Shown: positions 1 to 64,000 of the stretch, piece by piece
How positions within the stretch are numbered: position 1 is the stretch's first letter
Layout: each line of letters starts with the position of its first letter
DNA from: Escherichia phage A73
Sequence record: OP778609
Length of the DNA: 64,000 nt
Direction: 5' to 3' (one strand)
The notes under the pieces: model-generated
The model's input: the letters and a program-made list of their open reading frames with translations, nothing else
Told to the model about the DNA's origin: nothing
The model's database searches: none
Translations under genes and position numbers: made by a program

Positions 1-23
1 ATTAAAAAATGGAAGGAGTTTAA

Positions 24-557
24 ATGAAAAAGGTATTGAGTATTGAGCCGTTCACAACAACATACTTTGACGATTTGGAACGTCATGGTGATTATGGGGT
101 ACAAGACGCTGATGGTTGGAAAGAATTCCCTGAAGAAACAAAAGGTGACATTACAAAGCTCGGTTGTAAGATCAATGGATCTGAACCAAAAGGTGTTTAC
201 ACCATGTTTTCTTTCCTTGAAGCTATGAACCCAACGTACAAGGGAGATCGGCAATTTGGTTTTTCTTTTGCATCATTCCTTACTTGTAGCTGTGGTCATG
301 GGGGTTGTGCAGGCTATCATGATAATGTGGTTATTCGACGTAAAAAGAATACCGTGATGGTCATGGGTAAAAAGGAAGATGGTTATGACGAAGGTGTTGT
401 ATTGACAGGTGAATCTGTTGTATACTTCGATAAAAAGCAGTGGGACGGTGTTCTAGAACACTACCTTAAACTCTTCAAAGAAAATCCTGATGGTGTTTTT
501 GAAGATGCGGGTTTTATGTTTACTGGTCGTTGGGGGACTAAAAATTTTTCAAAATAA
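24..557 (+). CDS. hypothetical protein (177 aa)
   Basis: ATG at 24 with GGAAGGAG RBS; Cys cluster CSCGHGGCAGYH; no family recognised. Confidence 0.6.
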   Translation: MKKVLSIEPFTTTYFDDLERHGDYGVQDADGWKEFPEETKGDITKLGCKINGSEPKGVYTMFSFLEAMNPTYKGDRQFGFSFASFLTCSCGHGGCAGYHDNVVIRRKKNTVMVMGKKEDGYDEGVVLTGESVVYFDKKQWDGVLEHYLKLFKENPDGVFEDAGFMFTGRWGTKNFSK

Positions 558-569
558 TTTAAAAACTTG

Positions 570-597
570 TTGACTTAAGAAATAGAAAAGATATACT
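570..597 (+). promoter_or_regulatory. sigma70-type promoter TTGACT-16-TATACT
   Basis: -35/-10 hexamers with AT-rich upstream tract; transcript would start at CACATCA just before RBS GAGGAG of ORF 628. Confidence 0.6.
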
Positions 598-627
598 TAT
601 CACATCAAAAACAAGAGGAGATATAAA

Positions 628-1857
628 ATGCAAGCAACTTATCAACGTATGGACCAAACCATGTTCAAAAAACGTATCAGTATCCGTGATATGGAACCAC
701 TGATCCGTCTGGGCGCTTCCATCGGTAAGACCGTGTTCTTTTTTGGTGGTGCAGGTCTTGGTAAGTCTGAAAAAGTAAAACAGATCGCGGACTCTATGTT
801 CCCACATCGTGTAGGAAATAACCTGTGTGATGTTCGTCTGTCCGATAAAGAGCCGCAAGATATTGCAGGTATTCCGATTCCGATCTCTTATCCAGATCCA
901 AAGACTGGTGAAGAAGTTACCCGTACTGTATATGCTGTTCCAAACTTCTGGCCTACCGATCCTGATTGGGAAGGTATCGTGTTCCTGGATGAACTGCCGA
1001 ACGCACCATTGGGTACTCAGCACTCTGCATATCAGGTTATTCTTGATCACGTTGCAGGTGAACATAAGTTCCCGAAAGGTACTGTGTTTGTAGGTGCAGG
1101 TAACCGTGATACTGATGGCGCTGGGACAACATCTATGCCTGGTCCACTGGTTAACCGTATGATCATTGCAGAGGTCGATTATAATCTGGATGTGTGGATC
1201 GAAGATTATGCGATTCCGTTCCGTCTGCATCCGAACATTATTGGTTTCTTGAAGCAGTTTCCAGAGCATTTCTATACTGGTGACGTAGAAAACCGAAGCA
1301 CTCCGGTTTATTCATCTCCTCGCCAATGGAAAACCGCGTCTGACATTCTGTATAAGTACGATGCTGGCGAGATTAATGAATTTATCGCAGAGGTTGCCCT
1401 GGCAGGTACAGTTGGTGAAGGCTTGGAAGTGCAGATCCTTGCTTACCATTTACGTGCTAAAGAACTTCCTCCGATTGAAGATATCTTTAGTGGTGCAGTT
1501 AAAGAGCATAAACTTGATCGCAGCAAGAACGACCTTGTTTACGTACTGGCACAAACTGGTCTGCGTCGTATGGAAGATGAAGTTATGGATAACGATATGA
1601 CTGATGATAAGTTCCTTGAACGTGCAGGTAACTTCCTTACGTTCATGTACAATAACTATTATGCAAACAACAAGGATACGATGATTGCTTTGATCTTGGG
1701 CGTGTTCCGTGGTCCAAACGATAAGCCATCTATCCTGACTGTTAACCCGAAACGTCAGAAAATGATTCCGCTCATGCGTAAAAGTTGCCCGACTGTTTCT
1801 GCCGCAGTTATGGAATACATGACTCGCTATGGTCAACTGATTAAAGAATTCGAATAA
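628..1857 (+). CDS. AAA+ ATPase, MoxR/CbbQ-like
   Basis: Walker A GGAGLGKSE, Walker B IVFLDELP; 409 aa; ATG verified. Confidence 0.8.
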   Translation: MQATYQRMDQTMFKKRISIRDMEPLIRLGASIGKTVFFFGGAGLGKSEKVKQIADSMFPHRVGNNLCDVRLSDKEPQDIAGIPIPISYPDPKTGEEVTRTVYAVPNFWPTDPDWEGIVFLDELPNAPLGTQHSAYQVILDHVAGEHKFPKGTVFVGAGNRDTDGAGTTSMPGPLVNRMIIAEVDYNLDVWIEDYAIPFRLHPNIIGFLKQFPEHFYTGDVENRSTPVYSSPRQWKTASDILYKYDAGEINEFIAEVALAGTVGEGLEVQILAYHLRAKELPPIEDIFSGAVKEHKLDRSKNDLVYVLAQTGLRRMEDEVMDNDMTDDKFLERAGNFLTFMYNNYYANNKDTMIALILGVFRGPNDKPSILTVNPKRQKMIPLMRKSCPTVSAAVMEYMTRYGQLIKEFE

Positions 1858-1861
1858 TCTC

Positions 1862-1890
1862 TTGACAACGAAAAACAGTTAACTTAATAT
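1862..1890 (+). promoter_or_regulatory. sigma70-type promoter TTGACA-17-TAATAT
   Basis: consensus -35 and near-consensus -10, 5 nt after stop of ATPase gene. Confidence 0.6.
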
Positions 1891-1892
1891 AA

Positions 1893-1920
1893 GGGCATCT
1901 CGAAAGAGGTGTCCTTTTTT
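1893..1920 (+). terminator. GNRA-loop hairpin plus T6 tract (terminator/attenuator)
   Basis: GGCATCTC-GAAA-GAGGTGTCC stem (with G-U pairs) followed by TTTTTT; sits between promoter -10 and next RBS. Confidence 0.5.
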
Positions 1921-1937
1921 AATTTGGAGAAAATGAA

Positions 1938-3476
1938 ATGGCAAAACTTACGATTGAAGAAAGCAATATGATTGAAATGCAAGTCTCTGAAGCAGAGCGT
2001 ATCATCGAGGCTGCTAGTCTACAACTGATGCGGTTTAAGCCCTTCTACGGGGTAATGCTTTCGTCTATGCCTGTTAAAAAGGCGACGGAGTGGTGTAGTA
2101 CAATGGCGACTGATGGACGTAACCTGTATTACCATCCAGAGTTCGTTGCAGGTATGACAGAAGAACGTAAAAAATTGGTACTTGATCGACTTTCCAAAAC
2201 TGAGAAAGATCCTAAAAAGCTGAAAGAGTCCACTGAGTTTATTAATGTCTTCTATCGTCGCAAGACTGCCCGTGAGCTTGCTCTTATTCTTGAGCACGAA
2301 TGCGATCATGTGATCTCTGATCATGCCTCTCGCGGTAAAGGATTTAATCATGAACTTTACAACATTGCAGCGGATCATCGTATCAATACAACGGCGGTTC
2401 TTATTCACCAAAAGGGGGATGAGTTAGGTAAGGCATGGTTCCCTGCCGGAGAAAGAACAGTATTCGATAAGAATGCAGAATTTGGATTTATGGCCTGGTC
2501 TTACTGTGATTTCCGATTCAAAGATATGTATACTGAGCAGATCTATGAAATCCTGAATAAAGAGCAAGATGATAAAGAAAAATCCAAAGGGAAAGGTTCT
2601 GGTTCTGGAAGTGAAGAGGGTGATGGTGAAGAAGGTGGTCAAGGTCGTAAAGGTGTTGATCAGCACATGGATCAGAATGGTGATCCAGAAGATTCAGAAG
2701 GTGATGGTATCGAAGATGCACTAGGAATCGACCGTAAAGCGAAGCCTAAGCAAACAGCAGAGGAACGCCAGTATAACGATGGGGTTATGCGTCGAGCCAT
2801 TGAGAATGCCGTACAGGCAGCAGGAAGCGGTGCACCGGAAGATGCTCGTCGTTTTGTAGAAGCGGCGGGTAAACCAAAGATTAATTATCTTCGTTTGTTG
2901 CGTAAAACTATTGAACGTCTGTTCAAAGATGATGTATCATATCGTCGTTTGTCACGCCGTAGTCACTCGTTAACTCGGACTCTTCGTGGCTCGGGTTACT
3001 TATCTGGACGACAGACGATTGGTTTACCCTCAAAGAATAAACAGAAGACTATTCGTGCAGGTGTCTTCTTCGACGTATCGGGATCATTTAACGATGATCT
3101 ATTGCGTCCAACAATGCGTGAGATTCGTGGATTATGTAATCTTTACGACGAATTTGAGGTCACGATGGCTTGCTGGTCAACAAAGGTTGGTAACATCGAG
3201 ACGTATACGAAAAGAAACGTTGGTGAGATTGCTGACTATAAGATCAAAACGACATTTGGTACGGATGTTTCTTGTGTGTTTGAAGCATTAGATGAAATGA
3301 AAGACCCTATGGATCAGATCATCATCTATACTGACGGTTACTTTGCTGATGTATCCCAAAAGAAAGATTGGGCCAAAAAGTATGGTAAGAATGTTCTTTG
3401 GATCATCCTGGGTCGTGGGTCTTCGTTCACCCCACCTTTCGGTAAGGCAATTGATTTTGACAAGTATCTTAAATAA
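1938..3476 (+). CDS. VWA-domain protein with N-terminal HExxH metallopeptidase-like region
   Basis: MIDAS-type DxSxS (FFDVSGSF); HECDH motif; Gly/acidic low-complexity linker; directly follows AAA ATPase. Confidence 0.75.
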   Translation: MAKLTIEESNMIEMQVSEAERIIEAASLQLMRFKPFYGVMLSSMPVKKATEWCSTMATDGRNLYYHPEFVAGMTEERKKLVLDRLSKTEKDPKKLKESTEFINVFYRRKTARELALILEHECDHVISDHASRGKGFNHELYNIAADHRINTTAVLIHQKGDELGKAWFPAGERTVFDKNAEFGFMAWSYCDFRFKDMYTEQIYEILNKEQDDKEKSKGKGSGSGSEEGDGEEGGQGRKGVDQHMDQNGDPEDSEGDGIEDALGIDRKAKPKQTAEERQYNDGVMRRAIENAVQAAGSGAPEDARRFVEAAGKPKINYLRLLRKTIERLFKDDVSYRRLSRRSHSLTRTLRGSGYLSGRQTIGLPSKNKQKTIRAGVFFDVSGSFNDDLLRPTMREIRGLCNLYDEFEVTMACWSTKVGNIETYTKRNVGEIADYKIKTTFGTDVSCVFEALDEMKDPMDQIIIYTDGYFADVSQKKDWAKKYGKNVLWIILGRGSSFTPPFGKAIDFDKYLK

Positions 3477-3485
3477 GGAGGGTCT

Positions 3486-3857
3486 TTGAGCGAGTATACT
3501 TACAAGTTGTCAGTTGGTAGGCGTGGTGTGGTTATGACTATCAACATGATTAATGAGAGTGCGGAGGCTGTGAAGTGGTGGGCCTCCACCTTCAACGGGA
3601 AAGGTTTTACTTTATCGCGTCATAAGATTGAATCAGGAAAGCCGATAGATCTTGTCAAGGAGGACACTTTCTTGTATCCTGATCGTATCAGTGATGAAGA
3701 TATTGATTTCCTGTCCGCTACGGTTGGTAGTCTGTTAGATGAGGAGCCAGATATTGTAAGGTTGCTCTCTTTGCTTTCCGCAATGTGGTCAGCAGGTCAT
3801 GATGAGGAAAGTATGCATACGATGGTAAGGAATACGTTGAGACGTTGGTCTAAGTAA
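3486..3857 (+). CDS. hypothetical protein (123 aa)
   Basis: TTG start 6 nt after strong RBS AAGGAGG; no motif. Confidence 0.5.
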   Translation: MSEYTYKLSVGRRGVVMTINMINESAEAVKWWASTFNGKGFTLSRHKIESGKPIDLVKEDTFLYPDRISDEDIDFLSATVGSLLDEEPDIVRLLSLLSAMWSAGHDEESMHTMVRNTLRRWSK

Positions 3858-3910
3858 CAACATTTCCTTTATGCCCATTTAGGCATACAATACTATATTA
3901 GATGATAAAC

Positions 3911-3946
3911 CCCTCAACCTGCTCGGTTGCTTCGACGGGGTTTATA
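3911..3946 (+). terminator. imperfect hairpin followed by T-rich run
   Basis: CCCC..CAACC-loop-GGTTG..GGGG then TTTATAT. Confidence 0.35.
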
Positions 3947-4016
3947 TATCTATTAAAAAATTAACCACACTCACATTCGTTCGGTACTTAATTTTTTAAG
4001 TCACCACAAAATTGTG

Positions 4017-4045
4017 TTGACACCACAATGAAACAGATGTAGAGT
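4017..4045 (+). promoter_or_regulatory. sigma70-type promoter TTGACA-17-TAGAGT
   Basis: consensus -35; weaker -10; 130 nt leader before ORF 4178. Confidence 0.45.
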
Positions 4046-4177
4046 TAACAAGAGAAGGAAAGTCAATTGGATAAGTTTTACATATACTGTCTAACATTGG
4101 GATTGATCTTCATGATTGTTGGATCAGTGGGTAAAGTTTTACTCAATAGTTTTGGAATTTATTAAGAGGAGATCGTA

Positions 4178-4420
4178 ATGAGAGTACGTCAACATCGTGG
4201 TACATTGATCGAAAGTTTGAAAACTGTTAAACAGATTGAAAGTACAAAACAAGCTCTTGTGGATCATATCAACAAAGAGTTAGGTAAACCGTTTAACTTC
4301 TCTGTTGATTCGATCAGTATTGTGGAAAAAGGAGTTGATGAGCGTATCAACTGGAACAATCATCTCATCCTGATTGATGGATTTGGTGTATTTGGTTATT
4401 GTGATCAACATCCTGTTTAA
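4178..4420 (+). CDS. hypothetical protein (80 aa)
   Basis: ATG with AGAGGAG RBS. Confidence 0.55.
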   Translation: MRVRQHRGTLIESLKTVKQIESTKQALVDHINKELGKPFNFSVDSISIVEKGVDERINWNNHLILIDGFGVFGYCDQHPV

Positions 4421-4540
4421 GAGGTGGTTATGGGTATTAAATGGTGGTTGTTTGTAGTTCCTGCAAATGATAATGCAGGTGGTGATGATAAACGTGCAGT
4501 CGCACAAACCTATGTCTATGGTCGTCGTTAAGGGGTTATT

Positions 4541-4948
4541 ATGGATGCTTTTTTGAGTATAGTCTTTGCACTAACAGTGGTTGATTGGGTATTTATCGGT
4601 ATCTATTTACTGTGTATTCCTTTTGTGATCTGGTTTTACATTGACCTTTTGGCAGGTACTGGCAAAGTAAGTGGGATGGACTACTTCATGTTTATTGTTG
4701 TGATCCTGATGGGACCTTTAGCTTTGTTGTCTTTCCTTATTGCAAACATTGTGGTAAGAGGGGGCGCTATCAAACAAGCCATTCTTTTAAAGGTGAGTGG
4801 AACTGATATCGGTAAGAAGATCATTGTCTGGAACATTACACGTAAGCTTAAGAAGACTGATACCAAATGGGTTAATCCTTTAGAGCGAGCCGTTCAGAAA
4901 CGTCACAAAGTCTTAATAGGGAGAAAACATGGGAAATACAATCCGTAA
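4541..4948 (+). CDS. membrane protein (135 aa, 2 predicted TM, basic C-terminus)
   Basis: hydrophobic segments LTVVDWVFIGIYLLCIPFVIWFYI and FMFIVVILMGPLALLSFLIANIVV; RBS AAGGGG. Confidence 0.6.
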   Translation: MDAFLSIVFALTVVDWVFIGIYLLCIPFVIWFYIDLLAGTGKVSGMDYFMFIVVILMGPLALLSFLIANIVVRGGAIKQAILLKVSGTDIGKKIIVWNITRKLKKTDTKWVNPLERAVQKRHKVLIGRKHGKYNP

Positions 4949-5093
4949 AATCAAGTGGAAGTTTTGGGAATACGCGTTGGTTGTTGCTGGATATCTTTTC
5001 GGATACGGTCATGAAGTGTACTATGGTGTGAAGCATAATCGAAACATGGCGTACTTCGCGTGGAAGTTTCCAGAGCGTAAGGAAAAGAAATGA
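4929..5093 (+). CDS. small hydrophobic protein (54 aa)
   Basis: ATG at 4929, stop overlaps next start as ATGA; below size cut-off of the ORF track. Confidence 0.35.
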   Translation: MGNTIRKIKWKFWEYALVVAGYLFGYGHEVYYGVKHNRNMAYFAWKFPERKEKK

Positions 5094-5611
5094 AAGTCAC
5101 AGAAAGCTTAGTTAAAAAGGTTCGAATAGAAGAACTCCAGGAAGAAAGGCTCGATCCTATCGAGGTTATCATTGAGAACTACGAGAATGGAAGAGGTAAG
5201 CTTATAGTCACCTCAAGTGGCAAGTCTTGGGTAGGCCAATGGAATGCAATGGGAGGTAGTGTAGAGTCCTTCATCCAACGTGTAGATAATGACTACCTTA
5301 TCGGATGTATGGGGCGAGCGCCTAAATTTATTGAAGATAAGGATGAAGATCCTGTTTTCATTAAGAAGATGATCTTGAAGCAACGCCGGACCGATTCAAT
5401 AACTAAAGGGCAGGCGAAATGGGCTTGGGATTATACGGAGACGTTTGCCCCTGACCGTGATCATATCTTTCATGGGGTTCCTTTTGCGCTTCAACCCTTG
5501 AGGGAGTTAGAAGAGCCTTGGCATCTTGACTGGCCTACAAAAATCAATACTGAATATACGCATCAAAGTGAGATTTTGGATGTTGTTCGTAAAGTTATAA
5601 AGCCAAATTAA
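5090..5611 (+). CDS. hypothetical protein (173 aa)
   Basis: ORF in gene-dense + block; ATGA coupling with upstream ORF. Confidence 0.6.
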   Translation: MKVTESLVKKVRIEELQEERLDPIEVIIENYENGRGKLIVTSSGKSWVGQWNAMGGSVESFIQRVDNDYLIGCMGRAPKFIEDKDEDPVFIKKMILKQRRTDSITKGQAKWAWDYTETFAPDRDHIFHGVPFALQPLRELEEPWHLDWPTKINTEYTHQSEILDVVRKVIKPN

Positions 5612-5623
5612 TCACAAAAGGGG

Positions 5624-5652
5624 TTGACGAGAGTCACCCCCTGAGCTAAACT
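5624..5652 (+). promoter_or_regulatory. sigma70-type promoter TTGACG-17-TAAACT overlapping a hairpin
   Basis: -35 lies in stem GGGGTTGAC/GTCACCCC. Confidence 0.45.
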
Positions 5653-5681
5653 TCAGTTATCAAAACAAAGAGGAGAAAGAA

Positions 5682-6302
5682 ATGGCTATATATGCAAAAC
5701 TGAAAGAAAGTAAGAAAAGTTATTTTATTTCAATGGACCCATCTAACCGACGTATGATTGAAAATCATGGTGATCGATTCATTGTTCGACCTTCTGAGAA
5801 TAACGATTCTTACTTACGTCCGGTGGGTCCACGTATTGAGGGTCAGTTCTTAACATCCAGAGATATCGAAGAGTATTTCACATTCTTCCCTCAATGGTCA
5901 GCGGAGTCGGCAGAATACATCGTTAACCTAGCGATCCCAAGGGGTGAAGTGGCTATTGATGATCAGTATCTGCTGGGGGATAAATGGGGTGACTACAAGA
6001 TCAAAACAAGTCATCCAAATATGTGGCGACTGTATAACTCCGATAATCCTGACGATTATGTTATGCTTAAGCAAAGTAATTTGGAAAAATACTTCACCTT
6101 GCAGGAAGATAGCTTAAAAAAAGCATTGGCTAAGTTTGATAATTACACTCCTGCACCTGTAGAAAAAGAACAGGAAGTTGTAGATACGGATGTTTTTGAA
6201 GTGAACATTAAGCGCACAGTCAGAGTTAAGGATGCGGAAGTCACAGAGGACAATCTGGATCAATTCATTGCACAGCTTACTAAACTGGTTAAAGGAGAAT
6301 AA
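5682..6302 (+). CDS. hypothetical protein (206 aa)
   Basis: ATG with GAGGAG RBS. Confidence 0.65.
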   Translation: MAIYAKLKESKKSYFISMDPSNRRMIENHGDRFIVRPSENNDSYLRPVGPRIEGQFLTSRDIEEYFTFFPQWSAESAEYIVNLAIPRGEVAIDDQYLLGDKWGDYKIKTSHPNMWRLYNSDNPDDYVMLKQSNLEKYFTLQEDSLKKALAKFDNYTPAPVEKEQEVVDTDVFEVNIKRTVRVKDAEVTEDNLDQFIAQLTKLVKGE

Positions 6303-6305
6303 AAG

Positions 6306-6620
6306 ATGATTATTGATGAAAGAACACAAGCAGTTATTGACAAGACTTTCAGTGTACGTAAAAGTATTGTTGCAGACATTAGTCTTGAGCGTATAACCGA
6401 AGAGGGTATCGATACTTCTGTAAACTACCCATTGGTGGAAGAAGACTTCTTACGTAAAATTATGAAGCAAAGTTTTACCGATCATGTGCAGGTAGAAACT
6501 AACGAAGAGATGTGGTTAGTCTTTAAACTATCTGCCGATACTGATCACGAACAAGAATTCAATGCGGCATTGGCATGGATTCTTAAATACTGTAATGACA
6601 ATGATCTGGAGGTGATGTAA
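6306..6620 (+). CDS. hypothetical acidic protein (104 aa)
   Basis: ATG 4 nt after upstream stop; RBS AAAGGAG. Confidence 0.6.
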   Translation: MIIDERTQAVIDKTFSVRKSIVADISLERITEEGIDTSVNYPLVEEDFLRKIMKQSFTDHVQVETNEEMWLVFKLSADTDHEQEFNAALAWILKYCNDNDLEVM

Positions 6621-6847
6621 TGCACAAGCTTCCAAAGAACTTTCGATTCTATCGTGATCTGAAATTAAAGTCTGTACTGTTTGTCGAGAATTTAGAGTTA
6701 GAGGAGTTTTATGGTTTTGAATGGTACAAAGGGGATATGGGAGAGATGAACTTAGAGAATGTTCTCAAATTTTGGGGCAATGATGATGGGGAAGGATACA
6801 GCCCCACACCAAAACACGAGCTTTCCCTTGTTGAGATTAGACAGTAA
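6620..6847 (+). CDS. hypothetical protein (75 aa)
   Basis: start overlaps upstream stop (GTAATG); RBS GGAGGTG. Confidence 0.5.
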   Translation: MHKLPKNFRFYRDLKLKSVLFVENLELEEFYGFEWYKGDMGEMNLENVLKFWGNDDGEGYSPTPKHELSLVEIRQ

Positions 6848-6855
6848 CAAAAGAA

Positions 6856-6873
6856 GGGGCCTAAACAGGCCCC
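6856..6873 (+). other. GC hairpin GGGGCC-loop-GGCCCC (weak terminator)
   Basis: perfect 6-bp stem after stop of ORF 6620-6847; no strong U tract. Confidence 0.35.
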
Positions 6874-6952
6874 TATAAGCATAAACAAGCACAAGACGAT
6901 AAATGACCTTACCAAAGATAAAAGGTCCTCACAAACGCATACAGGAGCTTAC

Positions 6953-7771
6953 ATGGCCTATCGTAAATTTGACCCACTAATCATTTATGAAGTTGTCCCA
7001 ATGAGTGTCTCCAATCCTCATGGTTTGCAATCACCTACTCCACTTGACCATAAGACAATGATCAGGAATGCAGAGTACACCTTAAGAGATCTTGAGAACG
7101 AAGAGATTGAAAGTGCTGTGCATGGATTGAAAGACCTGATCCGTGAACTTGATACGGATGATTCTGTTCAAGAATATATTGAAAAGTCAGAGGCGCTAAT
7201 CACGAAGTTTCATGAGTACCGCACTAAGGTATCGCGTATTCTTGATGAAGCTTTTGATCCTTCATCAAAAGACCCGATAAATGATGACAAGGCAATAGCC
7301 TTACTCAGCCAAATAGCTGACGCTACTGACAGCATGGACCCTGGTTTTGTAAGGGCTGATCATACCTGTGTAGATCAGTTTCCTTTAGCCTATCTTAAAT
7401 CCAAAAAAGCATTTGGTAGTCTGGCTTTTGTCTGGGAGTATGAGAAAGATTCCCTTACTCGTTACATCAATCGGGTAGGTAAGAAAGATACTTCAGTTAC
7501 GTTAAATATCTTTTGTGATGGTTCCTTGATGGTCCATAACAACTGGACAAAAGAGAGCATCCTCTTTGGTAAAGAAAGAGATCAGAAATTTAAACTGGTA
7601 AACTATATCCGTTTCGCAACAGAGGATAGTAAAATGGGTAAGTCATTTAAAGAGGAGGACTTTAAAACTTTCTTTGAGGATTGGCTTTCCCCAACAGAAG
7701 AAGAGATCCAACTCTTCAAGGCTGTAAATGGGGATGTTTCATTTGACCTGTACACACTCTTTAACGAGTGA
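6953..7771 (+). CDS. hypothetical protein (272 aa)
   Basis: ATG with CAGGAG RBS. Confidence 0.6.
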   Translation: MAYRKFDPLIIYEVVPMSVSNPHGLQSPTPLDHKTMIRNAEYTLRDLENEEIESAVHGLKDLIRELDTDDSVQEYIEKSEALITKFHEYRTKVSRILDEAFDPSSKDPINDDKAIALLSQIADATDSMDPGFVRADHTCVDQFPLAYLKSKKAFGSLAFVWEYEKDSLTRYINRVGKKDTSVTLNIFCDGSLMVHNNWTKESILFGKERDQKFKLVNYIRFATEDSKMGKSFKEEDFKTFFEDWLSPTEEEIQLFKAVNGDVSFDLYTLFNE

Positions 7772-7887
7772 TATTTGTTTGCTAAAACAAATTCAGATTT
7801 CAGATTCAAAATCTATTTGAGATATTTCCCTGTGATATTTGTTTCATGGGGAATTTTCAGATTTCAATTTGAAATTCTATTTGAGAT
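7768..7887. repeat. two imperfect ~57-bp direct repeats
   Basis: GTGATATTTGTTT..ATTCAGATTTCA..CTATTTGAGATA at 7768-7825 and 7832-7887. Confidence 0.7.
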
Positions 7888-8067
7888 AAATTTAAGACTC
7901 TTGCCACCGTGTTACATCCATACTGTTTCATTCCTACATACCCCGCACCACTAGAACAACTAAGCTGATGCCTCGCTTACAGACACATCCTCCAGATTCA
8001 ATACGTTACTGTTCCAGTGTACATACGACACAAAGCAAACATACGACACCAGTGACCAAAATAATTT

Positions 8068-8235
8068 GAGAACTTGAGGGGTTTTTCATTTTTTAGATCG
8101 TAACCTGAAAGTTGTGAACGAGAACTTGAGAGGTTTTTCGATAGAGAAATTAGGAACTTGAGAGGTTTTTCATTTTTAAGTTTGCATTTGAAATTGAGAA
8201 CTTGAGCTACAGGCCAGATACTTGAGGGGTTTTTC
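8068..8235. repeat. five copies of 18-20 bp motif GAGAACTTGAGRGGTTTTTC
   Basis: copies at about 8068, 8120, 8153, 8196 (half copy), 8217. Confidence 0.7.
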
Positions 8236-8568
8236 AAATTTCAGTTTCATTTCAAAATTTAAAAATTTTTTATATGCACAAAAATATAGGGGTTGTCAAG
8301 GTCTTTGATAAGAAATTTTTCAGGGGGTGAGAATTATTCTCATTTTCAGAATAGCAGGCAGGGGTGGTGATTGCTTCGTGAAACCGTCCTCATCACCATG
8401 AATACATAATATCACCATTCTTGATCCGAAAGCAAGAACATTTTAAAAATATTTTTCGGTAAATTTTGGGCGAGCTACCGGCGATCCACCTTACAACCTG
8501 GCGGCGATGCCTGGTATGTTAGCCCCGCCTTTACGCCGTGGGGATGGCGATTGTTTTCCTATGCAGGT

Positions 8569-8597
8569 AGTATGGCCCCTGGCGGGGCCGTTGTCAA
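8569..8597 (-). promoter_or_regulatory. candidate promoter TTGACA-17-CATACT reading leftward into ORF-free GC-rich region
   Basis: hexamers on minus strand immediately after stop of ORF 8600-8884; spacer also forms GGCCCC/GGGGCC hairpin, so may instead be a terminator-like structure. Confidence 0.3.
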
Positions 8598-8599
8598 CA

Positions 8600-8884
8600 T
8601 TATTTTTTATTTTCTTGCCAGGAAAGAACGCCTAACCAAAAATGCACGTTGCCCCGAGCGTCCTGCGGTATCTTGCTTTCTTTACCGCCACCACACGCCC
8701 AAAGATAACCATCGGTAAACGTATCAAGGTAGTCCATATCTTCCACCTTTCGATCCGCCAGGTTAAGGATAGTATTAACGTCTAAGCCTGTTGCGCTTGC
8801 TAACTGGTAGACCGTGCCGCCTTGCCAGCCTAACGAGTGCATAAGATGCAAAGTAGTAGTAGTAGCAGTAGTGATGGTAGTCAT
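8600..8884 (-). CDS. hypothetical protein (94 aa), GC-rich moron-like gene
   Basis: only minus-strand ORF inside the + block; Thr-rich N-terminus; visibly higher GC than neighbours; own promoter. Confidence 0.5.
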   Translation of the reverse strand: MTTITTATTTTLHLMHSLGWQGGTVYQLASATGLDVNTILNLADRKVEDMDYLDTFTDGYLWACGGGKESKIPQDARGNVHFWLGVLSWQENKK

Positions 8885-8935
8885 GGTGTCGCCCTTTCTT
8901 CTGTTGTTGTGCGCCCTGGTTGGCGCGGTAAAAAG

Positions 8936-8964
8936 ACTATAAATGATCTTCCTTTATATGGCAA
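8936..8964 (-). promoter_or_regulatory. sigma70-type promoter TTGCCA-17-TATAGT for ORF 8600-8884
   Basis: minus-strand hexamers, divergent from + promoter at 8999. Confidence 0.5.
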
Positions 8965-8998
8965 GGAAAAAGAAAATTAAAAAAGATTGAAAATAATG

Positions 8999-9027
8999 TT
9001 GACGTGGTGAATCTGGTAGCGTAGTAT
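8999..9027 (+). promoter_or_regulatory. sigma70-type promoter TTGACG-17-TAGTAT
   Basis: drives ORF 9085. Confidence 0.55.
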
Positions 9028-9084
9028 TCATCTCATCGAACGGCGACATGCCAACAAGTAAACAAATAAAAGGGCAACAACAAA

Positions 9085-9270
9085 ATGAATAAAAGAATTA
9101 CAAACGTAAATCCTGGCGAACGTTTCCAACATGAGGGGCATTTGCACACTGTAGTAAGCAACAAAGAGCATACTGTAAGAGTAAATAGAAATATCTTGCA
9201 ACTTCGCGATCGTTTTGGTATCGTACAGACTTACACTTTCGAAGCAAATAAAACAGTTAAAACTTTCTGA
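9085..9270 (+). CDS. hypothetical small protein (61 aa)
   Basis: ATG with AAAGGG RBS. Confidence 0.5.
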   Translation: MNKRITNVNPGERFQHEGHLHTVVSNKEHTVRVNRNILQLRDRFGIVQTYTFEANKTVKTF

Positions 9271-9281
9271 GGATTTTTAAA

Positions 9282-9617
9282 ATGGCACTAGTCACTAAGT
9301 ATTTCATTGAAGGCCAGCAAGCGGCGCAACAAGGTTACAGCCGTGTTACTCGTTATAAGAAAGAAGAAAACAAGATTGAATTTTTCAAGGGTTACGATAG
9401 TGTAAACCGTGATGCAATGGTCCTACGCTTCGAATCCGATCCAGTGGGCAAGCCTGTTACCTCTTACCAGGCATCACCGCAGATTGTTTATGTTGGTACT
9501 GTTAAAGAATGTAACGACAAGTTAATCACTTTGAAGCAGGCCGATCGTGCGGGTTACTTTGTTGTTTACACTGCTGACGGTAAGCCTTACCAGTACGAAA
9601 GCAAATATTTTAAATAA
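9282..9617 (+). CDS. hypothetical protein (111 aa)
   Basis: ATG with GAGGA RBS. Confidence 0.6.
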   Translation: MALVTKYFIEGQQAAQQGYSRVTRYKKEENKIEFFKGYDSVNRDAMVLRFESDPVGKPVTSYQASPQIVYVGTVKECNDKLITLKQADRAGYFVVYTADGKPYQYESKYFK

Positions 9618-9623
9618 AAAGTA

Positions 9624-9652
9624 TTGACAGAAAGAAAGAAGTAAATTAAATT
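9624..9652 (+). promoter_or_regulatory. sigma70-type promoter TTGACA-17-TAAATT with leader hairpin
   Basis: followed by CACGTAA start motif and hairpin GCCGCAATCGTGCGGC (about 9665-9680). Confidence 0.55.
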
Positions 9653-9707
9653 ATACCACGTAACGCCGCAATCGTGCGGCAATAAAAACTGATAGGAATT
9701 GAACAAA

Positions 9708-9920
9708 ATGGCTAAAATCATCATTAAAAAATCCCGTGTATCTTCTGTTGCTCGCGTCGAAATGGTAAACACTATGCCAGGTTACCGGACTCGCGAGGAA
9801 GCCCGAAGCGTTGCAAAACAGATTAAAGCCCGTGGCTTAACTGTAAGTGCACCGACCAAAACACAAGAAGGATGGAAGGTATCTATTAAATCCGGTACAC
9901 TGTCAATCAATAAACACTAA
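9708..9920 (+). CDS. hypothetical basic protein (70 aa)
   Basis: ATG at 9708 preceded by AGGAA; track ORF begins at in-frame TTG 9699. Confidence 0.5.
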   Translation: MAKIIIKKSRVSSVARVEMVNTMPGYRTREEARSVAKQIKARGLTVSAPTKTQEGWKVSIKSGTLSINKH

Positions 9921-9936
9921 TAGCCAAAACATTAAC

Positions 9937-9952
9937 GGGGCAACTTTGCCCC
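9937..9952 (+). other. GC hairpin GGGGCA-loop-TGCCCC after stop (weak terminator)
   Basis: inverted repeat seen directly. Confidence 0.35.
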
Positions 9953-9983
9953 TCATTAAATAACATTATCCAGGAGTATTAAC

Positions 9984-10142
9984 ATGACTAGCCAAAACAC
10001 TAACATTGAAAAAATCAACATTACTAAAGAGCGTAAAGCATGGAATGAAACATTAAATCTCAAAGGTAAGAAGCTAAATAAAACTAAACGCGATCGCAGT
10101 ACAAAGCGGGCCTTTTGTGAATTTACAGCGGATCAAGAATGA
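9984..10142 (+). CDS. small basic protein (52 aa)
   Basis: ATG with CAGGAG RBS; ATGA coupling to next ORF; below track cut-off. Confidence 0.4.
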   Translation: MTSQNTNIEKINITKERKAWNETLNLKGKKLNKTKRDRSTKRAFCEFTADQE

Positions 10143-10438
10143 TGATTAAAGTTATTGCACTTACTACTTTATTGTGTATACCATTTTTGGCGCACGGTAC
10201 TAAGTTTTACGGTGCTAACTTGATAGATTGTAAAGCTCATATGCTGGACCATGAAACAGGCAACAAATTTGTTAAGCCTTTCCAGATCAATCCAGCGGCA
10301 TTTAGTGACGGTGTTTTGTATCAGGAAGGTAAAGCCAGTACGCTGATAATCCATTACGATCCAGCGACAAAGAAAGGTAGCTTATCAATCCAGATTGAAG
10401 GCGCGGAAGAGTTTTCAGGTAAAATAATCTGCAATTAA
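10139..10438 (+). CDS. putative secreted/periplasmic protein (99 aa)
   Basis: N-terminal signal-peptide-like segment MMIKVIALTTLLCIPFLAHG. Confidence 0.6.
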   Translation: MMIKVIALTTLLCIPFLAHGTKFYGANLIDCKAHMLDHETGNKFVKPFQINPAAFSDGVLYQEGKASTLIIHYDPATKKGSLSIQIEGAEEFSGKIICN

Positions 10439-10446
10439 TATGTTAA

Positions 10447-10476
10447 GGCCCGCCATTGTGCGGGCCTTTCTTTTAT
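10447..10476 (+). terminator. rho-independent terminator
   Basis: GGCCCGC-CATTGT-GCGGGCC stem followed by TTTCTTTT. Confidence 0.7.
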
Positions 10477-10498
10477 GAAAATAATTTTGAAAATGTTG

Positions 10499-10526
10499 TT
10501 GACAGCACCGATTAAAAGCGTATAAT
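10499..10526 (+). promoter_or_regulatory. sigma70 promoter TTGACA-16-TATAAT with no ORF downstream
   Basis: consensus hexamers; downstream hairpin CGGGGA..TCCCCG and RBS-like CCAGGAG but no start codon before the next promoter. Confidence 0.6.
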
Positions 10527-10616
10527 GTATTACATCAGGACGGGGAACCAAACAAGTAACTCCCCGTTAAGTAGTCCAGGAGTAAGACATACGAAAACCT
10601 CCCCTGATAAAATAGT

Positions 10617-10644
10617 TTGACAATAGTTTTTAGTACTGTATAAT
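10617..10644 (+). promoter_or_regulatory. sigma70 promoter TTGACA-16-TATAAT with leader hairpin
   Basis: followed by hairpin GGGGAGAATAGTTCTCCCC (about 10657-10675) then RBS AAAGGA. Confidence 0.65.
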
Positions 10645-10695
10645 ACATTACATCAAGGGGAGAATAGTTCTCCCCACATCAAAGGAATCAAAACA

Positions 10696-10923
10696 ATGGC
10701 TATCGTAATCACTCGCGTATCTGGTACAGTTGGCAATGCGGCAGTAGTAGCGGTTATCACTAACAAGAAAGGTGCGGAACTACATTTTGCAATGTATAAC
10801 TGGTCAGTTGATGAGTTTGGTCAGTACGCTAGTGTAGAATACATTGAAACCTATCAAGTGCCGTCGATTAGTTTAACTGATTTGGGCGTTGAGCGTATCC
10901 TTTGCCTGGATGAATTAAATTAA
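10696..10923 (+). CDS. hypothetical protein (75 aa)
   Basis: ATG with AAAGGAA RBS. Confidence 0.55.
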   Translation: MAIVITRVSGTVGNAAVVAVITNKKGAELHFAMYNWSVDEFGQYASVEYIETYQVPSISLTDLGVERILCLDELN

Positions 10924-10931
10924 AAAAGTAC

Positions 10932-10959
10932 TTGCAAAGTAAGTCGGATAAAGTATAAT
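10932..10959 (+). promoter_or_regulatory. sigma70 promoter TTGCAA-16-TATAAT with leader hairpin
   Basis: hairpin GGGGAGAAATGATTCTCCCC (about 10972-10991). Confidence 0.6.
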
Positions 10960-11008
10960 ACATTACATCAAGGGGAGAAATGATTCTCCCCACTAAAAGG
11001 AAACTAAA

Positions 11009-11152
11009 ATGAAAACTTGTCAGTGTGGTAAAAAGTCTATTACTGGTCTGCGTCGCGGTGTTGCTTTATGCCAGTATCATTACAATAGTCAAGTATGGGG
11101 TAAAACGTGGGCTGACCAGGTTGAAGCAGCAAATAAAGCAAAAAGTAATTGA
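11009..11152 (+). CDS. small Cys-rich protein (47 aa)
   Basis: ATG with AAGGAAA RBS; CQCG..CQYH motif; below track cut-off. Confidence 0.4.
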   Translation: MKTCQCGKKSITGLRRGVALCQYHYNSQVWGKTWADQVEAANKAKSN

Positions 11153-11176
11153 CAGTAAGAAGAAAAAGAGTAAACT
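11149..11176 (+). promoter_or_regulatory. sigma70 promoter TTGACA-16-TAAACT with leader hairpin
   Basis: followed by TACGTAG and hairpin GCGGCAATAGCGCCGC (about 11189-11204). Confidence 0.6.
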
Positions 11177-11227
11177 GTATTACGTAGAGCGGCAATAGCG
11201 CCGCCACATCAAAGAGAGAGAATCAAA

Positions 11228-11440
11228 ATGGCTAATATCCGCACTGCACTGAAAAATGCAAAACAAGTTTTATTCTCTGACGAGGAAGTATTTAATAAAG
11301 ATATTACAGGCGTTCGAAATCTTAAAGATATCTATGACATTTTCAGTATACGCATGAATATGAAACGTGTTGGAACGTTCGGGAATAAAGTACTGTATCA
11401 GAACGGTGATTATAATTTTACACTGACTATTATTAGTTGA
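11228..11440 (+). CDS. hypothetical protein (70 aa)
   Basis: ATG with AGAGAGAG RBS. Confidence 0.55.
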   Translation: MANIRTALKNAKQVLFSDEEVFNKDITGVRNLKDIYDIFSIRMNMKRVGTFGNKVLYQNGDYNFTLTIIS

Positions 11441-11459
11441 AAGTTTTAGTCTAGCGCTA

Positions 11460-11488
11460 TTGACTTAAACCGATAGTGCTGGCATAAT
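11460..11488 (+). promoter_or_regulatory. sigma70 promoter TTGACT-17-CATAAT
   Basis: hexamers; no leader hairpin. Confidence 0.55.
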
Positions 11489-11533
11489 AACTTTTATCAA
11501 GTAGTACAAATCAAACAAAGAGAGAATACAATC

Positions 11534-11773
11534 ATGGCTAATAACAAAACTTTCAACGGTCACAAAAACAAAACTCATTGGAATGTTTCCTTGTGGATTA
11601 ATAACGATGCATCACTGTATCGACTGGCTAATGATTTCATCGCCGCTAACACTAATCGTAACGATGCGGCCCGTCATATGATGTTATTTTTAGAACAAAC
11701 CGGACAACATAAAACACCGGACGGATTCAAGTATAGTACTACTGCAATCCGTGCCGCGATGGTTGGAATGTAA
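11534..11773 (+). CDS. hypothetical protein (79 aa)
   Basis: ATG with AGAGAGA RBS. Confidence 0.55.
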   Translation: MANNKTFNGHKNKTHWNVSLWINNDASLYRLANDFIAANTNRNDAARHMMLFLEQTGQHKTPDGFKYSTTAIRAAMVGM

Positions 11774-11787
11774 AAAGAAAAAAGTAG

Positions 11788-11816
11788 TTGACACAAACAA
11801 GCAAAACAAGTAAATT
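11788..11816 (+). promoter_or_regulatory. sigma70 promoter TTGACA-17-TAAATT with leader hairpin
   Basis: AAAAAGTAGTTGAC upstream block; CACATCA start; hairpin GCGGGGAATGGCCCCGC (about 11829-11845). Confidence 0.6.
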
Positions 11817-11866
11817 AATCACATCAGGCGGGGAATGGCCCCGCTAAAAGAGAAGAGAGAAATCAA

Positions 11867-12196
11867 ATGGGCTTTTTATCTATCGTACAGACTAACTTCG
11901 AAAATGATTTTATTGCTCAAGCTATCAACATTGACAAAGGTATCCCAAATATCAATTTTGGTTTCAATAGTGGTGGTTATGAGAGATACCAGTATTTTGT
12001 AACTGACGATGGAAGTGTTTTAGGTATCAATACGGTGATGGCTAATATCCAAAACATTAATTTCAATGATCCCGATGAGCGCTCATTCTATATCGTCGGT
12101 GTCCAGGTGAACTACAATGATGACTCTTTAATCGATGATTACACTGGCGAGACGTTAGAAAGTGCTTACAGTGATGAATCAGAAGAAGAAAACTAA
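11867..12196 (+). CDS. hypothetical acidic protein (109 aa)
   Basis: ATG with AGAGAGA RBS. Confidence 0.6.
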   Translation: MGFLSIVQTNFENDFIAQAINIDKGIPNINFGFNSGGYERYQYFVTDDGSVLGINTVMANIQNINFNDPDERSFYIVGVQVNYNDDSLIDDYTGETLESAYSDESEEEN

Positions 12197-12210
12197 TATT
12201 AAAAAAGTAG

Positions 12211-12239
12211 TTGACTGAAAGAGTATAAAGAAGTAAGAT
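12211..12239 (+). promoter_or_regulatory. sigma70 promoter TTGACT-17-TAAGAT with leader hairpin
   Basis: hairpin GGGGGAACATTTCCCCC (about 12253-12269). Confidence 0.55.
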
Positions 12240-12294
12240 AATTAACGAATAGGGGGAACATTTCCCCCGTAAACAAAAGAAAGAGAGATTAAAA

Positions 12295-12477
12295 ATGACA
12301 GAACTGATTGCAACTACAAAGATCGAAGGCGTTAACGATGTTACTTTGTCCTATGATCCTTCTACTCTGGTTTATGTTGTGAAATATGGCAGAATGATCG
12401 CAGAACTTGATTGCATTGATGAGGCTTTCGAAAAATATTTCGAACTTATCAATATTGCTTATGATGACTACCGTTAA
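12295..12477 (+). CDS. hypothetical protein (60 aa)
   Basis: ATG with AGAGAGA RBS. Confidence 0.5.
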   Translation: MTELIATTKIEGVNDVTLSYDPSTLVYVVKYGRMIAELDCIDEAFEKYFELINIAYDDYR

Positions 12478-12507
12478 TATACAACGCAAAAATAGGAAGG
12501 TGATAAA

Positions 12508-12717
12508 ATGATCAATGAAAAAACAATCAATGACGTTCGAGAGGAAGTTTTAGCCGTTGCCGTAGAATCTGGCGCACGTCAGGCATTTTGGAAAGCTACT
12601 GATCTTTACCCTGAGCAAGCCGAAAATATTCTCAATCAGGTCAGCGTTAAACTTGAACAAATGGGAAAACTGAAAACAAGTGAGCGCCTCGACCAAATCA
12701 TTAAAGAAAGTTTTTGA
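12508..12717 (+). CDS. hypothetical protein (69 aa)
   Basis: ATG with AGGAAGG RBS. Confidence 0.5.
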   Translation: MINEKTINDVREEVLAVAVESGARQAFWKATDLYPEQAENILNQVSVKLEQMGKLKTSERLDQIIKESF

Positions 12718-12781
12718 TTGACTTTTAACATTGCCCCTATTAGTATTCAGGGGCAAGATTAAAAGAAACAAGGACACAAAG

Positions 12782-13093
12782 ATGAACGATATTGTTAGCA
12801 TCATAGGTTTACTGGGCATAGGTTACATCGCCACATCAATTACAATGAGTTACTTCAATAAAAGGCGTGATAAAATGTTTTGTTACTTTGAGTATCGTTA
12901 CCGTGGTAAGGTTGGATCATCCCGTGACTATGGTCCGATGTTAGAGATTGATGCGGTTGGCGCTATGCAGTATCGCCAGTCACTAGGGGCTGAAATAATT
13001 TTTGAAGTGTACCGCAGTACAGAAGAAGAGATCCACGACATTATTGACGAGCGTCAATATTACCACGAACAACAAACTAAACGCAGGGCTTAA
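12782..13093 (+). CDS. membrane protein (103 aa, 1 predicted TM)
   Basis: internal ATG of track ORF 12731 preceded by AAGGACAC; hydrophobic IVSIIGLLGIGYIATSITM. Confidence 0.5.
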   Translation: MNDIVSIIGLLGIGYIATSITMSYFNKRRDKMFCYFEYRYRGKVGSSRDYGPMLEIDAVGAMQYRQSLGAEIIFEVYRSTEEEIHDIIDERQYYHEQQTKRRA

Positions 13094-13096
13094 CAT

Positions 13097-13237
13097 ATGA
13101 CTAATACAAACCGACAAAAAATCATCAAAACTAAAAAACTTGATTTCGATACTTATCAAGAATGTAAGAAGAAGAAAGTAAAAGATAAGCGAGAGAACAA
13201 GCGGCACGAATGGATCACTAATACAATCGATCTTTAA
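13097..13237 (+). CDS. small Lys-rich protein (46 aa)
   Basis: ATG 3 nt after upstream stop; below track cut-off. Confidence 0.35.
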   Translation: MTNTNRQKIIKTKKLDFDTYQECKKKKVKDKRENKRHEWITNTIDL

Positions 13238-13244
13238 CAATCAA

Positions 13245-13271
13245 GGCCCGCTATAATGTGGGCCTTTCTTT
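13245..13271 (+). terminator. rho-independent terminator
   Basis: GGCCCGC-TATAAT-GTGGGCC stem followed by TTTCTTT. Confidence 0.7.
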
Positions 13272-13284
13272 ATGGAGAACAGAC

Positions 13285-13512
13285 ATGATTAATATTCTTT
13301 CACTTACAGAAGTGATCCGCTTCCTCAAAAACAACGCCCTGGGAACGTCTATAACGTATCTAATCCCTCAAGGTAAGGATTATGCCAGTGTTACACGTTC
13401 AATCACTGCTACGGCCTCCAGAGAAGAAATAAAGGTCAGTGTAAGCCAATTGCTCATCGTTGATCCTTCCTCCTGTGAAACAATCCAGGCTGTAAAGATA
13501 ATTAGAAAATAA
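13285..13512 (+). CDS. hypothetical protein (75 aa)
   Basis: internal ATG of track ORF 13258 preceded by GGAGAA; avoids overlap with terminator stem. Confidence 0.45.
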   Translation: MINILSLTEVIRFLKNNALGTSITYLIPQGKDYASVTRSITATASREEIKVSVSQLLIVDPSSCETIQAVKIIRK

Positions 13513-13525
13513 TTTAAAAAACTTA

Positions 13526-13554
13526 TTGCATCCATTATCGAGAAGATGTACATT
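13526..13554 (+). promoter_or_regulatory. sigma70 promoter TTGCAT-17-TACATT
   Basis: hexamers preceded by A-tract. Confidence 0.45.
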
Positions 13555-13597
13555 AGTTTCATCAAGACGAGATGAAGATAACCCAAAGGTGATTGCT

Positions 13598-13891
13598 ATG
13601 TTATACGAAGTTTTTGCAGGTTTCTGTTTTTATGGTGCTGCCGCCGTTCGCCAGTGTGATGACTATGTAGTTGAGTCATTCGATGATCCTTTGGCGTGTG
13701 AGATTGTTACTACAGCTTATGAGCAAGATCGCCGTTGGATTAATCCAGCCTGTATCGCATCGCCTGAGGTTGAACCTATGCCGGAAGGTGAGGAATTAAC
13801 AGAGGAAGACTTGCAAGAAGTAAAAGAAGTTATGAGCTACATGATTGATAATCTGGACGCTGAAAACTTACAACGTGCATTGCAAAAATAA
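13598..13891 (+). CDS. hypothetical acidic protein (97 aa)
   Basis: internal ATG of track ORF 13526 preceded by AAAGGTG. Confidence 0.5.
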   Translation: MLYEVFAGFCFYGAAAVRQCDDYVVESFDDPLACEIVTTAYEQDRRWINPACIASPEVEPMPEGEELTEEDLQEVKEVMSYMIDNLDAENLQRALQK

Positions 13892-13905
13892 TTTTAAAAA
13901 AGTAG

Positions 13906-13934
13906 TTGACTCGAAGAAACAAAACAATTAAATT
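13906..13934 (+). promoter_or_regulatory. sigma70 promoter TTGACT-17-TAAATT with leader hairpin
   Basis: near-duplicate of promoter cassette at 11788; hairpin GCGGGGAATGGCCCCGC (about 13947-13963). Confidence 0.6.
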
Positions 13935-13978
13935 AATCACATGAGGCGGGGAATGGCCCCGCTGAACAAAAAGAGATT

Positions 13979-14359
13979 ATGAAAATGGCTAAAAATACTA
14001 ACGTTTGTGATTACGCTGATCTGGTTACTCTGAATGCAGATTCTAAAATCAACCTGTCAAACGTGGAAGCGGTGCACGTCCTGGCCCGCCGCTGGTTCCA
14101 AAAGTTATATGGTAATACTTATTTCTCTTTAAGTGTAGATGTGGAGATCGCTGGTAAATTGGTAGAAGTAGTTAACGTCCCGTTTAAATATGGTTATGGT
14201 GATCATTTCGATACCGTGGCACTGGAAGAATTTAGCAAGGTTATCAACATGGAAGGAAAAGAGTTTTCAGAGTATAGTTACCTTTCCCGTTTTTGCCGTG
14301 ACAATAACATCCCTGTTTATTCGAACGCTGTTGATGTTAAACGCAAAAAAGATATGTAA
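13979..14359 (+). CDS. hypothetical protein (126 aa)
   Basis: ATG downstream of promoter and hairpin. Confidence 0.6.
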   Translation: MKMAKNTNVCDYADLVTLNADSKINLSNVEAVHVLARRWFQKLYGNTYFSLSVDVEIAGKLVEVVNVPFKYGYGDHFDTVALEEFSKVINMEGKEFSEYSYLSRFCRDNNIPVYSNAVDVKRKKDM

Positions 14360-14365
14360 TTATTA

Positions 14366-14392
14366 TTGACAGTACATAGAAAACAAGTAAAC
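14366..14392 (+). promoter_or_regulatory. sigma70 promoter TTGACA-15-TAAACT with leader hairpin
   Basis: hairpin GCGGGAACACTTCCCGC (about 14408-14424). Confidence 0.5.
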
Positions 14393-14446
14393 TGTATTAC
14401 ATAGAAAGCGGGAACACTTCCCGCTTATATTCCAGGAGTAAGAGAA

Positions 14447-14698
14447 ATGATCGAACAAATCAAAACTACGACGGCTAATGTAACGGGTACAGTATCGCAC
14501 TTCATTAGTGATGAATCACGGGGCGTTCCTTATTGTGCAGTACATATAAACAAAAATGGCGACTACTGGTTAACGGCGTATGGATCTTATTCTTTCGGAC
14601 GTAGTGCACACCAAAAGATCCTAGATAAAGTACAGCCAACGGGTAAAAATATTACCGCTGAGATGTTTAATAAATCACTTGCAAAGTTAAAAGCGTAA
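14447..14698 (+). CDS. hypothetical protein (83 aa)
   Basis: ATG with CAGGAG RBS. Confidence 0.55.
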   Translation: MIEQIKTTTANVTGTVSHFISDESRGVPYCAVHINKNGDYWLTAYGSYSFGRSAHQKILDKVQPTGKNITAEMFNKSLAKLKA

Positions 14699-14706
14699 AG
14701 TATAAT
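14679..14706 (+). promoter_or_regulatory. sigma70 promoter TTGCAA-16-TATAAT with leader hairpin
   Basis: overlaps 3' end of ORF 14447; hairpin GGCGGGGAGTGTTTCCCCGCC (about 14718-14738). Confidence 0.55.
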
Positions 14707-14759
14707 ACATCACATCAGGCGGGGAGTGTTTCCCCGCCACAAAACGAAAGGCCAACAAA

Positions 14760-14930
14760 ATGAAAGCAAGCATGATGGTAGCGACTGTAAACATTATCAT
14801 TGGTAACGGAACTGGACACCACGAAATCATAAAAAACAAGGCTTACTCTATTAGCTCCCTCAAAAACGACATGCGTTTATCTTTGGGCCAAATCCGCGCT
14901 TACTTTCGTGAAGGCTATCAGAAAAAGTAG
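14760..14930 (+). CDS. small protein (56 aa)
   Basis: ATG with GAAAGG RBS downstream of promoter and hairpin; below track cut-off. Confidence 0.4.
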   Translation: MKASMMVATVNIIIGNGTGHHEIIKNKAYSISSLKNDMRLSLGQIRAYFREGYQKK

Positions 14931-14941
14931 CAAATTAATAG

Positions 14942-14970
14942 TTGACGCAAAGGTCATTTTAATTTAATCT
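14942..14970 (+). promoter_or_regulatory. sigma70 promoter TTGACG with weak -10
   Basis: consensus -35; -10 ambiguous (TAATCT or TTTAAT). Confidence 0.4.
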
Positions 14971-14998
14971 ATAACAAATCGACAAATGAGGCATAATC

Positions 14999-15301
14999 AT
15001 GTTTACCAAAGCAAATGAGTATTTCTTTTTAGATTTACTTGATGAAAGTATCTTTGTAGCTATGGGCAAAAAGTCAATGGTCTTTAAACGCAAAAAAGAT
15101 AATGGTGAATTTGAAGATAGCGAAGCCGTGCTAACAGTCAAGGAAGGTAAAGAACCTGCAACGTCTGTTTTAATCTACACCTTGACCAACGGCGGTGAAG
15201 TTATCGCATCAGGTAGTAGCCATCCGATCCCAAAATCGGAAGTGAACACTGTAATTATTGGTTTTGTTGCAGCTTGTTTCTACGAGGAAAAAAGCAAATG
15301 A
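14999..15301 (+). CDS. hypothetical protein (100 aa)
   Basis: ATG with GAGG RBS. Confidence 0.55.
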   Translation: MFTKANEYFFLDLLDESIFVAMGKKSMVFKRKKDNGEFEDSEAVLTVKEGKEPATSVLIYTLTNGGEVIASGSSHPIPKSEVNTVIIGFVAACFYEEKSK

Positions 15302-15462
15302 ATCCGCAAAATTTATCTTATGTAAACTGGCCCAATAAGGCTGAGAAGAAAGAAAACTTGAAACGTCTGGTTAACTTTTATCGTGAAGCTGGTCATAGTA
15401 AAGTAACAGCGGTTAAAATGGCAAAGCGCCACCTTAACAAGCCAAGTACTAAACTAATTTAA
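15298..15462 (+). CDS. hypothetical basic protein (54 aa)
   Basis: ATG overlapping upstream stop (ATGA). Confidence 0.45.
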   Translation: MNPQNLSYVNWPNKAEKKENLKRLVNFYREAGHSKVTAVKMAKRHLNKPSTKLI

Positions 15463-15470
15463 AAAACTTG

Positions 15471-15500
15471 TTGACGTTGGCTTGTGCCGTACCTATAATG
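15471..15500 (+). promoter_or_regulatory. sigma70 promoter TTGACG-18-TATAAT with inverted repeat spanning -10
   Basis: TGCCGTAC-CTATAATG-GACGGCA palindrome encloses the -10 hexamer. Confidence 0.55.
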
Positions 15501-15534
15501 GACGGCATAGGCAAACGAAATAGGATTTATAGAA

Positions 15535-15741
15535 ATGAAAAAGAAAATTGTATATAATATTATTAGCTTTATCGCAACTATCCTCCTGGCTATTGCTGGT
15601 CTATCTTTGATTGTTGCAGTAGGATCTCTGTTTCCTGGGGCAATAAGTATTAGCATAGCTTTCGCCGCATTGTCTGTTTTTACAGGGTATGCAGGGATTA
15701 AAGTTACTTACTGGTCAGAAGATTACAAATATTCAAACTAA
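15535..15741 (+). CDS. small membrane protein (68 aa, 2 TM)
   Basis: hydrophobic IISFIATILLAIAGLSLIVAV and ISIAFAALSVFTGYAGI. Confidence 0.55.
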   Translation: MKKKIVYNIISFIATILLAIAGLSLIVAVGSLFPGAISISIAFAALSVFTGYAGIKVTYWSEDYKYSN

Positions 15742-15754
15742 ATTGAGGTGTAAG

Positions 15755-15904
15755 ATGTACAAGCTATTAACCTGGGAAACAGAATCATCGTCACCGATCA
15801 GCCGGACCTTTTTTGATTTGTGCACGGCTTACAGGCTGGCAAAGGGAGGATATCATAAGGCCCAAATCATTGATGAATTTAATGTTATCCTTTATGAATT
15901 TTAA
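15755..15904 (+). CDS. hypothetical protein (49 aa)
   Basis: internal ATG of track ORF 15689 preceded by GAGGTG. Confidence 0.35.
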   Translation: MYKLLTWETESSSPISRTFFDLCTAYRLAKGGYHKAQIIDEFNVILYEF

Positions 15905-15951
15905 TCAATTCATACACTTAAAAGAAAGTTAGAAAAAGTTTTAAAAAGTGG

Positions 15952-15980
15952 TTGCAACAGGTATTGGATAGTAGTATAGT
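15952..15980 (+). promoter_or_regulatory. sigma70 promoter TTGCAA-17-TATAGT
   Basis: hexamers preceded by A-rich tract. Confidence 0.5.
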
Positions 15981-16033
15981 ACTTTCAACGGGGCGAGATG
16001 GCCCAAAACGAAAAAACTTGAAAGGTGATTATC

Positions 16034-16126
16034 ATGATGGCAATTTTCTTAGTTTCTCTTCTGGTTGCTGTATGTTCTGCCACTGCTGCCGCTGTACTTT
16101 ATGACACTCGCTACAATGAGGAATAA
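16034..16126 (+). CDS. tiny hydrophobic peptide (30 aa)
   Basis: ATG with AAAGGTG RBS; single TM-like segment; speculative. Confidence 0.3.
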   Translation: MMAIFLVSLLVAVCSATAAAVLYDTRYNEE

Positions 16127-16131
16127 TAAAA

Positions 16132-16350
16132 ATGAATATTGTCAACATTACAGGTAAGACCGAGATCCTTAAGAATCTTGCACCAGGTGAGTCCACCGTA
16201 TGGATCTGCAAAGATGGAGAAGTAGAAAAACAAATGAGATTGTTTACCGCTATTTGTTGTCGGTTAAACATGAAAGTTACACAAATCCGGTCGATGATTG
16301 TTAGTGTGGGAAACATTCCGACTGAATGCATAATTCTTACAAAGATTTAA
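16132..16350 (+). CDS. hypothetical protein (72 aa)
   Basis: ATG; RBS-like GAGGAA 12 nt upstream. Confidence 0.5.
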   Translation: MNIVNITGKTEILKNLAPGESTVWICKDGEVEKQMRLFTAICCRLNMKVTQIRSMIVSVGNIPTECIILTKI

Positions 16351-16357
16351 AAATAGC

Positions 16358-16385
16358 TTTACAACAACGATAAAATCAGTACAAT
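16358..16385 (+). promoter_or_regulatory. sigma70 promoter TTTACA-16-TACAAT
   Basis: hexamers upstream of ORF 16427. Confidence 0.45.
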
Positions 16386-16426
16386 ACAAATCAGGCAATA
16401 AAGCCGACTAAAGAAAGGTAAAGACC

Positions 16427-16666
16427 ATGCAAACTATTATCACTAAATTTCTTCCTCCTACTAATACCCGTGGCGCTCGCATCAAAGCAAAATGTTGGTT
16501 GACAGATATCACTATCGCCTATCCGGTAGCCGAGATCAACGAAGCCCATAAACTGGCGGCAGAAGTGTTAATTACAAAATTGAAGATGACAACAGATATT
16601 GATTGGAATATCGTTGCAAGCGGTGAAACACCGGACGGCAGCGGCTACGCTTTCATTATCAAATAA
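16427..16666 (+). CDS. hypothetical protein (79 aa)
   Basis: ATG with GAAAGG RBS. Confidence 0.55.
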   Translation: MQTIITKFLPPTNTRGARIKAKCWLTDITIAYPVAEINEAHKLAAEVLITKLKMTTDIDWNIVASGETPDGSGYAFIIK

Positions 16667-16683
16667 TCATAAAGCGGCGGGAA

Positions 16684-16702
16684 TAGTTCCCGCCTTATTA
16701 AA
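16684..16702 (+). other. orphan leader-type hairpin GGCGGGAATAGTTCCCGCC without promoter
   Basis: same stem-loop class as promoter-proximal hairpins, located between stop of ORF 16427 and RBS of ORF 16721. Confidence 0.6.
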
Positions 16703-16720
16703 GAGAAAAGAGAAGATATC

Positions 16721-16999
16721 ATGACTATTACTAAATTATCCACCGAAGAGATCACCAACATTCTGACTACTAATCTTGAAGATTGGAAGCGTGAAGCTGA
16801 TTTGCAAGCAACCTGTAAGCTGAATACAGAGCTAACATCAGACGATATTGAAACGATCGTCCATGCTGATTTCTATGATGCTTTGCATGATGATTCTATC
16901 ATCCTTGAAACGATGCTAGATAATGCCTGGATTAATCCCGATTTGGCGGCGTATGGTCGTAGCACCTTTATCACTATCCACAATATTTATAACCGTTAA
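16721..16999 (+). CDS. hypothetical protein, paralog A (92 aa)
   Basis: about 50% identical to ORF 17671 (MTIxKLSTEEI..LTTNLExWKREAD..ITIHxIYN). Confidence 0.6.
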   Translation: MTITKLSTEEITNILTTNLEDWKREADLQATCKLNTELTSDDIETIVHADFYDALHDDSIILETMLDNAWINPDLAAYGRSTFITIHNIYNR

Positions 17000-17126
17000 G
17001 AGGCGATAAATGGTCCTGTAACAGCCTAAAACGGCGAAAGTATGCAATCACCTTACTTGACGATATTCTACGCACTGGCTTACACTGGGGCTTTTAAAAG
17101 GGCACAAAATAATTCGAAAAAAGTAG

Positions 17127-17154
17127 TTGACGGCAATTAATAATCTGGTAAAGT
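17127..17154 (+). promoter_or_regulatory. sigma70 promoter TTGACG-16-TAAAGT with leader hairpin
   Basis: CACGTAAG start; hairpin GGCGGCAATAGCGCCGCC (about 17167-17184). Confidence 0.6.
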
Positions 17155-17201
17155 GTACCACGTAAGGCGGCAATAGCGCCGCCATTAAAGAGATAAACGA
17201 A

Positions 17202-17588
17202 ATGAAACAAGAAATCATCAATGAAATTATTAGCGGTTACAAAGAAGCCTTTATTTTCGCTGAATCAGCAACAGATCAGCACGGGGAGTATATCGATAAC
17301 CTTGATCCTTATGACTTCTCCCAGGATGCAAACGACCGGATCGCCCAGGATGTGACAGCCTTTATCAATGCTAATGTTGCCGCTATCTCTGAAGCGATGA
17401 GCGACGGCGCTACAGCCAACCAGATCGGGAATGATTTACATTTTACCCGTAACGGTCACGGTGTAGGCTTTTGGGATCGCCCTGAAATATACACCACTAA
17501 CACGGCTAACCGTTTGAGCAATGCCGCTAAATTAATGCCTAACGTGTCAGCTTACATTGGGAAAGATAATCTGATTTATATTGAATAA
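17202..17588 (+). CDS. hypothetical protein (128 aa)
   Basis: ATG with AGAGA RBS. Confidence 0.6.
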   Translation: MKQEIINEIISGYKEAFIFAESATDQHGEYIDNLDPYDFSQDANDRIAQDVTAFINANVAAISEAMSDGATANQIGNDLHFTRNGHGVGFWDRPEIYTTNTANRLSNAAKLMPNVSAYIGKDNLIYIE

Positions 17589-17594
17589 AAAGTA

Positions 17595-17622
17595 TTGACA
17601 AGCTGAATCAACCTGATAAGAT
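17595..17622 (+). promoter_or_regulatory. sigma70 promoter TTGACA-16-TAAGAT with leader hairpin
   Basis: CACATAG start; hairpin GGGGCGACAAGCGCCCC (about 17633-17649). Confidence 0.55.
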
Positions 17623-17670
17623 GTATCACATAGGGGCGACAAGCGCCCCGCCTAACAGAGAGATAGAATC

Positions 17671-17949
17671 ATGACCATCGCCAAATTATCCACCGAAGAA
17701 ATCGAACAAGTGTTAACTACTAACCTGGAACAATGGAAACGTGAGGCAGATATACAATCAGCAAAATGGCTTAACGAGAAGTTAACACCGGATGATCTGA
17801 GTAAGATTATAGATCCTCAATTCTATGAAGATATTCACGACACGGCGTTATCCGTTGAGGATGTACTCGATAAGCATTACATTGCTACTGATTTGCAGGT
17901 TTACGGGCGTAAAAACTTTATTACTATTCACGACATTTACAATAACTAA
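17671..17949 (+). CDS. hypothetical protein, paralog B (92 aa)
   Basis: paralog of ORF 16721. Confidence 0.6.
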   Translation: MTIAKLSTEEIEQVLTTNLEQWKREADIQSAKWLNEKLTPDDLSKIIDPQFYEDIHDTALSVEDVLDKHYIATDLQVYGRKNFITIHDIYNN

Positions 17950-17984
17950 GGGCGGCAACGCCCTACAACTAAAAGGGTAATATT

Positions 17985-18179
17985 ATGACGTTAGCAACAT
18001 GCACCGGATCAAAAATTGCTTGCTTTGAGTTTATGGAAGACTATGAAACGACAGCTATCACCGATCAATATATCACCGTGATCACGCGTGACGGTATCGC
18101 CTGGCATGTTCCGGTTTATGATGGGGATACCTATGAAGTCACCGACAGCGGCGGCAATACAGCTATCTTTGTTGTCTAA
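17985..18179 (+). CDS. hypothetical protein (64 aa)
   Basis: ATG with AAAGGG RBS; preceded by hairpin GGGCGGCAACGCCC. Confidence 0.5.
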   Translation: MTLATCTGSKIACFEFMEDYETTAITDQYITVITRDGIAWHVPVYDGDTYEVTDSGGNTAIFVV

Positions 18180-18192
18180 GGGGGGAAACACT

Positions 18193-18420
18193 ATGCACAA
18201 TAACATCATTACCGATCGTGCCGCTACTATGCGCCCTGGCGATCGGGCACGTTTACAGATCGGCGCTTATCCGTTCCCTACCTATGACTTTTGCAAAGTA
18301 ACCGCTATCGAAAACAATCCCTTTGATCCTGATACCGTGATCATCTGGTACGAAGGAAAGGGAAATAAATTTGAAGACATTTTGGGGCGGGATGAGCATA
18401 TCAATATTATTCGTTACTAA
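18193..18420 (+). CDS. hypothetical protein (75 aa)
   Basis: internal ATG of track ORF 18088 preceded by GGGGGG. Confidence 0.5.
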   Translation: MHNNIITDRAATMRPGDRARLQIGAYPFPTYDFCKVTAIENNPFDPDTVIIWYEGKGNKFEDILGRDEHINIIRY

Positions 18421-18538
18421 TCGCCACCTAACAGCCTAAATAGTAGGAGGCAATGCAATCCCCTACTCAATGAGAATGGAGCGCCCTGGCTTATGCTGGG
18501 GCGTTCTACGTTACAGCAAAATAATTTTAAAAATACAC

Positions 18539-18567
18539 TTGACGTTCGCCAGGTGAGCGGGTATATT
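18539..18567 (+). promoter_or_regulatory. sigma70 promoter TTGACG-17-TATATT with leader hairpin
   Basis: CACGTAGG start; hairpin GCGGCAATAGTGCCGC (about 18580-18595). Confidence 0.6.
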
Positions 18568-18616
18568 TTATCACGTAGGGCGGCAATAGTGCCGCTCACT
18601 GACTGGAGCTATCATT

Positions 18617-19018
18617 ATGGCCTTTACAATCACCTCTTACACTGACGTTGCCAACATTGCTAAAACTTTCGGCCCTGAAGCCCTTAAGTATGCGGTATCC
18701 AATGGTAAACTAACGAAAGAGCAATGTTACCTGATTGGAAGCTGTAAACGTTGGGCGGCATCTCGTAACATCGAGATTGAAAACGTAAATGATGGTAACA
18801 TCGAGTATAGCGTTGATGCAGTATTCAAGGCCGTGTATTTGGGCGGTATCTACAATACCAATCTTAATGATGTTCGTATCGTTCGCACTGGTTTTGGGGC
18901 TTATGATGTTCCAGTCCGCGAAGCTATGGAAAAAGGTTATATTAATCCAGCTATTTTAAGTATGATCATGACTGAGGCCAAAGAACGTAACGAAGTACGG
19001 GCCATCCTGGGCCTGTAA
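18617..19018 (+). CDS. hypothetical protein (133 aa)
   Basis: ATG with GGAG RBS. Confidence 0.6.
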   Translation: MAFTITSYTDVANIAKTFGPEALKYAVSNGKLTKEQCYLIGSCKRWAASRNIEIENVNDGNIEYSVDAVFKAVYLGGIYNTNLNDVRIVRTGFGAYDVPVREAMEKGYINPAILSMIMTEAKERNEVRAILGL

Positions 19019-19039
19019 TGAAATATTAATCGAAAACTA

Positions 19040-19067
19040 TTGACACGGATCGTCAATATGCTAATAT
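19040..19067 (+). promoter_or_regulatory. sigma70 promoter TTGACA-16-TAATAT with leader hairpin
   Basis: CACGTAGG start; hairpin GCGGCAATATCGCCGC (about 19080-19095). Confidence 0.6.
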
Positions 19068-19122
19068 TTATCACGTAGGGCGGCAATATCGCCGCTCACC
19101 CCTTAAAAGAGCGAGATCTAAA

Positions 19123-19338
19123 ATGGCGTTAACAAAACAAGAAATCATCGACCGCATCAAAGAGTCAACTGGCGAGAATATTGGTAATGGTTTAATTGTT
19201 AAAGTTCTTGATTATTCAAATAATCCCCTGGCACCGGAACCAGTGGCTTACAAATTATCCTGGATATCCGTATTTAGTGGTAAGCGTACAAGATGCGTAT
19301 ACTATCCGAACACCGTGGGGCGTCAGTACTGTAAATAA
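19123..19338 (+). CDS. hypothetical protein (71 aa)
   Basis: ATG downstream of promoter and hairpin. Confidence 0.5.
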   Translation: MALTKQEIIDRIKESTGENIGNGLIVKVLDYSNNPLAPEPVAYKLSWISVFSGKRTRCVYYPNTVGRQYCK

Positions 19339-19398
19339 AGGGCACTTTAATATTAATAAGGGGCGGCAACGCCCCAGGTCAACCAAAGGGAAACAACA

Positions 19399-19605
19399 AT
19401 GAGTATTGCAATGATTAGCTCATCCGACATTAAAAAGGCTTTATCTGTATTGCGCTATCACCATAGAAGGAAGGTAATCAATGACGAGAGCTATCTAGAT
19501 TCATCGTTAGAAAGCGATACGTTGGAAGCCATTTCAAAATTATCTGATTTGCATAAACGCATGACCGAAAGCAACCGATCCGACTTCATAGGGGGCGAAA
19601 TATGA
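19399..19605 (+). CDS. hypothetical protein (68 aa)
   Basis: ATG with AAAGGG RBS; starts MSIAM like next ORF. Confidence 0.5.
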   Translation: MSIAMISSSDIKKALSVLRYHHRRKVINDESYLDSSLESDTLEAISKLSDLHKRMTESNRSDFIGGEI

Positions 19606-19862
19606 GTATTGCAATGTTAATCAATACCGTAGAAGAGGCGAAAGCATTAAAGTTACGTGTTGAACTGATTGATCAACCAGGTGGAGATCTCCTTGTACAA
19701 ATCTATCCCCCAAAGGATGATTCTGGCGCTTATGATTGGTGCTACTCTGACACGTTCGAACAAGTAGACATTAAAGCAATAACATCATTTATCAACAGGG
19801 CTATACTTGAGCAAACGATAGAACTTAACGGGATGTTAAAAACACCCTGGCACATTTACTGA
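19602..19862 (+). CDS. hypothetical protein (86 aa)
   Basis: ATGA overlap with upstream ORF. Confidence 0.5.
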   Translation: MSIAMLINTVEEAKALKLRVELIDQPGGDLLVQIYPPKDDSGAYDWCYSDTFEQVDIKAITSFINRAILEQTIELNGMLKTPWHIY

Positions 19863-19873
19863 GTTCGACAAAA

Positions 19874-19900
19874 GGGCTTGACTTGTTCAGCCCTTTTTTG
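19874..19900 (+). terminator. rho-independent terminator
   Basis: GGGCT..AGCCC stem followed by TTTTTT. Confidence 0.7.
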
Positions 19901-20026
19901 CTATTCTTATCAAACGGGCGGCACCTGGGAACAGGGGGAGGTAATCACTGGACGACTCCGCTATACAGTGATAGTAAATAGCTATCAATAATCTCCAAAA
20001 ATAAAATAAAACCTATCGAGTCTTTA

Positions 20027-20055
20027 CAATTCTTTCTGTTGACACAACAACCGCA
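20027..20055 (+). promoter_or_regulatory. sigma70 promoter TTGACA-17-TATTAT driving an ORF-free transcript
   Basis: no ORF longer than about 10 codons between 20062 and 20340. Confidence 0.5.
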
Positions 20056-20341
20056 TTACAGTATTATTTATCTCGTAGGGCAGCGAAGCAGTGATGTAAA
20101 GTAGTTACTCTATGATGTAAGTTCTGAGAAGTCGAATCCGATAAAGTATCAGAAAGTTTCTAAGTTTTCGAATCGTCCAGATGAAAAAGGCTGGCAAGTG
20201 TTGAGAAAGGGCACGTTGAGTAAGTCCTGAACAGGGGCGCTCCTAGACACCTTCTACTGAGATTGCGATCGAAGTGTTAAACTGTGAGAAACAAAAGAGC
20301 GCTAGGAAAGAAAGAAACAAGAAAAGAAGTTAAAAAGATTG

Positions 20342-20370
20342 TTGACACAAAAGTAAGTTGTATACTATTA
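20342..20370 (+). promoter_or_regulatory. sigma70 promoter TTGACA-17-TATTAT
   Basis: followed by CTCGTAGGGCA start and ORF 20416. Confidence 0.5.
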
Positions 20371-20415
20371 TATCTCTCGTAGGGCAAACATTCAAAACAT
20401 CAAAAAGGGTACAAA

Positions 20416-20691
20416 ATGTTACAACTTAACGCTAAATTAGACAAAGAAATCACTGAATTTTGGGATATGGTAGTAGCTACTGATGTGGACGGTGTAGCAA
20501 GTCCTTACCTCAATAACATCGAGTATCACAATGTTGCCGCTATCAATGCAGAACACAAAGAGAAAGGCGGTGCTGATAAATTTGCTAAAAGCAATGGCTT
20601 CACTGATGCTAATCACATGATGCAATCAGTATTGTGGCAAGCTCAAGAAGATTTCGAAGAAAAAACTCTTGAATTTGCCAGACGCTCATAA
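20416..20691 (+). CDS. hypothetical protein (91 aa)
   Basis: ATG with AAAGGG RBS. Confidence 0.55.
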   Translation: MLQLNAKLDKEITEFWDMVVATDVDGVASPYLNNIEYHNVAAINAEHKEKGGADKFAKSNGFTDANHMMQSVLWQAQEDFEEKTLEFARRS

Positions 20692-20746
20692 TAGAATAAT
20701 CAAACGGGCCGAAAGGCCCACTAACTGACCTAACAGGATTAACATC

Positions 20747-21016
20747 ATGAATCGCATCGACCAGCTTAAAGTAGTTCAGCATATGGCTTACCGTATCCTT
20801 GAAGTTCAGAAAGGGAGCAAAAAAGAAGTATGTGAGAAGGCTTATAAGGTATTCAGCCACAAAGCTGATGATTGGAAGTTGCAGAAAGTCAAAAAGGCCG
20901 ATATCCTGGGCTACCTTGAGGATGAGATCCGCCTTGCGGAGCAAAAACAGATTCGTCGTGATGAGGCAGAACATAACCAGGCCTGGCAGGAGTGGTTTAA
21001 AGGGTATACTAAGTAA
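20747..21016 (+). CDS. hypothetical protein (89 aa)
   Basis: ATG with AGGAT RBS; charged coiled-coil-like. Confidence 0.5.
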   Translation: MNRIDQLKVVQHMAYRILEVQKGSKKEVCEKAYKVFSHKADDWKLQKVKKADILGYLEDEIRLAEQKQIRRDEAEHNQAWQEWFKGYTK

Positions 21017-21025
21017 TATCGAAAA

Positions 21026-21055
21026 CGGGGGGTTATATGCCCCCTTTGTAAATAT
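21026..21055 (+). terminator. hairpin GGGGGG-loop-CCCCC plus T-rich run
   Basis: inverted repeat then TTTGTAAATATT. Confidence 0.45.
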
Positions 21056-21079
21056 TCCATTAATTTACAATTCCCTCTA

Positions 21080-21109
21080 TTGACAAGAAAGTCAATTTTG
21101 CAGTATAGT
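21080..21109 (+). promoter_or_regulatory. sigma70 promoter TTGACA-18-TATAGT
   Basis: hexamers upstream of ORF 21150. Confidence 0.5.
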
Positions 21110-21149
21110 TATATCTCTAGCAGCAAACAACAAAACAAAGGACAACGAC

Positions 21150-21569
21150 ATGAACATCAAATCAACTAATCCGGCTTACTCTTTCGATAACGCTTTTTGT
21201 CACGGTAGTGCCGCCAAAGGTTTTGAAATTGATGGTAAACTGGTTATCGTCAATGTTGATGGGGAAGAGGTTGCAGTTTATCCAGTGGCAGACGTTAAAA
21301 GCCGTTTACAATGCCGCATGGATGTTAACGAATACCGCCTTGATCCGGTTCGTGTCGTTGCCCTGGTACTGGAAGAAGAAATTAAAGCAATGCAGCACAG
21401 CAACAAATTTATCGGCGATGCACAGGACAACATGAAAGTAAGCCGCCACAAAGTTAATGAAGCACTGAAAGATTTTGGCTTTAAAGATCTAGTTATCAAA
21501 CGTGATGAAAAATTTCGCTTTCGTAATGATCTGGCAAATCGCTACTATGAAATCTATGAAGCACTTTAA
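21150..21569 (+). CDS. hypothetical protein (139 aa)
   Basis: ATG with AAAGGA RBS. Confidence 0.6.
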   Translation: MNIKSTNPAYSFDNAFCHGSAAKGFEIDGKLVIVNVDGEEVAVYPVADVKSRLQCRMDVNEYRLDPVRVVALVLEEEIKAMQHSNKFIGDAQDNMKVSRHKVNEALKDFGFKDLVIKRDEKFRFRNDLANRYYEIYEAL

Positions 21570-21585
21570 GAGGTAAGACAACAAG

Positions 21586-21608
21586 GGGCCGCAATAGCGG
21601 CCTTTTCT
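21586..21608 (+). terminator. rho-independent terminator (GGCCGC-AATA-GCGGCC + TTTTCT)
   Basis: same GCAATAG-loop hairpin class as leader hairpins, here with a U tract; T tract abuts next -35. Confidence 0.55.
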
Positions 21609-21609
21609 A

Positions 21610-21638
21610 TTGACACCTGCTAATCATTCCTTTAATAT
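21610..21638 (+). promoter_or_regulatory. sigma70 promoter TTGACA-17-TAATAT
   Basis: followed by CTTGTAGGGCA start. Confidence 0.55.
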
Positions 21639-21689
21639 GTACCTTGTAGGGCAAGCAATAACGCAAGCCCATAAATAGGACAAACTATC

Positions 21690-21887
21690 ATGACCATCGC
21701 TAATGAACTGATCGCTGTATTGAATGAAGCCAAATCTAATCAGATCGATGTACAGATCAAAGAATTGCCCAATGGCCTGATCGGTTGCACTTGCACCTGC
21801 TTCGGAAGTGACTACACAGAGGTAAGCTCTCTAGAATCTCTCATTCGTCACTTGAAATCAATAGTTGAAGATTGGAGAATCATCTAA
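21690..21887 (+). CDS. hypothetical protein (65 aa)
   Basis: ATG with AGGAC RBS; last gene of + block; followed by hairpin GGGGCCGCAATAGTGGCCC. Confidence 0.5.
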   Translation: MTIANELIAVLNEAKSNQIDVQIKELPNGLIGCTCTCFGSDYTEVSSLESLIRHLKSIVEDWRII

Positions 21888-22503
21888 TCAACCAGGGGCC
21901 GCAATAGTGGCCCTTGTCATATCCATCGGCGTGACTCTCCCAACTCTATTAATCCCTTCCCCATTTGGATCATCATAACTTACCTCATCTAATCATTAAT
22001 CTAATCCCCTTTGGAATCTCTCCCCCACAAATCTAAACTAATCTGATAGCTTACCATAACATAATCCACAAAGAAAGAACTATTTTGCCCACAATGAAAG
22101 GCAGTTTTAAAGAGATACCATTGCCAGAGTATGGAGGTGGCGCGACCGTAGGGAGCGACACTATAAAACGAGTATACCCCTCCTACCGCTATGCGGTCAT
22201 CGGTGATAACCGATATCGTTACACGCTATCTGTTCTCTTCGTTTCCTCGTTTTATAGTGTCTATATGTAGTAATCTTTTATTCTTTGTCAATACATTATC
22301 GAAGATAATATTGAATTATTTAATGCTTTGTTATTCATATAAAGTGAATAGCTAGTCAATAGGAAGGCCGTTAGTGTGACCACACAAAGAGGCTATGCAC
22401 CACAAAGAGAGGCCGTACTTGCCCACAAAAGGAGCAAACAAGCAAGGCGGTACGCCAGTTTGCTAATGAGCGTAGCTCTTTTGCTAGACAAAACTCTCTT
22501 CTC

Positions 22504-22661
22504 TCTTCTTTCCCAAAATAAATTTTTTCTTGCTTTTATTGCCAGAGTATGGCGGGGGGAATGTTGAAAAAATAGATCTTGACTGGTCAACATACGATAC
22601 ATCCTATCTTCTTTCCCAAAATAAATTTTTTCTTGCTTTTATTGCCAGAGTATGGCGGGGG
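22504..22661. repeat. two perfect 55-bp direct repeats spaced 103 bp apart
   Basis: TCTTCTTTCCCAAAATAAATTTTTTCTTGCTTTTATTGCCAGAGTATGGCGGGGG at 22504-22558 and 22607-22661; related partial copy TTGCCAGAGTATGGAGGTGG near 22120. Confidence 0.85.
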
Positions 22662-23022
22662 CGCTCAGGCTATTGATGGCCCTGATGGAGTCGCTCCTGT
22701 ACAGTTGGAATAGTTCACAGTTGGATAGTAACAAGTTGGTATTATTCTTCCCACAAGTTGGAGCAGGCCAGAACTGGCGGGGCTTAGAGTCGCCTCACTT
22801 GTTGGACTGGAAGGAGGGCGCTTGCGGTGCGTATAAGTTGTATTATGTTAAATGCAGATCGAAATCGGTATTCTAAACCAGATTCAGAAGTCAATAGAAA
22901 TCTTTAACTTTATTGTTGGGGCAGCACAACATTTTTCTTGACAAGTCGAATCAAAGATGTATTGTGGATTGAAAATAAATGAAGATAATGCTTGACTTCT
23001 TGGATATTTTGAAAACATCGGA

Positions 23023-23039
23023 CCCCCTCCCCCTCCCCC
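23023..23039. repeat. poly-C tract CCCCCTCCCCCTCCCCC
   Basis: 17-nt C-rich run in an otherwise AT-rich non-coding region. Confidence 0.8.
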
Positions 23040-23346
23040 ACGGTCGCCGTGCCTGGCAGCAGTGCCAACGCACTAGACAAAAAAGATGCTTTCTTGCTGA
23101 CGAAGAACAAGGTCAACAGACAACAGACAAGGCTGGTTAGACTGGTTAGCCTCTTCAGGCCAGTACCCTTTGGATATATTTGGGCAGGTACAGAAAAGGA
23201 CCCACCCCGTCATTAGTGACTCAAAATTTTGGCGGGAGGGTAAAATAACTAAAAAGTGGTCGTTTAAAATTCAGGCTGGAGGTCCACTCAGAGTAGACGT
23301 ATACTGGAAATTATAAACTACAAGACGAGTGGATGTATGGACGTGA

Positions 23347-23504
23347 CTCCGTGGCATGAATGCCACTCTGTGGACAATAGGCATTACTCTGTGGCAAGAG
23401 AGGAGCCTCTGTGGACAATCGGAGTGCCTCGATAGGCAGAATGGACTTGACTCTGTGGGCAAAGTAGTGTGTCTCAGTAGGCCAACAGTGGTTACTCTTT
23501 AGGC
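23347..23504. repeat. array of 8 degenerate CTCYGTGGRCAA repeats at about 21-bp periodicity
   Basis: copies start near 23347, 23366, 23387, 23407, 23428, 23451, 23473, 23496; core TGTGGACAA is 8/9 match to complement of DnaA box (TGTGNATAA). Confidence 0.7.
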
Positions 23505-23515
23505 AAACTACCTAA

Positions 23516-23684
23516 TTTTGGGATGAACTGATATTTGTGGGAATCATTGTACGATATTTGGGCATTATTGTAGGTGGAGTACAACAGTTTGGAAGGACGA
23601 TATAGTTTGGTGGGCACAACATTTTGGGATGAGCAGATGAGTTTGGTTGCAATCCAGATGCAAAAAGCACCCACTTTTGGGGTG
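23516..23684. repeat. array of about 9 degenerate TTTGGGR-type repeats at about 20-bp spacing
   Basis: TTTTGGGA, TTTGTGGGA, TTTGGGCA, TTGTAGGTGG, TTTGGAAGG, TTTGGTGGG, TTTTGGGAT, TTTGGTTGC, TTTTGGGGTG; contiguous with the previous array. Confidence 0.6.
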
Positions 23685-23701
23685 CTCTCTGTAGTTCAGG
23701 A

Positions 23702-24100
23702 TCATACAGCCAGTCGTCTGAGGGCATACGTTGGATTGTCAATGTCAAATAGATTGACAAGCTTAACAATTCTGTAGCTCTGGGCTTTTACTGACTTGTA
23801 TTGAGATTTATCTTTATCTTCTTGAAGGATGATAGATTCAATTCCGTTATCATAGGCGTACTCAAGGTAGCTCTGAGTAAACCCAAGGGCATCTGCATCC
23901 TTCTTGGCTATTTGGTAGATAAATTGTTGCTCTGTGCCGTCATAAATTACCTTCTTGTCTTTCGGTTCTATATAGATTCTACGTGCAGAGCCAGAACCAA
24001 TCTTCTGTTCTTGTTCTTTACGTTTTTCGGCCTCTTCTGCCAAAGATTTCCGTGTACCATTCCAACGATGCGCGATTTTATTTACCATTCCGGCCTCCAA
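23702..24100 (-). CDS. hypothetical protein (132 aa)
   Basis: first gene of minus block; charged; start codon not verified. Confidence 0.5.
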   Translation of the reverse strand: MEAGMVNKIAHRWNGTRKSLAEEAEKRKEQEQKIGSGSARRIYIEPKDKKVIYDGTEQQFIYQIAKKDADALGFTQSYLEYAYDNGIESIILQEDKDKSQYKSVKAQSYRIVKLVNLFDIDNPTYALRRLAV

Positions 24101-24324
24101 GTGATATCAACTTTAATTTCTACCTGTGCCAACACGAAAGGACGTTCATCACCACTGAAGTTATGTCGCCAATCCGTCTCCCGAATGTCCAGACAGTCTT
24201 TACTCTTAACATCGTAGAACGTAAACGTCCCCGACTTCCTGAACACTTCGTCATTAGGGCCGTCCACATGACCGAAGTAGGCCCCTCTTTTAATTTCCTG
24301 AAAGTTATAGTGTGCCATGTTCAT
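24082..24324 (-). CDS. hypothetical protein (80 aa)
   Basis: ORF in contiguous minus-strand operon. Confidence 0.5.
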   Translation of the reverse strand: MNMAHYNFQEIKRGAYFGHVDGPNDEVFRKSGTFTFYDVKSKDCLDIRETDWRHNFSGDERPFVLAQVEIKVDITWRPEW

Positions 24325-24329
24325 CCTTA

Positions 24330-24524
24330 TCAGTAGTATTCATATTCATCACCCTTGTACCATGAATCGTAACCTTCATTGTGGGTGTATAATTTAGTTG
24401 GTGTTTTCTTTGTCTGATCTTTAGAGAACAATGCCGTGCCGTCCTTAAGGAATCCAGCAGCTTCCTCTCCTTTTACGACGACACGACCTTTCTTTTTCCA
24501 CTCTTCAAATGTACGGTATACCAT
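24330..24524 (-). CDS. hypothetical protein (64 aa)
   Basis: internal ATG (MVYRTF..) of track ORF 24330-24578, chosen to abut upstream stop. Confidence 0.4.
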   Translation of the reverse strand: MVYRTFEEWKKKGRVVVKGEEAAGFLKDGTALFSKDQTKKTPTKLYTHNEGYDSWYKGDEYEYY

Positions 24525-24525
24525 A

Positions 24526-24735
24526 TCACTTCTCTCCCTTCTCCGCTTCGTCTGCTGCGGCGATAAGTGCTGCCGCAAGCTTACGTGCTGCCTCTGGTGT
24601 ATAGTACATTAATGTATTTCCTTCTTCATATTCATCGGGATTGAAGTCTACAGAGACGAGGTTACCGACCCCAGACTTCTTGATGCTAACCTCGGTTTCG
24701 TCGAAATCAACGTCTTCAATGCGTACAGTTTTCAT
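24526..24735 (-). CDS. hypothetical acidic protein (69 aa)
   Basis: ORF; Ala-rich C-terminal helix. Confidence 0.5.
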   Translation of the reverse strand: MKTVRIEDVDFDETEVSIKKSGVGNLVSVDFNPDEYEEGNTLMYYTPEAARKLAAALIAAADEAEKGEK

Positions 24736-25054
24736 AGTAATTTCCTCTTTATTGTCGATAGGGTAATTATGATTTAAACCCTGATGTTAAGTGCTCACCA
24801 AGTGCCCCACTGACCCTTCTTTGTGTCAGTGTGATTCATCGTCCTTTCTCCATAATGTCCACCATAATCATGGAGAACGCCAGTATCAGTAATGGTAGCG
24901 CGATCACTACCCCAGCAGTCATCATAGTTGCTCCAGAGCCGACAGCACGGCGACGGATGCGAGTAACACCAAGATAATGCCCCAGGTCAAGTAATGATAC
25001 CAATTAGGCCATAAAAGGTAGTCACAATTCTCCCAACGGGCGTTCGGGTTATCG

Positions 25055-34413: not shown

Positions 34414-34851
34414 TCATACCCCCTCTTGAATTTTTATCTCTGCCTCGTCCAAAGCTTCACCCATTGCAAGGATATACCTTGAAATTTCAGGAAACAACGC
34501 TTCAAACATCTCTATCTCTTCTTCAAGTATATCCGTTGGATCGAGGAAATACTCTTCAAGGACTATCCGCTTTGTCCCACTCTTGTTGCCATAAGTAACA
34601 AAAACGAAACGATCAGGTTTGCCAATAGAATCTTTGGAGGTTCTCCATTGGAAAAGATGCCTGTTTGAACTTATGTTTATCCTTTTGTCAGCCTTGTCCA
34701 GCGGGATTCTAAAACTTACGGATGTTGACATTCCTTCGGATTGAGTCCATTTTTCACTCTTCTTAAAAATATTGTTCCGGTATCTGTTTTTACCTAAGGC
34801 ATTAAAAGTCCACTGCCTGCTCAATCTCTCGATTATCTCTTTAGTTTTCAA
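34414..34851 (-). CDS. hypothetical protein, same motif family (145 aa)
   Basis: EYFLDPTDILEEEIEMFEALFPE; TTG start. Confidence 0.5.
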   Translation of the reverse strand: MKTKEIIERLSRQWTFNALGKNRYRNNIFKKSEKWTQSEGMSTSVSFRIPLDKADKRINISSNRHLFQWRTSKDSIGKPDRFVFVTYGNKSGTKRIVLEEYFLDPTDILEEEIEMFEALFPEISRYILAMGEALDEAEIKIQEGV

Positions 34852-35369
34852 AACGGTATGTCCTCGTCAACAATAAATTTTATAGCATTCTTTACAGCCG
34901 CTTTATTCAGATGTTGAACACGCTGGAAGAACATTAGGTTCAAGTCAAGAAGAATATCATCATCTCCGTACAACGCCGTGAAAAGATCAAGCTCTTCATC
35001 TGTCGGATGCGTGGGATTCTCAAATAAGCCCTCAAACACCACCTGGGCCTCATTTCTTTTAGCCAGCGTGGTTGAGTCTCGATAGATATTTAATACCGTG
35101 TGTACATCATCTACGCTTAGGATTTTGACACATTCCAGATCTCCTGTGTCACCATCGAGATAAAGAGTGATCGCAGGAGTTGACCAATTTGATTCACTTA
35201 TTGCATAAACGTAGATGCTTTTGCGATTACCAACTGCAATAGACTCTTCAATTTTCTTTTCTGCCGCCTTAAAGAAAGGTTGGTGTTTGATCCAATGCTC
35301 CCAACCAATCCAACGAGCACCCTTACCATACGCATTCAGCACATGATTCTCAATGTTACGTTTACTCAT
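34848..35369 (-). CDS. hypothetical protein, same motif family (173 aa)
   Basis: GLFENPTHPTDEELDLFTALYGDD. Confidence 0.55.
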   Translation of the reverse strand: MSKRNIENHVLNAYGKGARWIGWEHWIKHQPFFKAAEKKIEESIAVGNRKSIYVYAISESNWSTPAITLYLDGDTGDLECVKILSVDDVHTVLNIYRDSTTLAKRNEAQVVFEGLFENPTHPTDEELDLFTALYGDDDILLDLNLMFFQRVQHLNKAAVKNAIKFIVDEDIPF

Positions 35370-35381
35370 TTAAAACCCCCA

Positions 35382-35415
35382 TAAAAGAAAAGCCAGCCAC
35401 CTTTCGGTGACTGGC
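35382..35415 (-). terminator. rho-independent terminator
   Basis: minus-strand GCCAGTCACC-GAAA-GGTGGCTGGC followed by TTTTCTTTT. Confidence 0.7.
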
Positions 35416-35421
35416 CTAGAG

Positions 35422-35880
35422 TTAGCTACTAATCACCACGAATGCAGTAACTATAGCATACAGAAATCCAATTGCAACAAAAATTATCATAATGGGGTCA
35501 GAGGTTACTCGCTTAAGTTTTCCTAAGAAAGTTGATCGGTATTTGTGTTCCTTCTCCATTTTGTTTATCAAAATGATGAAAGAGTTGATATGAATATCTT
35601 CAGCACTCTCTGCAAAAGGTGTGTACTTGAACGTACCTTCTGTATTTGCAACAAAGCTGCGATGATACTTTTTACCGTCATAACTTTCTATAAGAAGACC
35701 ATCCTTTGTCACCCGATAACTGACTGAACGGAACTTGTCATAAAAAACGTATGCCCTGAATCCATCTTGATCGGGAACAGCCTTTCTGACGTAGCCGTCA
35801 AAAAACTCCAATCTCTTTCCAGAATTCAGTTCCAAGTTGTCAGCTAACATAGGGAGTTGACTTACGTATGTAAAGTACAT
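35422..35880 (-). CDS. tail-anchored membrane protein (152 aa)
   Basis: C-terminal TM PIMIIFVAIGFLYAIVTAFVVI; ATG at 35880 preceded by GGAAGGA (track start 35889). Confidence 0.5.
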   Translation of the reverse strand: MYFTYVSQLPMLADNLELNSGKRLEFFDGYVRKAVPDQDGFRAYVFYDKFRSVSYRVTKDGLLIESYDGKKYHRSFVANTEGTFKYTPFAESAEDIHINSFIILINKMEKEHKYRSTFLGKLKRVTSDPIMIIFVAIGFLYAIVTAFVVISS

Positions 35881-36025
35881 AATGATCATCCTTCCACTAA
35901 GCTGAAATCATTTTATCATATTATGAAAAAATACAACAGCGAAGATCGGTCATGAACACTATGTTGTTAATTTTTACAACAGGACTCCAAAAAAGTATTT
36001 AAATCACTTAAATCGATTTTAATAC

Positions 36026-36061
36026 ATAGAAAATACCTATGGACCAGATCTGACCCATAGG
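36026..36061 (-). terminator. terminator: 26-bp near-palindrome plus T-rich run
   Basis: CCTATGG..CAGATCTG..CCATAGG then TATTTTCT on minus strand, downstream of ORF 36082. Confidence 0.55.
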
Positions 36062-36081
36062 CTATACCTTAATGTGAAATT

Positions 36082-36660
36082 TTATTCATTTCCCCGATAT
36101 TTTTGAATTGCGATCGAAGTCCTTGGTTCAGCCAGTCCAGTTCCATATGCATACCATTTGCCAGTGAGTGTTTTTCGAGCACCGTAGGACCCAATCTCCA
36201 TGTCGTCACAATAAACATCGTAACCGATCGGGGTCTTAACTAAAAAGAGTACATTACGAGGAATCCCTAAGAGGGTAAACATCGATATGGCATCTTTTGC
36301 GATCTCGTGAGAAATCTTCTCTGCATTCTTTTTACTGGTTGCACTTCTAAACAGTTCCATCTTTAAGAAGATATTGAAATGAATATCATCAAGAACCATC
36401 TCATCACGGAAGCATGGGGTCACAGCCATCCAACTGCCATCTTCCAACTTCCCTTCTTTGTCGAGTTGGAGGAATGATTGCTCTGCGGAAGCCACTGCAT
36501 ATTTCCCGTTCTGGACAATTCGAAGATCAGTAACATCTTCGGGGCATGTATGGTCCATAGCATCATCATCCACATAGCTTGGGACAACCTTATCATTGAA
36601 ACCTTTACATTTCCACCAACTGTGGGCATCAATAAACAATGTGAAGTCGATGTTTGACAT
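36082..36660 (-). CDS. hypothetical protein (192 aa)
   Basis: ATG (MSNIDF..) preceded by GCGAGG; track ORF starts at GTG 36690. Confidence 0.5.
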   Translation of the reverse strand: MSNIDFTLFIDAHSWWKCKGFNDKVVPSYVDDDAMDHTCPEDVTDLRIVQNGKYAVASAEQSFLQLDKEGKLEDGSWMAVTPCFRDEMVLDDIHFNIFLKMELFRSATSKKNAEKISHEIAKDAISMFTLLGIPRNVLFLVKTPIGYDVYCDDMEIGSYGARKTLTGKWYAYGTGLAEPRTSIAIQKYRGNE

Positions 36661-36661
36661 T

Positions 36662-37165
36662 TTAGCCTCGCTTACCATTCTGGAATGCACGTTTAGTAAT
36701 TTTTGACATAACCATCAGGTCTTCTATTGAAGTGCTTGGATGATACTTATTCAGGTAGGCTTCCATAGCACCGACCAGATCAGAAAGCTCTACCAACTCC
36801 ATGATCTTACATTTTTGTTTAGCTGCATCCTTGAGTTCATCAAGTTCTTCTTGAATCTTAGTGATCTCTCCAAGCTCTCCGCGAGGGAAAGTATCCAGAT
36901 GATAACCAGGTTTTTGTTCTTCAATACCCTCATGTCCGACAACACGAAATTTTCCGGCAGCGAAACGCCAAACACCTTCAAAATACACAATGTAATGTTC
37001 CGACTCTACAATGAAGATAGTGTCGAAATTTTTAAATTTAAAAAATCCTTCGACAAGATTATCTTCTGTACTGAAACTTCCTAAGAAGTTGAGTTCTTGC
37101 TCCGTATGAAATTCCATAACCATATTTTCGTTCTGGAGTTTCGTCAGCAATTTTAAAATTTTCAT
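36662..37165 (-). CDS. putative MazG-like nucleotide pyrophosphohydrolase-domain protein (167 aa)
   Basis: C-terminal helix pair with EELDELKDA..ELVELSDLVGA resembles MazG/HisE-type metal-binding helices; ATG 37165 preceded by GAGGAG. Confidence 0.35.
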   Translation of the reverse strand: MKILKLLTKLQNENMVMEFHTEQELNFLGSFSTEDNLVEGFFKFKNFDTIFIVESEHYIVYFEGVWRFAAGKFRVVGHEGIEEQKPGYHLDTFPRGELGEITKIQEELDELKDAAKQKCKIMELVELSDLVGAMEAYLNKYHPSTSIEDLMVMSKITKRAFQNGKRG

Positions 37166-37176
37166 TTTCTCTCCTC

Positions 37177-37665
37177 TTATGGGCAACACCGTGGAGATCT
37201 TCCACAGAAGAATTGCCAATTGGTTTCTGAGTCTTTGTAATTTACAAACCCTATCCTTCCGCACCCTTGTCCACTACAAACAGCCTCACGAGGATGATAG
37301 TCTATACTACAAGAGTGTGGATGGTCAAATGCTTCTCGTATTTCAACACATAGTCGGCTTAACCAGGCGAACATTTTTGGCATAGAAGCCTCAAGAAGTT
37401 TAAGTTCGTCGATCGTAGGTTTGTCTTTCTCAAGGAAGAAGTCATCTATCTCGGAAAACAAAATAACGTTTTGAACTATCCCGTCAGTTACCTTGTAAGA
37501 GAACTCCTCAGTAAGCCTCACGGTAACTTCCTCTATCAGTTCTTTTTCATTATCTTGATCTTTTGCCAGTCTTTCCTCAATCCATCGGATAATGAAGAAT
37601 CTTTCTCTCTGAACATCCATGTTCAAAGTGTTGATTATTTTTTCATAGATTAGGTTTCCTTCCAT
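37177..37665 (-). CDS. hypothetical protein with C-terminal Cys-rich zinc-finger-like tail (162 aa)
   Basis: HPHSCSIDYH..CSGQGCGR..CGRSPRCC; also carries FLEKDKPTIDELKLLEASMP family motif. Confidence 0.5.
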   Translation of the reverse strand: MEGNLIYEKIINTLNMDVQRERFFIIRWIEERLAKDQDNEKELIEEVTVRLTEEFSYKVTDGIVQNVILFSEIDDFFLEKDKPTIDELKLLEASMPKMFAWLSRLCVEIREAFDHPHSCSIDYHPREAVCSGQGCGRIGFVNYKDSETNWQFFCGRSPRCCP

Positions 37666-38777
37666 ACCTTGTCTTGTGCCTCCAGGATAAGTTTTTCAAC
37701 AATCTTCAGATCTGTTTTCTTTGGTAAGCTCGATTGCTTATAAAGAACATCTGTGATCATTTTATCTTTTTCTTCAGCCCAGTCAACAATTTCTTCATAG
37801 CGGTATTCACCATTTCGGATTGCGAGGAGTTCTTCAGCGTCTGGTCGATTCACTAAAACTTTACCTTCTGTGAGGATTTCTTCACCCATCCGAAGAAGCC
37901 GGACCAAATGCATAGCATGTTTAGTGTCGTAACCGAACTTCTCTTCCAGTTCATGACGCTTCTCGTTACGATTCTTAACCCATTCCCAATAGTTGTGGTG
38001 TTTCTCCTTGGCCCATTTATGATCGTCAGCACAATACTTAACAATCATCAGTGTCTTACCTCTTTTAACTTCATCTGGGATTTCTTCATAGTCCAGCTTA
38101 CGGATAGAACCATCTTTGTTAAACATAGGTTCAACATTTTCACGACGATCCTCTACAACGCCGTAAATGTTACTGCCGTAATGAACCAAAGTACAGAAGC
38201 CTTCCATGTTTTTAAATTTACGAACAAAGTCTTCGTACTTCAACTCACCTTCTCCGAGATAGCTCTGCACCAGACGGAAATAGTCAAATTGAGTTGGTGG
38301 CTCTTTTGGTTGCGGATTATTAATGTGTTTGTTGTGACCCTTGATCCGCTTTAACTGAGACATTGCATAACCACTGAAGCGAAATGCAACTTCACGAGAC
38401 AGTAAGGAGTAGAAATGTTCTTTCATCTCTTTCCAAGCTTCGTGCTCGTACAATGTGGCTTTCGGATCAGTAAAACCCAGTTCAATGATATTTGGGTTCA
38501 TCTTCGAAAACAGTTGAAGGAAAGTTCCCAATTCGTAGATCTTAGCATCCTCTTCACCAGGGATGTTTAATTCAGTAACCTCTTTGAATGGGGTACGAAC
38601 CACATTTGGGGTTGCAACAAAAACCCCACGGATATCAATATCACTACCTTCGTTATTCGTACCATACGCATGAGATCCTGCCAGACTCAACATCAGTACC
38701 TTCGCCACGTCTGGATGATTTTCCATCTTCTCTACGATACTTTTTACCTTTCCAGCACTCACAACTGAATTTTCCAT
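37650..38777 (-). CDS. Pol-beta-superfamily nucleotidyltransferase (375 aa)
   Basis: GS-x10-DIDI motif (AGSHAYGTNNEGSDIDIRGVF); ATG 38777 preceded by GGAGGA. Confidence 0.6.
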   Translation of the reverse strand: MENSVVSAGKVKSIVEKMENHPDVAKVLMLSLAGSHAYGTNNEGSDIDIRGVFVATPNVVRTPFKEVTELNIPGEEDAKIYELGTFLQLFSKMNPNIIELGFTDPKATLYEHEAWKEMKEHFYSLLSREVAFRFSGYAMSQLKRIKGHNKHINNPQPKEPPTQFDYFRLVQSYLGEGELKYEDFVRKFKNMEGFCTLVHYGSNIYGVVEDRRENVEPMFNKDGSIRKLDYEEIPDEVKRGKTLMIVKYCADDHKWAKEKHHNYWEWVKNRNEKRHELEEKFGYDTKHAMHLVRLLRMGEEILTEGKVLVNRPDAEELLAIRNGEYRYEEIVDWAEEKDKMITDVLYKQSSLPKKTDLKIVEKLILEAQDKVWKET

Positions 38778-38867
38778 TTATCCTCCAATCATGTAAGTCA
38801 CACAAGCCAACCCAGTTGGCCTGTTTAATCTTTATAAAGTTTACGCAGCTTGTGCAGTCTTTTTTAT

Positions 38868-39263
38868 TTATAGGCATTTCACACCATAAATGATCATCAA
38901 TACAACAAGTGTCAGTGTATAGATCAAACTCCCATAAAGTCCATGACTGGTGATTTTAAGCTTTTTCTTAAAGCACATCATTGTACTATAAATTACACCA
39001 GTCCAGTGAATCACTAAAATCGCGGTGGCAATATCTGAAACATTACCCGCCCAAAGCATCAGAGAGTATGAGAGGTACATTGCAAAACCTGATAGCAGGA
39101 ATGTAAACAAATAACCAATTACACTTTTCTTTTTCTGATATACGATTTTATTTTTCATGGTATCGATGTTCAGATTGTAATAGGCAACTGCCACTATCTG
39201 GATAATCAGCCCCAAGATAAAGAAAGAGATCAGTGTAACGTATTCAAAAATTGGTGCAGTCAT
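38868..39263 (-). CDS. integral membrane protein (131 aa, about 4 TM)
   Basis: four hydrophobic segments. Confidence 0.55.
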   Translation of the reverse strand: MTAPIFEYVTLISFFILGLIIQIVAVAYYNLNIDTMKNKIVYQKKKSVIGYLFTFLLSGFAMYLSYSLMLWAGNVSDIATAILVIHWTGVIYSTMMCFKKKLKITSHGLYGSLIYTLTLVVLMIIYGVKCL

Positions 39264-39661
39264 TATAATTTCTCCTCAATAATTTCAGAAATGAGATTCG
39301 AGATCTCGAAAGTTTCTAACTCTTCGACGTGTGACAAGCGCTGGAGGCGCTCGATAACAAAGTCTTTCTTCACAAATACATCCGACAAATGCTCAATGTC
39401 CTGCTTACCACGCATTCCGCTAACCAACTGCTTGTATCGGATGAGTTCAATATACTCCTCTTTAGACATTACTGTCAAGCGTTCATCTGCACAAATATGC
39501 AAAAATACTTGCTTGCTGTCCCAGTCAAATCCTCTGTACACTGCCTCTACTTCACGGCGTGGTGTCCCGCCCAGTGTTACATGACCAACCTCAACAGGGA
39601 TAGATACCTGATCATCAGGTCGGCACTGCTGCAACTCCTCAATCAATTCAGAAACTTTCAT
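39263..39661 (-). CDS. hypothetical protein (132 aa)
   Basis: ATG verified. Confidence 0.5.
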   Translation of the reverse strand: MKVSELIEELQQCRPDDQVSIPVEVGHVTLGGTPRREVEAVYRGFDWDSKQVFLHICADERLTVMSKEEYIELIRYKQLVSGMRGKQDIEHLSDVFVKKDFVIERLQRLSHVEELETFEISNLISEIIEEKL

Positions 39662-39663
39662 AG

Positions 39664-40119
39664 TTACCCCTGCTTAAGCTTGAAAGATTTAAATGCTTCG
39701 ATAAAGTCCATTTCTTTTTGCGTATACTTATGATCGATTGTATCAGCGAAAAGAGGGCAACGACCATCAACCAACTTCACATCCCACAGATGTTGAGGGA
39801 GAATAAATGCAATGGCTGTAAGTGCACCATTCAAAGAATCATTCTCCTCGCAGAAAAATGCGTAAGGAATCTTCTCTATGTTTGGAGCTAAAAATCCTTC
39901 TGCAAAATTAAGCATCTTAGATTGATAGCCTCCGTTCAACAAGATCATTGTTTGGTCTTTGCTTTGCCACTGATCTACAAGGTTGTATCTGTCATCATAT
40001 CGATCGGCATAGGCAAAGCCATAATGACCTACAAGGTTTGCTGCTGCATGTGCTGCTTGGATACCTGCTTGGATTCCCATCATATAGCTGTTTACCAATA
40101 CGTACATCCGAGTTTTCAA
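39664..40119 (-). CDS. hypothetical protein, possible PTH2-like peptidyl-tRNA hydrolase fold (151 aa)
   Basis: N-terminal VLVNSYMMGIQAGIQAAHAA loosely resembles PTH2 motif (..MGKGKIAAQCSHAA); TTG start; weak call. Confidence 0.25.
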   Translation of the reverse strand: MKTRMYVLVNSYMMGIQAGIQAAHAAANLVGHYGFAYADRYDDRYNLVDQWQSKDQTMILLNGGYQSKMLNFAEGFLAPNIEKIPYAFFCEENDSLNGALTAIAFILPQHLWDVKLVDGRCPLFADTIDHKYTQKEMDFIEAFKSFKLKQG

Positions 40120-40436
40120 TTCTTACCTCCGAAAATTCTTTTTGCAAATTTTTCATTACCTAACGTCATGTTGTAGAAAACTATAATTGAATAGACAATC
40201 CACGCAAGGACATAAAATAAAATCAAGAAAGGCCAGCCCACAAACCAAAACACTGTCATTATTAACCAGCCCGTCATAAGGAGTTTATAATTAACATTCC
40301 CGTGATTTAAAGGGTCAAGTAAGTTACTGTTCTCTGGCAGGGTGATACGAAACCCACCTTGACGAAGCTTGATCAAAAAGAACCAAGCAGCAGAACTTAT
40401 AATGCAACATAAAATATATATCAGTAATCCTGTCAT
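40116..40436 (-). CDS. small membrane protein, paralog (106 aa)
   Basis: shares AWFFLIKLRQGGF and WFVGWPFLILF with next ORF. Confidence 0.5.
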   Translation of the reverse strand: MTGLLIYILCCIISSAAWFFLIKLRQGGFRITLPENSNLLDPLNHGNVNYKLLMTGWLIMTVFWFVGWPFLILFYVLAWIVYSIIVFYNMTLGNEKFAKRIFGGKN

Positions 40437-40762
40437 TTTTTAACTCCGAAGATCTTAGATAGTAATTTATCATTCCCGATAGTTACACCACAAAAACTTT
40501 TTACTCCGTATACTAGATACGACCCGATTGTAACACAGATAATGATCGGATAAACAAGATACCAAAAGAATGTTGCAAGTATCCACCCTGCCATCACCAT
40601 ACGTAAATTTACATTTTCGTTATTCAGTGGCTCCAGGATATAAATATCCTCACAATCTTTTGGGAAGGGGATGTTGAACCCCTTCTGCCGTAATTTGATC
40701 AGTAAGAACCAAAGTGGGCAACTAATAAGACAACCTATTAAATAACCTTCAACCATTTTCAC
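40433..40762 (-). CDS. small membrane protein, paralog (109 aa)
   Basis: tandem duplicate of ORF 40116. Confidence 0.5.
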   Translation of the reverse strand: MKMVEGYLIGCLISCPLWFLLIKLRQKGFNIPFPKDCEDIYILEPLNNENVNLRMVMAGWILATFFWYLVYPIIICVTIGSYLVYGVKSFCGVTIGNDKLLSKIFGVKK

Positions 40763-41999
40763 TCTCCTTCAACTTGTCAAGATATTGTGTAACGTATCTT
40801 ACTTTTACATTTCGGATTCTGCTCTTGATCTCATCTGGACGTCCCGCGAATTTTTCAGAAATCTCTTTACTTTCTTTTGAGATTGCAACACTGTTCTGAA
40901 TAATCCCCGCCAGTGCTGAGAATAATACCAGTGGTTGACTGTAGTTGTCAAACATTTTTTCAGGTCCACGCCCACGAGCATCACAGATGCAAGCGTCAAT
41001 AAATTCAGAGAGGAATGCTTGGTCCTTTTCACCACGTAAGGCTACTAACAAGTCATAAACTTTCTTTGGCTTCATTTCTTTGATACGGTGAAGTCGTGTA
41101 TGATGCTCAGTTACAGCTAAAGCCAACTTCTTCCAATTATTGGGGACACCAAAGCGATCACAAACTTGTTCAGTTAACTTGATACCATGTTCTTCGTGAC
41201 CGTGCAGTTTACCCGTTAGCCAATAAATACATTTACCTAAGTCGTGACAAAGGACTGCCCACTTCACAGCCTCACTTGCACGAGTCGCCTGGGCATAATC
41301 CATGCAAAGTAAAGTGTGAACAAATGCATCACCTTCAGGATGGTGCTCCTTGGGTTGAACAACATCGTATAAATCCACAAGCTCAGGAAATTCTCCCAGT
41401 TGAGTCAACATACGGATCATTACCGAAGGTTTATTCATTTCTGACTGATCACTGAAGCATTTCTTAATCTCTGCAAATTTACGCTCTTTTGGCAATGCAC
41501 TTAAATCCACACTCCGACACATTAGCCAAGTGTCAGGATCAATTGTAAACTCACCGCCGTATCTGGCATGTAATCTGGCTAGTCGGTACACACGTAAAGG
41601 GTCTTCGATAAATGCTTTAGTGGATACACAACGTAACCGACGAAGTTCAATATCCATTGCACCATTACAAGGGTCGATAATTTCGCCCGTGGAAATATCC
41701 TTGGCGATCGCATTAATGGTTAAATCTCTTCGCATCAGGTCTTGTTCAATTGTAACGTCTGGAGAGAACACAACTTCGAAATCGTGATAACCAGGGCCTG
41801 TTGATCTTTCCGTTCGAGCAAGAGCATACTCTTCTTTAGTGTTCGGTTCAAGGTACACAGGGAAAGCTGCACCAACCTTAGTAAATCCCTTCTCAATCAT
41901 TTCTTCATGGGTCGCTCCAACTACAACGTAGTCACGATCCTTGCTTTCAACACTCATTAGTTCATCGCGAACTGCACCACCTACCAAGTAAACTTTCAT
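40749..41999 (-). CDS. cca: tRNA nucleotidyltransferase (CCA-adding enzyme) with HD domain
   Basis: head-domain motif YLVGGAVRDEL; HD motif LCHDLGK; ATG 41999 (MKVYLVGG) preceded by GGAGAAGAAGGA; track start 42047. Confidence 0.75.
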   Translation of the reverse strand: MKVYLVGGAVRDELMSVESKDRDYVVVGATHEEMIEKGFTKVGAAFPVYLEPNTKEEYALARTERSTGPGYHDFEVVFSPDVTIEQDLMRRDLTINAIAKDISTGEIIDPCNGAMDIELRRLRCVSTKAFIEDPLRVYRLARLHARYGGEFTIDPDTWLMCRSVDLSALPKERKFAEIKKCFSDQSEMNKPSVMIRMLTQLGEFPELVDLYDVVQPKEHHPEGDAFVHTLLCMDYAQATRASEAVKWAVLCHDLGKCIYWLTGKLHGHEEHGIKLTEQVCDRFGVPNNWKKLALAVTEHHTRLHRIKEMKPKKVYDLLVALRGEKDQAFLSEFIDACICDARGRGPEKMFDNYSQPLVLFSALAGIIQNSVAISKESKEISEKFAGRPDEIKSRIRNVKVRYVTQYLDKLKESENG

Positions 42000-42037
42000 T
42001 CCTTCTTCTCCCATTCTTTCCAATTCTGCATGTCCGC

Positions 42038-42202
42038 TCATAGCCATCCCCTTTCTTTATACCCTTTTGTAAATCCTGATTCCCAATCTTGAAATTGCTC
42101 CGGCATGGTGTTTGGATTATACGGGTTGTTTCTCTTGAACATCCCAAACTTGAATCCAGCGGCTCGGCCCTTCTCGTATGCTGAACTGCTTTTTCTTGTC
42201 AT
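42038..42202 (-). CDS. small basic protein (54 aa)
   Basis: ATG 42202 preceded by GAGGAG; track start 42232. Confidence 0.45.
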   Translation of the reverse strand: MTRKSSSAYEKGRAAGFKFGMFKRNNPYNPNTMPEQFQDWESGFTKGYKERGWL

Positions 42203-42528
42203 ACTCTTTCTCCTCTTAAATTTAAAGACCAATCTTTTATTTCTTCTTTCCAGTTCGTATTTCTCTTAATGTCTTGCTTTTGACCGCGAAGATAGTTAAT
42301 GATCTCAAGCGGGTCTTGCTTAACAAAAGAAATATTGTCGATCGGGCACTCAACTAACTTAAGCATCCTTTCAAAACGATTATACTCATCTTCTGATTTC
42401 GGTGCAACAGGAATAACATCATAATCTTCAAGATTGTCGAGAGTTTCAAGGGTAACCCTCATCTCGTAGCCTTCTAATCTCTTTGTCTTGATACCAAACA
42501 CTCTTCGAAAGTAAATGTAATATTTCAT
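42199..42528 (-). CDS. hypothetical protein (109 aa)
   Basis: ATG verified. Confidence 0.5.
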   Translation of the reverse strand: MKYYIYFRRVFGIKTKRLEGYEMRVTLETLDNLEDYDVIPVAPKSEDEYNRFERMLKLVECPIDNISFVKQDPLEIINYLRGQKQDIKRNTNWKEEIKDWSLNLRGERV

Positions 42529-42554
42529 TATGTTCTCCTACTTAATGATCATCA

Positions 42555-42582
42555 TTATACACATCCCTGAATTCAAGTCAAC
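42555..42582 (-). promoter_or_regulatory. sigma70 promoter TTGACT-16-TATAAT (minus strand)
   Basis: consensus hexamers; -35 overlaps U tract of terminator 42582-42607. Confidence 0.6.
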
Positions 42583-42607
42583 AAAAAAGGCCACCCGAAG
42601 GTGACCT
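42582..42607 (-). terminator. rho-independent terminator AGGTCACC-TTCG-GGTGGCCT + T6
   Basis: seen directly on minus strand after stop of methyltransferase gene. Confidence 0.8.
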
Positions 42608-42613
42608 TTAAAT

Positions 42614-43123
42614 TTAAGGGTGAATCCAGTAAAAAGGTTTTGTTAAACCAAGTTTACCTTTCGGGTCCCAAATGAAGTAGGCATACGCCGCACCATCTGT
42701 TTTCCCATCCTCAGTAAAAGAGGGTCGCTTGGATAGAGTAACCAAGTGATCAACAGGATATTCCTTCCAGAACTCCACACGTTTGGTACTCTCAAGGAAA
42801 CCTAAACGAAGCAGCATTATCACCACATCAGCATCCTTGTGAGCCTTCTCTACAAACTCTTGAGCTAAATTATAAGGTGGGTTAGTTAACACACAATCTA
42901 CCTTATTGTATTTAGTTGCAAGATAATCAACACCTTCTTGAATCTCTCCCCAAGCTGAACCAATTGGCATTTCATTATAAAAACGTCCAGAGGCTCTGCA
43001 AGGTTCCAGATAAGTCCAATCCTGACGGATTGGAACTAAATTCAAGAAAGCATCTACTGCCCATTTCGGAGTTTCATAGCGATCATTTTCACGGCGCTCT
43101 GCTTTAGGTTTCAATGCTGCCAC
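42614..43123 (-). CDS. DNA N6-adenine methyltransferase
   Basis: motif IV TNPPY (CVLTNPPYNL); 169 aa; GTG start preceded by AAGGGGG. Confidence 0.7.
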   Translation of the reverse strand: MAALKPKAERRENDRYETPKWAVDAFLNLVPIRQDWTYLEPCRASGRFYNEMPIGSAWGEIQEGVDYLATKYNKVDCVLTNPPYNLAQEFVEKAHKDADVVIMLLRLGFLESTKRVEFWKEYPVDHLVTLSKRPSFTEDGKTDGAAYAYFIWDPKGKLGLTKPFYWIHP

Positions 43124-43125
43124 TC

Positions 43126-43971
43126 TTATTTGCCCCCTTCTTTCGCCGCAGTGATGATCTGTTCAATTAACTCATCACGATAATAAACGTACTGTTCAAC
43201 ACCGAAACATTCCGCAATCTCGTCTAGTTCGTCGAGGTTGTACTCGTCAAAGTCTCGTGGGTTAAGAGTAAAGATGTTGAATTTTTTGGCGTAGCCTTCG
43301 TCGAGGACGATTTCAAATTCTCCCTCTCCGATTTCCTTCGCATCATCAACATCACTCGATTCGATTGACCCTTCAACCTTAATCCCCCCTGTATTTTGTT
43401 GATCGGCTTCCATTTGCTTTTTAATTGCTTCATCTTCAGCGGTCAAACGGGCTTGCATCTGAGAGGAAGTGAAGTAAATTTCGCCAGCACGATCAAACAG
43501 TTCAACGAGTTCATCTTCTGTCATAACACCCTTGTACAGATCGTAGTATTTCTCTTTGAACAGGTCTTTGTAGAAATCGCTACGTTTAAATACCAGTGCT
43601 GAATCACCACCCATACTCATCTGAACGTTGTGGAACATGTAATGAGAACCTGGACGACAAATTCGAACATGACCAGACAAGAAGATCATTGTTGCAGCAC
43701 TTGCCACTTCACCAATACCGTGTGTTACAACAGTCGCCTTTGTTTCAGAGATCGCTGTCATGTACATATCTGCGATATCACAATAACCACCACAAGAAGT
43801 AATGTACAGATTTACAATATCACCTTCAGGTGCTGAACGAATCAGGTCAACAGCCTCGATATGTGCTTCAGGTGAATTGTGCAGATCCGTAACATAAATA
43901 CGCCAATCGTTAGAAGTTACTGGAGACACCCAAATGTTTTTTGCCGGACCATTCATTACGATTTCTTCCAT
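43126..43971 (-). CDS. ClpP-family serine protease-like protein (281 aa)
   Basis: YITSCGGY..GEVASAATMIFLSG..MFHN matches ClpP core; acidic C-terminal extension. Confidence 0.6.
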   Translation of the reverse strand: MEEIVMNGPAKNIWVSPVTSNDWRIYVTDLHNSPEAHIEAVDLIRSAPEGDIVNLYITSCGGYCDIADMYMTAISETKATVVTHGIGEVASAATMIFLSGHVRICRPGSHYMFHNVQMSMGGDSALVFKRSDFYKDLFKEKYYDLYKGVMTEDELVELFDRAGEIYFTSSQMQARLTAEDEAIKKQMEADQQNTGGIKVEGSIESSDVDDAKEIGEGEFEIVLDEGYAKKFNIFTLNPRDFDEYNLDELDEIAECFGVEQYVYYRDELIEQIITAAKEGGK

Positions 43972-43983
43972 ATTAATTCCCCC

Positions 43984-44454
43984 TTAGCTAATTAAAGTAC
44001 GGATGCGGGTAGCGTTTTGCAGAACCCAGTCTACTACGACAGAATGATCAGAGTCAACAATTACTTCATGATGACGTTTGAACATATCAAGAATCTTTGC
44101 TGCTTCGGCAGTATAAAGTGCCGCACGATCTAAAAAGATAATCTGCTCTTTAAGTTCTTCTGTAATCGGACATAACTTACTTGGGACCTTGATGGCTGAC
44201 AAATGTTCTACCAACTCTTTTCGAGTAGAGAACATAATATCAACTTCCTGATCGATACTAAGAGAGCCTAAGAATAAGCGAGAAAACCATCCACGATACT
44301 CATCGTTGTTTTTACGCAAAGTCTTAATTCCAAATATTAACTCTTCGAACAGGGCTGTTGCAATTTCTTCAATACGATCAGGAACAATAGCCCCACAATT
44401 TTTCAATTCCATCAGTTTACGATGATCAACTGTTGCGTACATACCCTTATCCAT
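43984..44454 (-). CDS. hypothetical protein (156 aa)
   Basis: ATG verified. Confidence 0.5.
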   Translation of the reverse strand: MDKGMYATVDHRKLMELKNCGAIVPDRIEEIATALFEELIFGIKTLRKNNDEYRGWFSRLFLGSLSIDQEVDIMFSTRKELVEHLSAIKVPSKLCPITEELKEQIIFLDRAALYTAEAAKILDMFKRHHEVIVDSDHSVVVDWVLQNATRIRTLIS

Positions 44455-44462
44455 ATCACCCC

Positions 44463-44780
44463 TTAAATTCCGATTAAATATTTAAACTTCCCGTCGTTCT
44501 CTGCGATCTTGTGGATTACATAGAACCAATTTTCAATTCCGTCTTCATCTTCCTCTTTCACACGATCACCAGTTTTTAACTCAACCTCGGAAACGTACTC
44601 CTTACTTTCAAGGAAATACTTCCACTGAACCATGTCTTTAAAATTACAGATTAGTTTATTTTTGCCATCTGTCGTCCAAAGGTCCTGATTGACCCACATA
44701 CCAACAACGAAATTCTTTTCTTTCTTAGGACGACCAAGTGCATAAGTGTTGTTTAACATCTTTGCTTTATCTAAGACCAC
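44463..44780 (-). CDS. hypothetical protein (105 aa)
   Basis: GTG start preceded by GGAG. Confidence 0.45.
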   Translation of the reverse strand: MVLDKAKMLNNTYALGRPKKEKNFVVGMWVNQDLWTTDGKNKLICNFKDMVQWKYFLESKEYVSEVELKTGDRVKEEDEDGIENWFYVIHKIAENDGKFKYLIGI

Positions 44781-45384
44781 GTTTTGACTCCAAGTTAACT
44801 AAGAAACTCTCAAGCACTGCGATGTTGTCTTCTTTCCAAAGATTAAGTGTTCTTACACCATTCTTCTTTGCCAGATTGACTGCTGTTGCAGTGCCGCCTT
44901 TAGGATTACCCGTCTTTGTTTCCTTTGCGTAGTATATCACAAATTTACTTTGCATCAAGTAGGCATTTGAAAGATTTTTACCAAAAATTTGGTGTACGTT
45001 TCTTTCGTGTAATTTCCTTGCCCCTTGACTCAACTTGTCCCATCCACCATGAACTTCCTTTATCCATTCCCATCGCATTTCTGTATGTTCTGGAAATTCT
45101 TTATCAATCGTGTTCAGGGAGATATTATACAGATCTTTAAGTCCTTGTCCACCTTTAAAGTTGTCCCAAGGAACATATATCTCTGCAAGTTTGCTCGGTG
45201 ATTGAGTCATATTGCAATCTTCATGAAACTTCTGCATACCTCTTTGGAAAGCTGCATCTGCACCATCTGCACCGCCAGATCGTAATGTATATCCGACCCT
45301 TGCTAATCTCCAACCCGCATCTTCCATAATTTTTAATACTTCTTCAGGGGCCTCCCTTGAACCTATTCCTGTATAAGCTGGCAC
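44767..45384 (-). CDS. DprA/Smf-like Rossmann-fold (SLOG-type) protein (about 206 aa)
   Basis: GIGSREAP..LRSGGADGADAAF motif; GTG 45384 preceded by AAGGAGG; track ORF extends to 45498, overlapping nrdG. Confidence 0.45.
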   Translation of the reverse strand: MPAYTGIGSREAPEEVLKIMEDAGWRLARVGYTLRSGGADGADAAFQRGMQKFHEDCNMTQSPSKLAEIYVPWDNFKGGQGLKDLYNISLNTIDKEFPEHTEMRWEWIKEVHGGWDKLSQGARKLHERNVHQIFGKNLSNAYLMQSKFVIYYAKETKTGNPKGGTATAVNLAKKNGVRTLNLWKEDNIAVLESFLVNLESKRGLR

Positions 45385-45385
45385 T

Positions 45386-45868
45386 TTAACCTCCTTCATC
45401 TTCAGTTGACCAGTACCCATTAACTTTTTTCCAAAGTCTTTGGTTATCTGATCCCCTGAATCTTTTAGTTGTAGGTTTGTTTTCATCATACTTGCCATCC
45501 ATGATTAAGTCAACGTATTTCTTTATTTCCTCATCTAAGTCTTGAAAAAGATACCCTGTCCACACCATGATATCTTTACTCTCACCAAAGCACGACTTTA
45601 CTTCCTTGATAATTCTTTTTACAACATCAATATTCTCAGGGTCAAGAGGTTCTCCACCCATAATTGACAATCCACTGATAAAATTTCGAGAAAGATCTTT
45701 TTTCAAACTCTCCATATCTTCATCTGTGAATTCTTTCCCATACCTGTATGACCAAGCCTTTTGGTTAAAACAACCCTTACACTTATGACTGCATCCACTA
45801 ACCCAGAGAGAGGTTCTTACCCCCTCTCCATTGATGAAGTCTGTTCTTTCATATCCGCAAATGTTCAA
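45386..45868 (-). CDS. nrdG: anaerobic ribonucleotide reductase activating enzyme (radical SAM)
   Basis: CxxxCxxC (CSHKCKGC); immediately downstream of nrdD; TTG start. Confidence 0.75.
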   Translation of the reverse strand: MNICGYERTDFINGEGVRTSLWVSGCSHKCKGCFNQKAWSYRYGKEFTDEDMESLKKDLSRNFISGLSIMGGEPLDPENIDVVKRIIKEVKSCFGESKDIMVWTGYLFQDLDEEIKKYVDLIMDGKYDENKPTTKRFRGSDNQRLWKKVNGYWSTEDEGG

Positions 45869-47943
45869 ACGTGTTTTTCCCTTTGTAAGACCTCCTGCAT
45901 CTTACCTTTGTTATAAGGTCTTGCATTTGGTGCAGATAAATAACCAGAAACCCTTCGGATTACTGAAATTGTTCCCTCTTCTTTGTTACCGCAACAAGGG
46001 CATTCAAAACCTTTAGCCGTTGCATCGAACTCCCCGCTAAAGTTACATTTAAAGCACTGGTCTACAGGTTGATTAACACCGAAGTAAGGTATGGTTTTAT
46101 AACCGTAATCGATCAACGTTTCAAGTGCCTTCATATTATTTTTCAAGTTTGGCGTTTCAACATAACCAATATTACCGCCTGAACTTATTGTTGCGAAACC
46201 GGATTCATACTTCCACTTAGCGAAAGGATCTGAATGTTCCCAAACAGGTGCATGAAAAGAGTTTGTAAGATAGTCTCGCTTAATGGCTTCTGGATATTTT
46301 TCCTTAAGCTTGGTGGCGAAACGATAACATAAACTCTCAGCGGGTGTTCCGTAGAGGCTAAAGGAAATACGTGAACGCTCTTTAAATTCATCACATTTGA
46401 TTTTCATGTGATTGAGGATCATTACCGCTAAAGCCTTATGCTTTTGCCCCACCATAATATCAACTGCTTCCGATAAGCCTACATATCCAATACTGATCGA
46501 TGCGTACCCGTCATAGAATAACTTACTAATCTTTTCATCAGCACCCAATCTTGCTAAAGCACCCTCCATAAACAGGGTTGGGTTTTGAGATGCTTTCACA
46601 TTCTTGAGTCTATTGACACGAACCATATGCGATTCATATGCGTTTTCCATGTGCTGGTCAAGAAGTGCATAAAAATTACCACCTTTGGCTTTATACTCTG
46701 CCGCAATCAATGGGAGGTTGATCGACACAACACCAAGGTTGAACCTTCCATCATACTTCTCTCCATGTTCTGTCGTAAATTTGGAAAGGAAGCTCCTACA
46801 ACCCATACTTGTAACTTTCCCATCTGAAGATCCAGTAACCTCTTTATTTAATGGCACAGAGATGAAGTCAGGATAGATCCTTTCAACACAGCACTGCATT
46901 GCTATTTGTTTAAGGTCATAATTAACATCACCAGGTTTCAGGTTTACACCATCTTGCAAAAAGAAGACAACCTTCGGAAAAACTGGAGTTACCTTATCCT
47001 TGCCAAGCCCCTCAGTATGGACCTTTAGATAGTTTTTGGTAATCATCCTACCAAACTCTGAAGTTTCAAGACCCATACTGATCGTAATGAAAGGCGATTG
47101 ACCGTTAACACTCATTAAAGTATTAACCTGATAAACCAGAGTCTGCATTGCATCATACACATCTCGGTCTGTCATTTCCATTGCTAAAGATTCATTAGGT
47201 TTTCCGATCTTTTCTAAAAACTCGATATTCTTTTTGTGACTCATCTCAACATATGTTTTCAAACCCTCATCGATATGAGCACATGTTTGTCCTCCGTATT
47301 GACTGGATGCTACAGCCTGAATGATTTGAGTCAGAACTGTTGTTGCAACACCAATCGACTTAGGTTTTTCGATCTTCGCATTTCCAATCTTAAAACCATT
47401 TTCAAGCATGTCCCGATAGTTAACAAGACAACAGTTAGTTAATGGACTAACCAAATAATCCAAGTCGTGAATGTGACCATAACCTTCATTGTGCCAAGCA
47501 GCGAGGTCTTTTGGCAAGATCTGATTAATACTGACATGCTTGCTTAAAATACCTGCCAGCAAGTCCCGATGAGTATTTACCAAATTGCTAGGTTTGTTTG
47601 CATTCTCACGAGTAAATTCTTCAGCCGTTTGATCCAAAAATCCGCTAATATCTGAATAAAGTTTACCTTTGCCTTCACGAACTGAATCCCGATCATGACG
47701 GTATTCAATATAGCATCTGGCAACATCTTGAAGATTTTTCTGACTCATTAAGGTATTCTCAACAACCTTATGAATCTCTTCTACAGATATACGATCTTTA
47801 TCTTCAATCTGACTAACGACTTCAGTAATGAGTTTATCAACATCGGCTTTAGTGCCTGCGGATAAAAGAGCGCCCCGAAGGGCTGCTCCGATCTTATCCG
47901 TGCACAAGGTTTCTTCACGCCCGTCACGTTTTGCAATAATCAA
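45865..47943 (-). CDS. nrdD: anaerobic ribonucleoside-triphosphate reductase (class III)
   Basis: 692 aa; ATP-cone-like N-terminus IAKRDGREE..KI; C-terminal glycyl-radical motif RVSGYL; Cys cluster CFKCN..CPCCG; TTG start after AAGGAGG. Confidence 0.8.
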   Translation of the reverse strand: MIIAKRDGREETLCTDKIGAALRGALLSAGTKADVDKLITEVVSQIEDKDRISVEEIHKVVENTLMSQKNLQDVARCYIEYRHDRDSVREGKGKLYSDISGFLDQTAEEFTRENANKPSNLVNTHRDLLAGILSKHVSINQILPKDLAAWHNEGYGHIHDLDYLVSPLTNCCLVNYRDMLENGFKIGNAKIEKPKSIGVATTVLTQIIQAVASSQYGGQTCAHIDEGLKTYVEMSHKKNIEFLEKIGKPNESLAMEMTDRDVYDAMQTLVYQVNTLMSVNGQSPFITISMGLETSEFGRMITKNYLKVHTEGLGKDKVTPVFPKVVFFLQDGVNLKPGDVNYDLKQIAMQCCVERIYPDFISVPLNKEVTGSSDGKVTSMGCRSFLSKFTTEHGEKYDGRFNLGVVSINLPLIAAEYKAKGGNFYALLDQHMENAYESHMVRVNRLKNVKASQNPTLFMEGALARLGADEKISKLFYDGYASISIGYVGLSEAVDIMVGQKHKALAVMILNHMKIKCDEFKERSRISFSLYGTPAESLCYRFATKLKEKYPEAIKRDYLTNSFHAPVWEHSDPFAKWKYESGFATISSGGNIGYVETPNLKNNMKALETLIDYGYKTIPYFGVNQPVDQCFKCNFSGEFDATAKGFECPCCGNKEEGTISVIRRVSGYLSAPNARPYNKGKMQEVLQREKHV

Positions 47944-47945
47944 CC

Positions 47946-48692
47946 TTAATTACCTCCTTTAAGATCCTTTTCACGAGCCTTGACAACTGCCTTACAGAAT
48001 GGACTACGAACGATTTCTTCACTAGTCGCTTCAACATAATCGGCAAAGTCGTAAAGTTCATGACGATCAATGAATTCGATTGCCCATTCTAATCCAGTTT
48101 CACGATTACGCATATCGTTCTGTGTGATATCGCCTAAGCAGAACAGCTTAGAACTTTCACCTTTACGAGTCATGATCGTGTAAGCCGTATCTTCATCTGT
48201 GTTCTGAAACTCATCGACAATAACAACCGCATTATCGAAAGAACGCCCACGGATATATTCCAGAGGAACAAATTCAATGTTACCACAACCCAACTGAGTT
48301 TCAAAGAAACCGTGACCGTAGCGTTGCTGAATAACCTGAATAAGTGCCTGAAGGAAAGGCTCGAATTTCTCACGGATAGTCCCAGGTAGTAACCCGAGGC
48401 TGTTCCCCATTCCCAATGTTGGTCGAGTAAGGACGATCTTTTCAATCTTACCTTGCTTCAGCCAATCAATAACGGTACTCATAATGACAAATGTCTTACC
48501 TGTACCCGCCGGAGCGTTAACGAAAACAACTTCCTTCTCGTTAACCAGAGATAACAATTCCTTTTGGAATCGGTTCTTTGGAGTAATAGGTTTTTTCAAC
48601 TCTTCATAGGCTTTAGGTGTTACCTGACGGCCTTTTGAACGCTTCTCTTCACGACGATCCTGACGAGATTTACGATTAGTATGACGTTGCAT
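47946..48692 (-). CDS. phoH: PhoH-like ATPase
   Basis: Walker A NAPAGTGKT; 248 aa. Confidence 0.8.
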   Translation of the reverse strand: MQRHTNRKSRQDRREEKRSKGRQVTPKAYEELKKPITPKNRFQKELLSLVNEKEVVFVNAPAGTGKTFVIMSTVIDWLKQGKIEKIVLTRPTLGMGNSLGLLPGTIREKFEPFLQALIQVIQQRYGHGFFETQLGCGNIEFVPLEYIRGRSFDNAVVIVDEFQNTDEDTAYTIMTRKGESSKLFCLGDITQNDMRNRETGLEWAIEFIDRHELYDFADYVEATSEEIVRSPFCKAVVKAREKDLKGGN

Positions 48693-48707
48693 AGAGTACC
48701 TCGCTTC

Positions 48708-49091
48708 TTAAGGGTAGAGTTTATGAGGGAGTTGGAAATGAGGACCATCTTTAAATGAAGTCCAATCACCGCCCCACTCAATCGGGATGTTTAATTCTTT
48801 TGCTGCATCCTTAACAGCTTCTGCCATCGGGTAATAATATTTCCAGTCCCAAGTAACCGATCCGTTAACCAAAGGCCACAAATCTACAGCATGTCCGGTC
48901 AGATGACGACTATTCATCGTTTTACTCTTACCTTCTGCAACATACTTACGTTGGGTTTCTATTGTACGTAGACCTTCACCAACAGTAAAGTCAATCGTAC
49001 TCTTTTTGATTGCCAGTTTCACAACTTCAACCAAGTCGGGATGAACGCCCTTAAGACGTTCAATACTCCGTTTACCTAATACAAATCCCAT
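48708..49091 (-). CDS. endolysin, L-alanyl-D-glutamate peptidase (M15/VanY-like)
   Basis: 127 aa; resembles the T5 endolysin (from memory) with SRHLTGHAVDL and GGDW motifs. Confidence 0.75.
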   Translation of the reverse strand: MGFVLGKRSIERLKGVHPDLVEVVKLAIKKSTIDFTVGEGLRTIETQRKYVAEGKSKTMNSRHLTGHAVDLWPLVNGSVTWDWKYYYPMAEAVKDAAKELNIPIEWGGDWTSFKDGPHFQLPHKLYP

Positions 49092-49099
49092 TAAGTCTC

Positions 49100-49510
49100 C
49101 TAGTGAGTAACTTCAGTTTTTACATACCCCAAGATCAAATCATCTTGGATCTCTTTCATCGCCACAGACATTTTCAACTGAACTTCAGCGATAGCTTCTG
49201 AATATTCAATTTCGTCTACAAAGCGTTGAAGATGTTCAGTGGATAACGAATCCATATTTTCCACGATCGCATTCTGCATTACCTTTTCGTAATTTTCAGA
49301 AGTCATCGCTTCAACGATCTTCTGTTGATTTCGGACCTTAATGATATCTTCTTCTGTCTTATCTTCAATACCTTTCAGGAAGTCCAGCGTCATCACTGCC
49401 ACTTCAAGGTTTGCGTCAATTGCCTTACCAACAACGTACTTTGCAATTTTATGAAGCAGACGCTCACGATCAGTCAGTTCTTTTTCAATTTTATCAACGG
49501 TATTAGTCAT
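49100..49510 (-). CDS. hypothetical protein (136 aa)
   Basis: helical, charged; no TM. Confidence 0.5.
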   Translation of the reverse strand: MTNTVDKIEKELTDRERLLHKIAKYVVGKAIDANLEVAVMTLDFLKGIEDKTEEDIIKVRNQQKIVEAMTSENYEKVMQNAIVENMDSLSTEHLQRFVDEIEYSEAIAEVQLKMSVAMKEIQDDLILGYVKTEVTH

Positions 49511-49797
49511 TACAGATCTCCCAGGTCATCGTTATTGAAGTCAAGTTCTACTTTGCTCGGCAAATTCTTTGCTACCAGTTCAGTGTAGCCACCAACGTAC
49601 TCACTGTCAATAAAAATCTGAGGAACTGTACGTGGAACATAACCAACAGCATCGCTTACCTTTTTAACCATCTCTTGCAGATTGCCAGAGTTTGCACCCA
49701 CGTCAATATACTCATACTCATAACCTTTCTGATCAAGGAGGGTTTTTGCATTGTCACAGAATGGGCAGTTTACTTTACCAAAAATCACATTACTCAT
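49510..49797 (-). CDS. glutaredoxin/NrdH-like redoxin
   Basis: CPFC active site (GKVNCPFCDNAK); ATG 49797 preceded by AAGGAGA. Confidence 0.75.
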   Translation of the reverse strand: MSNVIFGKVNCPFCDNAKTLLDQKGYEYEYIDVGANSGNLQEMVKKVSDAVGYVPRTVPQIFIDSEYVGGYTELVAKNLPSKVELDFNNDDLGDL

Positions 49798-49834
49798 TAT
49801 CAATCTCCTTTATCCAGAAAACAAAACTATTTAA

Positions 49835-50029
49835 TCACACTTCTTTGAACGTTGCAAGCACTGTTGATTCAATTTCGTAATAATTTTCACGAACTTTGAT
49901 ATCTTCATTCAATGCCCAAGGTACACCAAGGTCAGTGCTTACATATTGGAGATCATCTGATCCATCATAAACAGAATTCTGTTCAAACACAAAACCTTCC
50001 ACTGCAAAAGTACAAATAAGTTTTTTCAC
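49835..50029 (-). CDS. hypothetical protein (about 64 aa)
   Basis: GTG start preceded by GGAGA; track ORF extends into nrdB. Confidence 0.35.
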   Translation of the reverse strand: MKKLICTFAVEGFVFEQNSVYDGSDDLQYVSTDLGVPWALNEDIKVRENYYEIESTVLATFKEV

Positions 50030-50049
50030 TTTTAGAATCTCCAGGTTAA

Positions 50050-50063
50050 GGGCCTTTCGGCCC
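50050..50063 (-). other. GC hairpin GGGCC-GAAA-GGCCC without U tract
   Basis: between nrdB stop and next start. Confidence 0.45.
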
Positions 50064-50069
50064 AGCTTA

Positions 50070-51167
50070 TTAAAGTTCGAAATCGAAGTCAGATGCACTT
50101 ACTGAAGAGTCAACCTGACCAGACAGATATTGACCATTTTCTAGTTCCTGTGGAGTCACCTGGACGTTTTTAGTATTCAGGTGGCTATTGATCCAAGGGA
50201 TCGGATTCTTCAGTGGCTTACTGATGAAACTATCTAAACCAACTGCTCGCATACGTTGGTCAGCCATATAATCTACGTATTGCCACAGGATCTCTTTATT
50301 CAGTCCAACCATCGAACCATCTTTGAACAGGTATTCTGCCCAATCACGTTCTTGCTGTCGTGCCTGTAAGAACAACTCACGGGCTTCATCTTTACAATCT
50401 TCTGCAACTCGTGCAATAAGGTCACCTTCACGACCACTCTGCATTTCGTTCAGAATATACTGAGTACCCGACAAATGCAAGGCTTCATCACGAGCGATCA
50501 GTTCAATAATGTTGGTGTTACCAGTCATGATACTACGCTCACCAAATGCAAACGAACATGCAAAGCTCACATAGAAACGGATTGCTTCCAGAGCATTAAT
50601 GCTGTGCATACACAGATACAGTGCTCGTGCATGTGCATAACGATCAACTGACAAGTTCAAAGCGTAACGACTGTTCAACTGGAATAAATCGTCATACAGC
50701 CTCGTAACCGCATCTGCACGTTCCAGAATTTCTGGAGTTTTCATGATCTCATCAAGAATTGCAGAAGGATCACTAAATACATTTCGAATAATGTGTGTAT
50801 ATGAACGGCTGTGGATTGTTTCACTGAAACCCCAAGTCTCAATCCAAGTTTCCAAAGCTGGATCAGAAACAATTGGAAGTAATACTGCATTCGGGCCACG
50901 CCCTTGAACTGAATCAAGCAATGTTTGATACTTAAGGTTACTAATGAAAATATGTTTTTCATGATCAGGTAATCCCATAAAGTCAATTCGGTCGCGGGTC
51001 ACATCGATCTCTTCCGGCCGCCAGAAGAATGCCAACTGCTTTTCTGTCAGCTTTTCAAATTTGTTGTGTTTTTGCTTGTCGTAACGAGAAACGTTAACAG
51101 ACTCGCCAAAGAACATCGGTTGTTCCATAAAATCAAACTGGTTTTTGTTAAAAGTTGTGTAACTCAC
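50070..51167 (-). CDS. nrdB: ribonucleotide reductase class Ia beta subunit
   Basis: 365 aa; di-iron ligand helices (..HSRSYTHI.., EALHLSG); GTG start after GAGGAG. Confidence 0.8.
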
Positions 51168-51222
51168 TTATTATCTCCTCTTCGCTAATCTGAAAACCAT
51201 TATACCTAAACTTACCAGGAAA

Positions 51223-51564
51223 TCAATAGTTATTTCTTAAAATTTCAATCCCATACCGCTTAAAGACTTCCTTTGCTGCCATAAACTTTTGTGCTGCACT
51301 TGGATTTGAAGTGTGAACAAACAGAACAGCAGGATACAGGATCGGTTTGCCAAACACAAGTTTTTCTTCTAACATTTCTAAGCAACGGTAACCTTCTTTT
51401 GAATCTTCACCAAGATCATTGTCGAAATGCCATTCTGTTACCCGACGATACATTTTATTAGGGTCCTCAAGGAACTCTATAAACTGGTCAGAATTTTTAA
51501 ACCAGATGGCATCATCATGCCCGTAATCTTTCGGATCTCTCAAATCATCAAGCCAAATCTTCAT
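51223..51564 (-). CDS. hypothetical protein (113 aa), possible receiver-like fold
   Basis: MKIWLDDLRDP..WHFDNDLGED..VHTSNP pattern; family not securely identified. Confidence 0.45.
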   Translation of the reverse strand: MKIWLDDLRDPKDYGHDDAIWFKNSDQFIEFLEDPNKMYRRVTEWHFDNDLGEDSKEGYRCLEMLEEKLVFGKPILYPAVLFVHTSNPSAAQKFMAAKEVFKRYGIEILRNNY

Positions 51565-51593
51565 CCTTTCCTCCTGTCTCGTTTATGTGATTT

Positions 51594-51621
51594 ATTATAC
51601 GGATTACTTTACCAAAGTCAA
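51594..51621 (-). promoter_or_regulatory. sigma70 promoter TTGACT-16-TATAAT (minus strand)
   Basis: consensus hexamers; -35 overlaps U tract of terminator 51620-51646. Confidence 0.6.
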
Positions 51622-51646
51622 TAAAAAACCGCCCCAAAGGGCGGTT
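51620..51646 (-). terminator. rho-independent terminator AACCGCCC-TTTG-GGGCGGTT + T6
   Basis: seen directly on minus strand after ORF 51651. Confidence 0.8.
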
Positions 51647-51650
51647 AATT

Positions 51651-51839
51651 TCAATTGTACTTGTTGAGAATCTTAAACATATCTTTTGCAATATATTTAT
51701 TGTCTCGACAACCAGCAAGGTTGTTACGAAGTGCAGCCATATAGATCTCTGTACCACAACCTGGGTATTTCGTTCCGAATCTTTTTGCCTGCCGTTTAAA
51801 TGTCCAACGATCAATAAAGAACCACGAGATAAACTTCAT
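51651..51839 (-). CDS. hypothetical protein (62 aa)
   Basis: ATG 51839 preceded by GAGGAGG; track start 51857. Confidence 0.5.
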   Translation of the reverse strand: MKFISWFFIDRWTFKRQAKRFGTKYPGCGTEIYMAALRNNLAGCRDNKYIAKDMFKILNKYN

Positions 51840-51850
51840 ATTCCTCCTCA

Positions 51851-51866
51851 GAACCACCCCAAAGGG
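51851..51866 (-). other. GC hairpin CCACCC-TTTG-GGGTGG without U tract
   Basis: between nrdA stop and RBS of next gene. Confidence 0.45.
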
Positions 51867-51879
51867 TGGCTATTCATTG

Positions 51880-54138
51880 TCACAATTTGCAAGCACCTGA
51901 TTCGCAACCATCATCCTCTTCATCTTCACCATCGCGAGTTTCTTGATAGTAAACAGTTTTCAAGCCAATCTTGTAAGCATACATCAGGTCACGCAGTACA
52001 ATCTTAATTGGCAGTTTGCCACCTGGATAATCCCAAGGTTTGTAGAAGGTATTGGTCGAGATCGACTGGTCAATAAACTTCTGGATGATAGCCATCAGGT
52101 TAAGATAAGCTGTCGGTCCGTTCATATCCCATTTGTACTCGTACACCACACCTTCCTCACCAACACCAGGAACCAGCGTCGGAAGCATACCCGCAGGTGA
52201 CTTCTTAAACGTCACCGGACCACGAGGAGGTTCAATCCCGTTGGTAGAGTTGGTGATCTGGCTTGATGTTTCACAAGGCATCATTGTGGACAACGTTGAG
52301 TTACGTAATCCGTGCAATGCGATATCCAGACGCAAACTTTCCCAATCTTGTTGCAATTCTGCGGTATGCAACTGATCAACTTCTTTCTTGTAGCGATCGA
52401 TAGGTAAGATGCCACGAGAATAAGATGTTTGATCGTACCACTCACAAGAACCACGCTCTTTTGCCAACTGAACAGAAGCTTTCAGCAGGTAGAACTGGAA
52501 TGCTTCCGCGAGTTTATGAACTTCATTGGCAGCTTCTGGCGAACTATATTTGAGTCCACGTTTAGCTAAGTAATACGCCAAGTTAGTCCAGCCAATACCC
52601 AAAGTACGACGCAGTAACGTTTTCTCTGCTGCAAGAACAGGGTAGTTCTGATAATCAAGCAGGTTATCAAGAGCACGTACCGTGATCATAACAGGTTCTT
52701 CTAAATCTTCAAGCTTCTCGATCTTCCCGAGGTTGATTGCTGATAAAGTACACAGTGCAACTTCACCAGAATCTTTCGGGTCCTTAATGTTATTGATCGG
52801 GGCCGTAGGTAATGCAATTTCCATACACAGATTAGACTGCTTAATCGGAGCCACATCAGGAAGGAACGGACTGTTGCTATTGCAGTGGTCAACGTTCTGA
52901 ATATAAATACGACCTGTCTGGCTACGTTCTTGAGCTAAACGAGTGAAAGCATCCGTCGCTTCAAGCTCTTTGCGAGGAATGGAAGGGTCTGCTTCCAATT
53001 TCTCATACAGTTCTGCAAATGCTTCTTGATCCGAGAAGAAGTGTTTATACAGATCGCCGTTTGCTACGTTTGGATGGAAGAAACTGATCTTGCCACCTTT
53101 CTGTAAACGAGTATAGAAGAACTTGTTGATCTGAACACCATAGTCAACATGTCGTGCACGGGTGCTTTCAGTACCACGGTTGTTCTTCATTACGATCAGA
53201 TTTTCAAAGTCCCAGTGCCAAATCGGGTAGAAGTAGTTAGCTGAAGCTTTACGCAGACCACCTTGAGATGCCCAACCTAAAGATTCTTGATACATTCGAA
53301 CAATGCCGACCGTACCTGCATGTTTAACTTCCCCGCCGCGAATAGGAGCGTCCTGTCCACGAATAGCACCAAAGTTCAAACCGATACCTGCTCGCTGTGC
53401 TGCATACTTACCTTGTGCTTCAACTGCGGCAAAGATCTGGTTAATATCATCACCAGATTCAATCAGTACACAAGAACTGAATTGGCGAGTCGGAGTTCGT
53501 ACACCACCCATAATCGGAGTAGGCAGAGAAACCTTCATGGTAGAAACCATATTGTACAGATCAATCACTTTTTGTAGACGCTTCTTAGGATCTTCTTTAC
53601 TCATCAAGCACATTGCGATCAGCATCAGTGCTGTCTGAGGAGATTCAAAGATTTCACCTGTTACACGATCCTTGACCAGATATTTATCTTCGTACTGACG
53701 CATAGCTGCGTAAGTGTAATCAAAATCACGGTCATGATCGATAACTGTATCTAAAAATTCAATCTCTTCTTTCGTGTAATCTGAAATCAGATGTTCATCG
53801 TATTTACCGCGAGCCACAGTCATAAGAATGTGAGCGTACAGTGGACGAGGTTCAAAACCACCATAAGCCTGCTTACGCAGTTTAAACAGAAGCAGACGTG
53901 CTGCTGGATACTGATAGTTTGGACTTTCTACACTAATTAGGTCCGCTGCGGACTTGATCAGGGTATCGTGGATCGCGTCTGTTTCTACACCATCATACAT
54001 CTGAATCTGAGATTTCATCAGGATATCAGAAGGACTTACATCATTAACCCCTTCACAAGACCAAACTACAACACGGTTGATTTTCTCAGCTTCGAATTTC
54101 TCTACAGAACCATTACGCTTACGAACAGTAATACCCAA
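51880..54138 (-). CDS. nrdA: ribonucleotide reductase class Ia alpha subunit
   Basis: 752 aa; ATP-cone N-terminus VRKRNGSVEKFEAEKI; C-terminal Cys pair CESGACKL; TTG start after AAGGAGA. Confidence 0.85.
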   Translation of the reverse strand: MGITVRKRNGSVEKFEAEKINRVVVWSCEGVNDVSPSDILMKSQIQMYDGVETDAIHDTLIKSAADLISVESPNYQYPAARLLLFKLRKQAYGGFEPRPLYAHILMTVARGKYDEHLISDYTKEEIEFLDTVIDHDRDFDYTYAAMRQYEDKYLVKDRVTGEIFESPQTALMLIAMCLMSKEDPKKRLQKVIDLYNMVSTMKVSLPTPIMGGVRTPTRQFSSCVLIESGDDINQIFAAVEAQGKYAAQRAGIGLNFGAIRGQDAPIRGGEVKHAGTVGIVRMYQESLGWASQGGLRKASANYFYPIWHWDFENLIVMKNNRGTESTRARHVDYGVQINKFFYTRLQKGGKISFFHPNVANGDLYKHFFSDQEAFAELYEKLEADPSIPRKELEATDAFTRLAQERSQTGRIYIQNVDHCNSNSPFLPDVAPIKQSNLCMEIALPTAPINNIKDPKDSGEVALCTLSAINLGKIEKLEDLEEPVMITVRALDNLLDYQNYPVLAAEKTLLRRTLGIGWTNLAYYLAKRGLKYSSPEAANEVHKLAEAFQFYLLKASVQLAKERGSCEWYDQTSYSRGILPIDRYKKEVDQLHTAELQQDWESLRLDIALHGLRNSTLSTMMPCETSSQITNSTNGIEPPRGPVTFKKSPAGMLPTLVPGVGEEGVVYEYKWDMNGPTAYLNLMAIIQKFIDQSISTNTFYKPWDYPGGKLPIKIVLRDLMYAYKIGLKTVYYQETRDGEDEEDDGCESGACKL

Positions 54139-54149
54139 TTTATTTCTCC

Positions 54150-54398
54150 TTATTTAGTTTCAGTTTTAGTTGCAGACTTGTTGATCAGGGTATCATATTT
54201 ATCGACATTTTCAAGTGTCGGTTCACCTAATCGAACAGTTAATCCAGAATATTGATCGTGGTAAGTGTCGTCATAACCAAACGAGTCATCAACCAGATCA
54301 TTAAACTGCAACCAACCTAAGTATTCATGCTTGCTTGCAAAACCACGCTGGAACCATTTAGTTTGTTCAACCGGAACTGTTAATTTAGATTTACCCAT
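54150..54398 (-). CDS. hypothetical protein (82 aa)
   Basis: ATG verified. Confidence 0.5.
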   Translation of the reverse strand: MGKSKLTVPVEQTKWFQRGFASKHEYLGWLQFNDLVDDSFGYDDTYHDQYSGLTVRLGEPTLENVDKYDTLINKSATKTETK

Positions 54399-54412
54399 AA
54401 TATCTCTCCTTA

Positions 54413-54886
54413 TTATTTAATCAGTGTTTCAGAAAACTCAGGAAGATCCATAACGATTGTTTCGGAACGATCTTCTTTTCGTGTGTACTTACGGGTATTC
54501 ACCTTTTCAACAACCGGAATATCAAAATCTAAAGAGTTAACAAAAGCTGTTGCTTTTGAACTTCTAACATCCAGAATGTCCATCTTTTCATAGATATCTA
54601 CCAGCGGGAATTCTGATTTGTCACGTAGACGTCCAGAAAACACTGTTGTTTCACGGCAAAGGTACGGCTTGTCGATACAACGCACATTCACTCGGTTAAT
54701 TCGGTCAATCTGGCAAGGTTTATATTCACCAGTCTCTTCATTCAGAATTGAAACTTGGAAACCGATCAGGTGAAGGACTTTACGAAGAGTTTTGTCATCC
54801 TTCGGGTCGAAGTTCATGATTTTTGCACATTCCAAAATGAAATCCAGAGTTACTGCACCGTATTTAACTTCTTTCTTAAAACCCAT
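54413..54886 (-). CDS. hypothetical protein (157 aa)
   Basis: ATG 54886 preceded by GAGGAG; track start 54907. Confidence 0.5.
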   Translation of the reverse strand: MGFKKEVKYGAVTLDFILECAKIMNFDPKDDKTLRKVLHLIGFQVSILNEETGEYKPCQIDRINRVNVRCIDKPYLCRETTVFSGRLRDKSEFPLVDIYEKMDILDVRSSKATAFVNSLDFDIPVVEKVNTRKYTRKEDRSETIVMDLPEFSETLIK

Positions 54887-54973
54887 TTTAATCTCCTCGT
54901 ACAACATTTTAAAAGTGGGGCAACATGCCCCAGCGCCGATAATGATATAAAATTAACTAACCAATGTCAATAA

Positions 54974-55996
54974 TTATTTTGCAACATGTCCAGGAATTAA
55001 CTGACGATGTTGAACAAACCCTTTCAGGTTACCACTCCAGAAGTTACCGTCGCGATCTACGTGAGTAATGCCTTCTTCCCAAGATTCTGGACACCACGGC
55101 ACGTTCACCATGCTCTGCCCTTCTTCAACATCCTCACACGTTTCCTGGATCTCCTTCGCCTGATGCTCGAATGGAGAAGCGTGAACCTTTTTACCCGATA
55201 CAAGCTTGGCATAAATATCCAGAGCCTTATCTTTCGTATTGTTAAGACGACGATAACTTACCTGCCCACAACAAGAGGAAGAGATAGACAAAGCTTCTTC
55301 TTCAGACAGCATAATATGATTACCATCTTCATCCTGTACACAATACCCTGCGAAAATATGTCCATCGCCCAAAGGTCCAGAGTCGAAGCAATGATCTACG
55401 TAAGGAGTATGCCACACCCCAGGCTGTAACCATTCTGGAGTAGAAGCTTTATAAGCTTCGTGCATTTTCTTAGCCAATACTTCGATCGTTGGATCTGCAT
55501 CTGCATCAACACGTAGCCAGAAGAAGTTTTCAAATTCCGTTGCTGTAACGATAGTCTTCATCATCTGGAACGGTTCGATCAATCGGTTAGCAATCTGCTT
55601 ATGGAACCCTGCCGTCTCGAAACGTTCTGCCCATTCACAGGCATTTTCCGCAGCCTTGGCCCAAGCTTCTCGTCCGGTACAGTACAGTTCATGACACACG
55701 CCACTTGTATCTTCCACCCAATCATACCATACTTTACCATCATGTTCTGTTCCTTTATCCTGCATACCAGGTTGGTTAGCACCAAATCGAACAGGCATTG
55801 CCATATTTTCACGGATCAGTTTAACCATTGTCTTGATCGGCACTGCACGAGAAGACATTGCATTTCGGCTAAACAGTCGGTGCGTCATAAGTTCTGAGTG
55901 AATGAATCGAGGATAGGTCAATTCAAACGTGGTGATACGAGCTTTACTACGGTAGCCAACAGAATCTGCAATAATACGGGCTTCAATCATGGACAT
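54974..55996 (-). CDS. thyX: flavin-dependent thymidylate synthase
   Basis: ThyX signature region FIHSELMTHRLFSRNAMSSRAV (variant of RHR-x7-S); 340 aa. Confidence 0.7.
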   Translation of the reverse strand: MSMIEARIIADSVGYRSKARITTFELTYPRFIHSELMTHRLFSRNAMSSRAVPIKTMVKLIRENMAMPVRFGANQPGMQDKGTEHDGKVWYDWVEDTSGVCHELYCTGREAWAKAAENACEWAERFETAGFHKQIANRLIEPFQMMKTIVTATEFENFFWLRVDADADPTIEVLAKKMHEAYKASTPEWLQPGVWHTPYVDHCFDSGPLGDGHIFAGYCVQDEDGNHIMLSEEEALSISSSCCGQVSYRRLNNTKDKALDIYAKLVSGKKVHASPFEHQAKEIQETCEDVEEGQSMVNVPWCPESWEEGITHVDRDGNFWSGNLKGFVQHRQLIPGHVAK

Positions 55997-56012
55997 TCAA
56001 ATCTCCTCTCTA

Positions 56013-56219
56013 TTAATTTAAATCTTCAACAAATTGTGGCAAGTAATCTTCAATTGGGCGACTCAAATCATTTTCTCTTACAATTTCCAAGTTAGCAAGT
56101 CTTTTCTTTGCCAAGTAAGAAATAAATTCCTTAGTATCTACCCTGTGCCCTTCTAGTGCCAACTTACCGTCAATATAAACACCTTCCCAATCTTCACCTT
56201 CGAAAAATACTATTTTCAT
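56013..56219 (-). CDS. hypothetical protein (68 aa)
   Basis: ATG verified. Confidence 0.5.
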   Translation of the reverse strand: MKIVFFEGEDWEGVYIDGKLALEGHRVDTKEFISYLAKKRLANLEIVRENDLSRPIEDYLPQFVEDLN

Positions 56220-56401
56220 TTTATTTTCCTGATTTTGTAATCAACACGAACATCATACATAACGTGAAGATACATGTCAAACATTTCTTTGCACATATCG
56301 CTTTTTACTTTGAAGGAAGCCAAAAGGCTTCCATTTTCTTTAGAAAGGATCTCTACATAATCCCCTTCCCTAACTACCCACCTTCCTTTACCACATCTCA
56401 A
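56216..56401 (-). CDS. hypothetical protein (61 aa)
   Basis: TTG start; overlaps neighbours by 4 nt. Confidence 0.4.
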   Translation of the reverse strand: MRCGKGRWVVREGDYVEILSKENGSLLASFKVKSDMCKEMFDMYLHVMYDVRVDYKIRKIK

Positions 56402-57003
56402 GATTCTCTCTCCAAAATAAATTCAGCAATCGATGCCCAATCGCTAGTTACCAAGTCGTAACATCCGATCTCTTCTTCATCTTGACTGAAGGGTGTATCA
56501 TACTTGATTTTTACTACCTTGTCACTAAATTGATTCAAAAATTTATTACGATCATCAATGATGTAATCACCCGAAACTCCAGCCTTGTACTTTGTAGCAT
56601 AAAATCCACACCCGTCTGTTCCATTTTCAAGGTCCAGGTTAGGGAAGTGTCTCTTCAAGAAACGAACCTTACTGCTAAAATGACCTTTCTTGCAATAAGA
56701 AACAAACCGAATAGGGAATCCTGCGGCATGTAACTTGTTGATTGCATCTACCGCCCCCGCAATAGGGAACATCTTATCATACAAGAAAGGATCTTCCCAA
56801 TAATCATAAGGAGGGATAGCCTTCTTACAGCGATCAGGGAAGTACCGAGAAAGATTGTAATCAAAATACCCATTCTCGCTAATGTCCTTGTCCATAAGGT
56901 CAGAATCAGCCTCCATATTATAGATGCTTTCCATCCAGTGCAACCAAGGCCATCCAGAATCAACGATAGTTAAGTCAACATCCACAATGATCGCTTTTTT
57001 CAT
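56398..57003 (-). CDS. HAD-superfamily phosphatase (putative 5'-nucleotidase)
   Basis: N-terminal DxD motif (IIVDVDLTIVD); 201 aa; sits next to dNMP kinase. Confidence 0.55.
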   Translation of the reverse strand: MKKAIIVDVDLTIVDSGWPWLHWMESIYNMEADSDLMDKDISENGYFDYNLSRYFPDRCKKAIPPYDYWEDPFLYDKMFPIAGAVDAINKLHAAGFPIRFVSYCKKGHFSSKVRFLKRHFPNLDLENGTDGCGFYATKYKAGVSGDYIIDDRNKFLNQFSDKVVKIKYDTPFSQDEEEIGCYDLVTSDWASIAEFILERES

Positions 57004-57642
57004 TTACTCTTTCCCCTCTGAGAGTTTGATAATTAATTTTGCAGTTTCAGTTAGCTTACCATTAACGTTTTCAACGTCGAAATCTCTAGGTCGTGCACTT
57101 TCAGGGAAATTCTCAGAGTAAATATAATTACGAGAATCACCTTCAAAAGTTAATTTATTACCTGTTCGTGGATCAGTACGATGTAAACGGATCAGGGTGT
57201 AATCACCATTTACCGCTTTAACTACCGGAACACTTTCATGAATAAATCCACCATCAGAGCTAATAAATGTACAAGTATAACCATCCATTTCCATACTTTT
57301 CGCAATATCTTTAACACGCTTGGCAAGAGCAACACCGAAGTATTCTTCCCCGAAGAGAGGCTTCGCAACATTCTCCGAGATGTGGATCAGCCAGTTACGT
57401 GGGGACACTTGTTTACCTGCAACATTAAAATATGGTTGAGGTACTTCTTTATAATCACGGTGGTAAAGTGCATCCCACAGTTCACGATTAATACCTGCAA
57501 TACGAATAGCTAGATCGATAAGGGAACCTTTAAACTCCACATGAATACCCACGTTGTTGCCTACGGTAACTAACTGAGCGATCTCACCAGCAAGAGCATC
57601 TTTACCAGAAAAAGCAGGACCATTCAAATTGATAAATTTCAT
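57004..57642 (-). CDS. P-loop nucleotide kinase (putative dNMP kinase)
   Basis: Walker A GPAFSGKD at N-terminus; 212 aa. Confidence 0.5.
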   Translation of the reverse strand: MKFINLNGPAFSGKDALAGEIAQLVTVGNNVGIHVEFKGSLIDLAIRIAGINRELWDALYHRDYKEVPQPYFNVAGKQVSPRNWLIHISENVAKPLFGEEYFGVALAKRVKDIAKSMEMDGYTCTFISSDGGFIHESVPVVKAVNGDYTLIRLHRTDPRTGNKLTFEGDSRNYIYSENFPESARPRDFDVENVNGKLTETAKLIIKLSEGKE

Positions 57643-57664
57643 ATTAATCTCCTCTCAGTTTCAC

Positions 57665-57690
57665 AATAAAAAACCGCCCCGAAGGGCGGT
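57665..57690 (-). terminator. rho-independent terminator AACCGCCC-TTCG-GGGCGGTT + T6
   Basis: third copy of the AACCGCC..GGCGGTT terminator type. Confidence 0.8.
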
Positions 57691-57700
57691 TAAATCAAAA

Positions 57701-58795
57701 TTACAGAATGTTTGCCAGCGTTTTCTTCATCGCTGCCTTCTCGCGAACATTCTGACGATCTCGTGCACAAGAACCACATTCTTGACAACGATAAATCTTG
57801 AACTTAGACAAGAACGTTACTGCTGACTTACCTTCCTCAATAACCAGGTCGTCACTACCACAACGAACACAACGCATTGCCGTCTGATCTTTGTGGAACA
57901 ATGCAATGTTCGGATGTTTACGCATGAAAGGTCGTACAGTCAGATACAGTTCTTCCAGCGTTGGAATATCACCAATGTTATATTCTTCCATCTCTTCAAA
58001 TGCGGTTGGGTCACCTTCAACACAACGTCGCCACAGACTGAAACCTTCGTGCGACAGCTTACGACTATCAAGTTCAAAATAGTTACATGCTGCTTCAAGT
58101 GCATTTGAAGGAAGAGAGAAAGCTTCTTTCAGTGCAGCCAATGTATCGATCGTAATGTAAGGACTTGGTGGTTGCATACCGTAGTATGCGAAACGCTGAT
58201 TTGCCCAACCACGGTCAAAGCGAGCATTATGTGCGATGAAGATATCACATTCATCCAGAACTTTCCACAGGTCTTCGATCAACTTACGATCTGACTGGTG
58301 ATCTCGTGCAAACTCTTCTGGATAATCCGTCAGCTTACGGCTGAAGATCGACGGGTTGTGCAACCACTTACCAGCGAATGTCAGCATGTACGGTTCCATA
58401 ATTACCTGCTTCGGTGCAATGAACTGTTTAAATCGTCCAAACGAATATGCAACAGAAGGAGATGTTTCAACGTCACCAAGGAAAACTTTAGCACCTGGGT
58501 TCTGCTCTTTGATCTTTTCAATGAAATCTTTTTGAATCTTAGCAACAGGTTCACCACTCGACTCTTTCTGCTGCATATATTCCGCATAGTTTTCGTAATC
58601 TTCATAGGCCGGAGTAATTTCAAGGAGTTCCTTAACACTTGAAACATCATTCTTTTCAATTTCACGACGGATCATATTACGAACCGTGGATTCCTGAGAC
58701 TCTTTACCCAATTGGCGAGCTACTTCACGCTGAGACAGACCGTGTTTCATCAGTTGCAGAACTTGTTCAACAGTAAAAGTTACTTTATTAGTCAC
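57701..58795 (-). CDS. DEDDh 3'-5' exonuclease with N-terminal HTH and C-terminal zinc ribbon
   Basis: HTH-like LSQREVARQLG; Exo I FLGDVETS; Exo III FIAHNARFD; C-terminal CVRCG..CQECGSC; GTG start after AAGGAG. Confidence 0.6.
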   Translation of the reverse strand: MTNKVTFTVEQVLQLMKHGLSQREVARQLGKESQESTVRNMIRREIEKNDVSSVKELLEITPAYEDYENYAEYMQQKESSGEPVAKIQKDFIEKIKEQNPGAKVFLGDVETSPSVAYSFGRFKQFIAPKQVIMEPYMLTFAGKWLHNPSIFSRKLTDYPEEFARDHQSDRKLIEDLWKVLDECDIFIAHNARFDRGWANQRFAYYGMQPPSPYITIDTLAALKEAFSLPSNALEAACNYFELDSRKLSHEGFSLWRRCVEGDPTAFEEMEEYNIGDIPTLEELYLTVRPFMRKHPNIALFHKDQTAMRCVRCGSDDLVIEEGKSAVTFLSKFKIYRCQECGSCARDRQNVREKAAMKKTLANIL

Positions 58796-58805
58796 TAAAA
58801 ACTCC

Positions 58806-59033
58806 TTATTTAAAAAATTCGATTACATCGGCAACAGCAAAGTCACGGATATCTTGTTTATCTACATCATACGCTTTCATAAACCACTGTTCGCCACGAT
58901 GATAGGGCGATTCACCATACCACATCACTGGCGTTCCAGTTACAGTACGATAACCACACTCACCTTTCCAATTGCGATAATAAAACCGCAGGGTTGGTAA
59001 ACCGTAGGTGTTATGGTCAACTTCTTGACTCAT
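58806..59033 (-). CDS. hypothetical protein (75 aa)
   Basis: ATG 59033 preceded by GAGGAGG; track start 59051 is TTG. Confidence 0.45.
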   Translation of the reverse strand: MSQEVDHNTYGLPTLRFYYRNWKGECGYRTVTGTPVMWYGESPYHRGEQWFMKAYDVDKQDIRDFAVADVIEFFK

Positions 59034-59595
59034 ACAAATAACCCTCCTCAAGTTTATCGATAAACGCTTTTACATAAAGAGTTATCATCTCTCCTTTATC
59101 CAAGCTCTCATCGATAACTACATTGTATCTCAATAAAGCGTTCGTTGCAATTGTTTCTTTCTTTAATCTCTTCAAATATTTTTTCAGGTCAGCAACAATC
59201 TCACCATGAAATTTCCTTGAAGAGTAATCCCTTTCGAGATAGTCAGCCATTCTACGCAGAACTTCACTCATTGTCAAGTCTGTTTTATCTTCCATATGTT
59301 TAGACCAAAGTTTTTGTACACCACCTTCGAAAAGGTTAAGAGTGCTTCCAATAACGCCCCTTACCTTTCCGTCGAAGTGGTCATGGTCCAAACAAGGCTT
59401 CTCCATAACTTCACCCAGTATAGCACAAACTCCTTGTTGGTCAAGCAATATTTCATCACGATATTTTGCTATTTCTTTTGACCCACTTACCCAAAGATCC
59501 TTATTTAGTTTCACACGGATAGGTGTAGTCGCCTTATCCTTTGCTGTGAATAGAGGCTTCTTTGACCGCCGCTTCCTCACTCTCGGTACTCGCAT
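59017..59595 (-). CDS. endonuclease VII-like (His-Me finger) junction-resolving nuclease
   Basis: CAILGEVMEKPCLDHDHFDGKVRGVIGSTLN matches the C..C..LDHDH..G.VRG core. Confidence 0.55.
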   Translation of the reverse strand: MRVPRVRKRRSKKPLFTAKDKATTPIRVKLNKDLWVSGSKEIAKYRDEILLDQQGVCAILGEVMEKPCLDHDHFDGKVRGVIGSTLNLFEGGVQKLWSKHMEDKTDLTMSEVLRRMADYLERDYSSRKFHGEIVADLKKYLKRLKKETIATNALLRYNVVIDESLDKGEMITLYVKAFIDKLEEGYLYESRS

Positions 59596-60202
59596 GTACT
59601 CCCTCCAAGGCTAAAGCCATTAATAACTCACCATGTGTTGGTTCAAGAGGGTTTTCAAAATACTCTTCCATTCCGAAACGATAAAGTGACATTGGGAAGT
59701 TTATACTACTAAACAAGCTGTTGTCAACATTATTTTTAAATTCCGGTGGAACGTTCGTATCAAATTCCCTAAAGAATTCAGATCGACTAGAGTTTATAAA
59801 AACCCTTAGAGCATTATCAAAAATTGGATTACCTTTTTGCTTAGTCAGATAAAGCAATTCTTTTAGCGAAGCCTTATCAGAAACAGACTTAAAAGAATAT
59901 CCACTGATGATGATCTCGTCAAAACACATACCCCTGACTTTTTGCCAGAAAGACCACTGTGCAGAACTGATCGTCTGAATGTGCATGTTCAGCTTAGATC
60001 GTTCATTAAACAGGTTTATATCGTAACCACTACGATCTTTCTGATAAGAACCAAACCCCAAGCTATTTGCAGTGTGCTTCAGTTTAGCAATGAAATCCCC
60101 CCTTTCGAGGGTATTCCAACAGATCACTAATTTCTTACTCTGGTAAAACTCTTCAGATTCATAGCGTTCAATAACCGTTTCGTTCAAGGTAGCATCTCCC
60201 AA
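59534..60202 (-). CDS. hypothetical protein (222 aa)
   Basis: TTG start; overlaps neighbours; start uncertain. Confidence 0.4.
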   Translation of the reverse strand: MGDATLNETVIERYESEEFYQSKKLVICWNTLERGDFIAKLKHTANSLGFGSYQKDRSGYDINLFNERSKLNMHIQTISSAQWSFWQKVRGMCFDEIIISGYSFKSVSDKASLKELLYLTKQKGNPIFDNALRVFINSSRSEFFREFDTNVPPEFKNNVDNSLFSSINFPMSLYRFGMEEYFENPLEPTHGELLMALALEGVHASTESEEAAVKEASIHSKG

Positions 60203-60746
60203 TTAAGTAGGCATCTGCAAGATCTGTAGACCCGCCGTTCTTACCCGTCTTTGAATATCCAGCTAAAAACCCAGGTTCCATCAACTCGCAAACCTTCATC
60301 ATTTGATCTTTATCCATTTTAATTTTTTCCATCTTCGTACCTTTTGCATTCATCACTTCTTGTTCTTCACCAGGTAACTTACCTCGTGCCCAAGATTTAA
60401 CGGATGTTGGTGCAATTGTGTGTATGTTGTCCATACTATACCCATCTCGAAGCAGTGTCAACTGAATACAGAAAAATAATCCTGCAAGATCCCTTGTCGC
60501 ATTACCAGCAGAGCCGAAACTCAAAGACTCCAATACGATCTTCTCAACCTTAAAAGATTCACAAATATCTGCAATGTGTCTAGAGATGTATGCCATCTGC
60601 TCGACAGGGTTGTCAAATCGAATCTGCCAGTCCTTGGCATTTGCAGATCCAGTGGTTTTTAATACCTCTTTAAAGATCGGTTCATTACCGTCAAAAACTA
60701 CACATGCACAAGAAGCCATACTCTGATCGATGGATAAAATTTTCAC
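60168..60746 (-). CDS. RuvC-like (RNase H-fold) resolvase
   Basis: N-terminal KILSIDQSMASCACVVF and ESLSFGSAGNATRDLAG resemble RuvC catalytic strands; GTG start. Confidence 0.45.
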   Translation of the reverse strand: MKILSIDQSMASCACVVFDGNEPIFKEVLKTTGSANAKDWQIRFDNPVEQMAYISRHIADICESFKVEKIVLESLSFGSAGNATRDLAGLFFCIQLTLLRDGYSMDNIHTIAPTSVKSWARGKLPGEEQEVMNAKGTKMEKIKMDKDQMMKVCELMEPGFLAGYSKTGKNGGSTDLADAYLIGRCYLERNGY

Positions 60747-61054
60747 GCTGATTCCCCTTCTTCGGTATTATCAAGATAATGATACTGGTCGATTAAGAAC
60801 ACATAGTTCTTTACTTCTCCGTCCATGTAAACCATAAAAGTTACATATTTCTCATCATAGAACGGATCACCAACAACATAGATCTGGCAGATAGAATCAA
60901 CACGTTTGTCAAACCACTGGATTCGCCAAGGCTCCTCAAGCATAGTCCAAGGTTCTTCAATCTTGTAGACCTGGCGCTTTGCGCCAGGAACGAGTGCTGC
61001 ACGAATTTCGTCAGCGATCATAACATCATCAAAACTCTCAGAAAAACCCGACAT
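60743..61054 (-). CDS. hypothetical protein (103 aa)
   Basis: ATG verified. Confidence 0.5.
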   Translation of the reverse strand: MSGFSESFDDVMIADEIRAALVPGAKRQVYKIEEPWTMLEEPWRIQWFDKRVDSICQIYVVGDPFYDEKYVTFMVYMDGEVKNYVFLIDQYHYLDNTEEGESA

Positions 61055-62163
61055 TAAATACCTACCCGTTTTAAAGTTGAGGCTAATGTTGTCTTATCAT
61101 TTTCTGTACGCTTCATATAAACACACTGGAAAATGACAGAAGCCCACTGACCCGCCGAAAACTTACGATGATTACCTAAATGATCTGTGTATTCAACACC
61201 ATCAGGAAACCACTTCTTATATTGATCAATAATAGCCAACCACATACTCTTCTCGTCTGCACAAGGGGAGATGACCTGGAAAGCCGATGTTTCACCAAAG
61301 CGAAGACCCTCGAAGGTTTGATATGGTTTAACGTTATCCGCTGCATCACCAAATAGCATTTGGTAACCGAAGAATTTCTTACCCCAACCTTTTACCTTAC
61401 CAGACTCCATCCAGATCTCACCCATAGAATCATCGATCAACCAAAGTTCAGGATGTTTCCATGTACGCTCTGTTGAGTCACGCATTGTGTTAAACAACAA
61501 AGAAGGAACCTGAACCTGATCCTTATCGAATGATGCCACAATATGACTAAACTTTCCAGTCTTCCGATAATTTAAATATCCTTTATATCCAAGGATCGAT
61601 AAATAATCATCTGCCTCAATACCATCCACAATGATCGCACCATACTTCTGCTGAACATATCGACGAGTCTCCCCAAGCAACAGAGGACGTAAAGTATCTT
61701 CACGGTTACCCTTATAGATCTCAGGGGTCGGGAGTGCAAGACGGAAGTTACCACTCCCACCTAAAACACCAAGCCCGTTTGCTGATCCTACGTGTTCAAG
61801 AATAGCATTGATCTTAATCTTCAATAAGTGAAGACAGTTCTCCACTGGTTCTGGAGTTTGCTTTTCAATGATCTCGAAATCATCACGGGTCCACGGAGTA
61901 AATTCTTTTCCGCGAGCAACCGCTTTTGCTTCCATATTAATGTTTTGGTCTTTTAACCATCCACCAACAACATTCTTTTGGCGACCCCAGAATTCTGTTC
62001 GATTTTTAAACTCTTTCTCTCGGCCTGTTTCTTTGTGCCGAGCAATGATCGTTCGCTTCTCTGCACCTGCCGCAGCCACGTATGCTGTCTGGTCCAGATC
62101 CAATGCCACGACAACATTATCTTCGACAATACCTGACCAATCTTTAATTACCGGATAACCCAT
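61054..62163 (-). CDS. possible FEN/5'-3' exonuclease-like protein (369 aa)
   Basis: motif VDGIEADDYLSILG resembles FEN E-A-D-D acidic cluster; weak call. Confidence 0.3.
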   Translation of the reverse strand: MGYPVIKDWSGIVEDNVVVALDLDQTAYVAAAGAEKRTIIARHKETGREKEFKNRTEFWGRQKNVVGGWLKDQNINMEAKAVARGKEFTPWTRDDFEIIEKQTPEPVENCLHLLKIKINAILEHVGSANGLGVLGGSGNFRLALPTPEIYKGNREDTLRPLLLGETRRYVQQKYGAIIVDGIEADDYLSILGYKGYLNYRKTGKFSHIVASFDKDQVQVPSLLFNTMRDSTERTWKHPELWLIDDSMGEIWMESGKVKGWGKKFFGYQMLFGDAADNVKPYQTFEGLRFGETSAFQVISPCADEKSMWLAIIDQYKKWFPDGVEYTDHLGNHRKFSAGQWASVIFQCVYMKRTENDKTTLASTLKRVGI

Positions 62164-62177
62164 GAAATCTCCCCTTA

Positions 62178-62696
62178 TTAAAATGCTTCGCCGTAATCTT
62201 CGTCTTCTTTAACTTCTTTTACTGGTCGCTTAAATTTGAAATCTTGACCCATGTATTCATACAGATAATCAATATTCAAAGACCATTCTTGCTTACTTCT
62301 TTGTCGCCATAAACTAAATTCTTCTTTCAAATAATCAATCGCCTGATCACGAGTGATGTTGTTAACCTTCATGAATTGACGAATTGCCCTTTCAAGGTGT
62401 CCATTCTTTTGTGCTAACCCAGGATGCATGAATTCATGACAAGGTGGGCAAAGACACATAAGGCCGACAAGTTTAACCTCTCCATTTTCAAAAGTCCACT
62501 CTTCATGACATTCTACCGCATGTTTTCTTCCATTACCTCCCTGACCGTTACATATCTGACAATGCCAGTTGTGCTCTGCATAACTTTTCTTGCGGATCTT
62601 ATCCCATTGGGACTGAGTAAGATATGAACGTAAATTGTTATTCCATGCTGTCTGTGGGATTATGCAAATTTTATGTTTTATATCTACCATTTTCAT
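62178..62696 (-). CDS. HNH-like zinc-finger nuclease (172 aa)
   Basis: CQICNG..HAVECHEEW..CLCPPCHEF. Confidence 0.45.
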   Translation of the reverse strand: MKMVDIKHKICIIPQTAWNNNLRSYLTQSQWDKIRKKSYAEHNWHCQICNGQGGNGRKHAVECHEEWTFENGEVKLVGLMCLCPPCHEFMHPGLAQKNGHLERAIRQFMKVNNITRDQAIDYLKEEFSLWRQRSKQEWSLNIDYLYEYMGQDFKFKRPVKEVKEDEDYGEAF

Positions 62697-63202
62697 TTTC
62701 CTCTAAAGTTGCCTTCCAGTTCAGGGTATTTTTCATTTTTTAGATCGAGGTAAGCTTGTTTTGCTTCCTCTTCTGTTTTGCAATACTTCACGTACTCTCG
62801 ACCACCCCTGTTAAGTCTTGCTTGCCAGCAATTACTCTTTTTATGCCAACGATAACCTTTACTCAGTGACCTGTTTACGTTGTTTGCAGATCTATCGACT
62901 TCTCGCAGATTCCAACCTGCATTATTTTGTCTATTCCCGTCTATGTGATCAATATCTCCAAGAGGCCAATACCCATTAAGAATGAAAAACACAACTCTAT
63001 GCGCCCTATAAGTTTTGTCATTAAGATTCCCGTAAAAATAATTACGATCTCCTTTCTTACATGTTGTGAAGGCGGGATCTCCTATCTCAGACCTTATTCT
63101 CTTTATCTTCCAACGAAGACCTGTATAACTTGACTCATCAACCCCCAGCGATAACTTTATATTTTCAAGTTCCTCCTCGGTTGGGACTCTAACTTTTGTC
63201 AT
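62693..63202 (-). CDS. HNH homing endonuclease with AP2-like DNA-binding domain
   Basis: HNH core LGDIDHIDGNRQNNAGWNLR; AP2-like GYRWHKKSNCWQARL. Confidence 0.75.
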   Translation of the reverse strand: MTKVRVPTEEELENIKLSLGVDESSYTGLRWKIKRIRSEIGDPAFTTCKKGDRNYFYGNLNDKTYRAHRVVFFILNGYWPLGDIDHIDGNRQNNAGWNLREVDRSANNVNRSLSKGYRWHKKSNCWQARLNRGGREYVKYCKTEEEAKQAYLDLKNEKYPELEGNFRGK

Positions 63203-63754
63203 TTAATATGCCTCACATTTACCAATCATATTCATAGCTTCAGAAACATCGATAATCATATCGGTTGCTTCGTCCCAAGCTTTCCCCAAGAGATTCTCAC
63301 CATACCAGAAACTTTCATCATCTACCATAGGGTGATTCTCATCCATACCGATCCCCCATATACGATCTCTCGGAGAAGCCTCTACAAACTTTAAACCCTT
63401 TTTACGGTAACCTACCGCAAGTTCACGGAGATTACCATTATCACACATACGACTATACACTAAACGGGTTACAATGTTAAATTTATTTTCATCCCAAACT
63501 GCCTGATCAAAATCCTTAACTTTACGACCTAGCCTTTTAGCACCTTGTGGAGTTACAGATTTAAGGATTCTTTCCGCTGAAGCTTTGTCACCGAAAAGCA
63601 TAGCCTTTTCATACATCATGTAATGCTCACCTGTGTGGAAATAAACCCCTTTCATCTTCTGGTCGAAGTTTGAAAACGGAGAGATCTCCTGGTAATGATT
63701 ACTAAAAACATCACGAAAAGAATAAAAGAACACATGTTTATCAGTGACTCGCAT
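63203..63754 (-). CDS. NADAR-domain (YbiA-like) protein
   Basis: HVFFYSFRDVFSNHYQ..FHTGEHYMMYEKAMLFGD..RIWGIGMDENH; ATG 63754 preceded by TAGGAG; track ORF extends to GTG 63847. Confidence 0.6.
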   Translation of the reverse strand: MRVTDKHVFFYSFRDVFSNHYQEISPFSNFDQKMKGVYFHTGEHYMMYEKAMLFGDKASAERILKSVTPQGAKRLGRKVKDFDQAVWDENKFNIVTRLVYSRMCDNGNLRELAVGYRKKGLKFVEASPRDRIWGIGMDENHPMVDDESFWYGENLLGKAWDEATDMIIDVSEAMNMIGKCEAY

Positions 63755-63894
63755 AAAAACTCCTATAGATCTAATGCAGATATTGAAATCAAGAATAGCA
63801 CTACCGAAAGTAATCCGTCCGGCGTACTGAAAAATCCAATCCAGCACGCTCTTGTGAACAGGTAGAATGCCAGTATTAAAACGATAACCCCTAA

Positions 63895-63999
63895 GAATGT
63901 TTCGATTTTTCTAACTCCCGAGCCATAATCTTCGTAATGTCAGCAAACGCAACATAAGCATGTTTGTAACAACCTACATCAACATTGAGAGACTTGATC
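63895..63999 (-). CDS. 3' end of an upstream gene (partial, continues beyond window)
   Basis: open frame entering from window edge; about 35 codons to TAG stop. Confidence 0.3.
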
Positions 64000-64000
64000 T

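Follow-up and report, generated by a model that had tools for sequence, protein, structure and literature searches.

The stretch of DNA analyzed here (the window) comprises 64,000 nucleotides of Escherichia phage A73 (sequence record OP778609). It belongs to an E. coli myovirus of the Vequintavirinae, and its nearest records by identity are A5-4 and A7_1 (95%), UPEC06 (93%) and LTH01 (93%). Within a plus-strand block of small function-unknown genes sit two adjacent genes, here called A and B, in which the stop codon of A overlaps the start codon of B in an ATGA arrangement (19602 to 19605). With the start sites of A and B that we infer from the sequence, the features of the locus are as follows.

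19040 to 19068, plus strand: sigma-70-like promoter of the promoter-plus-hairpin family (TTGACA, spacer of 16 to 17 nt, TAATAT; 10/12 consensus matches)
19078 to 19095, plus strand: promoter-proximal hairpin GGGCGGCAATATCGCCGC, which has the 9-nt GGGCGGCAA in common with the hairpin at 19360
19123 to 19338, plus strand: variable cassette gene of 71 aa, phrog_16587
19360 to 19375, plus strand: hairpin GGGGCGGCAACGCCCC, with a 6-bp stem and a GCAA loop; single exact copy in the window
19386 to 19391, plus strand: Shine-Dalgarno-like AAGGGA, 7 nt 5' of the ATG at 19399, as read from the sequence
19399 to 19413, plus strand: head copy 1, consisting of 12 nt of B type (ATGAGTATTGCA) and an ATG (19411 to 19413) that is the putative ancestral start of the A family
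19399 to 19605, plus strand: gene A, 68 aa, phrog_9599, with a clade-specific N-terminal extension of 4 codons
19590 to 19595, plus strand: predicted Shine-Dalgarno sequence AGGGGG for B, within the conserved C-terminal codons of A (..IGGEI*)
19602 to 19616, plus strand: head copy 2, the native start of B, with its ATG overlapping the TGA of A
19602 to 19862, plus strand: gene B, 86 aa, phrog_20600
19872 to 19899, plus strand: putative intrinsic terminator (AAGGGCT, 10-nt loop, AGCCCTT, T-run), kept in 4/4 relatives

The promoter at 19040 probably drives an operon of the 71-aa gene, A and B, and the terminator at 19872 to 19899 is the probable end of that operon; the terminator scanner missed it because its loop is longer than 8 nt. 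Neither A nor B had a Pfam match or a relative in the PDB by sequence, and the PHROG families of both are of unknown function. No Rfam family or tRNA match was found in the window. Beyond B, the ~550 nt 3' of the terminator (19863 to 20415) hold no open reading frame of at least 45 aa. They do contain two of the best promoter-like sites of the region (20039 and 20342, each 11/12), and in the relatives only tiny open reading frames, on either strand, are annotated there, again with no Rfam or tRNA match. This interval may encode small RNAs or micro-ORFs.

The original prediction held that the frames beginning at 19399 and 19602 share their first 15 nt and then diverge, and this is what we found. 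The sequence ATGAGTATTGCAATG has two exact plus-strand copies, at 19399 to 19413 and 19602 to 19616 (0 mismatches), each of which forms the first 15 nt of an open reading frame (A and B, respectively). The two starts are 203 bp apart, with exactly one gene between them. The base 5' of the copies is a in one case and t in the other, the bases 3' of them are ATT and TTA, and the 15 nt upstream of the two heads are identical at 8/15 positions, mostly in the Shine-Dalgarno G-run. The sole other near match of the 15-mer in the window, at 30364, has 2 mismatches and lies off any listed ORF start.

Could such a match be pure coincidence? The identity ends exactly at 15 nt, and the window contains 41 maximal direct repeat pairs of at least 15 nt, mostly promoter, hairpin or terminator motifs, both of which would suit a chance origin. 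A 15-nt repeat is thus not in itself rare in the window, but it is rare for one to fall in register on the start codons of two neighboring genes. Among the 7,626 pairs of starts formed by the 124 gene-like ORFs of the window, the second-longest common prefix was 11 nt, and the number of pairs dropped ~3-fold with each additional shared base. In addition, three independent facts described below argue for copying, namely, that A has a 4-codon extension, that an identical hairpin precedes B in phAPEC8 and that MSIA is native to B. Coincidence is a very improbable account, and these results showed that the repeat is not a product of chance. It had also been proposed that identity limited to the 15 nt, without flanking similarity, would point to chance; the confinement is real within the window, but other phages reveal common descent behind it.

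Evidence of that descent came from the families to which A and B belong. Gene A matched the phrog_9599 profile with an E value of 4.8e-29, its residues 7 to 68 falling on positions 2 to 63 of 63, such that its first four or five residues lie outside the profile; the alignment agrees. A tblastn search with A returned 200 phage records, including those of Vequintavirus, Justusliebigvirus and the jumbo Asteriusvirus 121Q, and among these 200 records the alignment ran from residue 1 only in members of one clade. All A homologues outside that clade, uncultured contigs included, are 63 to 64 aa long and lack MSIA. Met1 of the 64-aa homologues aligns with Met5 of the window protein, and the 63-aa members begin one column later (for example, MITESDIRQAL.. 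or MTSSEEIRKAI.. against MSIA-MISSSDIKKAL.. in the window). The four extra codons occur only in the clade, which consists of the window, A5-4/A7_1, UPEC06, LTH01 and Logan contigs L015 to L017 and L023.

Fourteen records named "Campylobacter phage," most of them 137 to 141 kb in size, also matched gene A, at 58 to 60% identity, as E. coli Vequintavirus genomes do (among them MG065646, MG065647, MG065653, MG065662, MG065672, MG065674 and MG065677). This suggests that they are rV5-like coliphage genomes under a Campylobacter host label.

In several relatives, the old start codon of A has been lost, being GCG in UPEC06 and L023 and ACG in L015 to L017, and the open reading frame from the new ATG is intact. 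Mutation of the old ATG within a frame that is intact from the new ATG implies that the new start is in use, and for UPEC06, L023 and L015 to L017 these sequences show the upstream ATG to be the apparent start of A. In this clade, A would therefore start four codons upstream of the usual start of its family. Gene A is unannotated, despite an intact 68-aa ORF, in A5-4 (2019 to 2225 of contig L001; ~86944 to 87150 of OP744025.1) and at the same place in A7_1 (OP795442.1), and it is uncalled on contig L023. The A protein of the window itself had no record in an exact-protein look-up.

Gene B presents the opposite picture at its N terminus. It matched the phrog_20600 profile (E = 2.4e-28) with residues 1 to 74 on positions 1 to 73 of 78, N terminus included. 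A tblastn search with B returned 63 phage records, from the four close relatives and from numerous Stephanstirmvirinae, phAPEC8 (gp250) and phi92 (gp244) among them. All B homologues open with MSIA or MTIA, even the distant ones (phAPEC8, phi92, L013, L014, P0017 and P0018), and the residue count from the start to the ..VELIDQPGG core is identical in all of them. In the family alignment, M1, I3 and A4 are invariant and S2 is nearly so. Codon 5 of B is ATG in all clade members and ACA (Thr) in phAPEC8, phi92 and the Stephanstirmvirinae.

The B locus of phAPEC8 resembles the region upstream of A in the window. There, B starts with ATGAGTATTGCAACA, and 20 nt separate its ATG from the hairpin GGGGCGGCAACGCCCC upstream; within the first 50 kb of the phAPEC8 genome, this is the sole exact copy of the hairpin, and ATGAGTATTGCA likewise occurs once. 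In phAPEC8 and phi92, AAAGGA/AAGGGA precedes B at the position at which AAGGGA precedes A in the window. An uninterrupted recipient site, with GGGGCGGCAACGCCCC, 20 nt, ATGAGTATTGCA and the B body in succession, is thus present in phAPEC8 and contigs L013 and L014, which belong to a different subfamily. The window has this hairpin 23 nt before the new ATG of A. Together, the hairpin and the MSIA comparisons imply that A of the window begins as B does in phAPEC8, with a 5' flank and first 12 nt that correspond to those of B; nucleotides 13 to 15 of A (ATG) would then correspond to the ancestral start codon of A. As far as sequences can tell, the family comparisons showed that copying ran from B to A, and they showed where the apparent junctions lie.

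Two side observations concern the B family. In phAPEC8, gp250 is flanked by near-identical hairpins, GGGGCGGCAACGCCCC upstream and AGGGCGGTAACGCCCC downstream (3550 to 3565 and 3832 to 3847 of contigs L004/L031), so that B looks like a hairpin-bounded cassette there. In the window, a 65-aa gene at 21690 to 21887 starts with ATCATGACCATCGC, which matches the start region of another gene, that at 17671 (MTIA..), exactly over 14 nt; the encoded protein is weakly similar to residues 7 to 29 of B (35% identity; E = 0.02 against a very small database), and the gene at 21690 may be a distant paralogue of the B family with an MTIA head like that of phi92.

The two family searches also bear on whether A and B are tandem paralogues that have diverged everywhere except at the N terminus. 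The genes are adjacent, both are small, they have MSIAM in common, and there is a weak KAL..LR likeness within their first 18 residues. Against this, BLASTP aligned only the head (E = 0.1), hhalign of the family alignments gave a probability of 0.9% over 6 columns, A homologues lack the head, and the distributions differ (200 records for A and 63 for B, overlapping only in this clade). The BLASTP and hhalign results effectively refute paralogy, and we give the idea hardly any credence.

The 3' end of A tells a complementary story. What now lies upstream of B, ..TTCATAGGGGGCGAAATATGA, is the conserved 3' end of A, coding for ..FIGGEI*. Across phages, this end adjoins at least four unrelated downstream gene families, represented by MIAITPTVLDWY.. 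/ MINTSSTVL..; by MIRFCHVMKNF.. / MIIFCNILKKY..; by MINQFGV..; and by B. A overlaps its next gene through ATGA in nimi, FKP3, Kashira, L025, L029 and L030, and in two further loci (KP2025 and L026) the next gene lies within 1 to 2 nt of the A stop codon. Since the end of A and its G-run are kept in front of different genes, A appears to supply the next gene, whichever it is, with a Shine-Dalgarno sequence and a start/stop overlap.

We then compared the heads among the relatives. The head of B is ATGAGCATTGCAATG in most of them and ATGAGTATTGCAATG in the window and L015, the difference being AGC versus AGT, which makes the exact 15/15 identity peculiar to this genome; the exact match needs no more than retention or one synonymous change. 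The heads of A are more varied (ATGAGTATTGCAGCG, ATGAGTATTTCAATG, ATGACTACTTCAATG and ATGACTACTTCAACG, with 11 to 13 of 15 matches to the B head), encode MSIAA, MSISM, MTTSM and MTTST and differ by both synonymous and nonsynonymous changes. The leader and head of A are the fastest-evolving segment of the locus: between the window and A5-4 they are identical at 27/38 positions (71%), and the gene bodies are 96 to 99% identical. In A5-4 and L015 to L017, the leader and head of A are far more diverged than the gene bodies, which a single recent event alone does not explain. In these genomes, the segment may have come, as a mosaic patch, from a more distant lineage in which A was already extended.

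This drift of the A head argues against a selected initiation element. The proposal that the 15 nt are such an element (a favorable 5' coding sequence or a repressor site that coregulates the two genes) could point to the position of both copies 6 to 7 nt from a G-rich Shine-Dalgarno sequence and to the AU-rich composition of the 15-mer, which contains the palindrome ATTGCAAT. However, the palindrome is not enriched in the window (4 found, 2.3 expected), the motif stands at no other gene start there, and the predicted folds of the two copies differ (with unremarkable z-scores of -1.5 and +0.8). In the relatives, moreover, the A copy changes at synonymous and nonsynonymous sites alike, evolution is faster in the leader and head of A than in the gene bodies, and the family comparisons account for the identity by descent. 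The conserved translation-initiation element of the original prediction was thus not borne out: within the window the motif is confined to these two starts, its A copy drifts even at the protein level, and the copies have no predicted RNA structure in common. We regard selection for such an element as quite unlikely.

The surroundings of A and B have themselves been rearranged. The 71-aa gene at 19123 to 19338 is absent from A5-4, A7_1 and L015 to L017, with the junction within the shared 9-nt GGGCGGCAA; in A5-4 and L015 to L017, the promoter-proximal hairpin runs directly into the hairpin at 19360. In UPEC06, LTH01 and L023, an unrelated 81-aa gene replaces the 71-aa gene between the same two hairpins. 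The 71-aa gene is a cassette polymorphism bounded by hairpins, and this shows that very short repeats serve as sites of recombination at this locus.

Such units recur in the region. Sigma-70-like promoters, each with ..CGTAGGGCGGCAA.. hairpins 3' of it, punctuate the small-gene block. The promoter-like sites lie at 17127, 18539, 19040, 20039, 20342 and 21610; each is followed by ..CGTAGGGC(G/A).., with a GC hairpin in three, and the repeated composites, often including a hairpin of the GGCGGCAATAGCGCCGC type, extend over 17127 to 17182, 18539 to 18595, 19040 to 19095, 20039 to 20082, 20342 to 20386 and 21610 to 21653. Similar "host dependent" and "PHIRE" promoters are annotated in the homologous region of phAPEC8.

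Other repeats were noted in the window. Two 92-aa genes ~1 kb apart (16721 to 16999 and 17671 to 17949) are clear paralogues (56% identity; E = 1e-36) that share 17 identical nt close to their starts (16733/17683). No repeat in the window is longer than a 55-nt perfect direct repeat, TCTTCTTTCCCAAAATAAATTTTTTCTTGCTTTTATTGCCAGAGTATGGCGGGGG, at 22504 to 22558 and 22607 to 22661 (103-nt spacing), with a third, partial copy at 22120 to 22134; it is located where the gene blocks switch between the plus and minus strands. A 27-nt perfect repeat, GTATAATACATTACATCAAGGGGAGAA, at 10638 to 10664 and 10953 to 10979 (315-nt spacing), contains a -10-like hexamer and a Shine-Dalgarno-like run.

Taken together, these results make it probable that the shared 15 nt are a recombination scar, in which the head of B was duplicated around an inserted A body. 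The ancestral locus would have resembled that of phAPEC8 gp250, with GGGGCGGCAACGCCCC, a leader of ~20 nt containing a Shine-Dalgarno sequence and then B from ATGAGTATTGCA (MSIA...). The body of the horizontally widespread gene A, normally 63 to 64 aa, would have been inserted behind the first four or five codons of B, bringing with it its own Shine-Dalgarno sequence and ATGA junction for the next gene. The left junction would be an ATG serving both as the start codon of A itself and as codon 5 of the B head, and the right junction would be the ATGA stop/start overlap of A; insertion between these two junctions leaves a B head on either side of A. In this way, A would have captured the hairpin, leader, Shine-Dalgarno sequence, start codon and four codons of B, gaining an N-terminal MSIA, and B would have kept an intact copy of its head, with its translation now coupled to the A stop codon via the G-run in the last codons of A. 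Of the short duplication that was suggested to have seeded a new gene start, the duplication and the new start are therefore upheld; no new gene arose, since it was the old and widespread phrog_9599 that received a start and a 4-codon extension, with B as the donor.

As for the mechanism, we favor microhomology-mediated illegitimate recombination or template switching between coinfecting phage genomes. The most economical course would be two template switches or crossovers, one at the ATG on the left and one at the ATGA on the right; that there was one event, or two, is something we infer. At the right junction, ATGA is common to the end of A and the start of B. At the left junction, the ATG is common to both only if codon 5 of B was by then a Met codon; the Stephanstirmvirinae have ACA there. 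Because codon 5 of B is ACA in phAPEC8 and phi92 and ATG in the clade, the left microhomology must be assumed to be older than the event, failing which codon 5 of B must have been converted or substituted later. Cassettes have demonstrably been exchanged at short repeats in the region that holds the locus, which is in favor of a scar.

We looked for the uninterrupted and excised forms of the locus. None of the close relatives proved to have an empty site, in which the hairpin, leader and head would lead into B with no A between them; all ~8 clade members carry A and B in tandem, and the sole uninterrupted form known is that of the other subfamily, Stephanstirmvirinae. An IMG/VR scan for the hairpin plus head returned only two phAPEC8-like contigs; the related-locus search with B returned the same two, and that with A returned none. 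Scans of the metagenome_contigs and viral_contigs sets with the B head and body found only an unrelated AT-rich membrane-protein repeat. Exact-protein look-ups added four further clade contigs, all with the A-B tandem. An excised form of A was likewise absent from the clade members and from the IMG/VR and JGI metagenome scans.

These searches bear on the possibility that the two heads have been kept identical, by gene conversion, as direct repeats for the excision and reinsertion of an A cassette in the manner of the PeSL mini-circles. The heads flank exactly one gene with a spacing of 203 bp, excision would give back a phAPEC8-like B locus, the adjoining 71-aa gene comes and goes between 9-nt repeats, A stands beside many different partners in other phages, and the B head of the window has AGT like the A head, where most relatives have AGC. 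On the other side, no excised form was seen in the clade members or the metagenome scans, the repeats have decayed to 11 to 13 of 15 matches in relatives, which implies that their identity is not maintained, and 15 bases are a poor substrate for homologous recombination. The B head of L015 also has AGT, next to a diverged A head, and the T of the window thus needs no conversion; with L015 sharing it, AGT in the B head of the window may be either ancestral or a product of reversion or conversion. We consider maintenance of the heads as direct repeats unlikely. Equally doubtful is the broader idea that A is a self-contained, promiscuous mini-cassette, with its own Shine-Dalgarno sequence and ATGA coupler, that enters the first codons of recipients by very short homology and for which the heads would be functional direct repeats allowing loss and regain. 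If true, a mobile A cassette would be a coding-sequence analogue of the PeSL mini-circles, spread across several phage subfamilies.

The recombination scar that we favor can be set beside several known systems. In the model associated with Hendrix and Hatfull, phage genomes reportedly become mosaic by illegitimate recombination, nonhomologous or at microhomologies, at gene boundaries, as in comparisons of HK97 and HK022 and of mycobacteriophages. As in that model, A is joined to its neighbors exactly at start and stop codons, by sharp junctions without extended homology, and stands beside different neighbors in different phages. Unlike in its standard form, the putative junction here lies a few codons inside the recipient B, and the head of B is duplicated, as a result of which the incoming A would have acquired a different start codon and four extra residues.

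Translational coupling through overlapping ATGA stop and start codons is general in bacterial and phage operons. The locus conforms to it in that the TGA of A overlaps the ATG of B, with a Shine-Dalgarno G-run in the last codons of A, and A is followed in the same manner by other genes in nimi, FKP3, Kashira, L025 and L029. Coupling would account for the expression of B now but not for the identical heads. Target-site duplication offers a further parallel, since an inserted segment lies between two short direct copies of recipient sequence, but here there is no transposase, terminal inverted repeat or mobile-element gene. Moreover, the duplicated 12 to 15 nt coincide with the ATG and ATGA microhomologies, which makes a template switch or double crossover likelier than insertion at a staggered cut.

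The closest parallel for the neighborhood is PeSL-mediated modular shuffling in T4-type phages (Arbiol 2010, PMC2839356; Comeau et al. 2014, PMC4122927). As in that system (PMC2839356), repeated units of a sigma-70-like promoter and a GC hairpin are found among the small variable genes around A and B, the breakpoints of the deletion and replacement of the 71-aa gene between close relatives fall in repeats (the GGGCGGCAA hairpins), and the neighborhood is a hyperplastic region of small function-unknown genes. It differs in that the 15-mer is coding sequence, the first five codons of two ORFs, without promoter hexamers or a hairpin, and in that the genome is one of the Vequintavirinae, not of a T4-type phage, with promoters and terminators that are predicted from sequence.

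Apart from the annotation and start points of A, the finding leaves known phage biology unchanged. It offers a compact, well-resolved example of how a phage can take up a further gene and leave its operon intact: the newcomer would take over the resident's ribosome-binding region and first codons, and the resident would keep a copy and be reexpressed by coupling. It also illustrates that a 15-nt repeat without flanking similarity can be a true scar of common descent, revealed only by genome comparison. Set against the known systems, the locus is a case of ordinary phage mosaicism combined with ATGA coupling in a PeSL-like hyperplastic region, in which the capture of a start is a neat detail and not a new kind of system.

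Follow-up and report, generated by a model that had tools for sequence, protein, structure and literature searches.

Between two promoters in the genome of Escherichia phage A73 lies a segment that an earlier note had read as a promoter-driven transcript of some kind, either a small RNA or a long leader, that might have a regulatory role. What this segment specifies is the question raised by the locus. We analysed it within a stretch of 64,000 nucleotides of the A73 sequence (record OP778609), here called the window, whose coordinates are used throughout. The window phage is a Vequintavirinae-like E. coli phage, and the records nearest to 19870-20420 by BLAST are A5-4, A7_1, vB_EcoM-LTH01 and UPEC06 (90-96% identity). 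We found that the first of the two promoters very probably drives a folded non-coding RNA domain of ~185 nt (20075-20256), which is at the same time a horizontally moved, modular cassette.

A new transcription unit begins at the locus

An intrinsic terminator, read directly from the sequence, ends the upstream operon at 19899, and a new transcription unit therefore begins at the RNA locus. Our terminator scan overlooked this element, whose loop is longer than 8 nt; it is kept in relatives, and phage rV5 has an equivalent terminator. Around the RNA, the locus contains the following elements.

19870-19899, + strand: intrinsic terminator of the upstream operon, with stem AAAAGGGCU/AGCCCUUUU, a 10-nt loop and a U6 tract
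20039-20067, + strand: first promoter, sigma-70-type, with TTGACA at 20039-20044, a 17-nt spacer and TATTAT at 20062-20067 (11/12 match)
20257-20295, + strand: 3' extension of moderate conservation (9.8% variable columns)
20296-20341, + strand: variable, A/G-rich spacer with indels (36% variable columns), ~45 nt before the second promoter
20342-20371, + strand: second promoter, TTGACA-18-TATTAT (11/12 match), a duplicate of the first
20416-20691: gene for a protein of 91 aa (phrog_7287, no assigned function), driven by the second promoter

The first promoter is real and strong, and transcription from it probably starts at about 20074-20075. The earlier note had recognized its sequence and spacing correctly and misplaced it at 20027-20055, 12 nt to the left of its actual position; the next promoter lies exactly where it had been put, at 20342. 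Promoter-like sites are enriched in 17000-23500 (30, compared with 15.6 +/- 4.3 in shuffles). The terminator scan found no canonical + strand intrinsic terminator between 20068 and 22000. Judged as a terminator-bounded phage sRNA, the unit therefore has its own promoter and lacks the intrinsic terminator. The proposed transcript length of about 280 nt proved too generous, as the conserved RNA measures ~185 nt (20075-20256, perhaps extending to 20295) and the last 45 nt are variable spacer. Both TCGAATC elements that had been pointed out are present, at 20132-20138 and 20168-20174. The first forms the stem and loop of a hairpin in the 5' domain (module B, below), and the second opens the conserved core.

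No reading frame is conserved across the RNA

The claim that no ORF in the segment exceeds 10 codons does not hold as worded. The ORF listing gives, on the + strand, a GTG ORF of 32 aa (20284-20382) and a TTG ORF of 21 aa starting inside the first promoter, and, on the minus strand, four ORFs of 25-36 aa over the region; none of them is conserved. The sole ATG ORF in the transcript has 7 codons (20181-20204). No ORF is kept in frame across relatives, and the short-form relatives described below share no common ORF. A 1-nt indel within the otherwise invariant core of phages SLUR75 and WildeMaa disrupts every reading frame; on this ground and that of the unconserved ORFs, we rejected a protein-coding gene. 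The deposited records A5-4, UPEC06 and PH1062 place short minus-strand CDSs over the RNA that are mutually inconsistent. These annotations, and the long stop-free stretches of the minus strand, follow from the purine-rich composition of the + strand.

Two modules of the same design form the 5' domain

The alignment and pair counts define a 5' domain made of two modules joined by a linker.

20075-20113, + strand: module A, outer stem GUAGGG.AGC / GUU.CUCUAU
20085-20103, + strand: inner parts of module A, with invariant GAA (20085-20087), hairpin GCA-GUGA-UGU with a GNRA-type loop (20088-20097) and invariant AAAGUA (20098-20103)
20114-20121, + strand: linker, GAUGUAAG in the window; the conserved form between modules is GUAGUAAG
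20122-20154, + strand: module B, outer stem UUCUGA/UCAGAA, of the same design as module A
20128-20148, + strand: inner parts of module B, with invariant GAA (20128-20130), hairpin GUCG-AAUC-CGAU (20131-20142) and invariant AAAGUA (20143-20148)

We evaluated the 5' domain on a MAFFT alignment of 15 lineages, with column shuffles and with proposed partners slid by 1-3 columns as controls. In the alignment, 88.0% of cells were paired, compared with 59.8 +/- 2.0% in the shuffles and 29-40% with slid partners, and both sides change in 20 of the 22 pairs. For module B, pairing reached 95.6% in the outer helix and 98.3% in the inner helix, and all ten of its pairs change on both sides. RNAalifold, which was given no proposed structure, returned the same inner helices of modules A and B, with compensatory changes in 15 of 16 pairs. 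The several short inverted repeats noticed earlier in the segment are thus real helices, supported by covariation. In each lineage examined, the first helix starts only a few nucleotides from the inferred start site; in the window, modules A and B begin ~1 nt after it.

The sequences of the capping hairpins vary across lineages. In module A the hairpin has 3 bp and reads GCA-GUGA-UGY, or GUG-GCGA-CAC in K1-ULIP33, and in module B it has 4 bp and a loop that reads AAUC, or GAAU in Seuratvirus. GAA and AAGUA are invariant in both modules across the 15 lineages, and the 5' domain has, altogether, 20 invariant positions that are unpaired or outside Watson-Crick pairs. We take the opposed strands GAA // AGUA to be the sequence signature of the loop-E/sarcin-ricin bulged-G (S-turn) motif. 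In both modules and in all 15 lineages, AGUA lies opposite GAA between two covarying helices, so that the modules share with loop E the pair 5'-GAA-3' // 5'-AGUA-3', a likeness at the level of the sequence signature. By contrast, the motif in the modules is oriented oppositely to that of the sarcin-ricin loop relative to the capping hairpin, which argues that the modules are not a simple mimic of the ribosomal sarcin-ricin loop. The GAA//AAGUA loop may be a docking motif of the loop-E/S-turn type for a protein or another RNA.

A conserved core with a probable pseudoknot

Downstream of module B lies a joining region followed by the core. The block that is common to Rtp-like and Seurat-like phages spans 20168-20255 (88 nt).

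20155-20174, + strand: joining region AGUUUCUAAGUUUUCGAAUC, containing the second TCGAATC (boundaries from BLAST and alignment)
20175-20195, + strand: hairpin P1, G.CCAG, loop AUGAAAAAGG, CUGG C; the 10-nt loop is almost invariant
20198-20256, + strand: probable H-type pseudoknot of S1 and S2, with the insert P3/P4 between them in the long form
20198-20200 with 20212-20214, + strand: S1, 3 bp, GUG with CAC, 100% paired
20203-20210 with 20250-20256, + strand: S2, GAG.AAGG with CCUUCUA, a 7-bp complement kept everywhere
20218-20242, + strand: P3 and P4, with P3 formed by GAGU/GCUC
20224-20238, + strand: P4, 5-bp stem GUCCU/GGGGC (20224-20228 with 20234-20238) and pentaloop GAACA (20229-20233)

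In an alignment of 14 sequences, P1 and S1 are 100% paired and five of their seven pairs covary. Two of the four pairs of P1 do so (CCAG/CUGG, CCGG/CCGG and CUAG/CUAG occur), as do all three of S1, for which six different pair combinations are found across lineages. S1 closes a loop that contains the GAG.AAGG strand of S2. S2 never varies and hence does not covary, so that the pseudoknot topology is probable and not established. Across families, the core also keeps long unpaired stretches unchanged. P3/P4 is 90% paired, with a few compensatory changes, from C-G to U-A and from U.G to C-G. In P4, a 5-bp stem carries a GNRA-like pentaloop, and the stem changes seen in relatives keep its pairing. 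The pentaloop, GAA[N]A, varies at position 4 (C, A or U), with relatives that have GAAAA or GAAUA. The shape of P4 is presumably that of lambda boxB, which also has a GNRA-like pentaloop, and we take P4 to match the boxB of lambda nutR (GCCCUGAAAAAGGGC) at 12 of 15 positions.

The fold belongs to the transcribed strand

On the + strand, G.U pairs outnumber A.C pairs by 27:7 and 14:3. This excess indicates that the structure belongs to the + strand transcript, and not to the DNA or to the opposite strand. Among the four close relatives, 2.2% of columns are variable in 20075-20256, compared with 13-36% in the flanks (the terminator, the upstream segment, the promoter spacer, the tail and the next promoter), so that the RNA is about ten times more conserved than its flanks. 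The few changes within the RNA of these relatives convert G.U to G-C or fall at position 4 of the pentaloop.

By minimum free energy (MFE), the 268-nt stretch as a whole does not outperform shuffles on either strand (z = +0.75 and +0.97); the single-sequence MFE fold of this stretch nonetheless contains modules A and B. Judged by MFE alone, the element would have been passed over. With R1, a covariance model of the 5' domain, a single copy is found in the 64-kb window (88 bits), and the next match scores 10.7 bits.

The promoter-driven, non-coding transcript proposed by the earlier note is borne out by the covariation, the + strand excess of G.U, the conservation and the recurrence of the element behind early promoters, as described below. 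Together, these comparisons of sequences strongly support an RNA that is non-coding, structured and on the transcribed strand.

The element recurs in unrelated phages

BLAST matched the 88-nt core, at 85-92% identity, to intergenic sequences of unrelated E. coli phages, in which the flanks are unrelated. The core carriers are Rtp and ZL19 (Drexlerviridae, Braunvirinae), PH1062 and BUCT-XGG-1 (Nouzillyvirus), and SA80RD, SLUR75 and WildeMaa (Seuratvirus). The 5' part (20084-20160) gave a weaker match to Salmonella phages of the 7-11 group and to Erwinia phage Era103, and a query with Era103 reached Autographiviridae of Klebsiella, Ralstonia, Pseudomonas and Pantoea as well as E. coli Kuravirus. 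Versions of the modules thus occur in Vequintavirinae, Drexlerviridae, Seuratvirus, Grimontviridae, Kuravirus and Autographiviridae, with E. coli, Salmonella, Klebsiella, Erwinia, Pseudomonas and Ralstonia as recorded hosts.

These versions combine the parts differently. The window, Rtp-like and Seurat-like versions have the long form, with the P3/P4 insert between S1 and S2. The short form, in Autographiviridae, lacks this insert and hence the boxB-like hairpin. The 7-11-like phages have modules A and B only, Rtp-like phages have one module and the core, and Kuravirus has modules A and B with a different 3' domain.

A sigma-70-like promoter lies directly upstream of the element in nearly every member, at the same distance from module A; none was found upstream of the element in the Rtp group. 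In every case the element is unannotated and co-oriented with early genes, and no terminator accompanies it in any member, including Rtp and WildeMaa. The first gene follows the RNA without an intervening promoter in Seuratvirus and Autographiviridae. The family is confined to regions transcribed by the host polymerase, and the downstream genes are unrelated between lineages.

Sequence patterns were also searched. In IMG/VR, a stricter module A pattern and a module B pattern added contigs L035, L084 and L023 and four K1-ULIP33-like contigs, and core patterns returned only Rtp itself and one chance match in coding sequence. A loose module A pattern returned 55 IMG/VR loci, nearly all of them a gut-phage coding region that scored no more than the seeded 19-mer does. 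A 21-nt core pattern gave five loci in JGI metagenomes, all chance matches in unrelated GC-rich or AT-rich sequence. The 16 matches of an exact-pattern scan of GTDB genomes were all bare 19-mers in unrelated bacteria, and no member was among them. Complete E. coli genomes (5,426) and PLSDB plasmids contained no match to the core or to the 5' domain, and we rejected host origin or mimicry on these grounds.

The RNA behaves as an exchangeable cassette

The two promoters of the locus point to how the RNA came to lie between them. The -35 element and the -10/initial transcribed region of the first promoter are duplicated at the second, 303-304 nt apart. In phage rV5, the downstream gene has a homologue (49% identity), and the terminator and the GC-rich upstream segment are likewise present; the homologous gene has a single promoter (P168), and the RNA cassette is missing. 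This arrangement indicates that the window lineage gained a promoter-plus-RNA unit. Outside the four close relatives, the nearest versions of the window's A and B modules are those of Salmonella phage 7-11 relatives (about 76%), and the nearest versions of its core are those of Seuratvirus (about 91%); by these similarities, the window RNA is a mosaic. Short repeats that seemed to link 19948-19984 to the RNA were judged to be at chance level.

Presence is sporadic in other groups too. Of the 35 Seuratvirus records that match the flanks of WildeMaa, only 3 have the RNA, and KurtStettler and CAjan carry protein genes (phrog_28005 and others, with no assigned function) behind the same promoter, in the RNA slot. 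The Drexlerviridae carriers are four phages in five records. The earlier note had named absence or coding potential in relatives as a check on its reading, and the outcome is informative: the RNA is absent from rV5 and replaced by a protein gene in some Seuratviruses, and in the phages that have it, it never codes for protein and varies far less than the sequence around it. It is thus an optional cassette, not noise. A core that is shared by unrelated phages and missing in sister phages argues that the RNA behaves as an exchangeable, horizontally moved modular cassette.

Comparison with known RNAs

No known RNA family accounted for the element. Rfam 15 gave no match at the gathering threshold in the whole window; for 19800-20500, a search with 4227 Rfam families at E <= 10 gave only chance matches of 16-21 bits (snoRNA and CRISPR-DR models), and Rfam gave nothing relevant on the loci of 11 relatives. 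ARAGORN found no tRNA or tmRNA genes in the whole window. The literature that we searched, whose coverage is incomplete so that this is absence of evidence only, contained no description of the RNA. The family, which is not described in any RNA database or literature source searched, would thus be a structured RNA of phage early leaders that uses the known loop-E signature.

Among characterized RNAs, put of phage HK022 is close in layout. It (putL/putR) is a cis-acting antiterminator RNA that binds polymerase (PMC9378689). Both put and the window RNA are non-coding, made by the host RNAP and directly downstream of a phage early promoter; both have two adjacent irregular stem-loops of ~35-40 nt each; and both lie upstream of early genes without a terminator of their own (PMC9378689). 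Two stem-loops right after an early promoter of the host RNAP are thus present in the window, a resemblance in layout only. The put RNA binds the zinc-binding domain of the RNAP beta' subunit and suppresses termination and pausing in cis. The two RNAs also differ: put is ~70 nt long and has a minor-groove triplex, whereas the window RNA has ~185 nt and, in addition, a hairpin and a pseudoknot. Moreover, put precedes terminators that it has to overcome, whereas none is evident downstream of the window RNA, and put is known only in lambdoid temperate phages, whereas virulent phages from six or more groups carry the window family.

The lambda nut site and the rrn leader offer a second comparison. 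P4, with its 5-bp stem and GAA[N]A pentaloop, is boxB-shaped, and in the Autographiviridae relatives a consensus boxA closely follows the RNA. This boxA, GCUCUUUAACAA, is perfect or nearly so and lies 15-130 nt downstream of the RNA in all seven Autographiviridae-type members, and in IMG/VR contig L035 it directly follows modules A and B. boxA is absent in the window, in the Rtp, Seurat and 7-11 groups and in Kuravirus. Near the window RNA there is no + strand match to boxA (CGCUCUUA / GCUCUUUAACAA) with up to two mismatches, and across the window such matches are at chance level (11, compared with 7.7 +/- 2.8). The 21 downstream early ORFs of 10 phages, the window included, contain no arginine-rich N-like protein, and the neighbouring proteins have no Pfam or PHROG function; an N-like partner could be encoded by a distant gene. 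By contrast with nut and the rrn leader, therefore, the window has neither boxA nor an adjacent N-like protein, and the short-form relatives lack the boxB-like hairpin. T7 and SP6 have boxA and lack the modules, which makes boxA general to those early regions and not a specific partner of the RNA.

The early leader ('initiator') RNAs of T7-type phages are, like the window RNA, untranslated 5' segments of early transcripts made by the host polymerase in virulent phages, and in the Autographiviridae relatives the RNA fills the promoter-to-boxA interval that T7 also has. By contrast, the T7 and SP6 leaders have neither module, and no RNase III site was identified in the window RNA. Covariance model R1 finds nothing in the T7 and SP6 leaders, and we rejected them as members of the family. 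ROOL, GOLLD and HEARO-type motifs resemble the window RNA as conserved multi-helix phage RNAs that came from comparative analysis and have no known function, whereas the window RNA is smaller, is tied to early promoters and has no Rfam match.

A possible role at the host elongation complex

Two lines of reasoning bear on how the RNA might act. The lack of a terminator, together with the lack of an intervening promoter in Seuratvirus and Autographiviridae, suggests as a general rule that the element is the 5' leader of an early mRNA transcribed by the host polymerase. The put-like hairpins, the boxB-shaped P4 and the neighbourhood of boxA favour a co-transcriptional effect in cis on the elongation complex. 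HK022 put RNA, lambda nut and the rrn leader have this same general mode of action.

The events may be ordered as follows. Very probably, the window lineage acquired the RNA with a copy of the resident promoter, upstream of the existing promoter-gene unit, and the host RNA polymerase starts at the 20039-20067 promoter and makes the folded ~185-nt domain first. The RNA would then fold co-transcriptionally on leaving the polymerase and, in cis, would attach to the host elongation complex or to a factor of elongation or termination. Early transcription would thereby be kept processive into the downstream early genes, resisting Rho or pausing. Such a leader would stay attached to the downstream mRNA, and its protein binding and its action are, like this attachment, conjectural. 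By analogy with put and nut, a cis-acting leader that works on the host elongation complex is possible, and we propose it tentatively. As a whole, the folded RNA cassette combined with a cis-acting mechanism on the transcription complex is our best explanation, at somewhat short of even chances.

Several features of the locus sit uneasily with a cis mechanism. In the window, a + strand boxA near the RNA and an N-like protein encoded next to it are both missing. The 1.5 kb downstream contain no canonical + strand intrinsic terminator, so that nothing there obviously requires antitermination, and a strong promoter of its own serves the next gene. In sister phages the RNA is missing or a protein gene takes its place, which fits an accessory gene more than a control element essential to an operon. 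T7 and SP6 have boxA without the modules.

A trans-acting decoy is nearly as likely as the cis-acting leader. The RNA could be an accessory factor, an 'RNA moron', that serves as a decoy or sponge for a host protein in the first minutes of infection, an RNA counterpart of the small early anti-host proteins. It would be released by processing in the A/G-rich spacer, and its targets might be, for example, a defence effector, a nuclease or a global RNA-binding protein. This possibility would explain why the RNA is as sporadic within genera as an accessory gene (three Seuratvirus records, and four Drexlerviridae phages in five records), why its core is 85-92% identical across unrelated families that have unrelated flanks, and why KurtStettler and CAjan have protein-coding cassettes in this slot, after the same promoter. 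The window unit is a stand-alone promoter and RNA followed by another promoter, and its 5' end, paired from about the first nucleotide, and variable 3' spacer are as expected for a stable processed RNA. However, no lineage has a terminator or another defined 3' end, which favours a leader, and the RNA is always read towards early genes of its own orientation. Similarity to host RNAs or E. coli DNA is lacking as well, and the RNA matches no known type of decoy (ToxI, tRNA, CRISPR repeats). In its boldest form, in which a stand-alone, mobile 'RNA moron' exchanged among at least six phage families would precede every other molecule made on infection and, acting in trans, would neutralize a host defence effector or global regulator, this alternative is rather unlikely, though worth keeping in view.

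It is also conceivable, although considerably less likely, that the RNA is a passive 5' element whose paired end and compact folds shield early mRNA from 5'-end-dependent decay by RNase E/RppH, or that it directs processing of the early mRNA without a specific partner. The RNA does occupy the extreme 5' end, with its first helix within a few nucleotides of the inferred start in each lineage examined, and early leaders of the T7 type are processed RNAs. A 5' hairpin would suffice for this purpose, yet 20 unpaired or non-Watson-Crick positions of the 5' domain are invariant, as are long single-stranded stretches of the core across families. These invariant unpaired nucleotides suggest specific recognition and make a stabilizer less likely, and generic stability poorly explains the horizontal spread of an exact core sequence.

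A riboswitch-like leader that senses a ligand and tunes early genes to the state of the host is improbable. The position in a 5' UTR and a multi-helix fold with a probable pseudoknot and invariant unpaired nucleotides would suit it, but none of the 4227 Rfam families matched even at E <= 10, the next gene of the window has its own promoter, and downstream genes are unrelated between lineages. It is made less likely by the absence of a visible expression platform, there being neither a terminator/antiterminator pair nor a sequestered Shine-Dalgarno sequence.

That the element is not an RNA at all, and instead a DNA-level element (protein-binding sites, an origin, a packaging signal or a recombination hotspot) or a small unannotated protein gene, is hardly credible: minus-strand CDSs are annotated over it in A5-4, UPEC06 and PH1062, and it lies near the genome end in Rtp-like and 7-11-like records, but compensatory changes preserve the hairpins rather than the sequence, G.U pairs are tolerated on the + strand only, the annotated CDSs conflict and have their frames broken by a 1-nt indel, and the element follows a promoter in a single orientation.

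Implications for phage early regions

In virulent phages, an early region is usually taken to be a row of small proteins of unknown function; here one slot in the row is an RNA with a well-supported fold. The finding corrects deposited annotations that have spurious minus-strand CDSs over the RNA, and annotation of the family can draw on covariance model R1. The BASEL collection offers a natural pair for comparison, with WildeMaa (Bas23) carrying the RNA and KurtStettler (Bas22) lacking it. If the RNA modifies the host transcription complex, control of polymerase by RNA alone would extend from HK022 put to many virulent phages. If it is instead a trans-acting decoy, it would be a categorically new kind of anti-host factor, and, if the mobile, trans-acting reading holds, a protein-free factor of counter-defence or host takeover that would define a new functional class of phage RNA.

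Promoter duplication around the structured RNA

The folded non-coding early RNA (about 20075–20256, plus strand), a probable leader, lies between two copies of the same promoter elements, which are spaced 303–304 nt apart.

Promoter-element copies in the window
20037–20047 and 20340–20350: -35 element, copies 100% identical
20057–20082 and 20361–20386: -10 element and initial transcribed sequence, copies 85% identical, with TCGTAGGGCA at the end

This duplication looks like the trace of an inserted cassette or of promoter-mediated recombination. A GC-rich segment (CGGGCGGCACCUGGGAACAGGGGGAGGUAAUCAC..., 19914–19990) lies between the promoter and the terminator upstream of it. The segment has a counterpart in phage rV5 (L106, 1137–1185), which lacks the RNA, and it includes a hairpin, CCUG-GGAA-CAGG.

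Annotation and neighbouring elements

Short 'hypothetical proteins' have been annotated on the minus strand across the RNA in A5-4 (A54_101), UPEC06 (two CDSs) and PH1062 (two CDSs). These CDSs disagree from record to record; most likely they are artefacts that stem from the high pyrimidine content of the minus strand.

GC-rich tetraloop hairpins such as GGGCCGAAAGGCCC recur in the early region. The three that were checked (marked below) stand directly 3' of the stop codons of plus-strand early genes. They have no U tract on the plus strand and were flagged as terminators on the minus strand only; they may serve as mRNA 3' stabilisers or as barriers to antisense transcription.

GC-rich tetraloop hairpins in the window
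17949–17964
19360–19375
20703–20722 (checked)
21027–21044 (checked)
21587–21602 (checked)

Further downstream, about 2.4 kb (about 21890–24300) contains few ORFs and gave neither a tRNA nor an Rfam match.

Repeats in the ORF-poor stretch
22501 and 22604: 58-nt direct repeat, copies 98% identical
22120, 22538 and 22641: three copies of a ATTGCCAGAGTATGGCGGGGG-like sequence

Surroundings of the RNA and of boxA in other phages

In Autographiviridae early regions, boxA is repeated in one intergenic region after another, in most cases with TCTGG or TATGG after it.

Perfect or near-perfect boxA GCTCTTTAACAA, by phage locus
L077: 789, 1160
L079: 903, 1143
L035 (IMG/VR contig): 5235, 4956, 4248
L103 (SP6): about 656, 926
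L102 (T7): 813

The pattern suggests a repeated intergenic unit.

Rtp-like phages carry several TGCAATA / ATTGCAAT repeats 5' of the RNA (L005, 100–200; L004, 2330–2400), where a consensus sigma-70 promoter was not detected; the repeats may act as operator-like sites or form an unusual promoter. In 7-11-like phages, the A/B hairpin modules are followed by more than 1 kb of DNA that is partly GC-rich and carries no annotation (Salmonella phage SE131: L016, 1149–2245); it may hold more non-coding RNA.

HNH or homing endonuclease genes occur near the RNA in three lineages, directly 5' in Era103 (L073, 822–1280) and 0.8–1 kb downstream in the Seuratviruses WildeMaa (L008, 3435–3908) and SA80RD (L003, 4080–4562). 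Their proximity could be a coincidence or could reflect a route of cassette mobility.

Follow-up and report, generated by a model that had tools for sequence, protein, structure and literature searches.

A probable collapsed terminal repeat of Escherichia phage A73, probably enlarged by a templated 103-bp insertion, in a non-coding interval

The window analysed here is a stretch of 64,000 nucleotides from Escherichia phage A73 (sequence record OP778609), an rV5-like E. coli phage that we assign to the Septuagintavirus/UPEC06 clade of the Vequintavirinae. Among 50,697 phage records, relatives were found in only five, all of them Vequintavirinae (W70, A5-4, A7_1, LTH01 and UPEC06). Three conserved patterns used to find more gave no match in IMG/VR, and two metagenome matches to one pattern were set aside as chance, being without further similarity. 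The locus of interest is the non-coding interval between a plus-strand ORF ending at 21887 and a minus-strand ORF ending at 23702 (Table 1). The genes on both sides converge on this interval and do not diverge from it. The sequence-only reading was right in describing a 1.8-kb non-coding region, but the AT-rich background that it described is only mild (GC 0.41-0.43).

A coding role for the interval was rejected, as its ORFs are frameshifted or broken by stop codons among the relatives. Ten ORFs of 53-85 aa inside the interval gave no Pfam match and one marginal PHROG match (E = 0.005); tblastn with the PHROG-matching ORF returned only the same five relatives, and a stop codon cuts its reading frame in A5-4 and UPEC06. 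Another ORF (22979-23140), in which the poly-C tract is read as DPLPLPH, crosses the boundary of the direct terminal repeat (DTR) proposed below, and conservation in the relatives does not extend to its 3' part. The small "hypothetical protein" ORFs that the relatives' records annotate over the interval are almost certainly spurious. No tRNA genes were found in the window, and terminase genes were absent among those of its large ORFs that were scanned.

Table 1. Features of the non-coding interval and of the donor locus in the A73 window
Feature	Coordinates	Strand	Remarks
Non-coding interval	21888-23701		1,814 bp
Inverted motif CCACA, left flank	22024..22430	+	6 copies versus 0 TGTGG; clusters 22024-22094 and 22380-22430
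"Third partial copy", 24-nt motif ATTGCCAGAGTATGGAGGTGGCGC	22120..22143	+	invariant in 6/6 genomes
Hairpin block	22157..22261	.	perfect 16-bp inverted repeat (22157-22172 / 22246-22261) with smaller inner hairpins
Proposed DTR, single collapsed concatemer-junction copy	22487..23053	.	placed by homology and boundary motifs
Pure pyrimidine (CT) tract, 21 nt	22494..22514	+	7 nt inside the proposed left terminus
55-bp unit, copy 1	22504..22558	+	probable ancestral position; left-terminal segment of the proposed DTR
48-nt filler between units	22559..22606	+	exact reverse complement of 26829-26876
55-bp unit, copy 2	22607..22661	+	duplicated part of the 103-bp insertion
Four AGTTGG repeats	22703..22761	+	starts 22703, 22719, 22734, 22756; inside the proposed DTR; conserved in relatives
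Sigma-70-like promoter candidate TTGACA-16-TATTGT	22938..22965	+	inside the proposed DTR, toward its right boundary
Poly-C / polypyrimidine tract CCCCCTCCCCCTCCCCC	23023..23039	+	ends 14 nt inside the proposed right terminus
Seven (A/C)CTCTGTGG(A/G)CAA repeats, right flank	23365..23514	+	phased at about 21 bp
Filler donor, 54 nt	26823..26876	-	48 nt + 6-nt microhomology; inside the RCC1-like ORF

The two 55-bp units are identical over exactly 55 bp, as had been noted from the sequence alone, and the repeat can be extended to 22501/22604 (58 nt at 98%). Each unit combines a CT tract and an A/T-rich stretch with the motif ATTGCCAGAGTATGG and a G-run, and both copies end in TTGCCAGAGTATGGCGGGGG. 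A perfect repeat of this length is unexpected by chance, and shuffled sequences gave 0 matches for the 48-nt filler between the copies. Since this unrelated filler stands between the copies, the 103-bp period went unreported by Tandem Repeats Finder. The third partial copy that had been placed near 22120 is also real and conserved; the 64 kb contain exactly three copies of the 15-mer ATTGCCAGAGTATGG, each of them at this locus. Likewise present is the poly-C tract, which is identical in W70, A5-4, A7_1 and LTH01 and carries one C>T in UPEC06. The CT tract is conserved in the relatives, and the corresponding place in Gotham and Aya is taken by a pyrimidine tract of 14 nt. A sigma-70 or sigma-54 promoter in TTGCCAGAGTATGG was considered and rejected: the hexamer spacings, judged by eye, do not fit, and a promoter scan gave no flag.

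We consider it probable, with a good deal of confidence, that the interval is a concatemer junction, that 22487-23053 is the collapsed DTR, and that the 55-bp repeat arose from a recent templated insertion of 103 bp. At both ends of the UPEC06 record (MW250786) stands an exact repeat of 462 bp, which aligns to window positions 22487-23053 at 95.5% identity; according to its authors, the UPEC06 termini were determined with PhageTerm (PMC8928767). In the Vequintavirus Gotham (MT682716), a 459-bp repeat_region is annotated at 1-459 and 136567-137025 and, in the window's orientation, starts with GACAAGTTTTTCTCC and ends with CCGTCCGCC; for the bases after its end, TGGCAGCAC, the sources are Aya, where they were read, and the Gotham loci, from which they were derived. 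At the left boundary (marked here by a slash), the window reads TA/GACAAAAC (TA/GACAA...) and Gotham and Aya read CA/GACAAGTT; at the right boundary, GCC/TGGCAGCAG in the window stands against GCC/TGGCAGCAC in Gotham and Aya, and the boundary motif of the window, ...GCC/TGGCAGCA, matches that of the Gotham repeat. The Aya record begins at the left boundary, and the bov22_2 record opened exactly at GCC/TGGCAGC. The left-terminal bases vary within the clade (GACAAAAC versus GGTAAAAC). Mean identity to the relatives is 0.948 in the proposed DTR and drops to 0.75 and 0.68 in the flanks next to it, with a sharp step at both boundaries. The end repeat of UPEC06, the boundary motifs of Gotham and this island of conservation between variable flanks together lead us to read the locus as a collapsed DTR, of which the window holds one copy.

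The position of the proposed DTR, in a non-coding gap between two convergent gene arms, is also found elsewhere: it starts 917 bp downstream of a conserved 139-aa gene (22487 versus 21569), the exact 329-bp DTR of Schickermooser starts 928 bp after the same gene (150866 versus 149937), and in both subfamilies many records stop 0.9-1.6 kb past it. Within the repeat, only a 28-nt patch (22826-22853) aligns with the Vequintavirus DTR, and nothing inside it aligns with the Phapecoctavirus DTR; the cross-genus support therefore comes from boundary motifs and position and not from overall similarity. The boundaries given here, placed by the record of one clade member and by boundary motifs common to a second genus, are to be read as probable. 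A terminal-repeat junction of the phage chromosome had been among the possibilities raised by the sequence-only reading, and for the locus this is borne out by the homology to the UPEC06 end repeats and by the Gotham boundary motifs, but the 55-bp copies are not the terminal repeat itself, as they sit inside the DTR, beginning 17 nt from its left end. Comparison with close relatives, by which that reading was to stand or fall, gave a divided answer: the duplication is absent from them, but a terminus signal is present in them at this locus. For BpE1AUH, a Vequintavirus, PhageTerm called headful packaging, yet a CheckV DTR was also reported (PMC13211470); its headful call counts against the DTR reading.

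If the locus is a collapsed DTR, a terminase would cut concatemers sequence-specifically at 22486/22487 (TA/GACAAAAC) and 23053/23054 (GCC/TGGCAGCA), and the DTR would be duplicated by DNA synthesis after cutting. Virion molecules would then be expected to begin with GACAAAACTC, to end with GTCGCCGTGCC and to carry the 567-bp repeat at both ends; the physical genome ends are probably 22487 and 23053, not the ends of the record.

The proposed DTR measures 567 bp, or 464 bp after subtraction of the insertion, and the DTRs of the clade relatives measure 460-474 bp. A single 55-bp unit is present in W70, A7_1, LTH01 and UPEC06 (0-3 substitutions) and, with a 1-nt deletion, in A5-4. The second unit and the filler form the 103-bp insertion, which is unique to A73 (0/5 relatives), the filler being absent from the equivalent position in all five. 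The notion of a recent duplication is thus upheld. The donor of the filler lies about 4 kb from the repeat in an intact ORF for an RCC1-like protein of 380 aa (26228..27370), and the filler was therefore copied, not moved. W70 and A5-4 have the donor stretch without any difference, and the mismatches in the 95%-identity match fall on post-junction bases; either A73 or a relative could have been the source of the filler. The first 6 nt of copy 2 (TCTTCT) are shared with the donor as a junction microhomology, beyond which 11/14 further bases match; the microhomology is 6 nt at this junction and 0-1 nt at the other, where the G-run varies in length from 3 to 6 among the genomes.

Two switches of template in the course of replication would be the simplest explanation of these junctions. 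After the G-run at 22558, synthesis of the unit would have stalled, 54 nt would have been copied from the opposite strand (26876-26823), and the TCTTCT microhomology would have brought synthesis back to 22504 for another pass through the unit. The uniqueness of the insertion, the inverted copy that forms the filler and the TCTTCT junction together suggest that the perfect identity of the two units reflects a recent template-switch duplication or a captured minor variant. The "recombination hot spot" of the sequence-only reading would fit a templated insertion close to the end of a genome. A73 would then be a natural variant at the DTR that carries an extra copy of the left-terminal segment.

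Two other accounts of the second copy have to be weighed against a templated insertion in the A73 genome. The second copy and the filler may be absent from the dominant genome, either as an assembly or library artefact or as a minority variant threaded as a loop. The two-unit arrangement is indeed unique to A73, for which no independent assembly was found (exact-protein look-ups returned W70 and A5-4 only), and the perfect repeat is exactly 55 bp long, a common k-mer size in de Bruijn assembly; this length, however, is made up of a 49-nt duplication and the 6-nt microhomology. Amplification chimeras, too, are marked by an inverted segment joined at a microhomology, but only a chimera found in many reads would make its way into the consensus. 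The doubled coverage of a DTR could allow an assembler to pull a minority variant into the consensus, but both junctions (GGCGGGGG/GAATG and CATCCTA/TCTTCTTTCCC) are novel and must therefore exist in reads, such that traversal of the assembly graph would not suffice to create them. We regard this account as unlikely, although it deserves some weight. The other account, in which the perfect identity reflects functional constraint and the two copies are conserved tandem protein-binding sites kept identical by selection, draws on the high conservation of the single unit (0.98 identity over 22500-22549) and on the recurrence of its motif at 22120. It is practically refuted by the absence of the two-unit state from all five relatives, and its spacer would be inverted coding sequence from another gene.

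The flanks of the proposed DTR hold conserved elements of their own. The block 22045-22290 has 0.956 identity to the relatives (0.99 over 22100-22199), and the hairpin block within it folds with z = -2.2 and -2.8; one of its inner hairpins exists in three sequence variants, with pairing kept in all. The promoter candidate inside the DTR agrees with the consensus at 10/12 positions, and 27/28 of its bases are invariant in six genomes, UPEC06 having TATTGC. In the right flank, which would be the sub-terminal region beside the virion's left DTR, CTCTGTGG is found 4 times in the array, and the other 62 kb have 0 copies. On the same flank, TGTGG is strand-biased (5:0 in A73, 3-7 versus 0-1 in the relatives, 7:0 in Aya and 4:0 in Gotham). 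The CCACA polarity of the left flank is the same in 6/6 clade genomes, and this array is not present in Vequintavirus.

The near-invariance of the block, its stable fold, the pairing kept through the variants and the promoter-like site in the DTR could all be taken to mean that 22109-22281, with or without a transcript from that promoter, is a structured non-coding RNA. We find this doubtful: Rfam covariance models run over 20000-25000 on both strands gave nothing at E <= 1, the block has no convincing promoter or terminator beside it, and the variants number only three. Furthermore, all of the pairs are Watson-Crick on both strands, and a DNA hairpin or cruciform would explain the data equally. 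Just as improbable, in our view, is that the interval serves mainly as an origin of replication or a regulatory region, with the repeats as iterons bound by an initiator or by host DnaA, and is not the genome terminus. Several classes of short phased repeats and a peak of the cumulative GC skew at 22-24 kb would suit an origin, but the turn of the skew coincides with the switch of gene orientation from the plus to the minus strand and may thus not be independent evidence. TTGTCCACA (twice) and TAATCCACA resemble DnaA boxes, but the search for TTWTNCACA found no perfect box and only 3 sites with at most one mismatch to TTATCCACA, versus 0.9 expected, and the DnaA-box reading of the TGTGG/CCACA motifs was rejected as weak. 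The terminus evidence from the relatives' records is direct; an origin could coexist with a DTR and is excluded only as the sole explanation.

Within the reading as a DTR, several of these elements may have a part in end formation. The 24-nt motif lies 344-367 bp outside the left boundary and has its DTR copy at 22538-22561; this pair, which brackets the left cut site, would be our best candidate for a site that the packaging machinery recognises. The CT and poly-C tracts mirror each other, which suggests that both may belong to the cut-site context. We tentatively propose, as a possibility and not as the expected outcome, that the motif pair, the polypyrimidine tracts, the hairpin block and the strand-polar TGTGG arrays may jointly constitute a cis-acting packaging and end-formation signal in Vequintavirinae. 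If this is true, the hairpin block would act like the hairpin intermediate proposed for repeat duplication in T7, and the 103-bp duplication would mean that a further copy of the motif can be accommodated in the left-terminal segment. In Vequintavirinae, no cis signal for packaging and end formation is known to have been defined. The recognition and duplication of ends with exact DTRs is poorly understood relative to cos and headful systems (PMC13595956), and the locus offers a compact set of conserved candidate packaging elements; its value lies in annotation and hypothesis generation, not in discovery.

For this group, short DTRs have been described before, with 459 bp in Gotham (PMC7471380), 475 bp in Jab (PMC13538427), 342 bp in BME3 (PMC12210895), 329 bp in Schickermooser (PMC6563267) and, with 2x coverage and T7-type packaging according to PhageTerm, 514 bp in KPP-1 (PMC9862379); nothing at the A73 locus departs from what the family would lead one to expect. 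Termini go unmentioned in the paper that describes Septuagintavirus. The proposed A73 DTR resembles the short exact DTRs of Vequintavirinae and Stephanstirmvirinae in its position, in its boundary motifs (those of Gotham) and in its length, which without the insertion (464 bp) falls within the class of roughly 330-515 bp and with it is 567 bp. It is the longest of the clade's DTRs on account of the templated insertion, which brings in the extra left-terminal segment. Only the Septuagintavirus/UPEC06 clade has the poly-C tract; the Vequintavirus DTR lacks it and has just TTCCCATTCCGTCCGCC in its place.

The concatemer junction of T7 and T3 reportedly has a 160-bp terminal repeat with flanking arrays of short repeats, and the terminal repeat is said to be duplicated during maturation. 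A73 resembles this arrangement in having a short exact DTR with phased short-repeat arrays just outside it, and its inverted repeat, located about 230-330 bp upstream of the left boundary, recalls the proposed hairpin intermediate of T7. Unlike T7 and T3, A73 is a myovirus without a T7-like RNA polymerase, and no sequence similarity was seen; the transcription-coupled recognition of T3/T7 therefore cannot apply as such. In the pac region of SPP1, a headful-packaging phage, the terminase small-subunit sites pacL and pacR bracket the cut at pacC. The conserved motif copies of A73 on either side of 22486/22487 may be analogous to these sites, but in Vequintavirus both copies of the equivalent motif lie wholly outside the DTR, which sets that genus apart from SPP1 and weakens the idea of bracketing.

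Microhomology-mediated template switching of the FoSTeS/MMBIR type gives rise to templated insertions. The A73 insertion is similar in combining a duplication with an inverted filler from a nearby locus, in its microhomology and in its intact donor. It differs from such cases in that the event lies in a phage genome, 17-175 nt from the proposed chromosome end, with a mechanism that is inferred only from the junctions; on this interpretation, A73 would provide a clean example of microhomology-mediated template switching beside the end of a phage chromosome.

By homology with the records of its relatives, the interval 22487-23053 is most probably the direct terminal repeat (DTR) of this phage. 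A BLAST search of 50,697 phage records found relatives of the interval only in the Escherichia phages W70, A5-4, A7_1, LTH01 and UPEC06 (MW250786), all members of the Vequintavirinae, in or near the genus Septuagintavirus; this assignment is consistent with the remaining gene content of the window, which also encodes class I and class III ribonucleotide reductases, ThyX and three tandem RCC1-like genes. The UPEC06 record both begins and ends within the interval, its first 462 bp equal its last 462 bp, and this end repeat aligns to the DTR of the window. The Vequintavirus Gotham was announced with 459-bp terminal repeats (PMC7471380), and its record (MT682716) carries a repeat_region annotation at both ends. 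In window orientation, the Gotham repeat starts with GACAAGTTTTTCTCC and ends with CCGTCCGCC, and the bases after a repeat end of this type are TGGCAGCAC (Aya; junction rebuilt from Gotham loci). In the window, TA precedes and GACAAAACTCTC follows the left boundary (22486/22487), and GTCGCCGTGCC precedes and TGGCAGCAG follows the right one (23053/23054). Two more Vequintavirus records open exactly at these boundaries, Aya at the left and bov22_2 between GCC and TGGCAGC. The DTR starts 917 bp past a conserved 139-aa gene in the window and 928 bp past it in the Phapecoctavirus Schickermooser, whose record contains an exact 329-bp DTR (also PMC6563267). Steps in identity to the relatives coincide with both boundaries. 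The DTR measures 460-474 bp in the clade and 567 bp in the window, or 464 bp without an insertion described below; it is present only once in the window, as expected if assembly collapses the two terminal copies into the concatemer-junction copy.

Features of the DTR locus and its surroundings; mean identity compares the window with its five relatives
Feature	Coordinates	Strand	Mean identity
Right-flank repeat core, inverted, left flank	22024-22094 and 22380-22430		
Partial copy, 24 nt, ATTGCCAGAGTATGGAGGTGGCGC	22120-22143		
Perfect 16-bp inverted repeat enclosing smaller hairpins	22157-22172 / 22246-22261		
Left of DTR	22291-22487		0.75
DTR	22487-23053		0.95
Pure pyrimidine tract, 21 nt	22494-22514		
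55-bp unit, copy 1	22504-22558		
Filler, 48 nt	22559-22606		
55-bp unit, copy 2	22607-22661		
AGTTGG, four repeats, inside DTR			
Predicted sigma-70-like promoter TTGACA-16-TATTGT, inside DTR	22938-22965		
Poly-C tract CCCCCTCCCCCTCCCCC	23023-23039		
Right of DTR	23054-23457		0.68
(A/C)CTCTGTGG(A/G)CAA, seven repeats, ~21-bp phasing, right flank	23365-23514	+	
RCC1-like (WD40_RLD) paralogues, three tandem, 380 / 414 / 399 aa	26228-29726	-	

Two gene arms converge on the interval 21888-23701, with a plus-strand ORF ending at 21887 and a minus-strand ORF ending at 23702. The small ORFs of this interval gave no match in Pfam and a single marginal match in PHROG, and they are broken by frameshifts or stop codons among the relatives; Rfam and tRNA searches also gave no match. 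The relatives' GenBank records (labelled L002, 3477-3710; L003, 3660-4078; L001, 4032-5073; L004, 75-1090) carry several small 'hypothetical protein' CDSs over the DTR and the adjoining sequence, and a number of these cross the DTR boundary; given the frameshifts and stop codons among the genomes, we regard the CDSs as spurious gene calls. A cluster of TCTAATC / ATCTAATC repeats within a C-rich stretch (21980-22045) lies directly past the terminator of the last plus-strand gene. The non-coding interval, the perfect 55-bp repeats, the partial copy near 22120 and the poly-C tract were all confirmed as the sequence-only reading had described them.

The 55-bp unit starts 17 nt inside the left terminus; the conserved left-terminal segment consists, in order, of GACAAAAC, a pyrimidine tract, an A/T-rich stretch, ATTGCCAGAGTATGG and a G-run. 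Across the 64 kb, the 15-mer core ATTGCCAGAGTATGG is found three times, always at this locus. The partial copy, 344-367 bp beyond the edge of the DTR, is invariant in 6/6 genomes; together with the copy within, the motif thus brackets the left cut site. At the right terminus, the poly-C tract ends 14 nt from the boundary. Four relatives share it unchanged and UPEC06 has one C>T change, so it is not a homopolymer that varies by slippage; the Vequintavirus DTR lacks it. A polypyrimidine tract therefore lies just inside each cut, on the same strand at both termini. As a working model based on position and conservation, the polypyrimidine tracts and the motif pair may be part of the context that the terminase recognizes and cleaves. 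In T7, repeat duplication has been proposed to proceed through staggered, strand-specific nicking and fill-in synthesis, and the repeat here might be duplicated in the same manner. Two side observations concern similarity to the DTR and its cut sites. Alignment of the DTR with that of Vequintavirus is confined to 22826-22853 (GTGCGTATAAGTTGTATTATGTTAAATG), which matches Aya 263-290 at 86% identity and has a comparable offset from the left end. At 20981-20994, in the 3' end of ORF 20747..21016, GCCTGGCAGGAGTG matches 13 of 14 positions of the right cut-site context (GCC followed by TGGCAGCAGTG); this likeness is probably coincidental, since the sequence is present in UPEC06 and LTH01 and absent from W70, A5-4 and A7_1.

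The two 55-bp copies are identical over exactly 55 bp (58 nt at 98% from 22501 and 22604), and both terminate in TTGCCAGAGTATGGCGGGGG. All five relatives contain one unit, directly followed by CGCTCAGG; the window-specific extra comprises 103 bases, namely the filler and the second unit. The filler is the exact reverse complement of 26829-26876 (shuffles gave 0 matches), which lies inside the intact 380-aa ORF 26228..27370, the first of the three RCC1-like genes. Identity with this donor runs 6 nt (TCTTCT) into the second unit, so that 54 bases are common in total, and imperfect similarity continues beyond (TCTTCTnnCCnAAA). The first insertion junction sits exactly at the G-run after GTATGGC, a run of 3 in A5-4, 4 in W70, A7_1, LTH01 and UPEC06, and 5-6 in the window (22553-22558, 22656-22660).

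Such a sequence pattern is characteristic of two template switches that copied in a filler, and the 103-bp insertion would have taken its filler from the 26829-26876 region. Alternatively, the filler and second unit may represent a minority variant taken in by the assembler; an artefact of computation alone is unlikely, since each of the two junctions has a novel sequence that must be present in the reads. W70 and A5-4 carry an identical donor stretch, and the filler therefore does not reveal its source genome. The perfect identity of the two copies is due to recency, not to selection. Of the explanations offered by the sequence-only reading, recent duplication is borne out by the single unit in the relatives and the window-only insertion, and a terminal-repeat locus by homology with the UPEC06 end repeats and by boundaries like those of Gotham, Aya and bov22_2; functional constraint on two copies is not sustained, since the relatives have one unit and the filler was copied from an RCC1-like ORF.

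Outside the DTR, the non-coding block 22045-22290 (246 bp), which holds the partial copy, surpasses the genes next to it in conservation, with an identity of 0.956 across the genomes and 0.99 over 22100-22199. The perfect 16-bp inverted repeat falls in this block, and one of the hairpins that it encloses occurs in three sequence variants with pairing kept in all by compensating changes. All pairs of the block are Watson-Crick on both strands and hence fit a DNA hairpin as well as they fit an RNA structure; the block matched no Rfam family. Within it, at 22228-22234, lies ATCTGTT, a heptamer that in T7 forms the core of the class II pause signal for its RNA polymerase, located at the concatemer junction; as these phages have no T7-like polymerase, its presence is probably due to chance.

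Both flanks contain short-repeat arrays, and CTCTGTGG occurs four times in the right flank and 0 times in the other 62 kb. In the window, CCACA on the left (6:0) and TGTGG on the right (5:0) show a strand polarity that is the same in 6/6 clade genomes; the right-side polarity, and that side only, is also found in the Vequintavirus genomes Aya (7:0) and Gotham (4:0), although the flanks of these two cannot be aligned with the window. A reading of the TGTGG motifs as DnaA boxes was rejected as weak (3 sites versus 0.9 expected when at most one mismatch is allowed, no perfect box), and the GC-skew turn at 22-24 kb is not independent evidence of an origin, since it coincides with the change in gene orientation. 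Inside the DTR, the promoter-like site is conserved apart from a single-base difference in the UPEC06 second hexamer. In W70, a 160-aa HNH_3 homing-endonuclease ORF (L002 4160-4642, equal to L017 5960-6442) lies ~110 nt right of the DTR; neither the window nor the other relatives have this ORF, its insertion point being a gap after ~23063 of the window, and it marks the sequence adjoining the DTR as an insertion site for mobile elements.

The locus belongs to an already known class, the short exact DTRs found in the Vequintavirinae and Stephanstirmvirinae. Reported DTRs include those of Jab (short, 475 bp; PMC13538427), KPP-1 (514 bp, 2x coverage, T7-type per PhageTerm; PMC9862379) and BME3 (342 bp; PMC12210895), and a recent review considers the way exact-DTR phages form their ends to be less well understood than the cos and headful systems (PMC13595956). 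For genomes of the Septuagintavirus type, the explicit DTR placement may be new, as the paper describing the genus is silent on termini; the set of conserved elements listed here near the cut sites and the lineage-specific 103-bp insertion may also be new. The 55-bp duplication resembles microhomology-mediated templated insertions, and the DTR itself has a sequence homologue in the UPEC06 record. Although the locus differs from the T7 concatemer junction in having no link to a phage RNA polymerase, its layout is alike, with a short exact repeat, flanking short-repeat arrays and an upstream inverted repeat.

Follow-up and report, generated by a model that had tools for sequence, protein, structure and literature searches.

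A dense array of short direct repeats occupies the gene-free region in which two transcription blocks of this phage converge. We conclude that it is conserved and non-coding, is not described in the literature consulted, and is best filed among the iteron-like repeat arrays; it lies within the 'non-coding' box of rV5-like phages. Our preferred reading, to which we give a probability of roughly 40%, is that it forms an iteron-like array of putative protein-binding sites on DNA, for the control of replication or packaging. From the evidence below we infer protein binding, action at the level of DNA and not of RNA, and replication as the process concerned. The general idea of iteron-like or co-operative binding, put forward in an earlier note on this DNA (the original prediction), fits best.

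rV5-like phages are among the coliphages isolated most often and are candidates for therapy. To our knowledge, their origin of replication and pac site are unmapped and their small terminase is not identified. Since 2013 their gene-free region of 1.5-2.5 kb has been labelled 'non-coding' and nothing more, and the array provides a defined place within it where the start of replication or packaging could be looked for. Because the array is the most regular feature of the region and is under selection, it could serve as bait for a protein that acts there. For specialists we judge it to be of moderate interest: a handle on where these phages start replication or packaging, and not a surprise.

The source phage is an E. 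coli myovirus of the Vequintavirinae, Septuagintavirus-like, whose closest records are W70, A7_1, A5-4, UPEC06 and LTH01; A5-4 has been assigned to the genus Septuagintavirus. T5-like phages, with which the original prediction proposed a comparison, were therefore the wrong reference. In the window, by which we mean the whole 64-kb stretch of DNA that was analysed, a + strand block with about 18 strong sigma-70 promoters and many small genes closes with a final gene that ends at 21887. Facing it is a - strand block of genes for nucleotide metabolism and replication that encodes NrdA, NrdD, thymidylate synthase and a polymerase exonuclease subunit and ends at 23702. The array sits between these two gene ends, as expected from its predicted placement at a convergence point, and the cumulative GC skew reaches its maximum at the array region.

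The 1.8-kb gap between the blocks holds no conserved ORF. A conserved 139-aa gene lies upstream of it, and the same gene precedes ORF-free gaps in rV5_ev168 (2.5 kb) and phAPEC8 (1.5 kb). On the published rV5 map the corresponding place is a grey box marked 'non-coding', for which no function is offered, and changes of GC skew in that phage coincide with switches in the direction of transcription (PMC3606486). The rV5 box and the array region are thus alike in their position after the 139-aa gene, at a switch of transcription and GC skew. They also share a module, CTCTTCAGG / GATATTTGTGGG / GACTCC / GGCGGGGAGG, and the long hairpin. Two papers on Septuagintavirus mention neither the gene-free region nor the repeats. 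The features of the region are collected in Table 1.

Table 1. Positions, in the window, of the array and of the elements around it
Feature	Position	Strand	Structure	Remarks
ORF-free region	21890..23700		1.8 kb, array at right end	matches the 'non-coding' box of the rV5 map in position
Long hairpin	22157..22261		16-bp closing stem	stem kept by compensatory changes in three lineages
Sigma-70-type promoter	22938..22965	+	TTGACA-16-TATTGT	directed at the array
Conserved module	23151..23242	+	CCTCTTCAGG ... GATATATTTGGGCAGG ... GTGACTC ... TTGGCGGGAGGGTA	upstream of the array
Type-A array	23345..23508	+	8 direct repeats, core CTCNNTRG(G)C(A)A, 20-23 bp apart	sequence, HMM and shuffles
Type-B array	23513..23655	+	7 direct repeats (A-Y-A-W-Y-A)-TTTGG(G), 16-31 bp apart	G-rich strand
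Small hairpin	23647..23663		TTGCA-ATCCAGA-TGCAA	between array and terminator; invariant in 8 genomes
Intrinsic terminator	23662..23690	-	GCACCC-ACTTTTG-GGGTGC	of the 128/132-aa gene; inverted repeat and - strand fold
128-aa ORFan gene	23702..24088	-	132 aa from a TTG start	adjoins the array; in array-bearing genomes only

A check of the sequence confirmed that the predicted repeat array is present at its coordinates, and at the same time changed the description of its units. Two consecutive families of direct repeats lie on the + strand (23345-23655), giving about 15 units in one orientation throughout. The CTC of the type-A units starts at 23347, 23367, 23388, 23408, 23428, 23451, 23473 and 23495, so that successive spacings are 20, 21, 20, 20, 23, 22 and 22 bp; ACTCTGTGGACAAT, GACTCTGTGGGCAAAG, GCCTCGATAGGCAG and TACTCTTTAGGCAAAC are examples. 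CTCYGTGG is common to five of these eight units, and the remaining three read CTCGATAGGC, CTCAGTAGGC and CTCTTTAGGC. The eight type-A units of the original prediction are therefore all there, but its strict consensus, CTCYGTGGRCAA, fits only three of them (23367, 23408 and 23451).

In the type-B family, TTTG lies at 23516, 23535, 23557, 23588, 23606, 23622 and 23642 (successive spacings of 19, 22, 31, 18, 16 and 20 bp). TTTGG(G) is invariant and is preceded on its 5' side by a flank resembling A-Y-A-W-Y-A, as in GATATTTGTGGG, GATATTTGGGC, ACAACAGTTTGG and ACAACATTTTGGG. The + strand of this half contains 45 G against 17 C. An eighth TTTTGGGG, at 23675, falls within the stem of the terminator of the - strand gene. 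A block of TTTGGGR-type units had been predicted, and it exists; it comprises seven units with looser spacing, rather than about nine at a spacing similar to that of the first block.

The array is real and beyond chance, a conclusion that is statistically solid. Self-matches of 4-mers at lags of 19-23 number 37, against 7.5 +/- 3.4 expected from 500 dinucleotide shuffles, and none of the 500 reaches the score of the array; the periodicity thus stands up to the shuffle control that had been suggested for it. When the halves are taken separately, the observed value is reached by 0 of 500 shuffles for type A and by 4 of 500 for type B. In a sliding scan of the whole 64 kb with the same statistic, the top-scoring 200-bp segments are those of the array. 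Counts of the motifs themselves are equally far from expectation: CTCNNTRG occurs 8 times against 0.1 in shuffles, TTTGG 6 times against 0.6 and TGTGG 5 times against 0.6, and in each case none of 2000 shuffles reaches the observed count. We also built a type-A HMM from the units of this phage and of related genomes. Across the 64 kb it finds just the eight sites, at 8.3-13.2 bits, with the next best at 4.9.

The two halves differ in how their units are placed on the helix. Neighbouring type-A units follow one another in step with a helical repeat of 10.5 bp (Rayleigh R = 0.79, mean phase +4 degrees, p = 0.008), whereas type-B spacing is irregular with respect to the helical repeat (p = 0.25). 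The earlier suggestion that all sites lie on one face of the DNA is in keeping with the spacing of neighbouring type-A units, but not with that of type B. One mark of an iteron-type origin is a set of at least three direct repeats in the same orientation, about two helical turns apart, and the eight type-A units have this arrangement. A helical phase kept over long range was considered and rejected: hand-placed anchors gave R = 0.67 at 10.5 bp, whereas anchors set by regular expression gave 0.2-0.46, with a coherent peak in no genome.

The array does not encode protein. All six frames contain stops in seven of seven genomes, the longest open frames differ from genome to genome, and the unit spacings are not multiples of three. 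The ORFs that overlap the array had been taken for translations of the repeats, and this judgement was sound. Coding in related phages, which the original prediction had named as a finding that would speak against it, is likewise excluded by the stops in all seven genomes. Annotation of small hypothetical genes here, as found in some records, should accordingly be avoided.

Besides the source phage, there are seven carriers of the array: five phage records and two Logan contigs, one of which ends inside it. Type-A copy number is eight in the source phage and one Logan contig, six to seven in four phages, and three in LTH01; in three of the four phages with six to seven type-A units, a 149-bp insertion lies inside the array. 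Because LTH01 has only three, most type-A units appear to be dispensable. Natural variants with three to eight units are well suited to a dosage comparison.

Such plastic copy number and tolerance of an insertion are what might be expected of a neutral feature, produced by slippage expansion of two motifs in a tolerant zone and acting at most as a passive buffer for transcription. The restriction of the dense array to one small clade is in keeping with this, as is the composition of the - strand of the type-B half, which with 45 C and 17 G is like a Rho loading zone. The pattern of substitution makes neutrality improbable in our view. The type-B half is near-identical in eight genomes, with its TTTGG cores invariant, although the adjacent protein falls to 80% identity. 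Type-B substitutions occur as patches of 5-7 nt immediately 3' of the TTTGG cores, and one complete 21-nt type-B unit is present or absent among the relatives. Variation avoids the motif cores, in which 9 of 91 columns are variable (10%), as against 26 of 86 (30%) in the spacers (Fisher P = 0.001). Over the same six genomes, variable columns make up 13.4% of the array, compared with 31.7% of third and 11.1% of first and second codon positions of the adjacent gene, so that the third codon positions exceed the array in variability by a factor of 2.4. Since cores and array vary little while whole units are gained and lost, these data point to purifying selection on the motifs combined with modular length.

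The motifs themselves appear to be older than the array. The module upstream of the array contains single copies of motifs resembling both unit types, and recognisable versions of it exist both in the rV5 lineage and in a third one, represented by an IMG/VR locus (L009). Type-A units resemble CTCTTCAGGC, and unit 8 (CTCTTTAGGC) is one mismatch away from it; type-B units resemble GATATTTGTGGG. In the regions of the rV5 lineage, CTCTTCAGG occurs five to six times on one strand. There, unlike in the source phage, the motifs are dispersed, in 1-6 copies, without a dense array of 21-bp period, and a search with the type-A HMM gives no hits. These resemblances suggest that two motifs of long standing in the subfamily may have been amplified in tandem, in this clade alone, to give the dense array.

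By blastn, the array has no similarity to any of 72,556 plasmids or 5,426 E. coli genomes, and we therefore rejected an origin from host or plasmid. Scans of IMG/VR and of metagenomes with invariant 19-26-mers yielded no further relatives. A gapped two-unit pattern gave 16 matches, at least one of which is tied to an rV5-like contig.

The helical phasing of type A favours a role at the level of DNA, because phase is meaningful for a duplex and not for RNA. The alternative, which we consider unlikely, is that the array acts within a transcript of about 700 nt, running from the promoter at 22938 to the hairpin at 23667-23685, and that its 15 exposed, G/U-rich repeats capture an RNA-binding protein in many copies, as a sponge or scaffold. 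Every repeat is on the strand that this promoter would transcribe, and the array terminates at the hairpin. The promoter hexamers are kept while the spacer varies, with four substitutions in one relative (L012), and the tract CCCCCTCCCCCTCCCCC (23023-23039) lies downstream. The only ORF behind the promoter (22979-23140) is not conserved. We rejected it as a gene, its length being 36-54 aa among relatives and its first ATG being lost in LTH01; differences within its conserved N-terminal part alter amino acids. That a conserved promoter is aimed into the array counts against a reading in terms of DNA only.

Other properties of the putative transcript fit an RNA role less well. Folding of the + strand gives z = +1.07 relative to shuffles, that is, no excess of structure and no hairpins at the units. 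The predicted lack of structure would keep the motifs accessible, but a display of motifs in stem-loops is missing. The - strand gives z = -1.7, which we attribute mainly to the terminator hairpin, and stable RNA structure was rejected as an explanation on these grounds. A search of positions 20000-27000 against Rfam (E <= 1) returned nothing relevant. The terminator has its U-tract on the - strand. It might act on + strand transcripts too, although its U-tract in that direction is poor.

In the W70 genome the promoter is separated from the array, which is intact, by an inserted HNH_3 endonuclease gene with a strong terminator, situated about 60 nt before the array. If that terminator works, the W70 array is beyond the reach of transcripts from the upstream promoter. 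Finally, an RNA role leaves the spacing of type-A units by two helical turns unexplained.

The best-known sponge RNAs provide a direct comparison. Like CsrB and RsmZ, the array consists of many short repeats, lacks ORFs, and is preceded by a promoter and followed by a hairpin. Unlike them, it has no enrichment of GGA (11 against 7.5 expected; A-N-GGA 2 against 2), no stem-loops that present the motif, and no Rfam match. Because GGA is not enriched, it is not a CsrB-like sponge. A more elaborate version of the RNA reading, in which a long, unstructured, G/U-rich transcript from the early-type promoter uses its 15 repeats to sequester or organise an RNA-binding protein of host or phage origin, with the neighbouring conserved hairpin as a second, structured RNA, strikes us as less probable still. 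If true, it would represent a protein sponge encoded by a phage, with a motif unlike that of any known sponge RNA.

Several units bear some likeness to DnaA boxes, and weak binding of host DnaA at many sites might in principle recruit DnaA to a phage origin or titrate it from oriC. The TGTGG core corresponds to the CCACA part of the box. At least seven of nine positions agree in 7 of the 15 units, against 13% of random 21-mers, and eight of nine agree in two units, against 1.7%. The original prediction had described TGTGGACAA as an 8/9 match to the complement of the DnaA box. This is correct, but it applies to two units only (TTGTCCACA; sites 23369 and 23410); five others match at 7/9 and the rest at 6/9 or lower, and none of the array units contains an exact TTWTNCACA. 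Moreover, the high-affinity box in E. coli is TTATCCACA; TTGTCCACA has that role in Mycobacterium tuberculosis and Streptomyces coelicolor (PMC4285127). Any DnaA box would leave out both the CTC prefix and the A-Y-A-W-Y-A-TTTGG flank, which are what is invariant in the units.

Nor are DnaA-like 9-mers enriched in the non-coding region of the source phage (7 against 4.6 expected, P = 0.19). With neither a consensus unit nor such enrichment, the suggestion that these are DnaA sites is weak, and we regard action through DnaA as very unlikely. The sister regions are different: 9-mers within one mismatch of the box are enriched in rV5 (14 against 4.6), phAPEC8 (9 against 2.9) and L009 (18 against 5.9). 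L009 has three perfect TTATCCACA boxes within 40 bp, as well as a long AT-rich tract. Those boxes precede the shared module by about 600 bp, whereas the array of the source phage follows it. DnaA may thus act somewhere in the region in some lineages; the array itself, judged by its motifs, is not a DnaA-box cluster.

Low-affinity DnaA arrays at oriC have a spacing of about 11 bp. What the array has in common with the DnaA-box clusters of oriC and datA is the TGTGG core, the two 8/9 units and the single orientation. It departs from them in having no consensus box, in its 21-bp period as against about 11 bp, and in its unrelated flanks.

According to our preferred reading, that of an iteron-like array on DNA, a sequence-specific protein would load co-operatively along the duplex onto about 15 sites of two kinds, in a manner resembling the loading of initiator proteins on plasmid and phage iterons. 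The array would belong to a large gene-free control region between two convergent early/replication blocks, and its likeliest job would be to start or control replication of phage DNA. The region has several origin-like features: direct repeats, an early-type promoter, the long conserved hairpin and, directly after that hairpin, an AT-rich tract of 80 bp (22260-22339, 20% GC). This is the only strongly AT-rich tract, and it is about 1 kb from the array, yet within the same non-coding region.

Iterons are known from P1 oriR/incA, F, RK2, pSC101 and lambda ori. The array is like them in comprising direct repeats of one orientation at a centre-to-centre distance of about 21-22 bp (two helical turns), each with a conserved core beside a variable remainder, in varying copy number and in a non-coding setting with an AT-rich tract and a promoter. 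It is unlike them in several respects. No Rep gene is recognised nearby, the array joins two motif families head to tail, 1 kb separates it from the AT-rich tract, it is flanked by convergent rather than divergent transcription units, and none of the 72,556 plasmids matches. Some of these points count against an origin, namely the lack of a recognised initiator-like protein, the distance of the AT-rich tract, and inward transcription together with the skew peak. Because both flanking blocks point inward, a terminus would be expected here rather than a bidirectional origin. The irregular spacing of type B, the lack of a robust long-range helical phase, and the existence of LTH01 with three type-A units also count against our preferred reading.

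Among lytic phages, T4 oriE has iterons and RepEB, and the terminal repeats of T7 are adjoined by arrays of short repeats. As in those cases, the array consists of short direct repeats in non-coding DNA of a lytic phage; theirs lie near an early promoter (T4 oriE) or a site of concatemer processing (T7). Its repeat lengths and sequences are different, no homologous proteins were found, and rV5-like phages are reported to be without fixed ends.

A precedent is offered by the large lytic myovirus ICP1, which has one of the DNA polymerases most closely homologous to that of rV5 (PMC3606486). The origin of its satellite PLE has iterons that are bound by RepA and form one of several repeat families in a non-coding region of 2.7 kb (PMC7145576, PMC11417361), and the predicted pac site of ICP1 falls within an intergenic region of 489 bp (PMC11417361). 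The ICP1/PLE system and the array region thus both have repeat-bearing non-coding DNA, with initiator-bound iterons in PLE and a predicted intergenic pac site in ICP1. They differ in that the ICP1 and PLE functions were mapped by experiment and the PLE region lies between divergent operons; we claim no sequence similarity.

The example of ICP1 also bears on packaging, and the array might be a pac site in whole or in part, its repeats being sites at which a small terminase starts headful packaging. Phased short repeats are found in P1 pac, SPP1 pacL/pacR and lambda cosB. Two reports based on PhageTerm give vequintaviruses as circularly permuted or headful-packaged (PMC8407724, PMC13211470), although we found no published location for a pac site in this group. 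We nonetheless think a pac site a poor prospect: no terminase family matched among the searched proteins of the window, which were a subset of its genes, and the number of type-A units varies between 3 and 8 at no obvious cost.

The UPEC06 record starts inside the region, which raised the idea of a physical genome end. We rejected it because the same pair of CDSs is present at each end of the record, pointing to an assembly overlap. Other record starts within the gene-free region are explicable as assembly breaks at repeats.

The protein that would bind the array may be a host protein or, as another candidate, the product of the clade-specific 128-aa gene. In tblastn searches this ORFan was found in five phage records, which are the five that carry the array, and it accounts for just four clusters among 5.8 billion proteins. 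Its confinement to array-bearing genomes makes it a candidate trans-acting partner. It has no match in Pfam, PHROG, NCBIfam or PDB, and its AF2 model is unusable (pLDDT 44). Known initiator families found no match among the 128-aa ORFan, an adjacent 80-aa ORFan and eight other neighbours, although a DNA-binding protein of a novel kind may be among them.

A number of further identities were considered for the units and set aside. As a leader box at the +1 of early promoters, TATCACGTAGGGCGGCAA, the units score no higher than 4.4 bits with a PWM built from 10 independent promoters. Likeness to Tn7 ends or TnsB sites, the Tus Ter core, T7 primase sites, sigma-54 promoters and -10-like pauses is too weak, and the same applies to boxA, which is resembled by unit 8 alone (ACTCTTTA). 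A G-quadruplex is not indicated, the GGG runs being 17-20 nt apart, nor is a zone of R-loop initiation, G making up only 29%. We also rejected an inverted left arm of the array family at 22029-22427, where the type-A HMM gives 2.2 bits at best. TGTGG cores do cluster there on the - strand, at a spacing of 20-23 bp, as a weak side observation only.

The ORF-free non-coding region in which the type-A array of CTCNNTRG direct repeats sits holds a further element that recurs in three lineages: the window, the rV5 lineage (locus L007) and a third lineage (L009, IMGVR_UViG_3300045988_159287). In each, a long hairpin, closed by a stem of 16-18 bp, comes after a box reading ATGG..GGCGCGAC..GCGACA. The sequence of the arms differs across the three lineages and their complementarity is kept: the arms are GACACTATAAAACGAG/CTCGTTTTATAGTGTC in the window, GACATAATATAAAAGCAG/CTGCTTTTATATTATGTC in rV5 and GACATAATAACGCTGAG/CTCAGCGTTATTATGTC in L009. 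RNA-fold z-scores were -9.9 for the rV5 hairpin, -7.3 for that of L009 and -2.6/-3.1 for that of the window. As judged from sequence, the long hairpin may be a structured RNA or an element of single-strand DNA, and could act on either strand.

The 3' arm of the window's hairpin directly adjoins the AT-richest part of the non-coding region, a tract of 80 bp with 20% GC (22260-22339). Farther downstream lies a pair of 58-nt direct repeats, whose core, ATTGCCAGAGTATGG(C/A)GG, has a third copy immediately 5' of the hairpin box (22120-22143); the rV5 lineage and L009 carry other direct repeats at the matching positions. In the non-coding region of L009, a sister lineage, TGTGGATAAC, a perfect DnaA box, occurs three times within 40 bp on the + strand (7845-7884). 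A fourth box, TTTTCCACA, lies nearby, and the region also has a long, very AT-rich tract at 6940-7110.

Features of the window and of related loci
Feature	Location	Strand	Remarks
Box and long hairpin	window 22139-22261; L007 6598-6775; L009 7113-7250		
58-nt direct repeat, two copies	window 22501-22558 and 22604-22661		98% identity
Tract CCCCCTCCCCCTCCCCC	window 23023-23039		just 3' of the promoter at 22938
HNH_3 endonuclease gene	L003 (phage W70) 4364-4846		inserted in non-coding region
149-bp insertion	L002 (A7_1) 4680-4810; L003 (W70) 5015-5145; L004 (A5-4) 3045-3175		within type-A array
ATPase (phrog_1297), then two-domain protein	window 628-3476	+	
Three tandem paralogous genes, 380/414/399 aa	window 26228-29726	-	RCC1/WD40_RLD-like repeat proteins

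Among array-bearing relatives the region has received insertions. The HNH_3 gene of W70, which comes with a Shine-Dalgarno sequence of its own and with a strong terminator, takes the place of the CTCTTCAGG part of the module, the conserved motif set upstream of the array, and ends about 60 nt upstream of the array itself. In the 149-bp insertion shared by three phages, CATTGTGGAAA units and AACCAAAATGGTTT palindromes occur twice each, along with a promoter-like TTGACC. The UPEC06 record (L001 and L011) likewise has both its ends within the non-coding region, and one pair of CDSs is annotated at each of the two. Among other Vequintavirinae and Phapecoctavirus records, several have start points that lie no more than about 1-2 kb from the region. 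A likely reason for these starts and ends is assembly breakage at the repeats.

On the + strand at 9600-21700, the window carries about 18 near-consensus sigma-70 promoters (TTGACA-16/17-TAnnnT). Downstream of most of them is a conserved leader, TATCACGTAGGGCGGCAAT...GCCGC, with the capacity to fold into a 5' hairpin. This element is the one annotated in phAPEC8 as a 'PHIRE promoter'. The CCCCCTCCCCCTCCCCC tract is spanned by an ORF at 22979-23140. Because the length of this ORF varies from 36 to 54 aa across relatives, and its first ATG is absent in the array-bearing relative LTH01, it is probably not a gene.

The window holds other short repeats as well. Six TGTGG cores occupy the - strand at 22029-22427, oriented away from the + strand array and in part spaced at 20-23 bp (22384, 22404 and 22427); the type-A HMM did not recognise these cores as members of the type-A family. 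Four ACA(A)GTTGG units, spaced at 15-22 bp, occur at 22700-22770 within a non-conserved 74-aa ORF, annotated as a gene in some relatives. Elsewhere in the window, the protein encoded after the phrog_1297 ATPase combines a DUF2201 metallopeptidase-like domain with a VWA-like domain; its PHROGs label is 'HNH endonuclease'.
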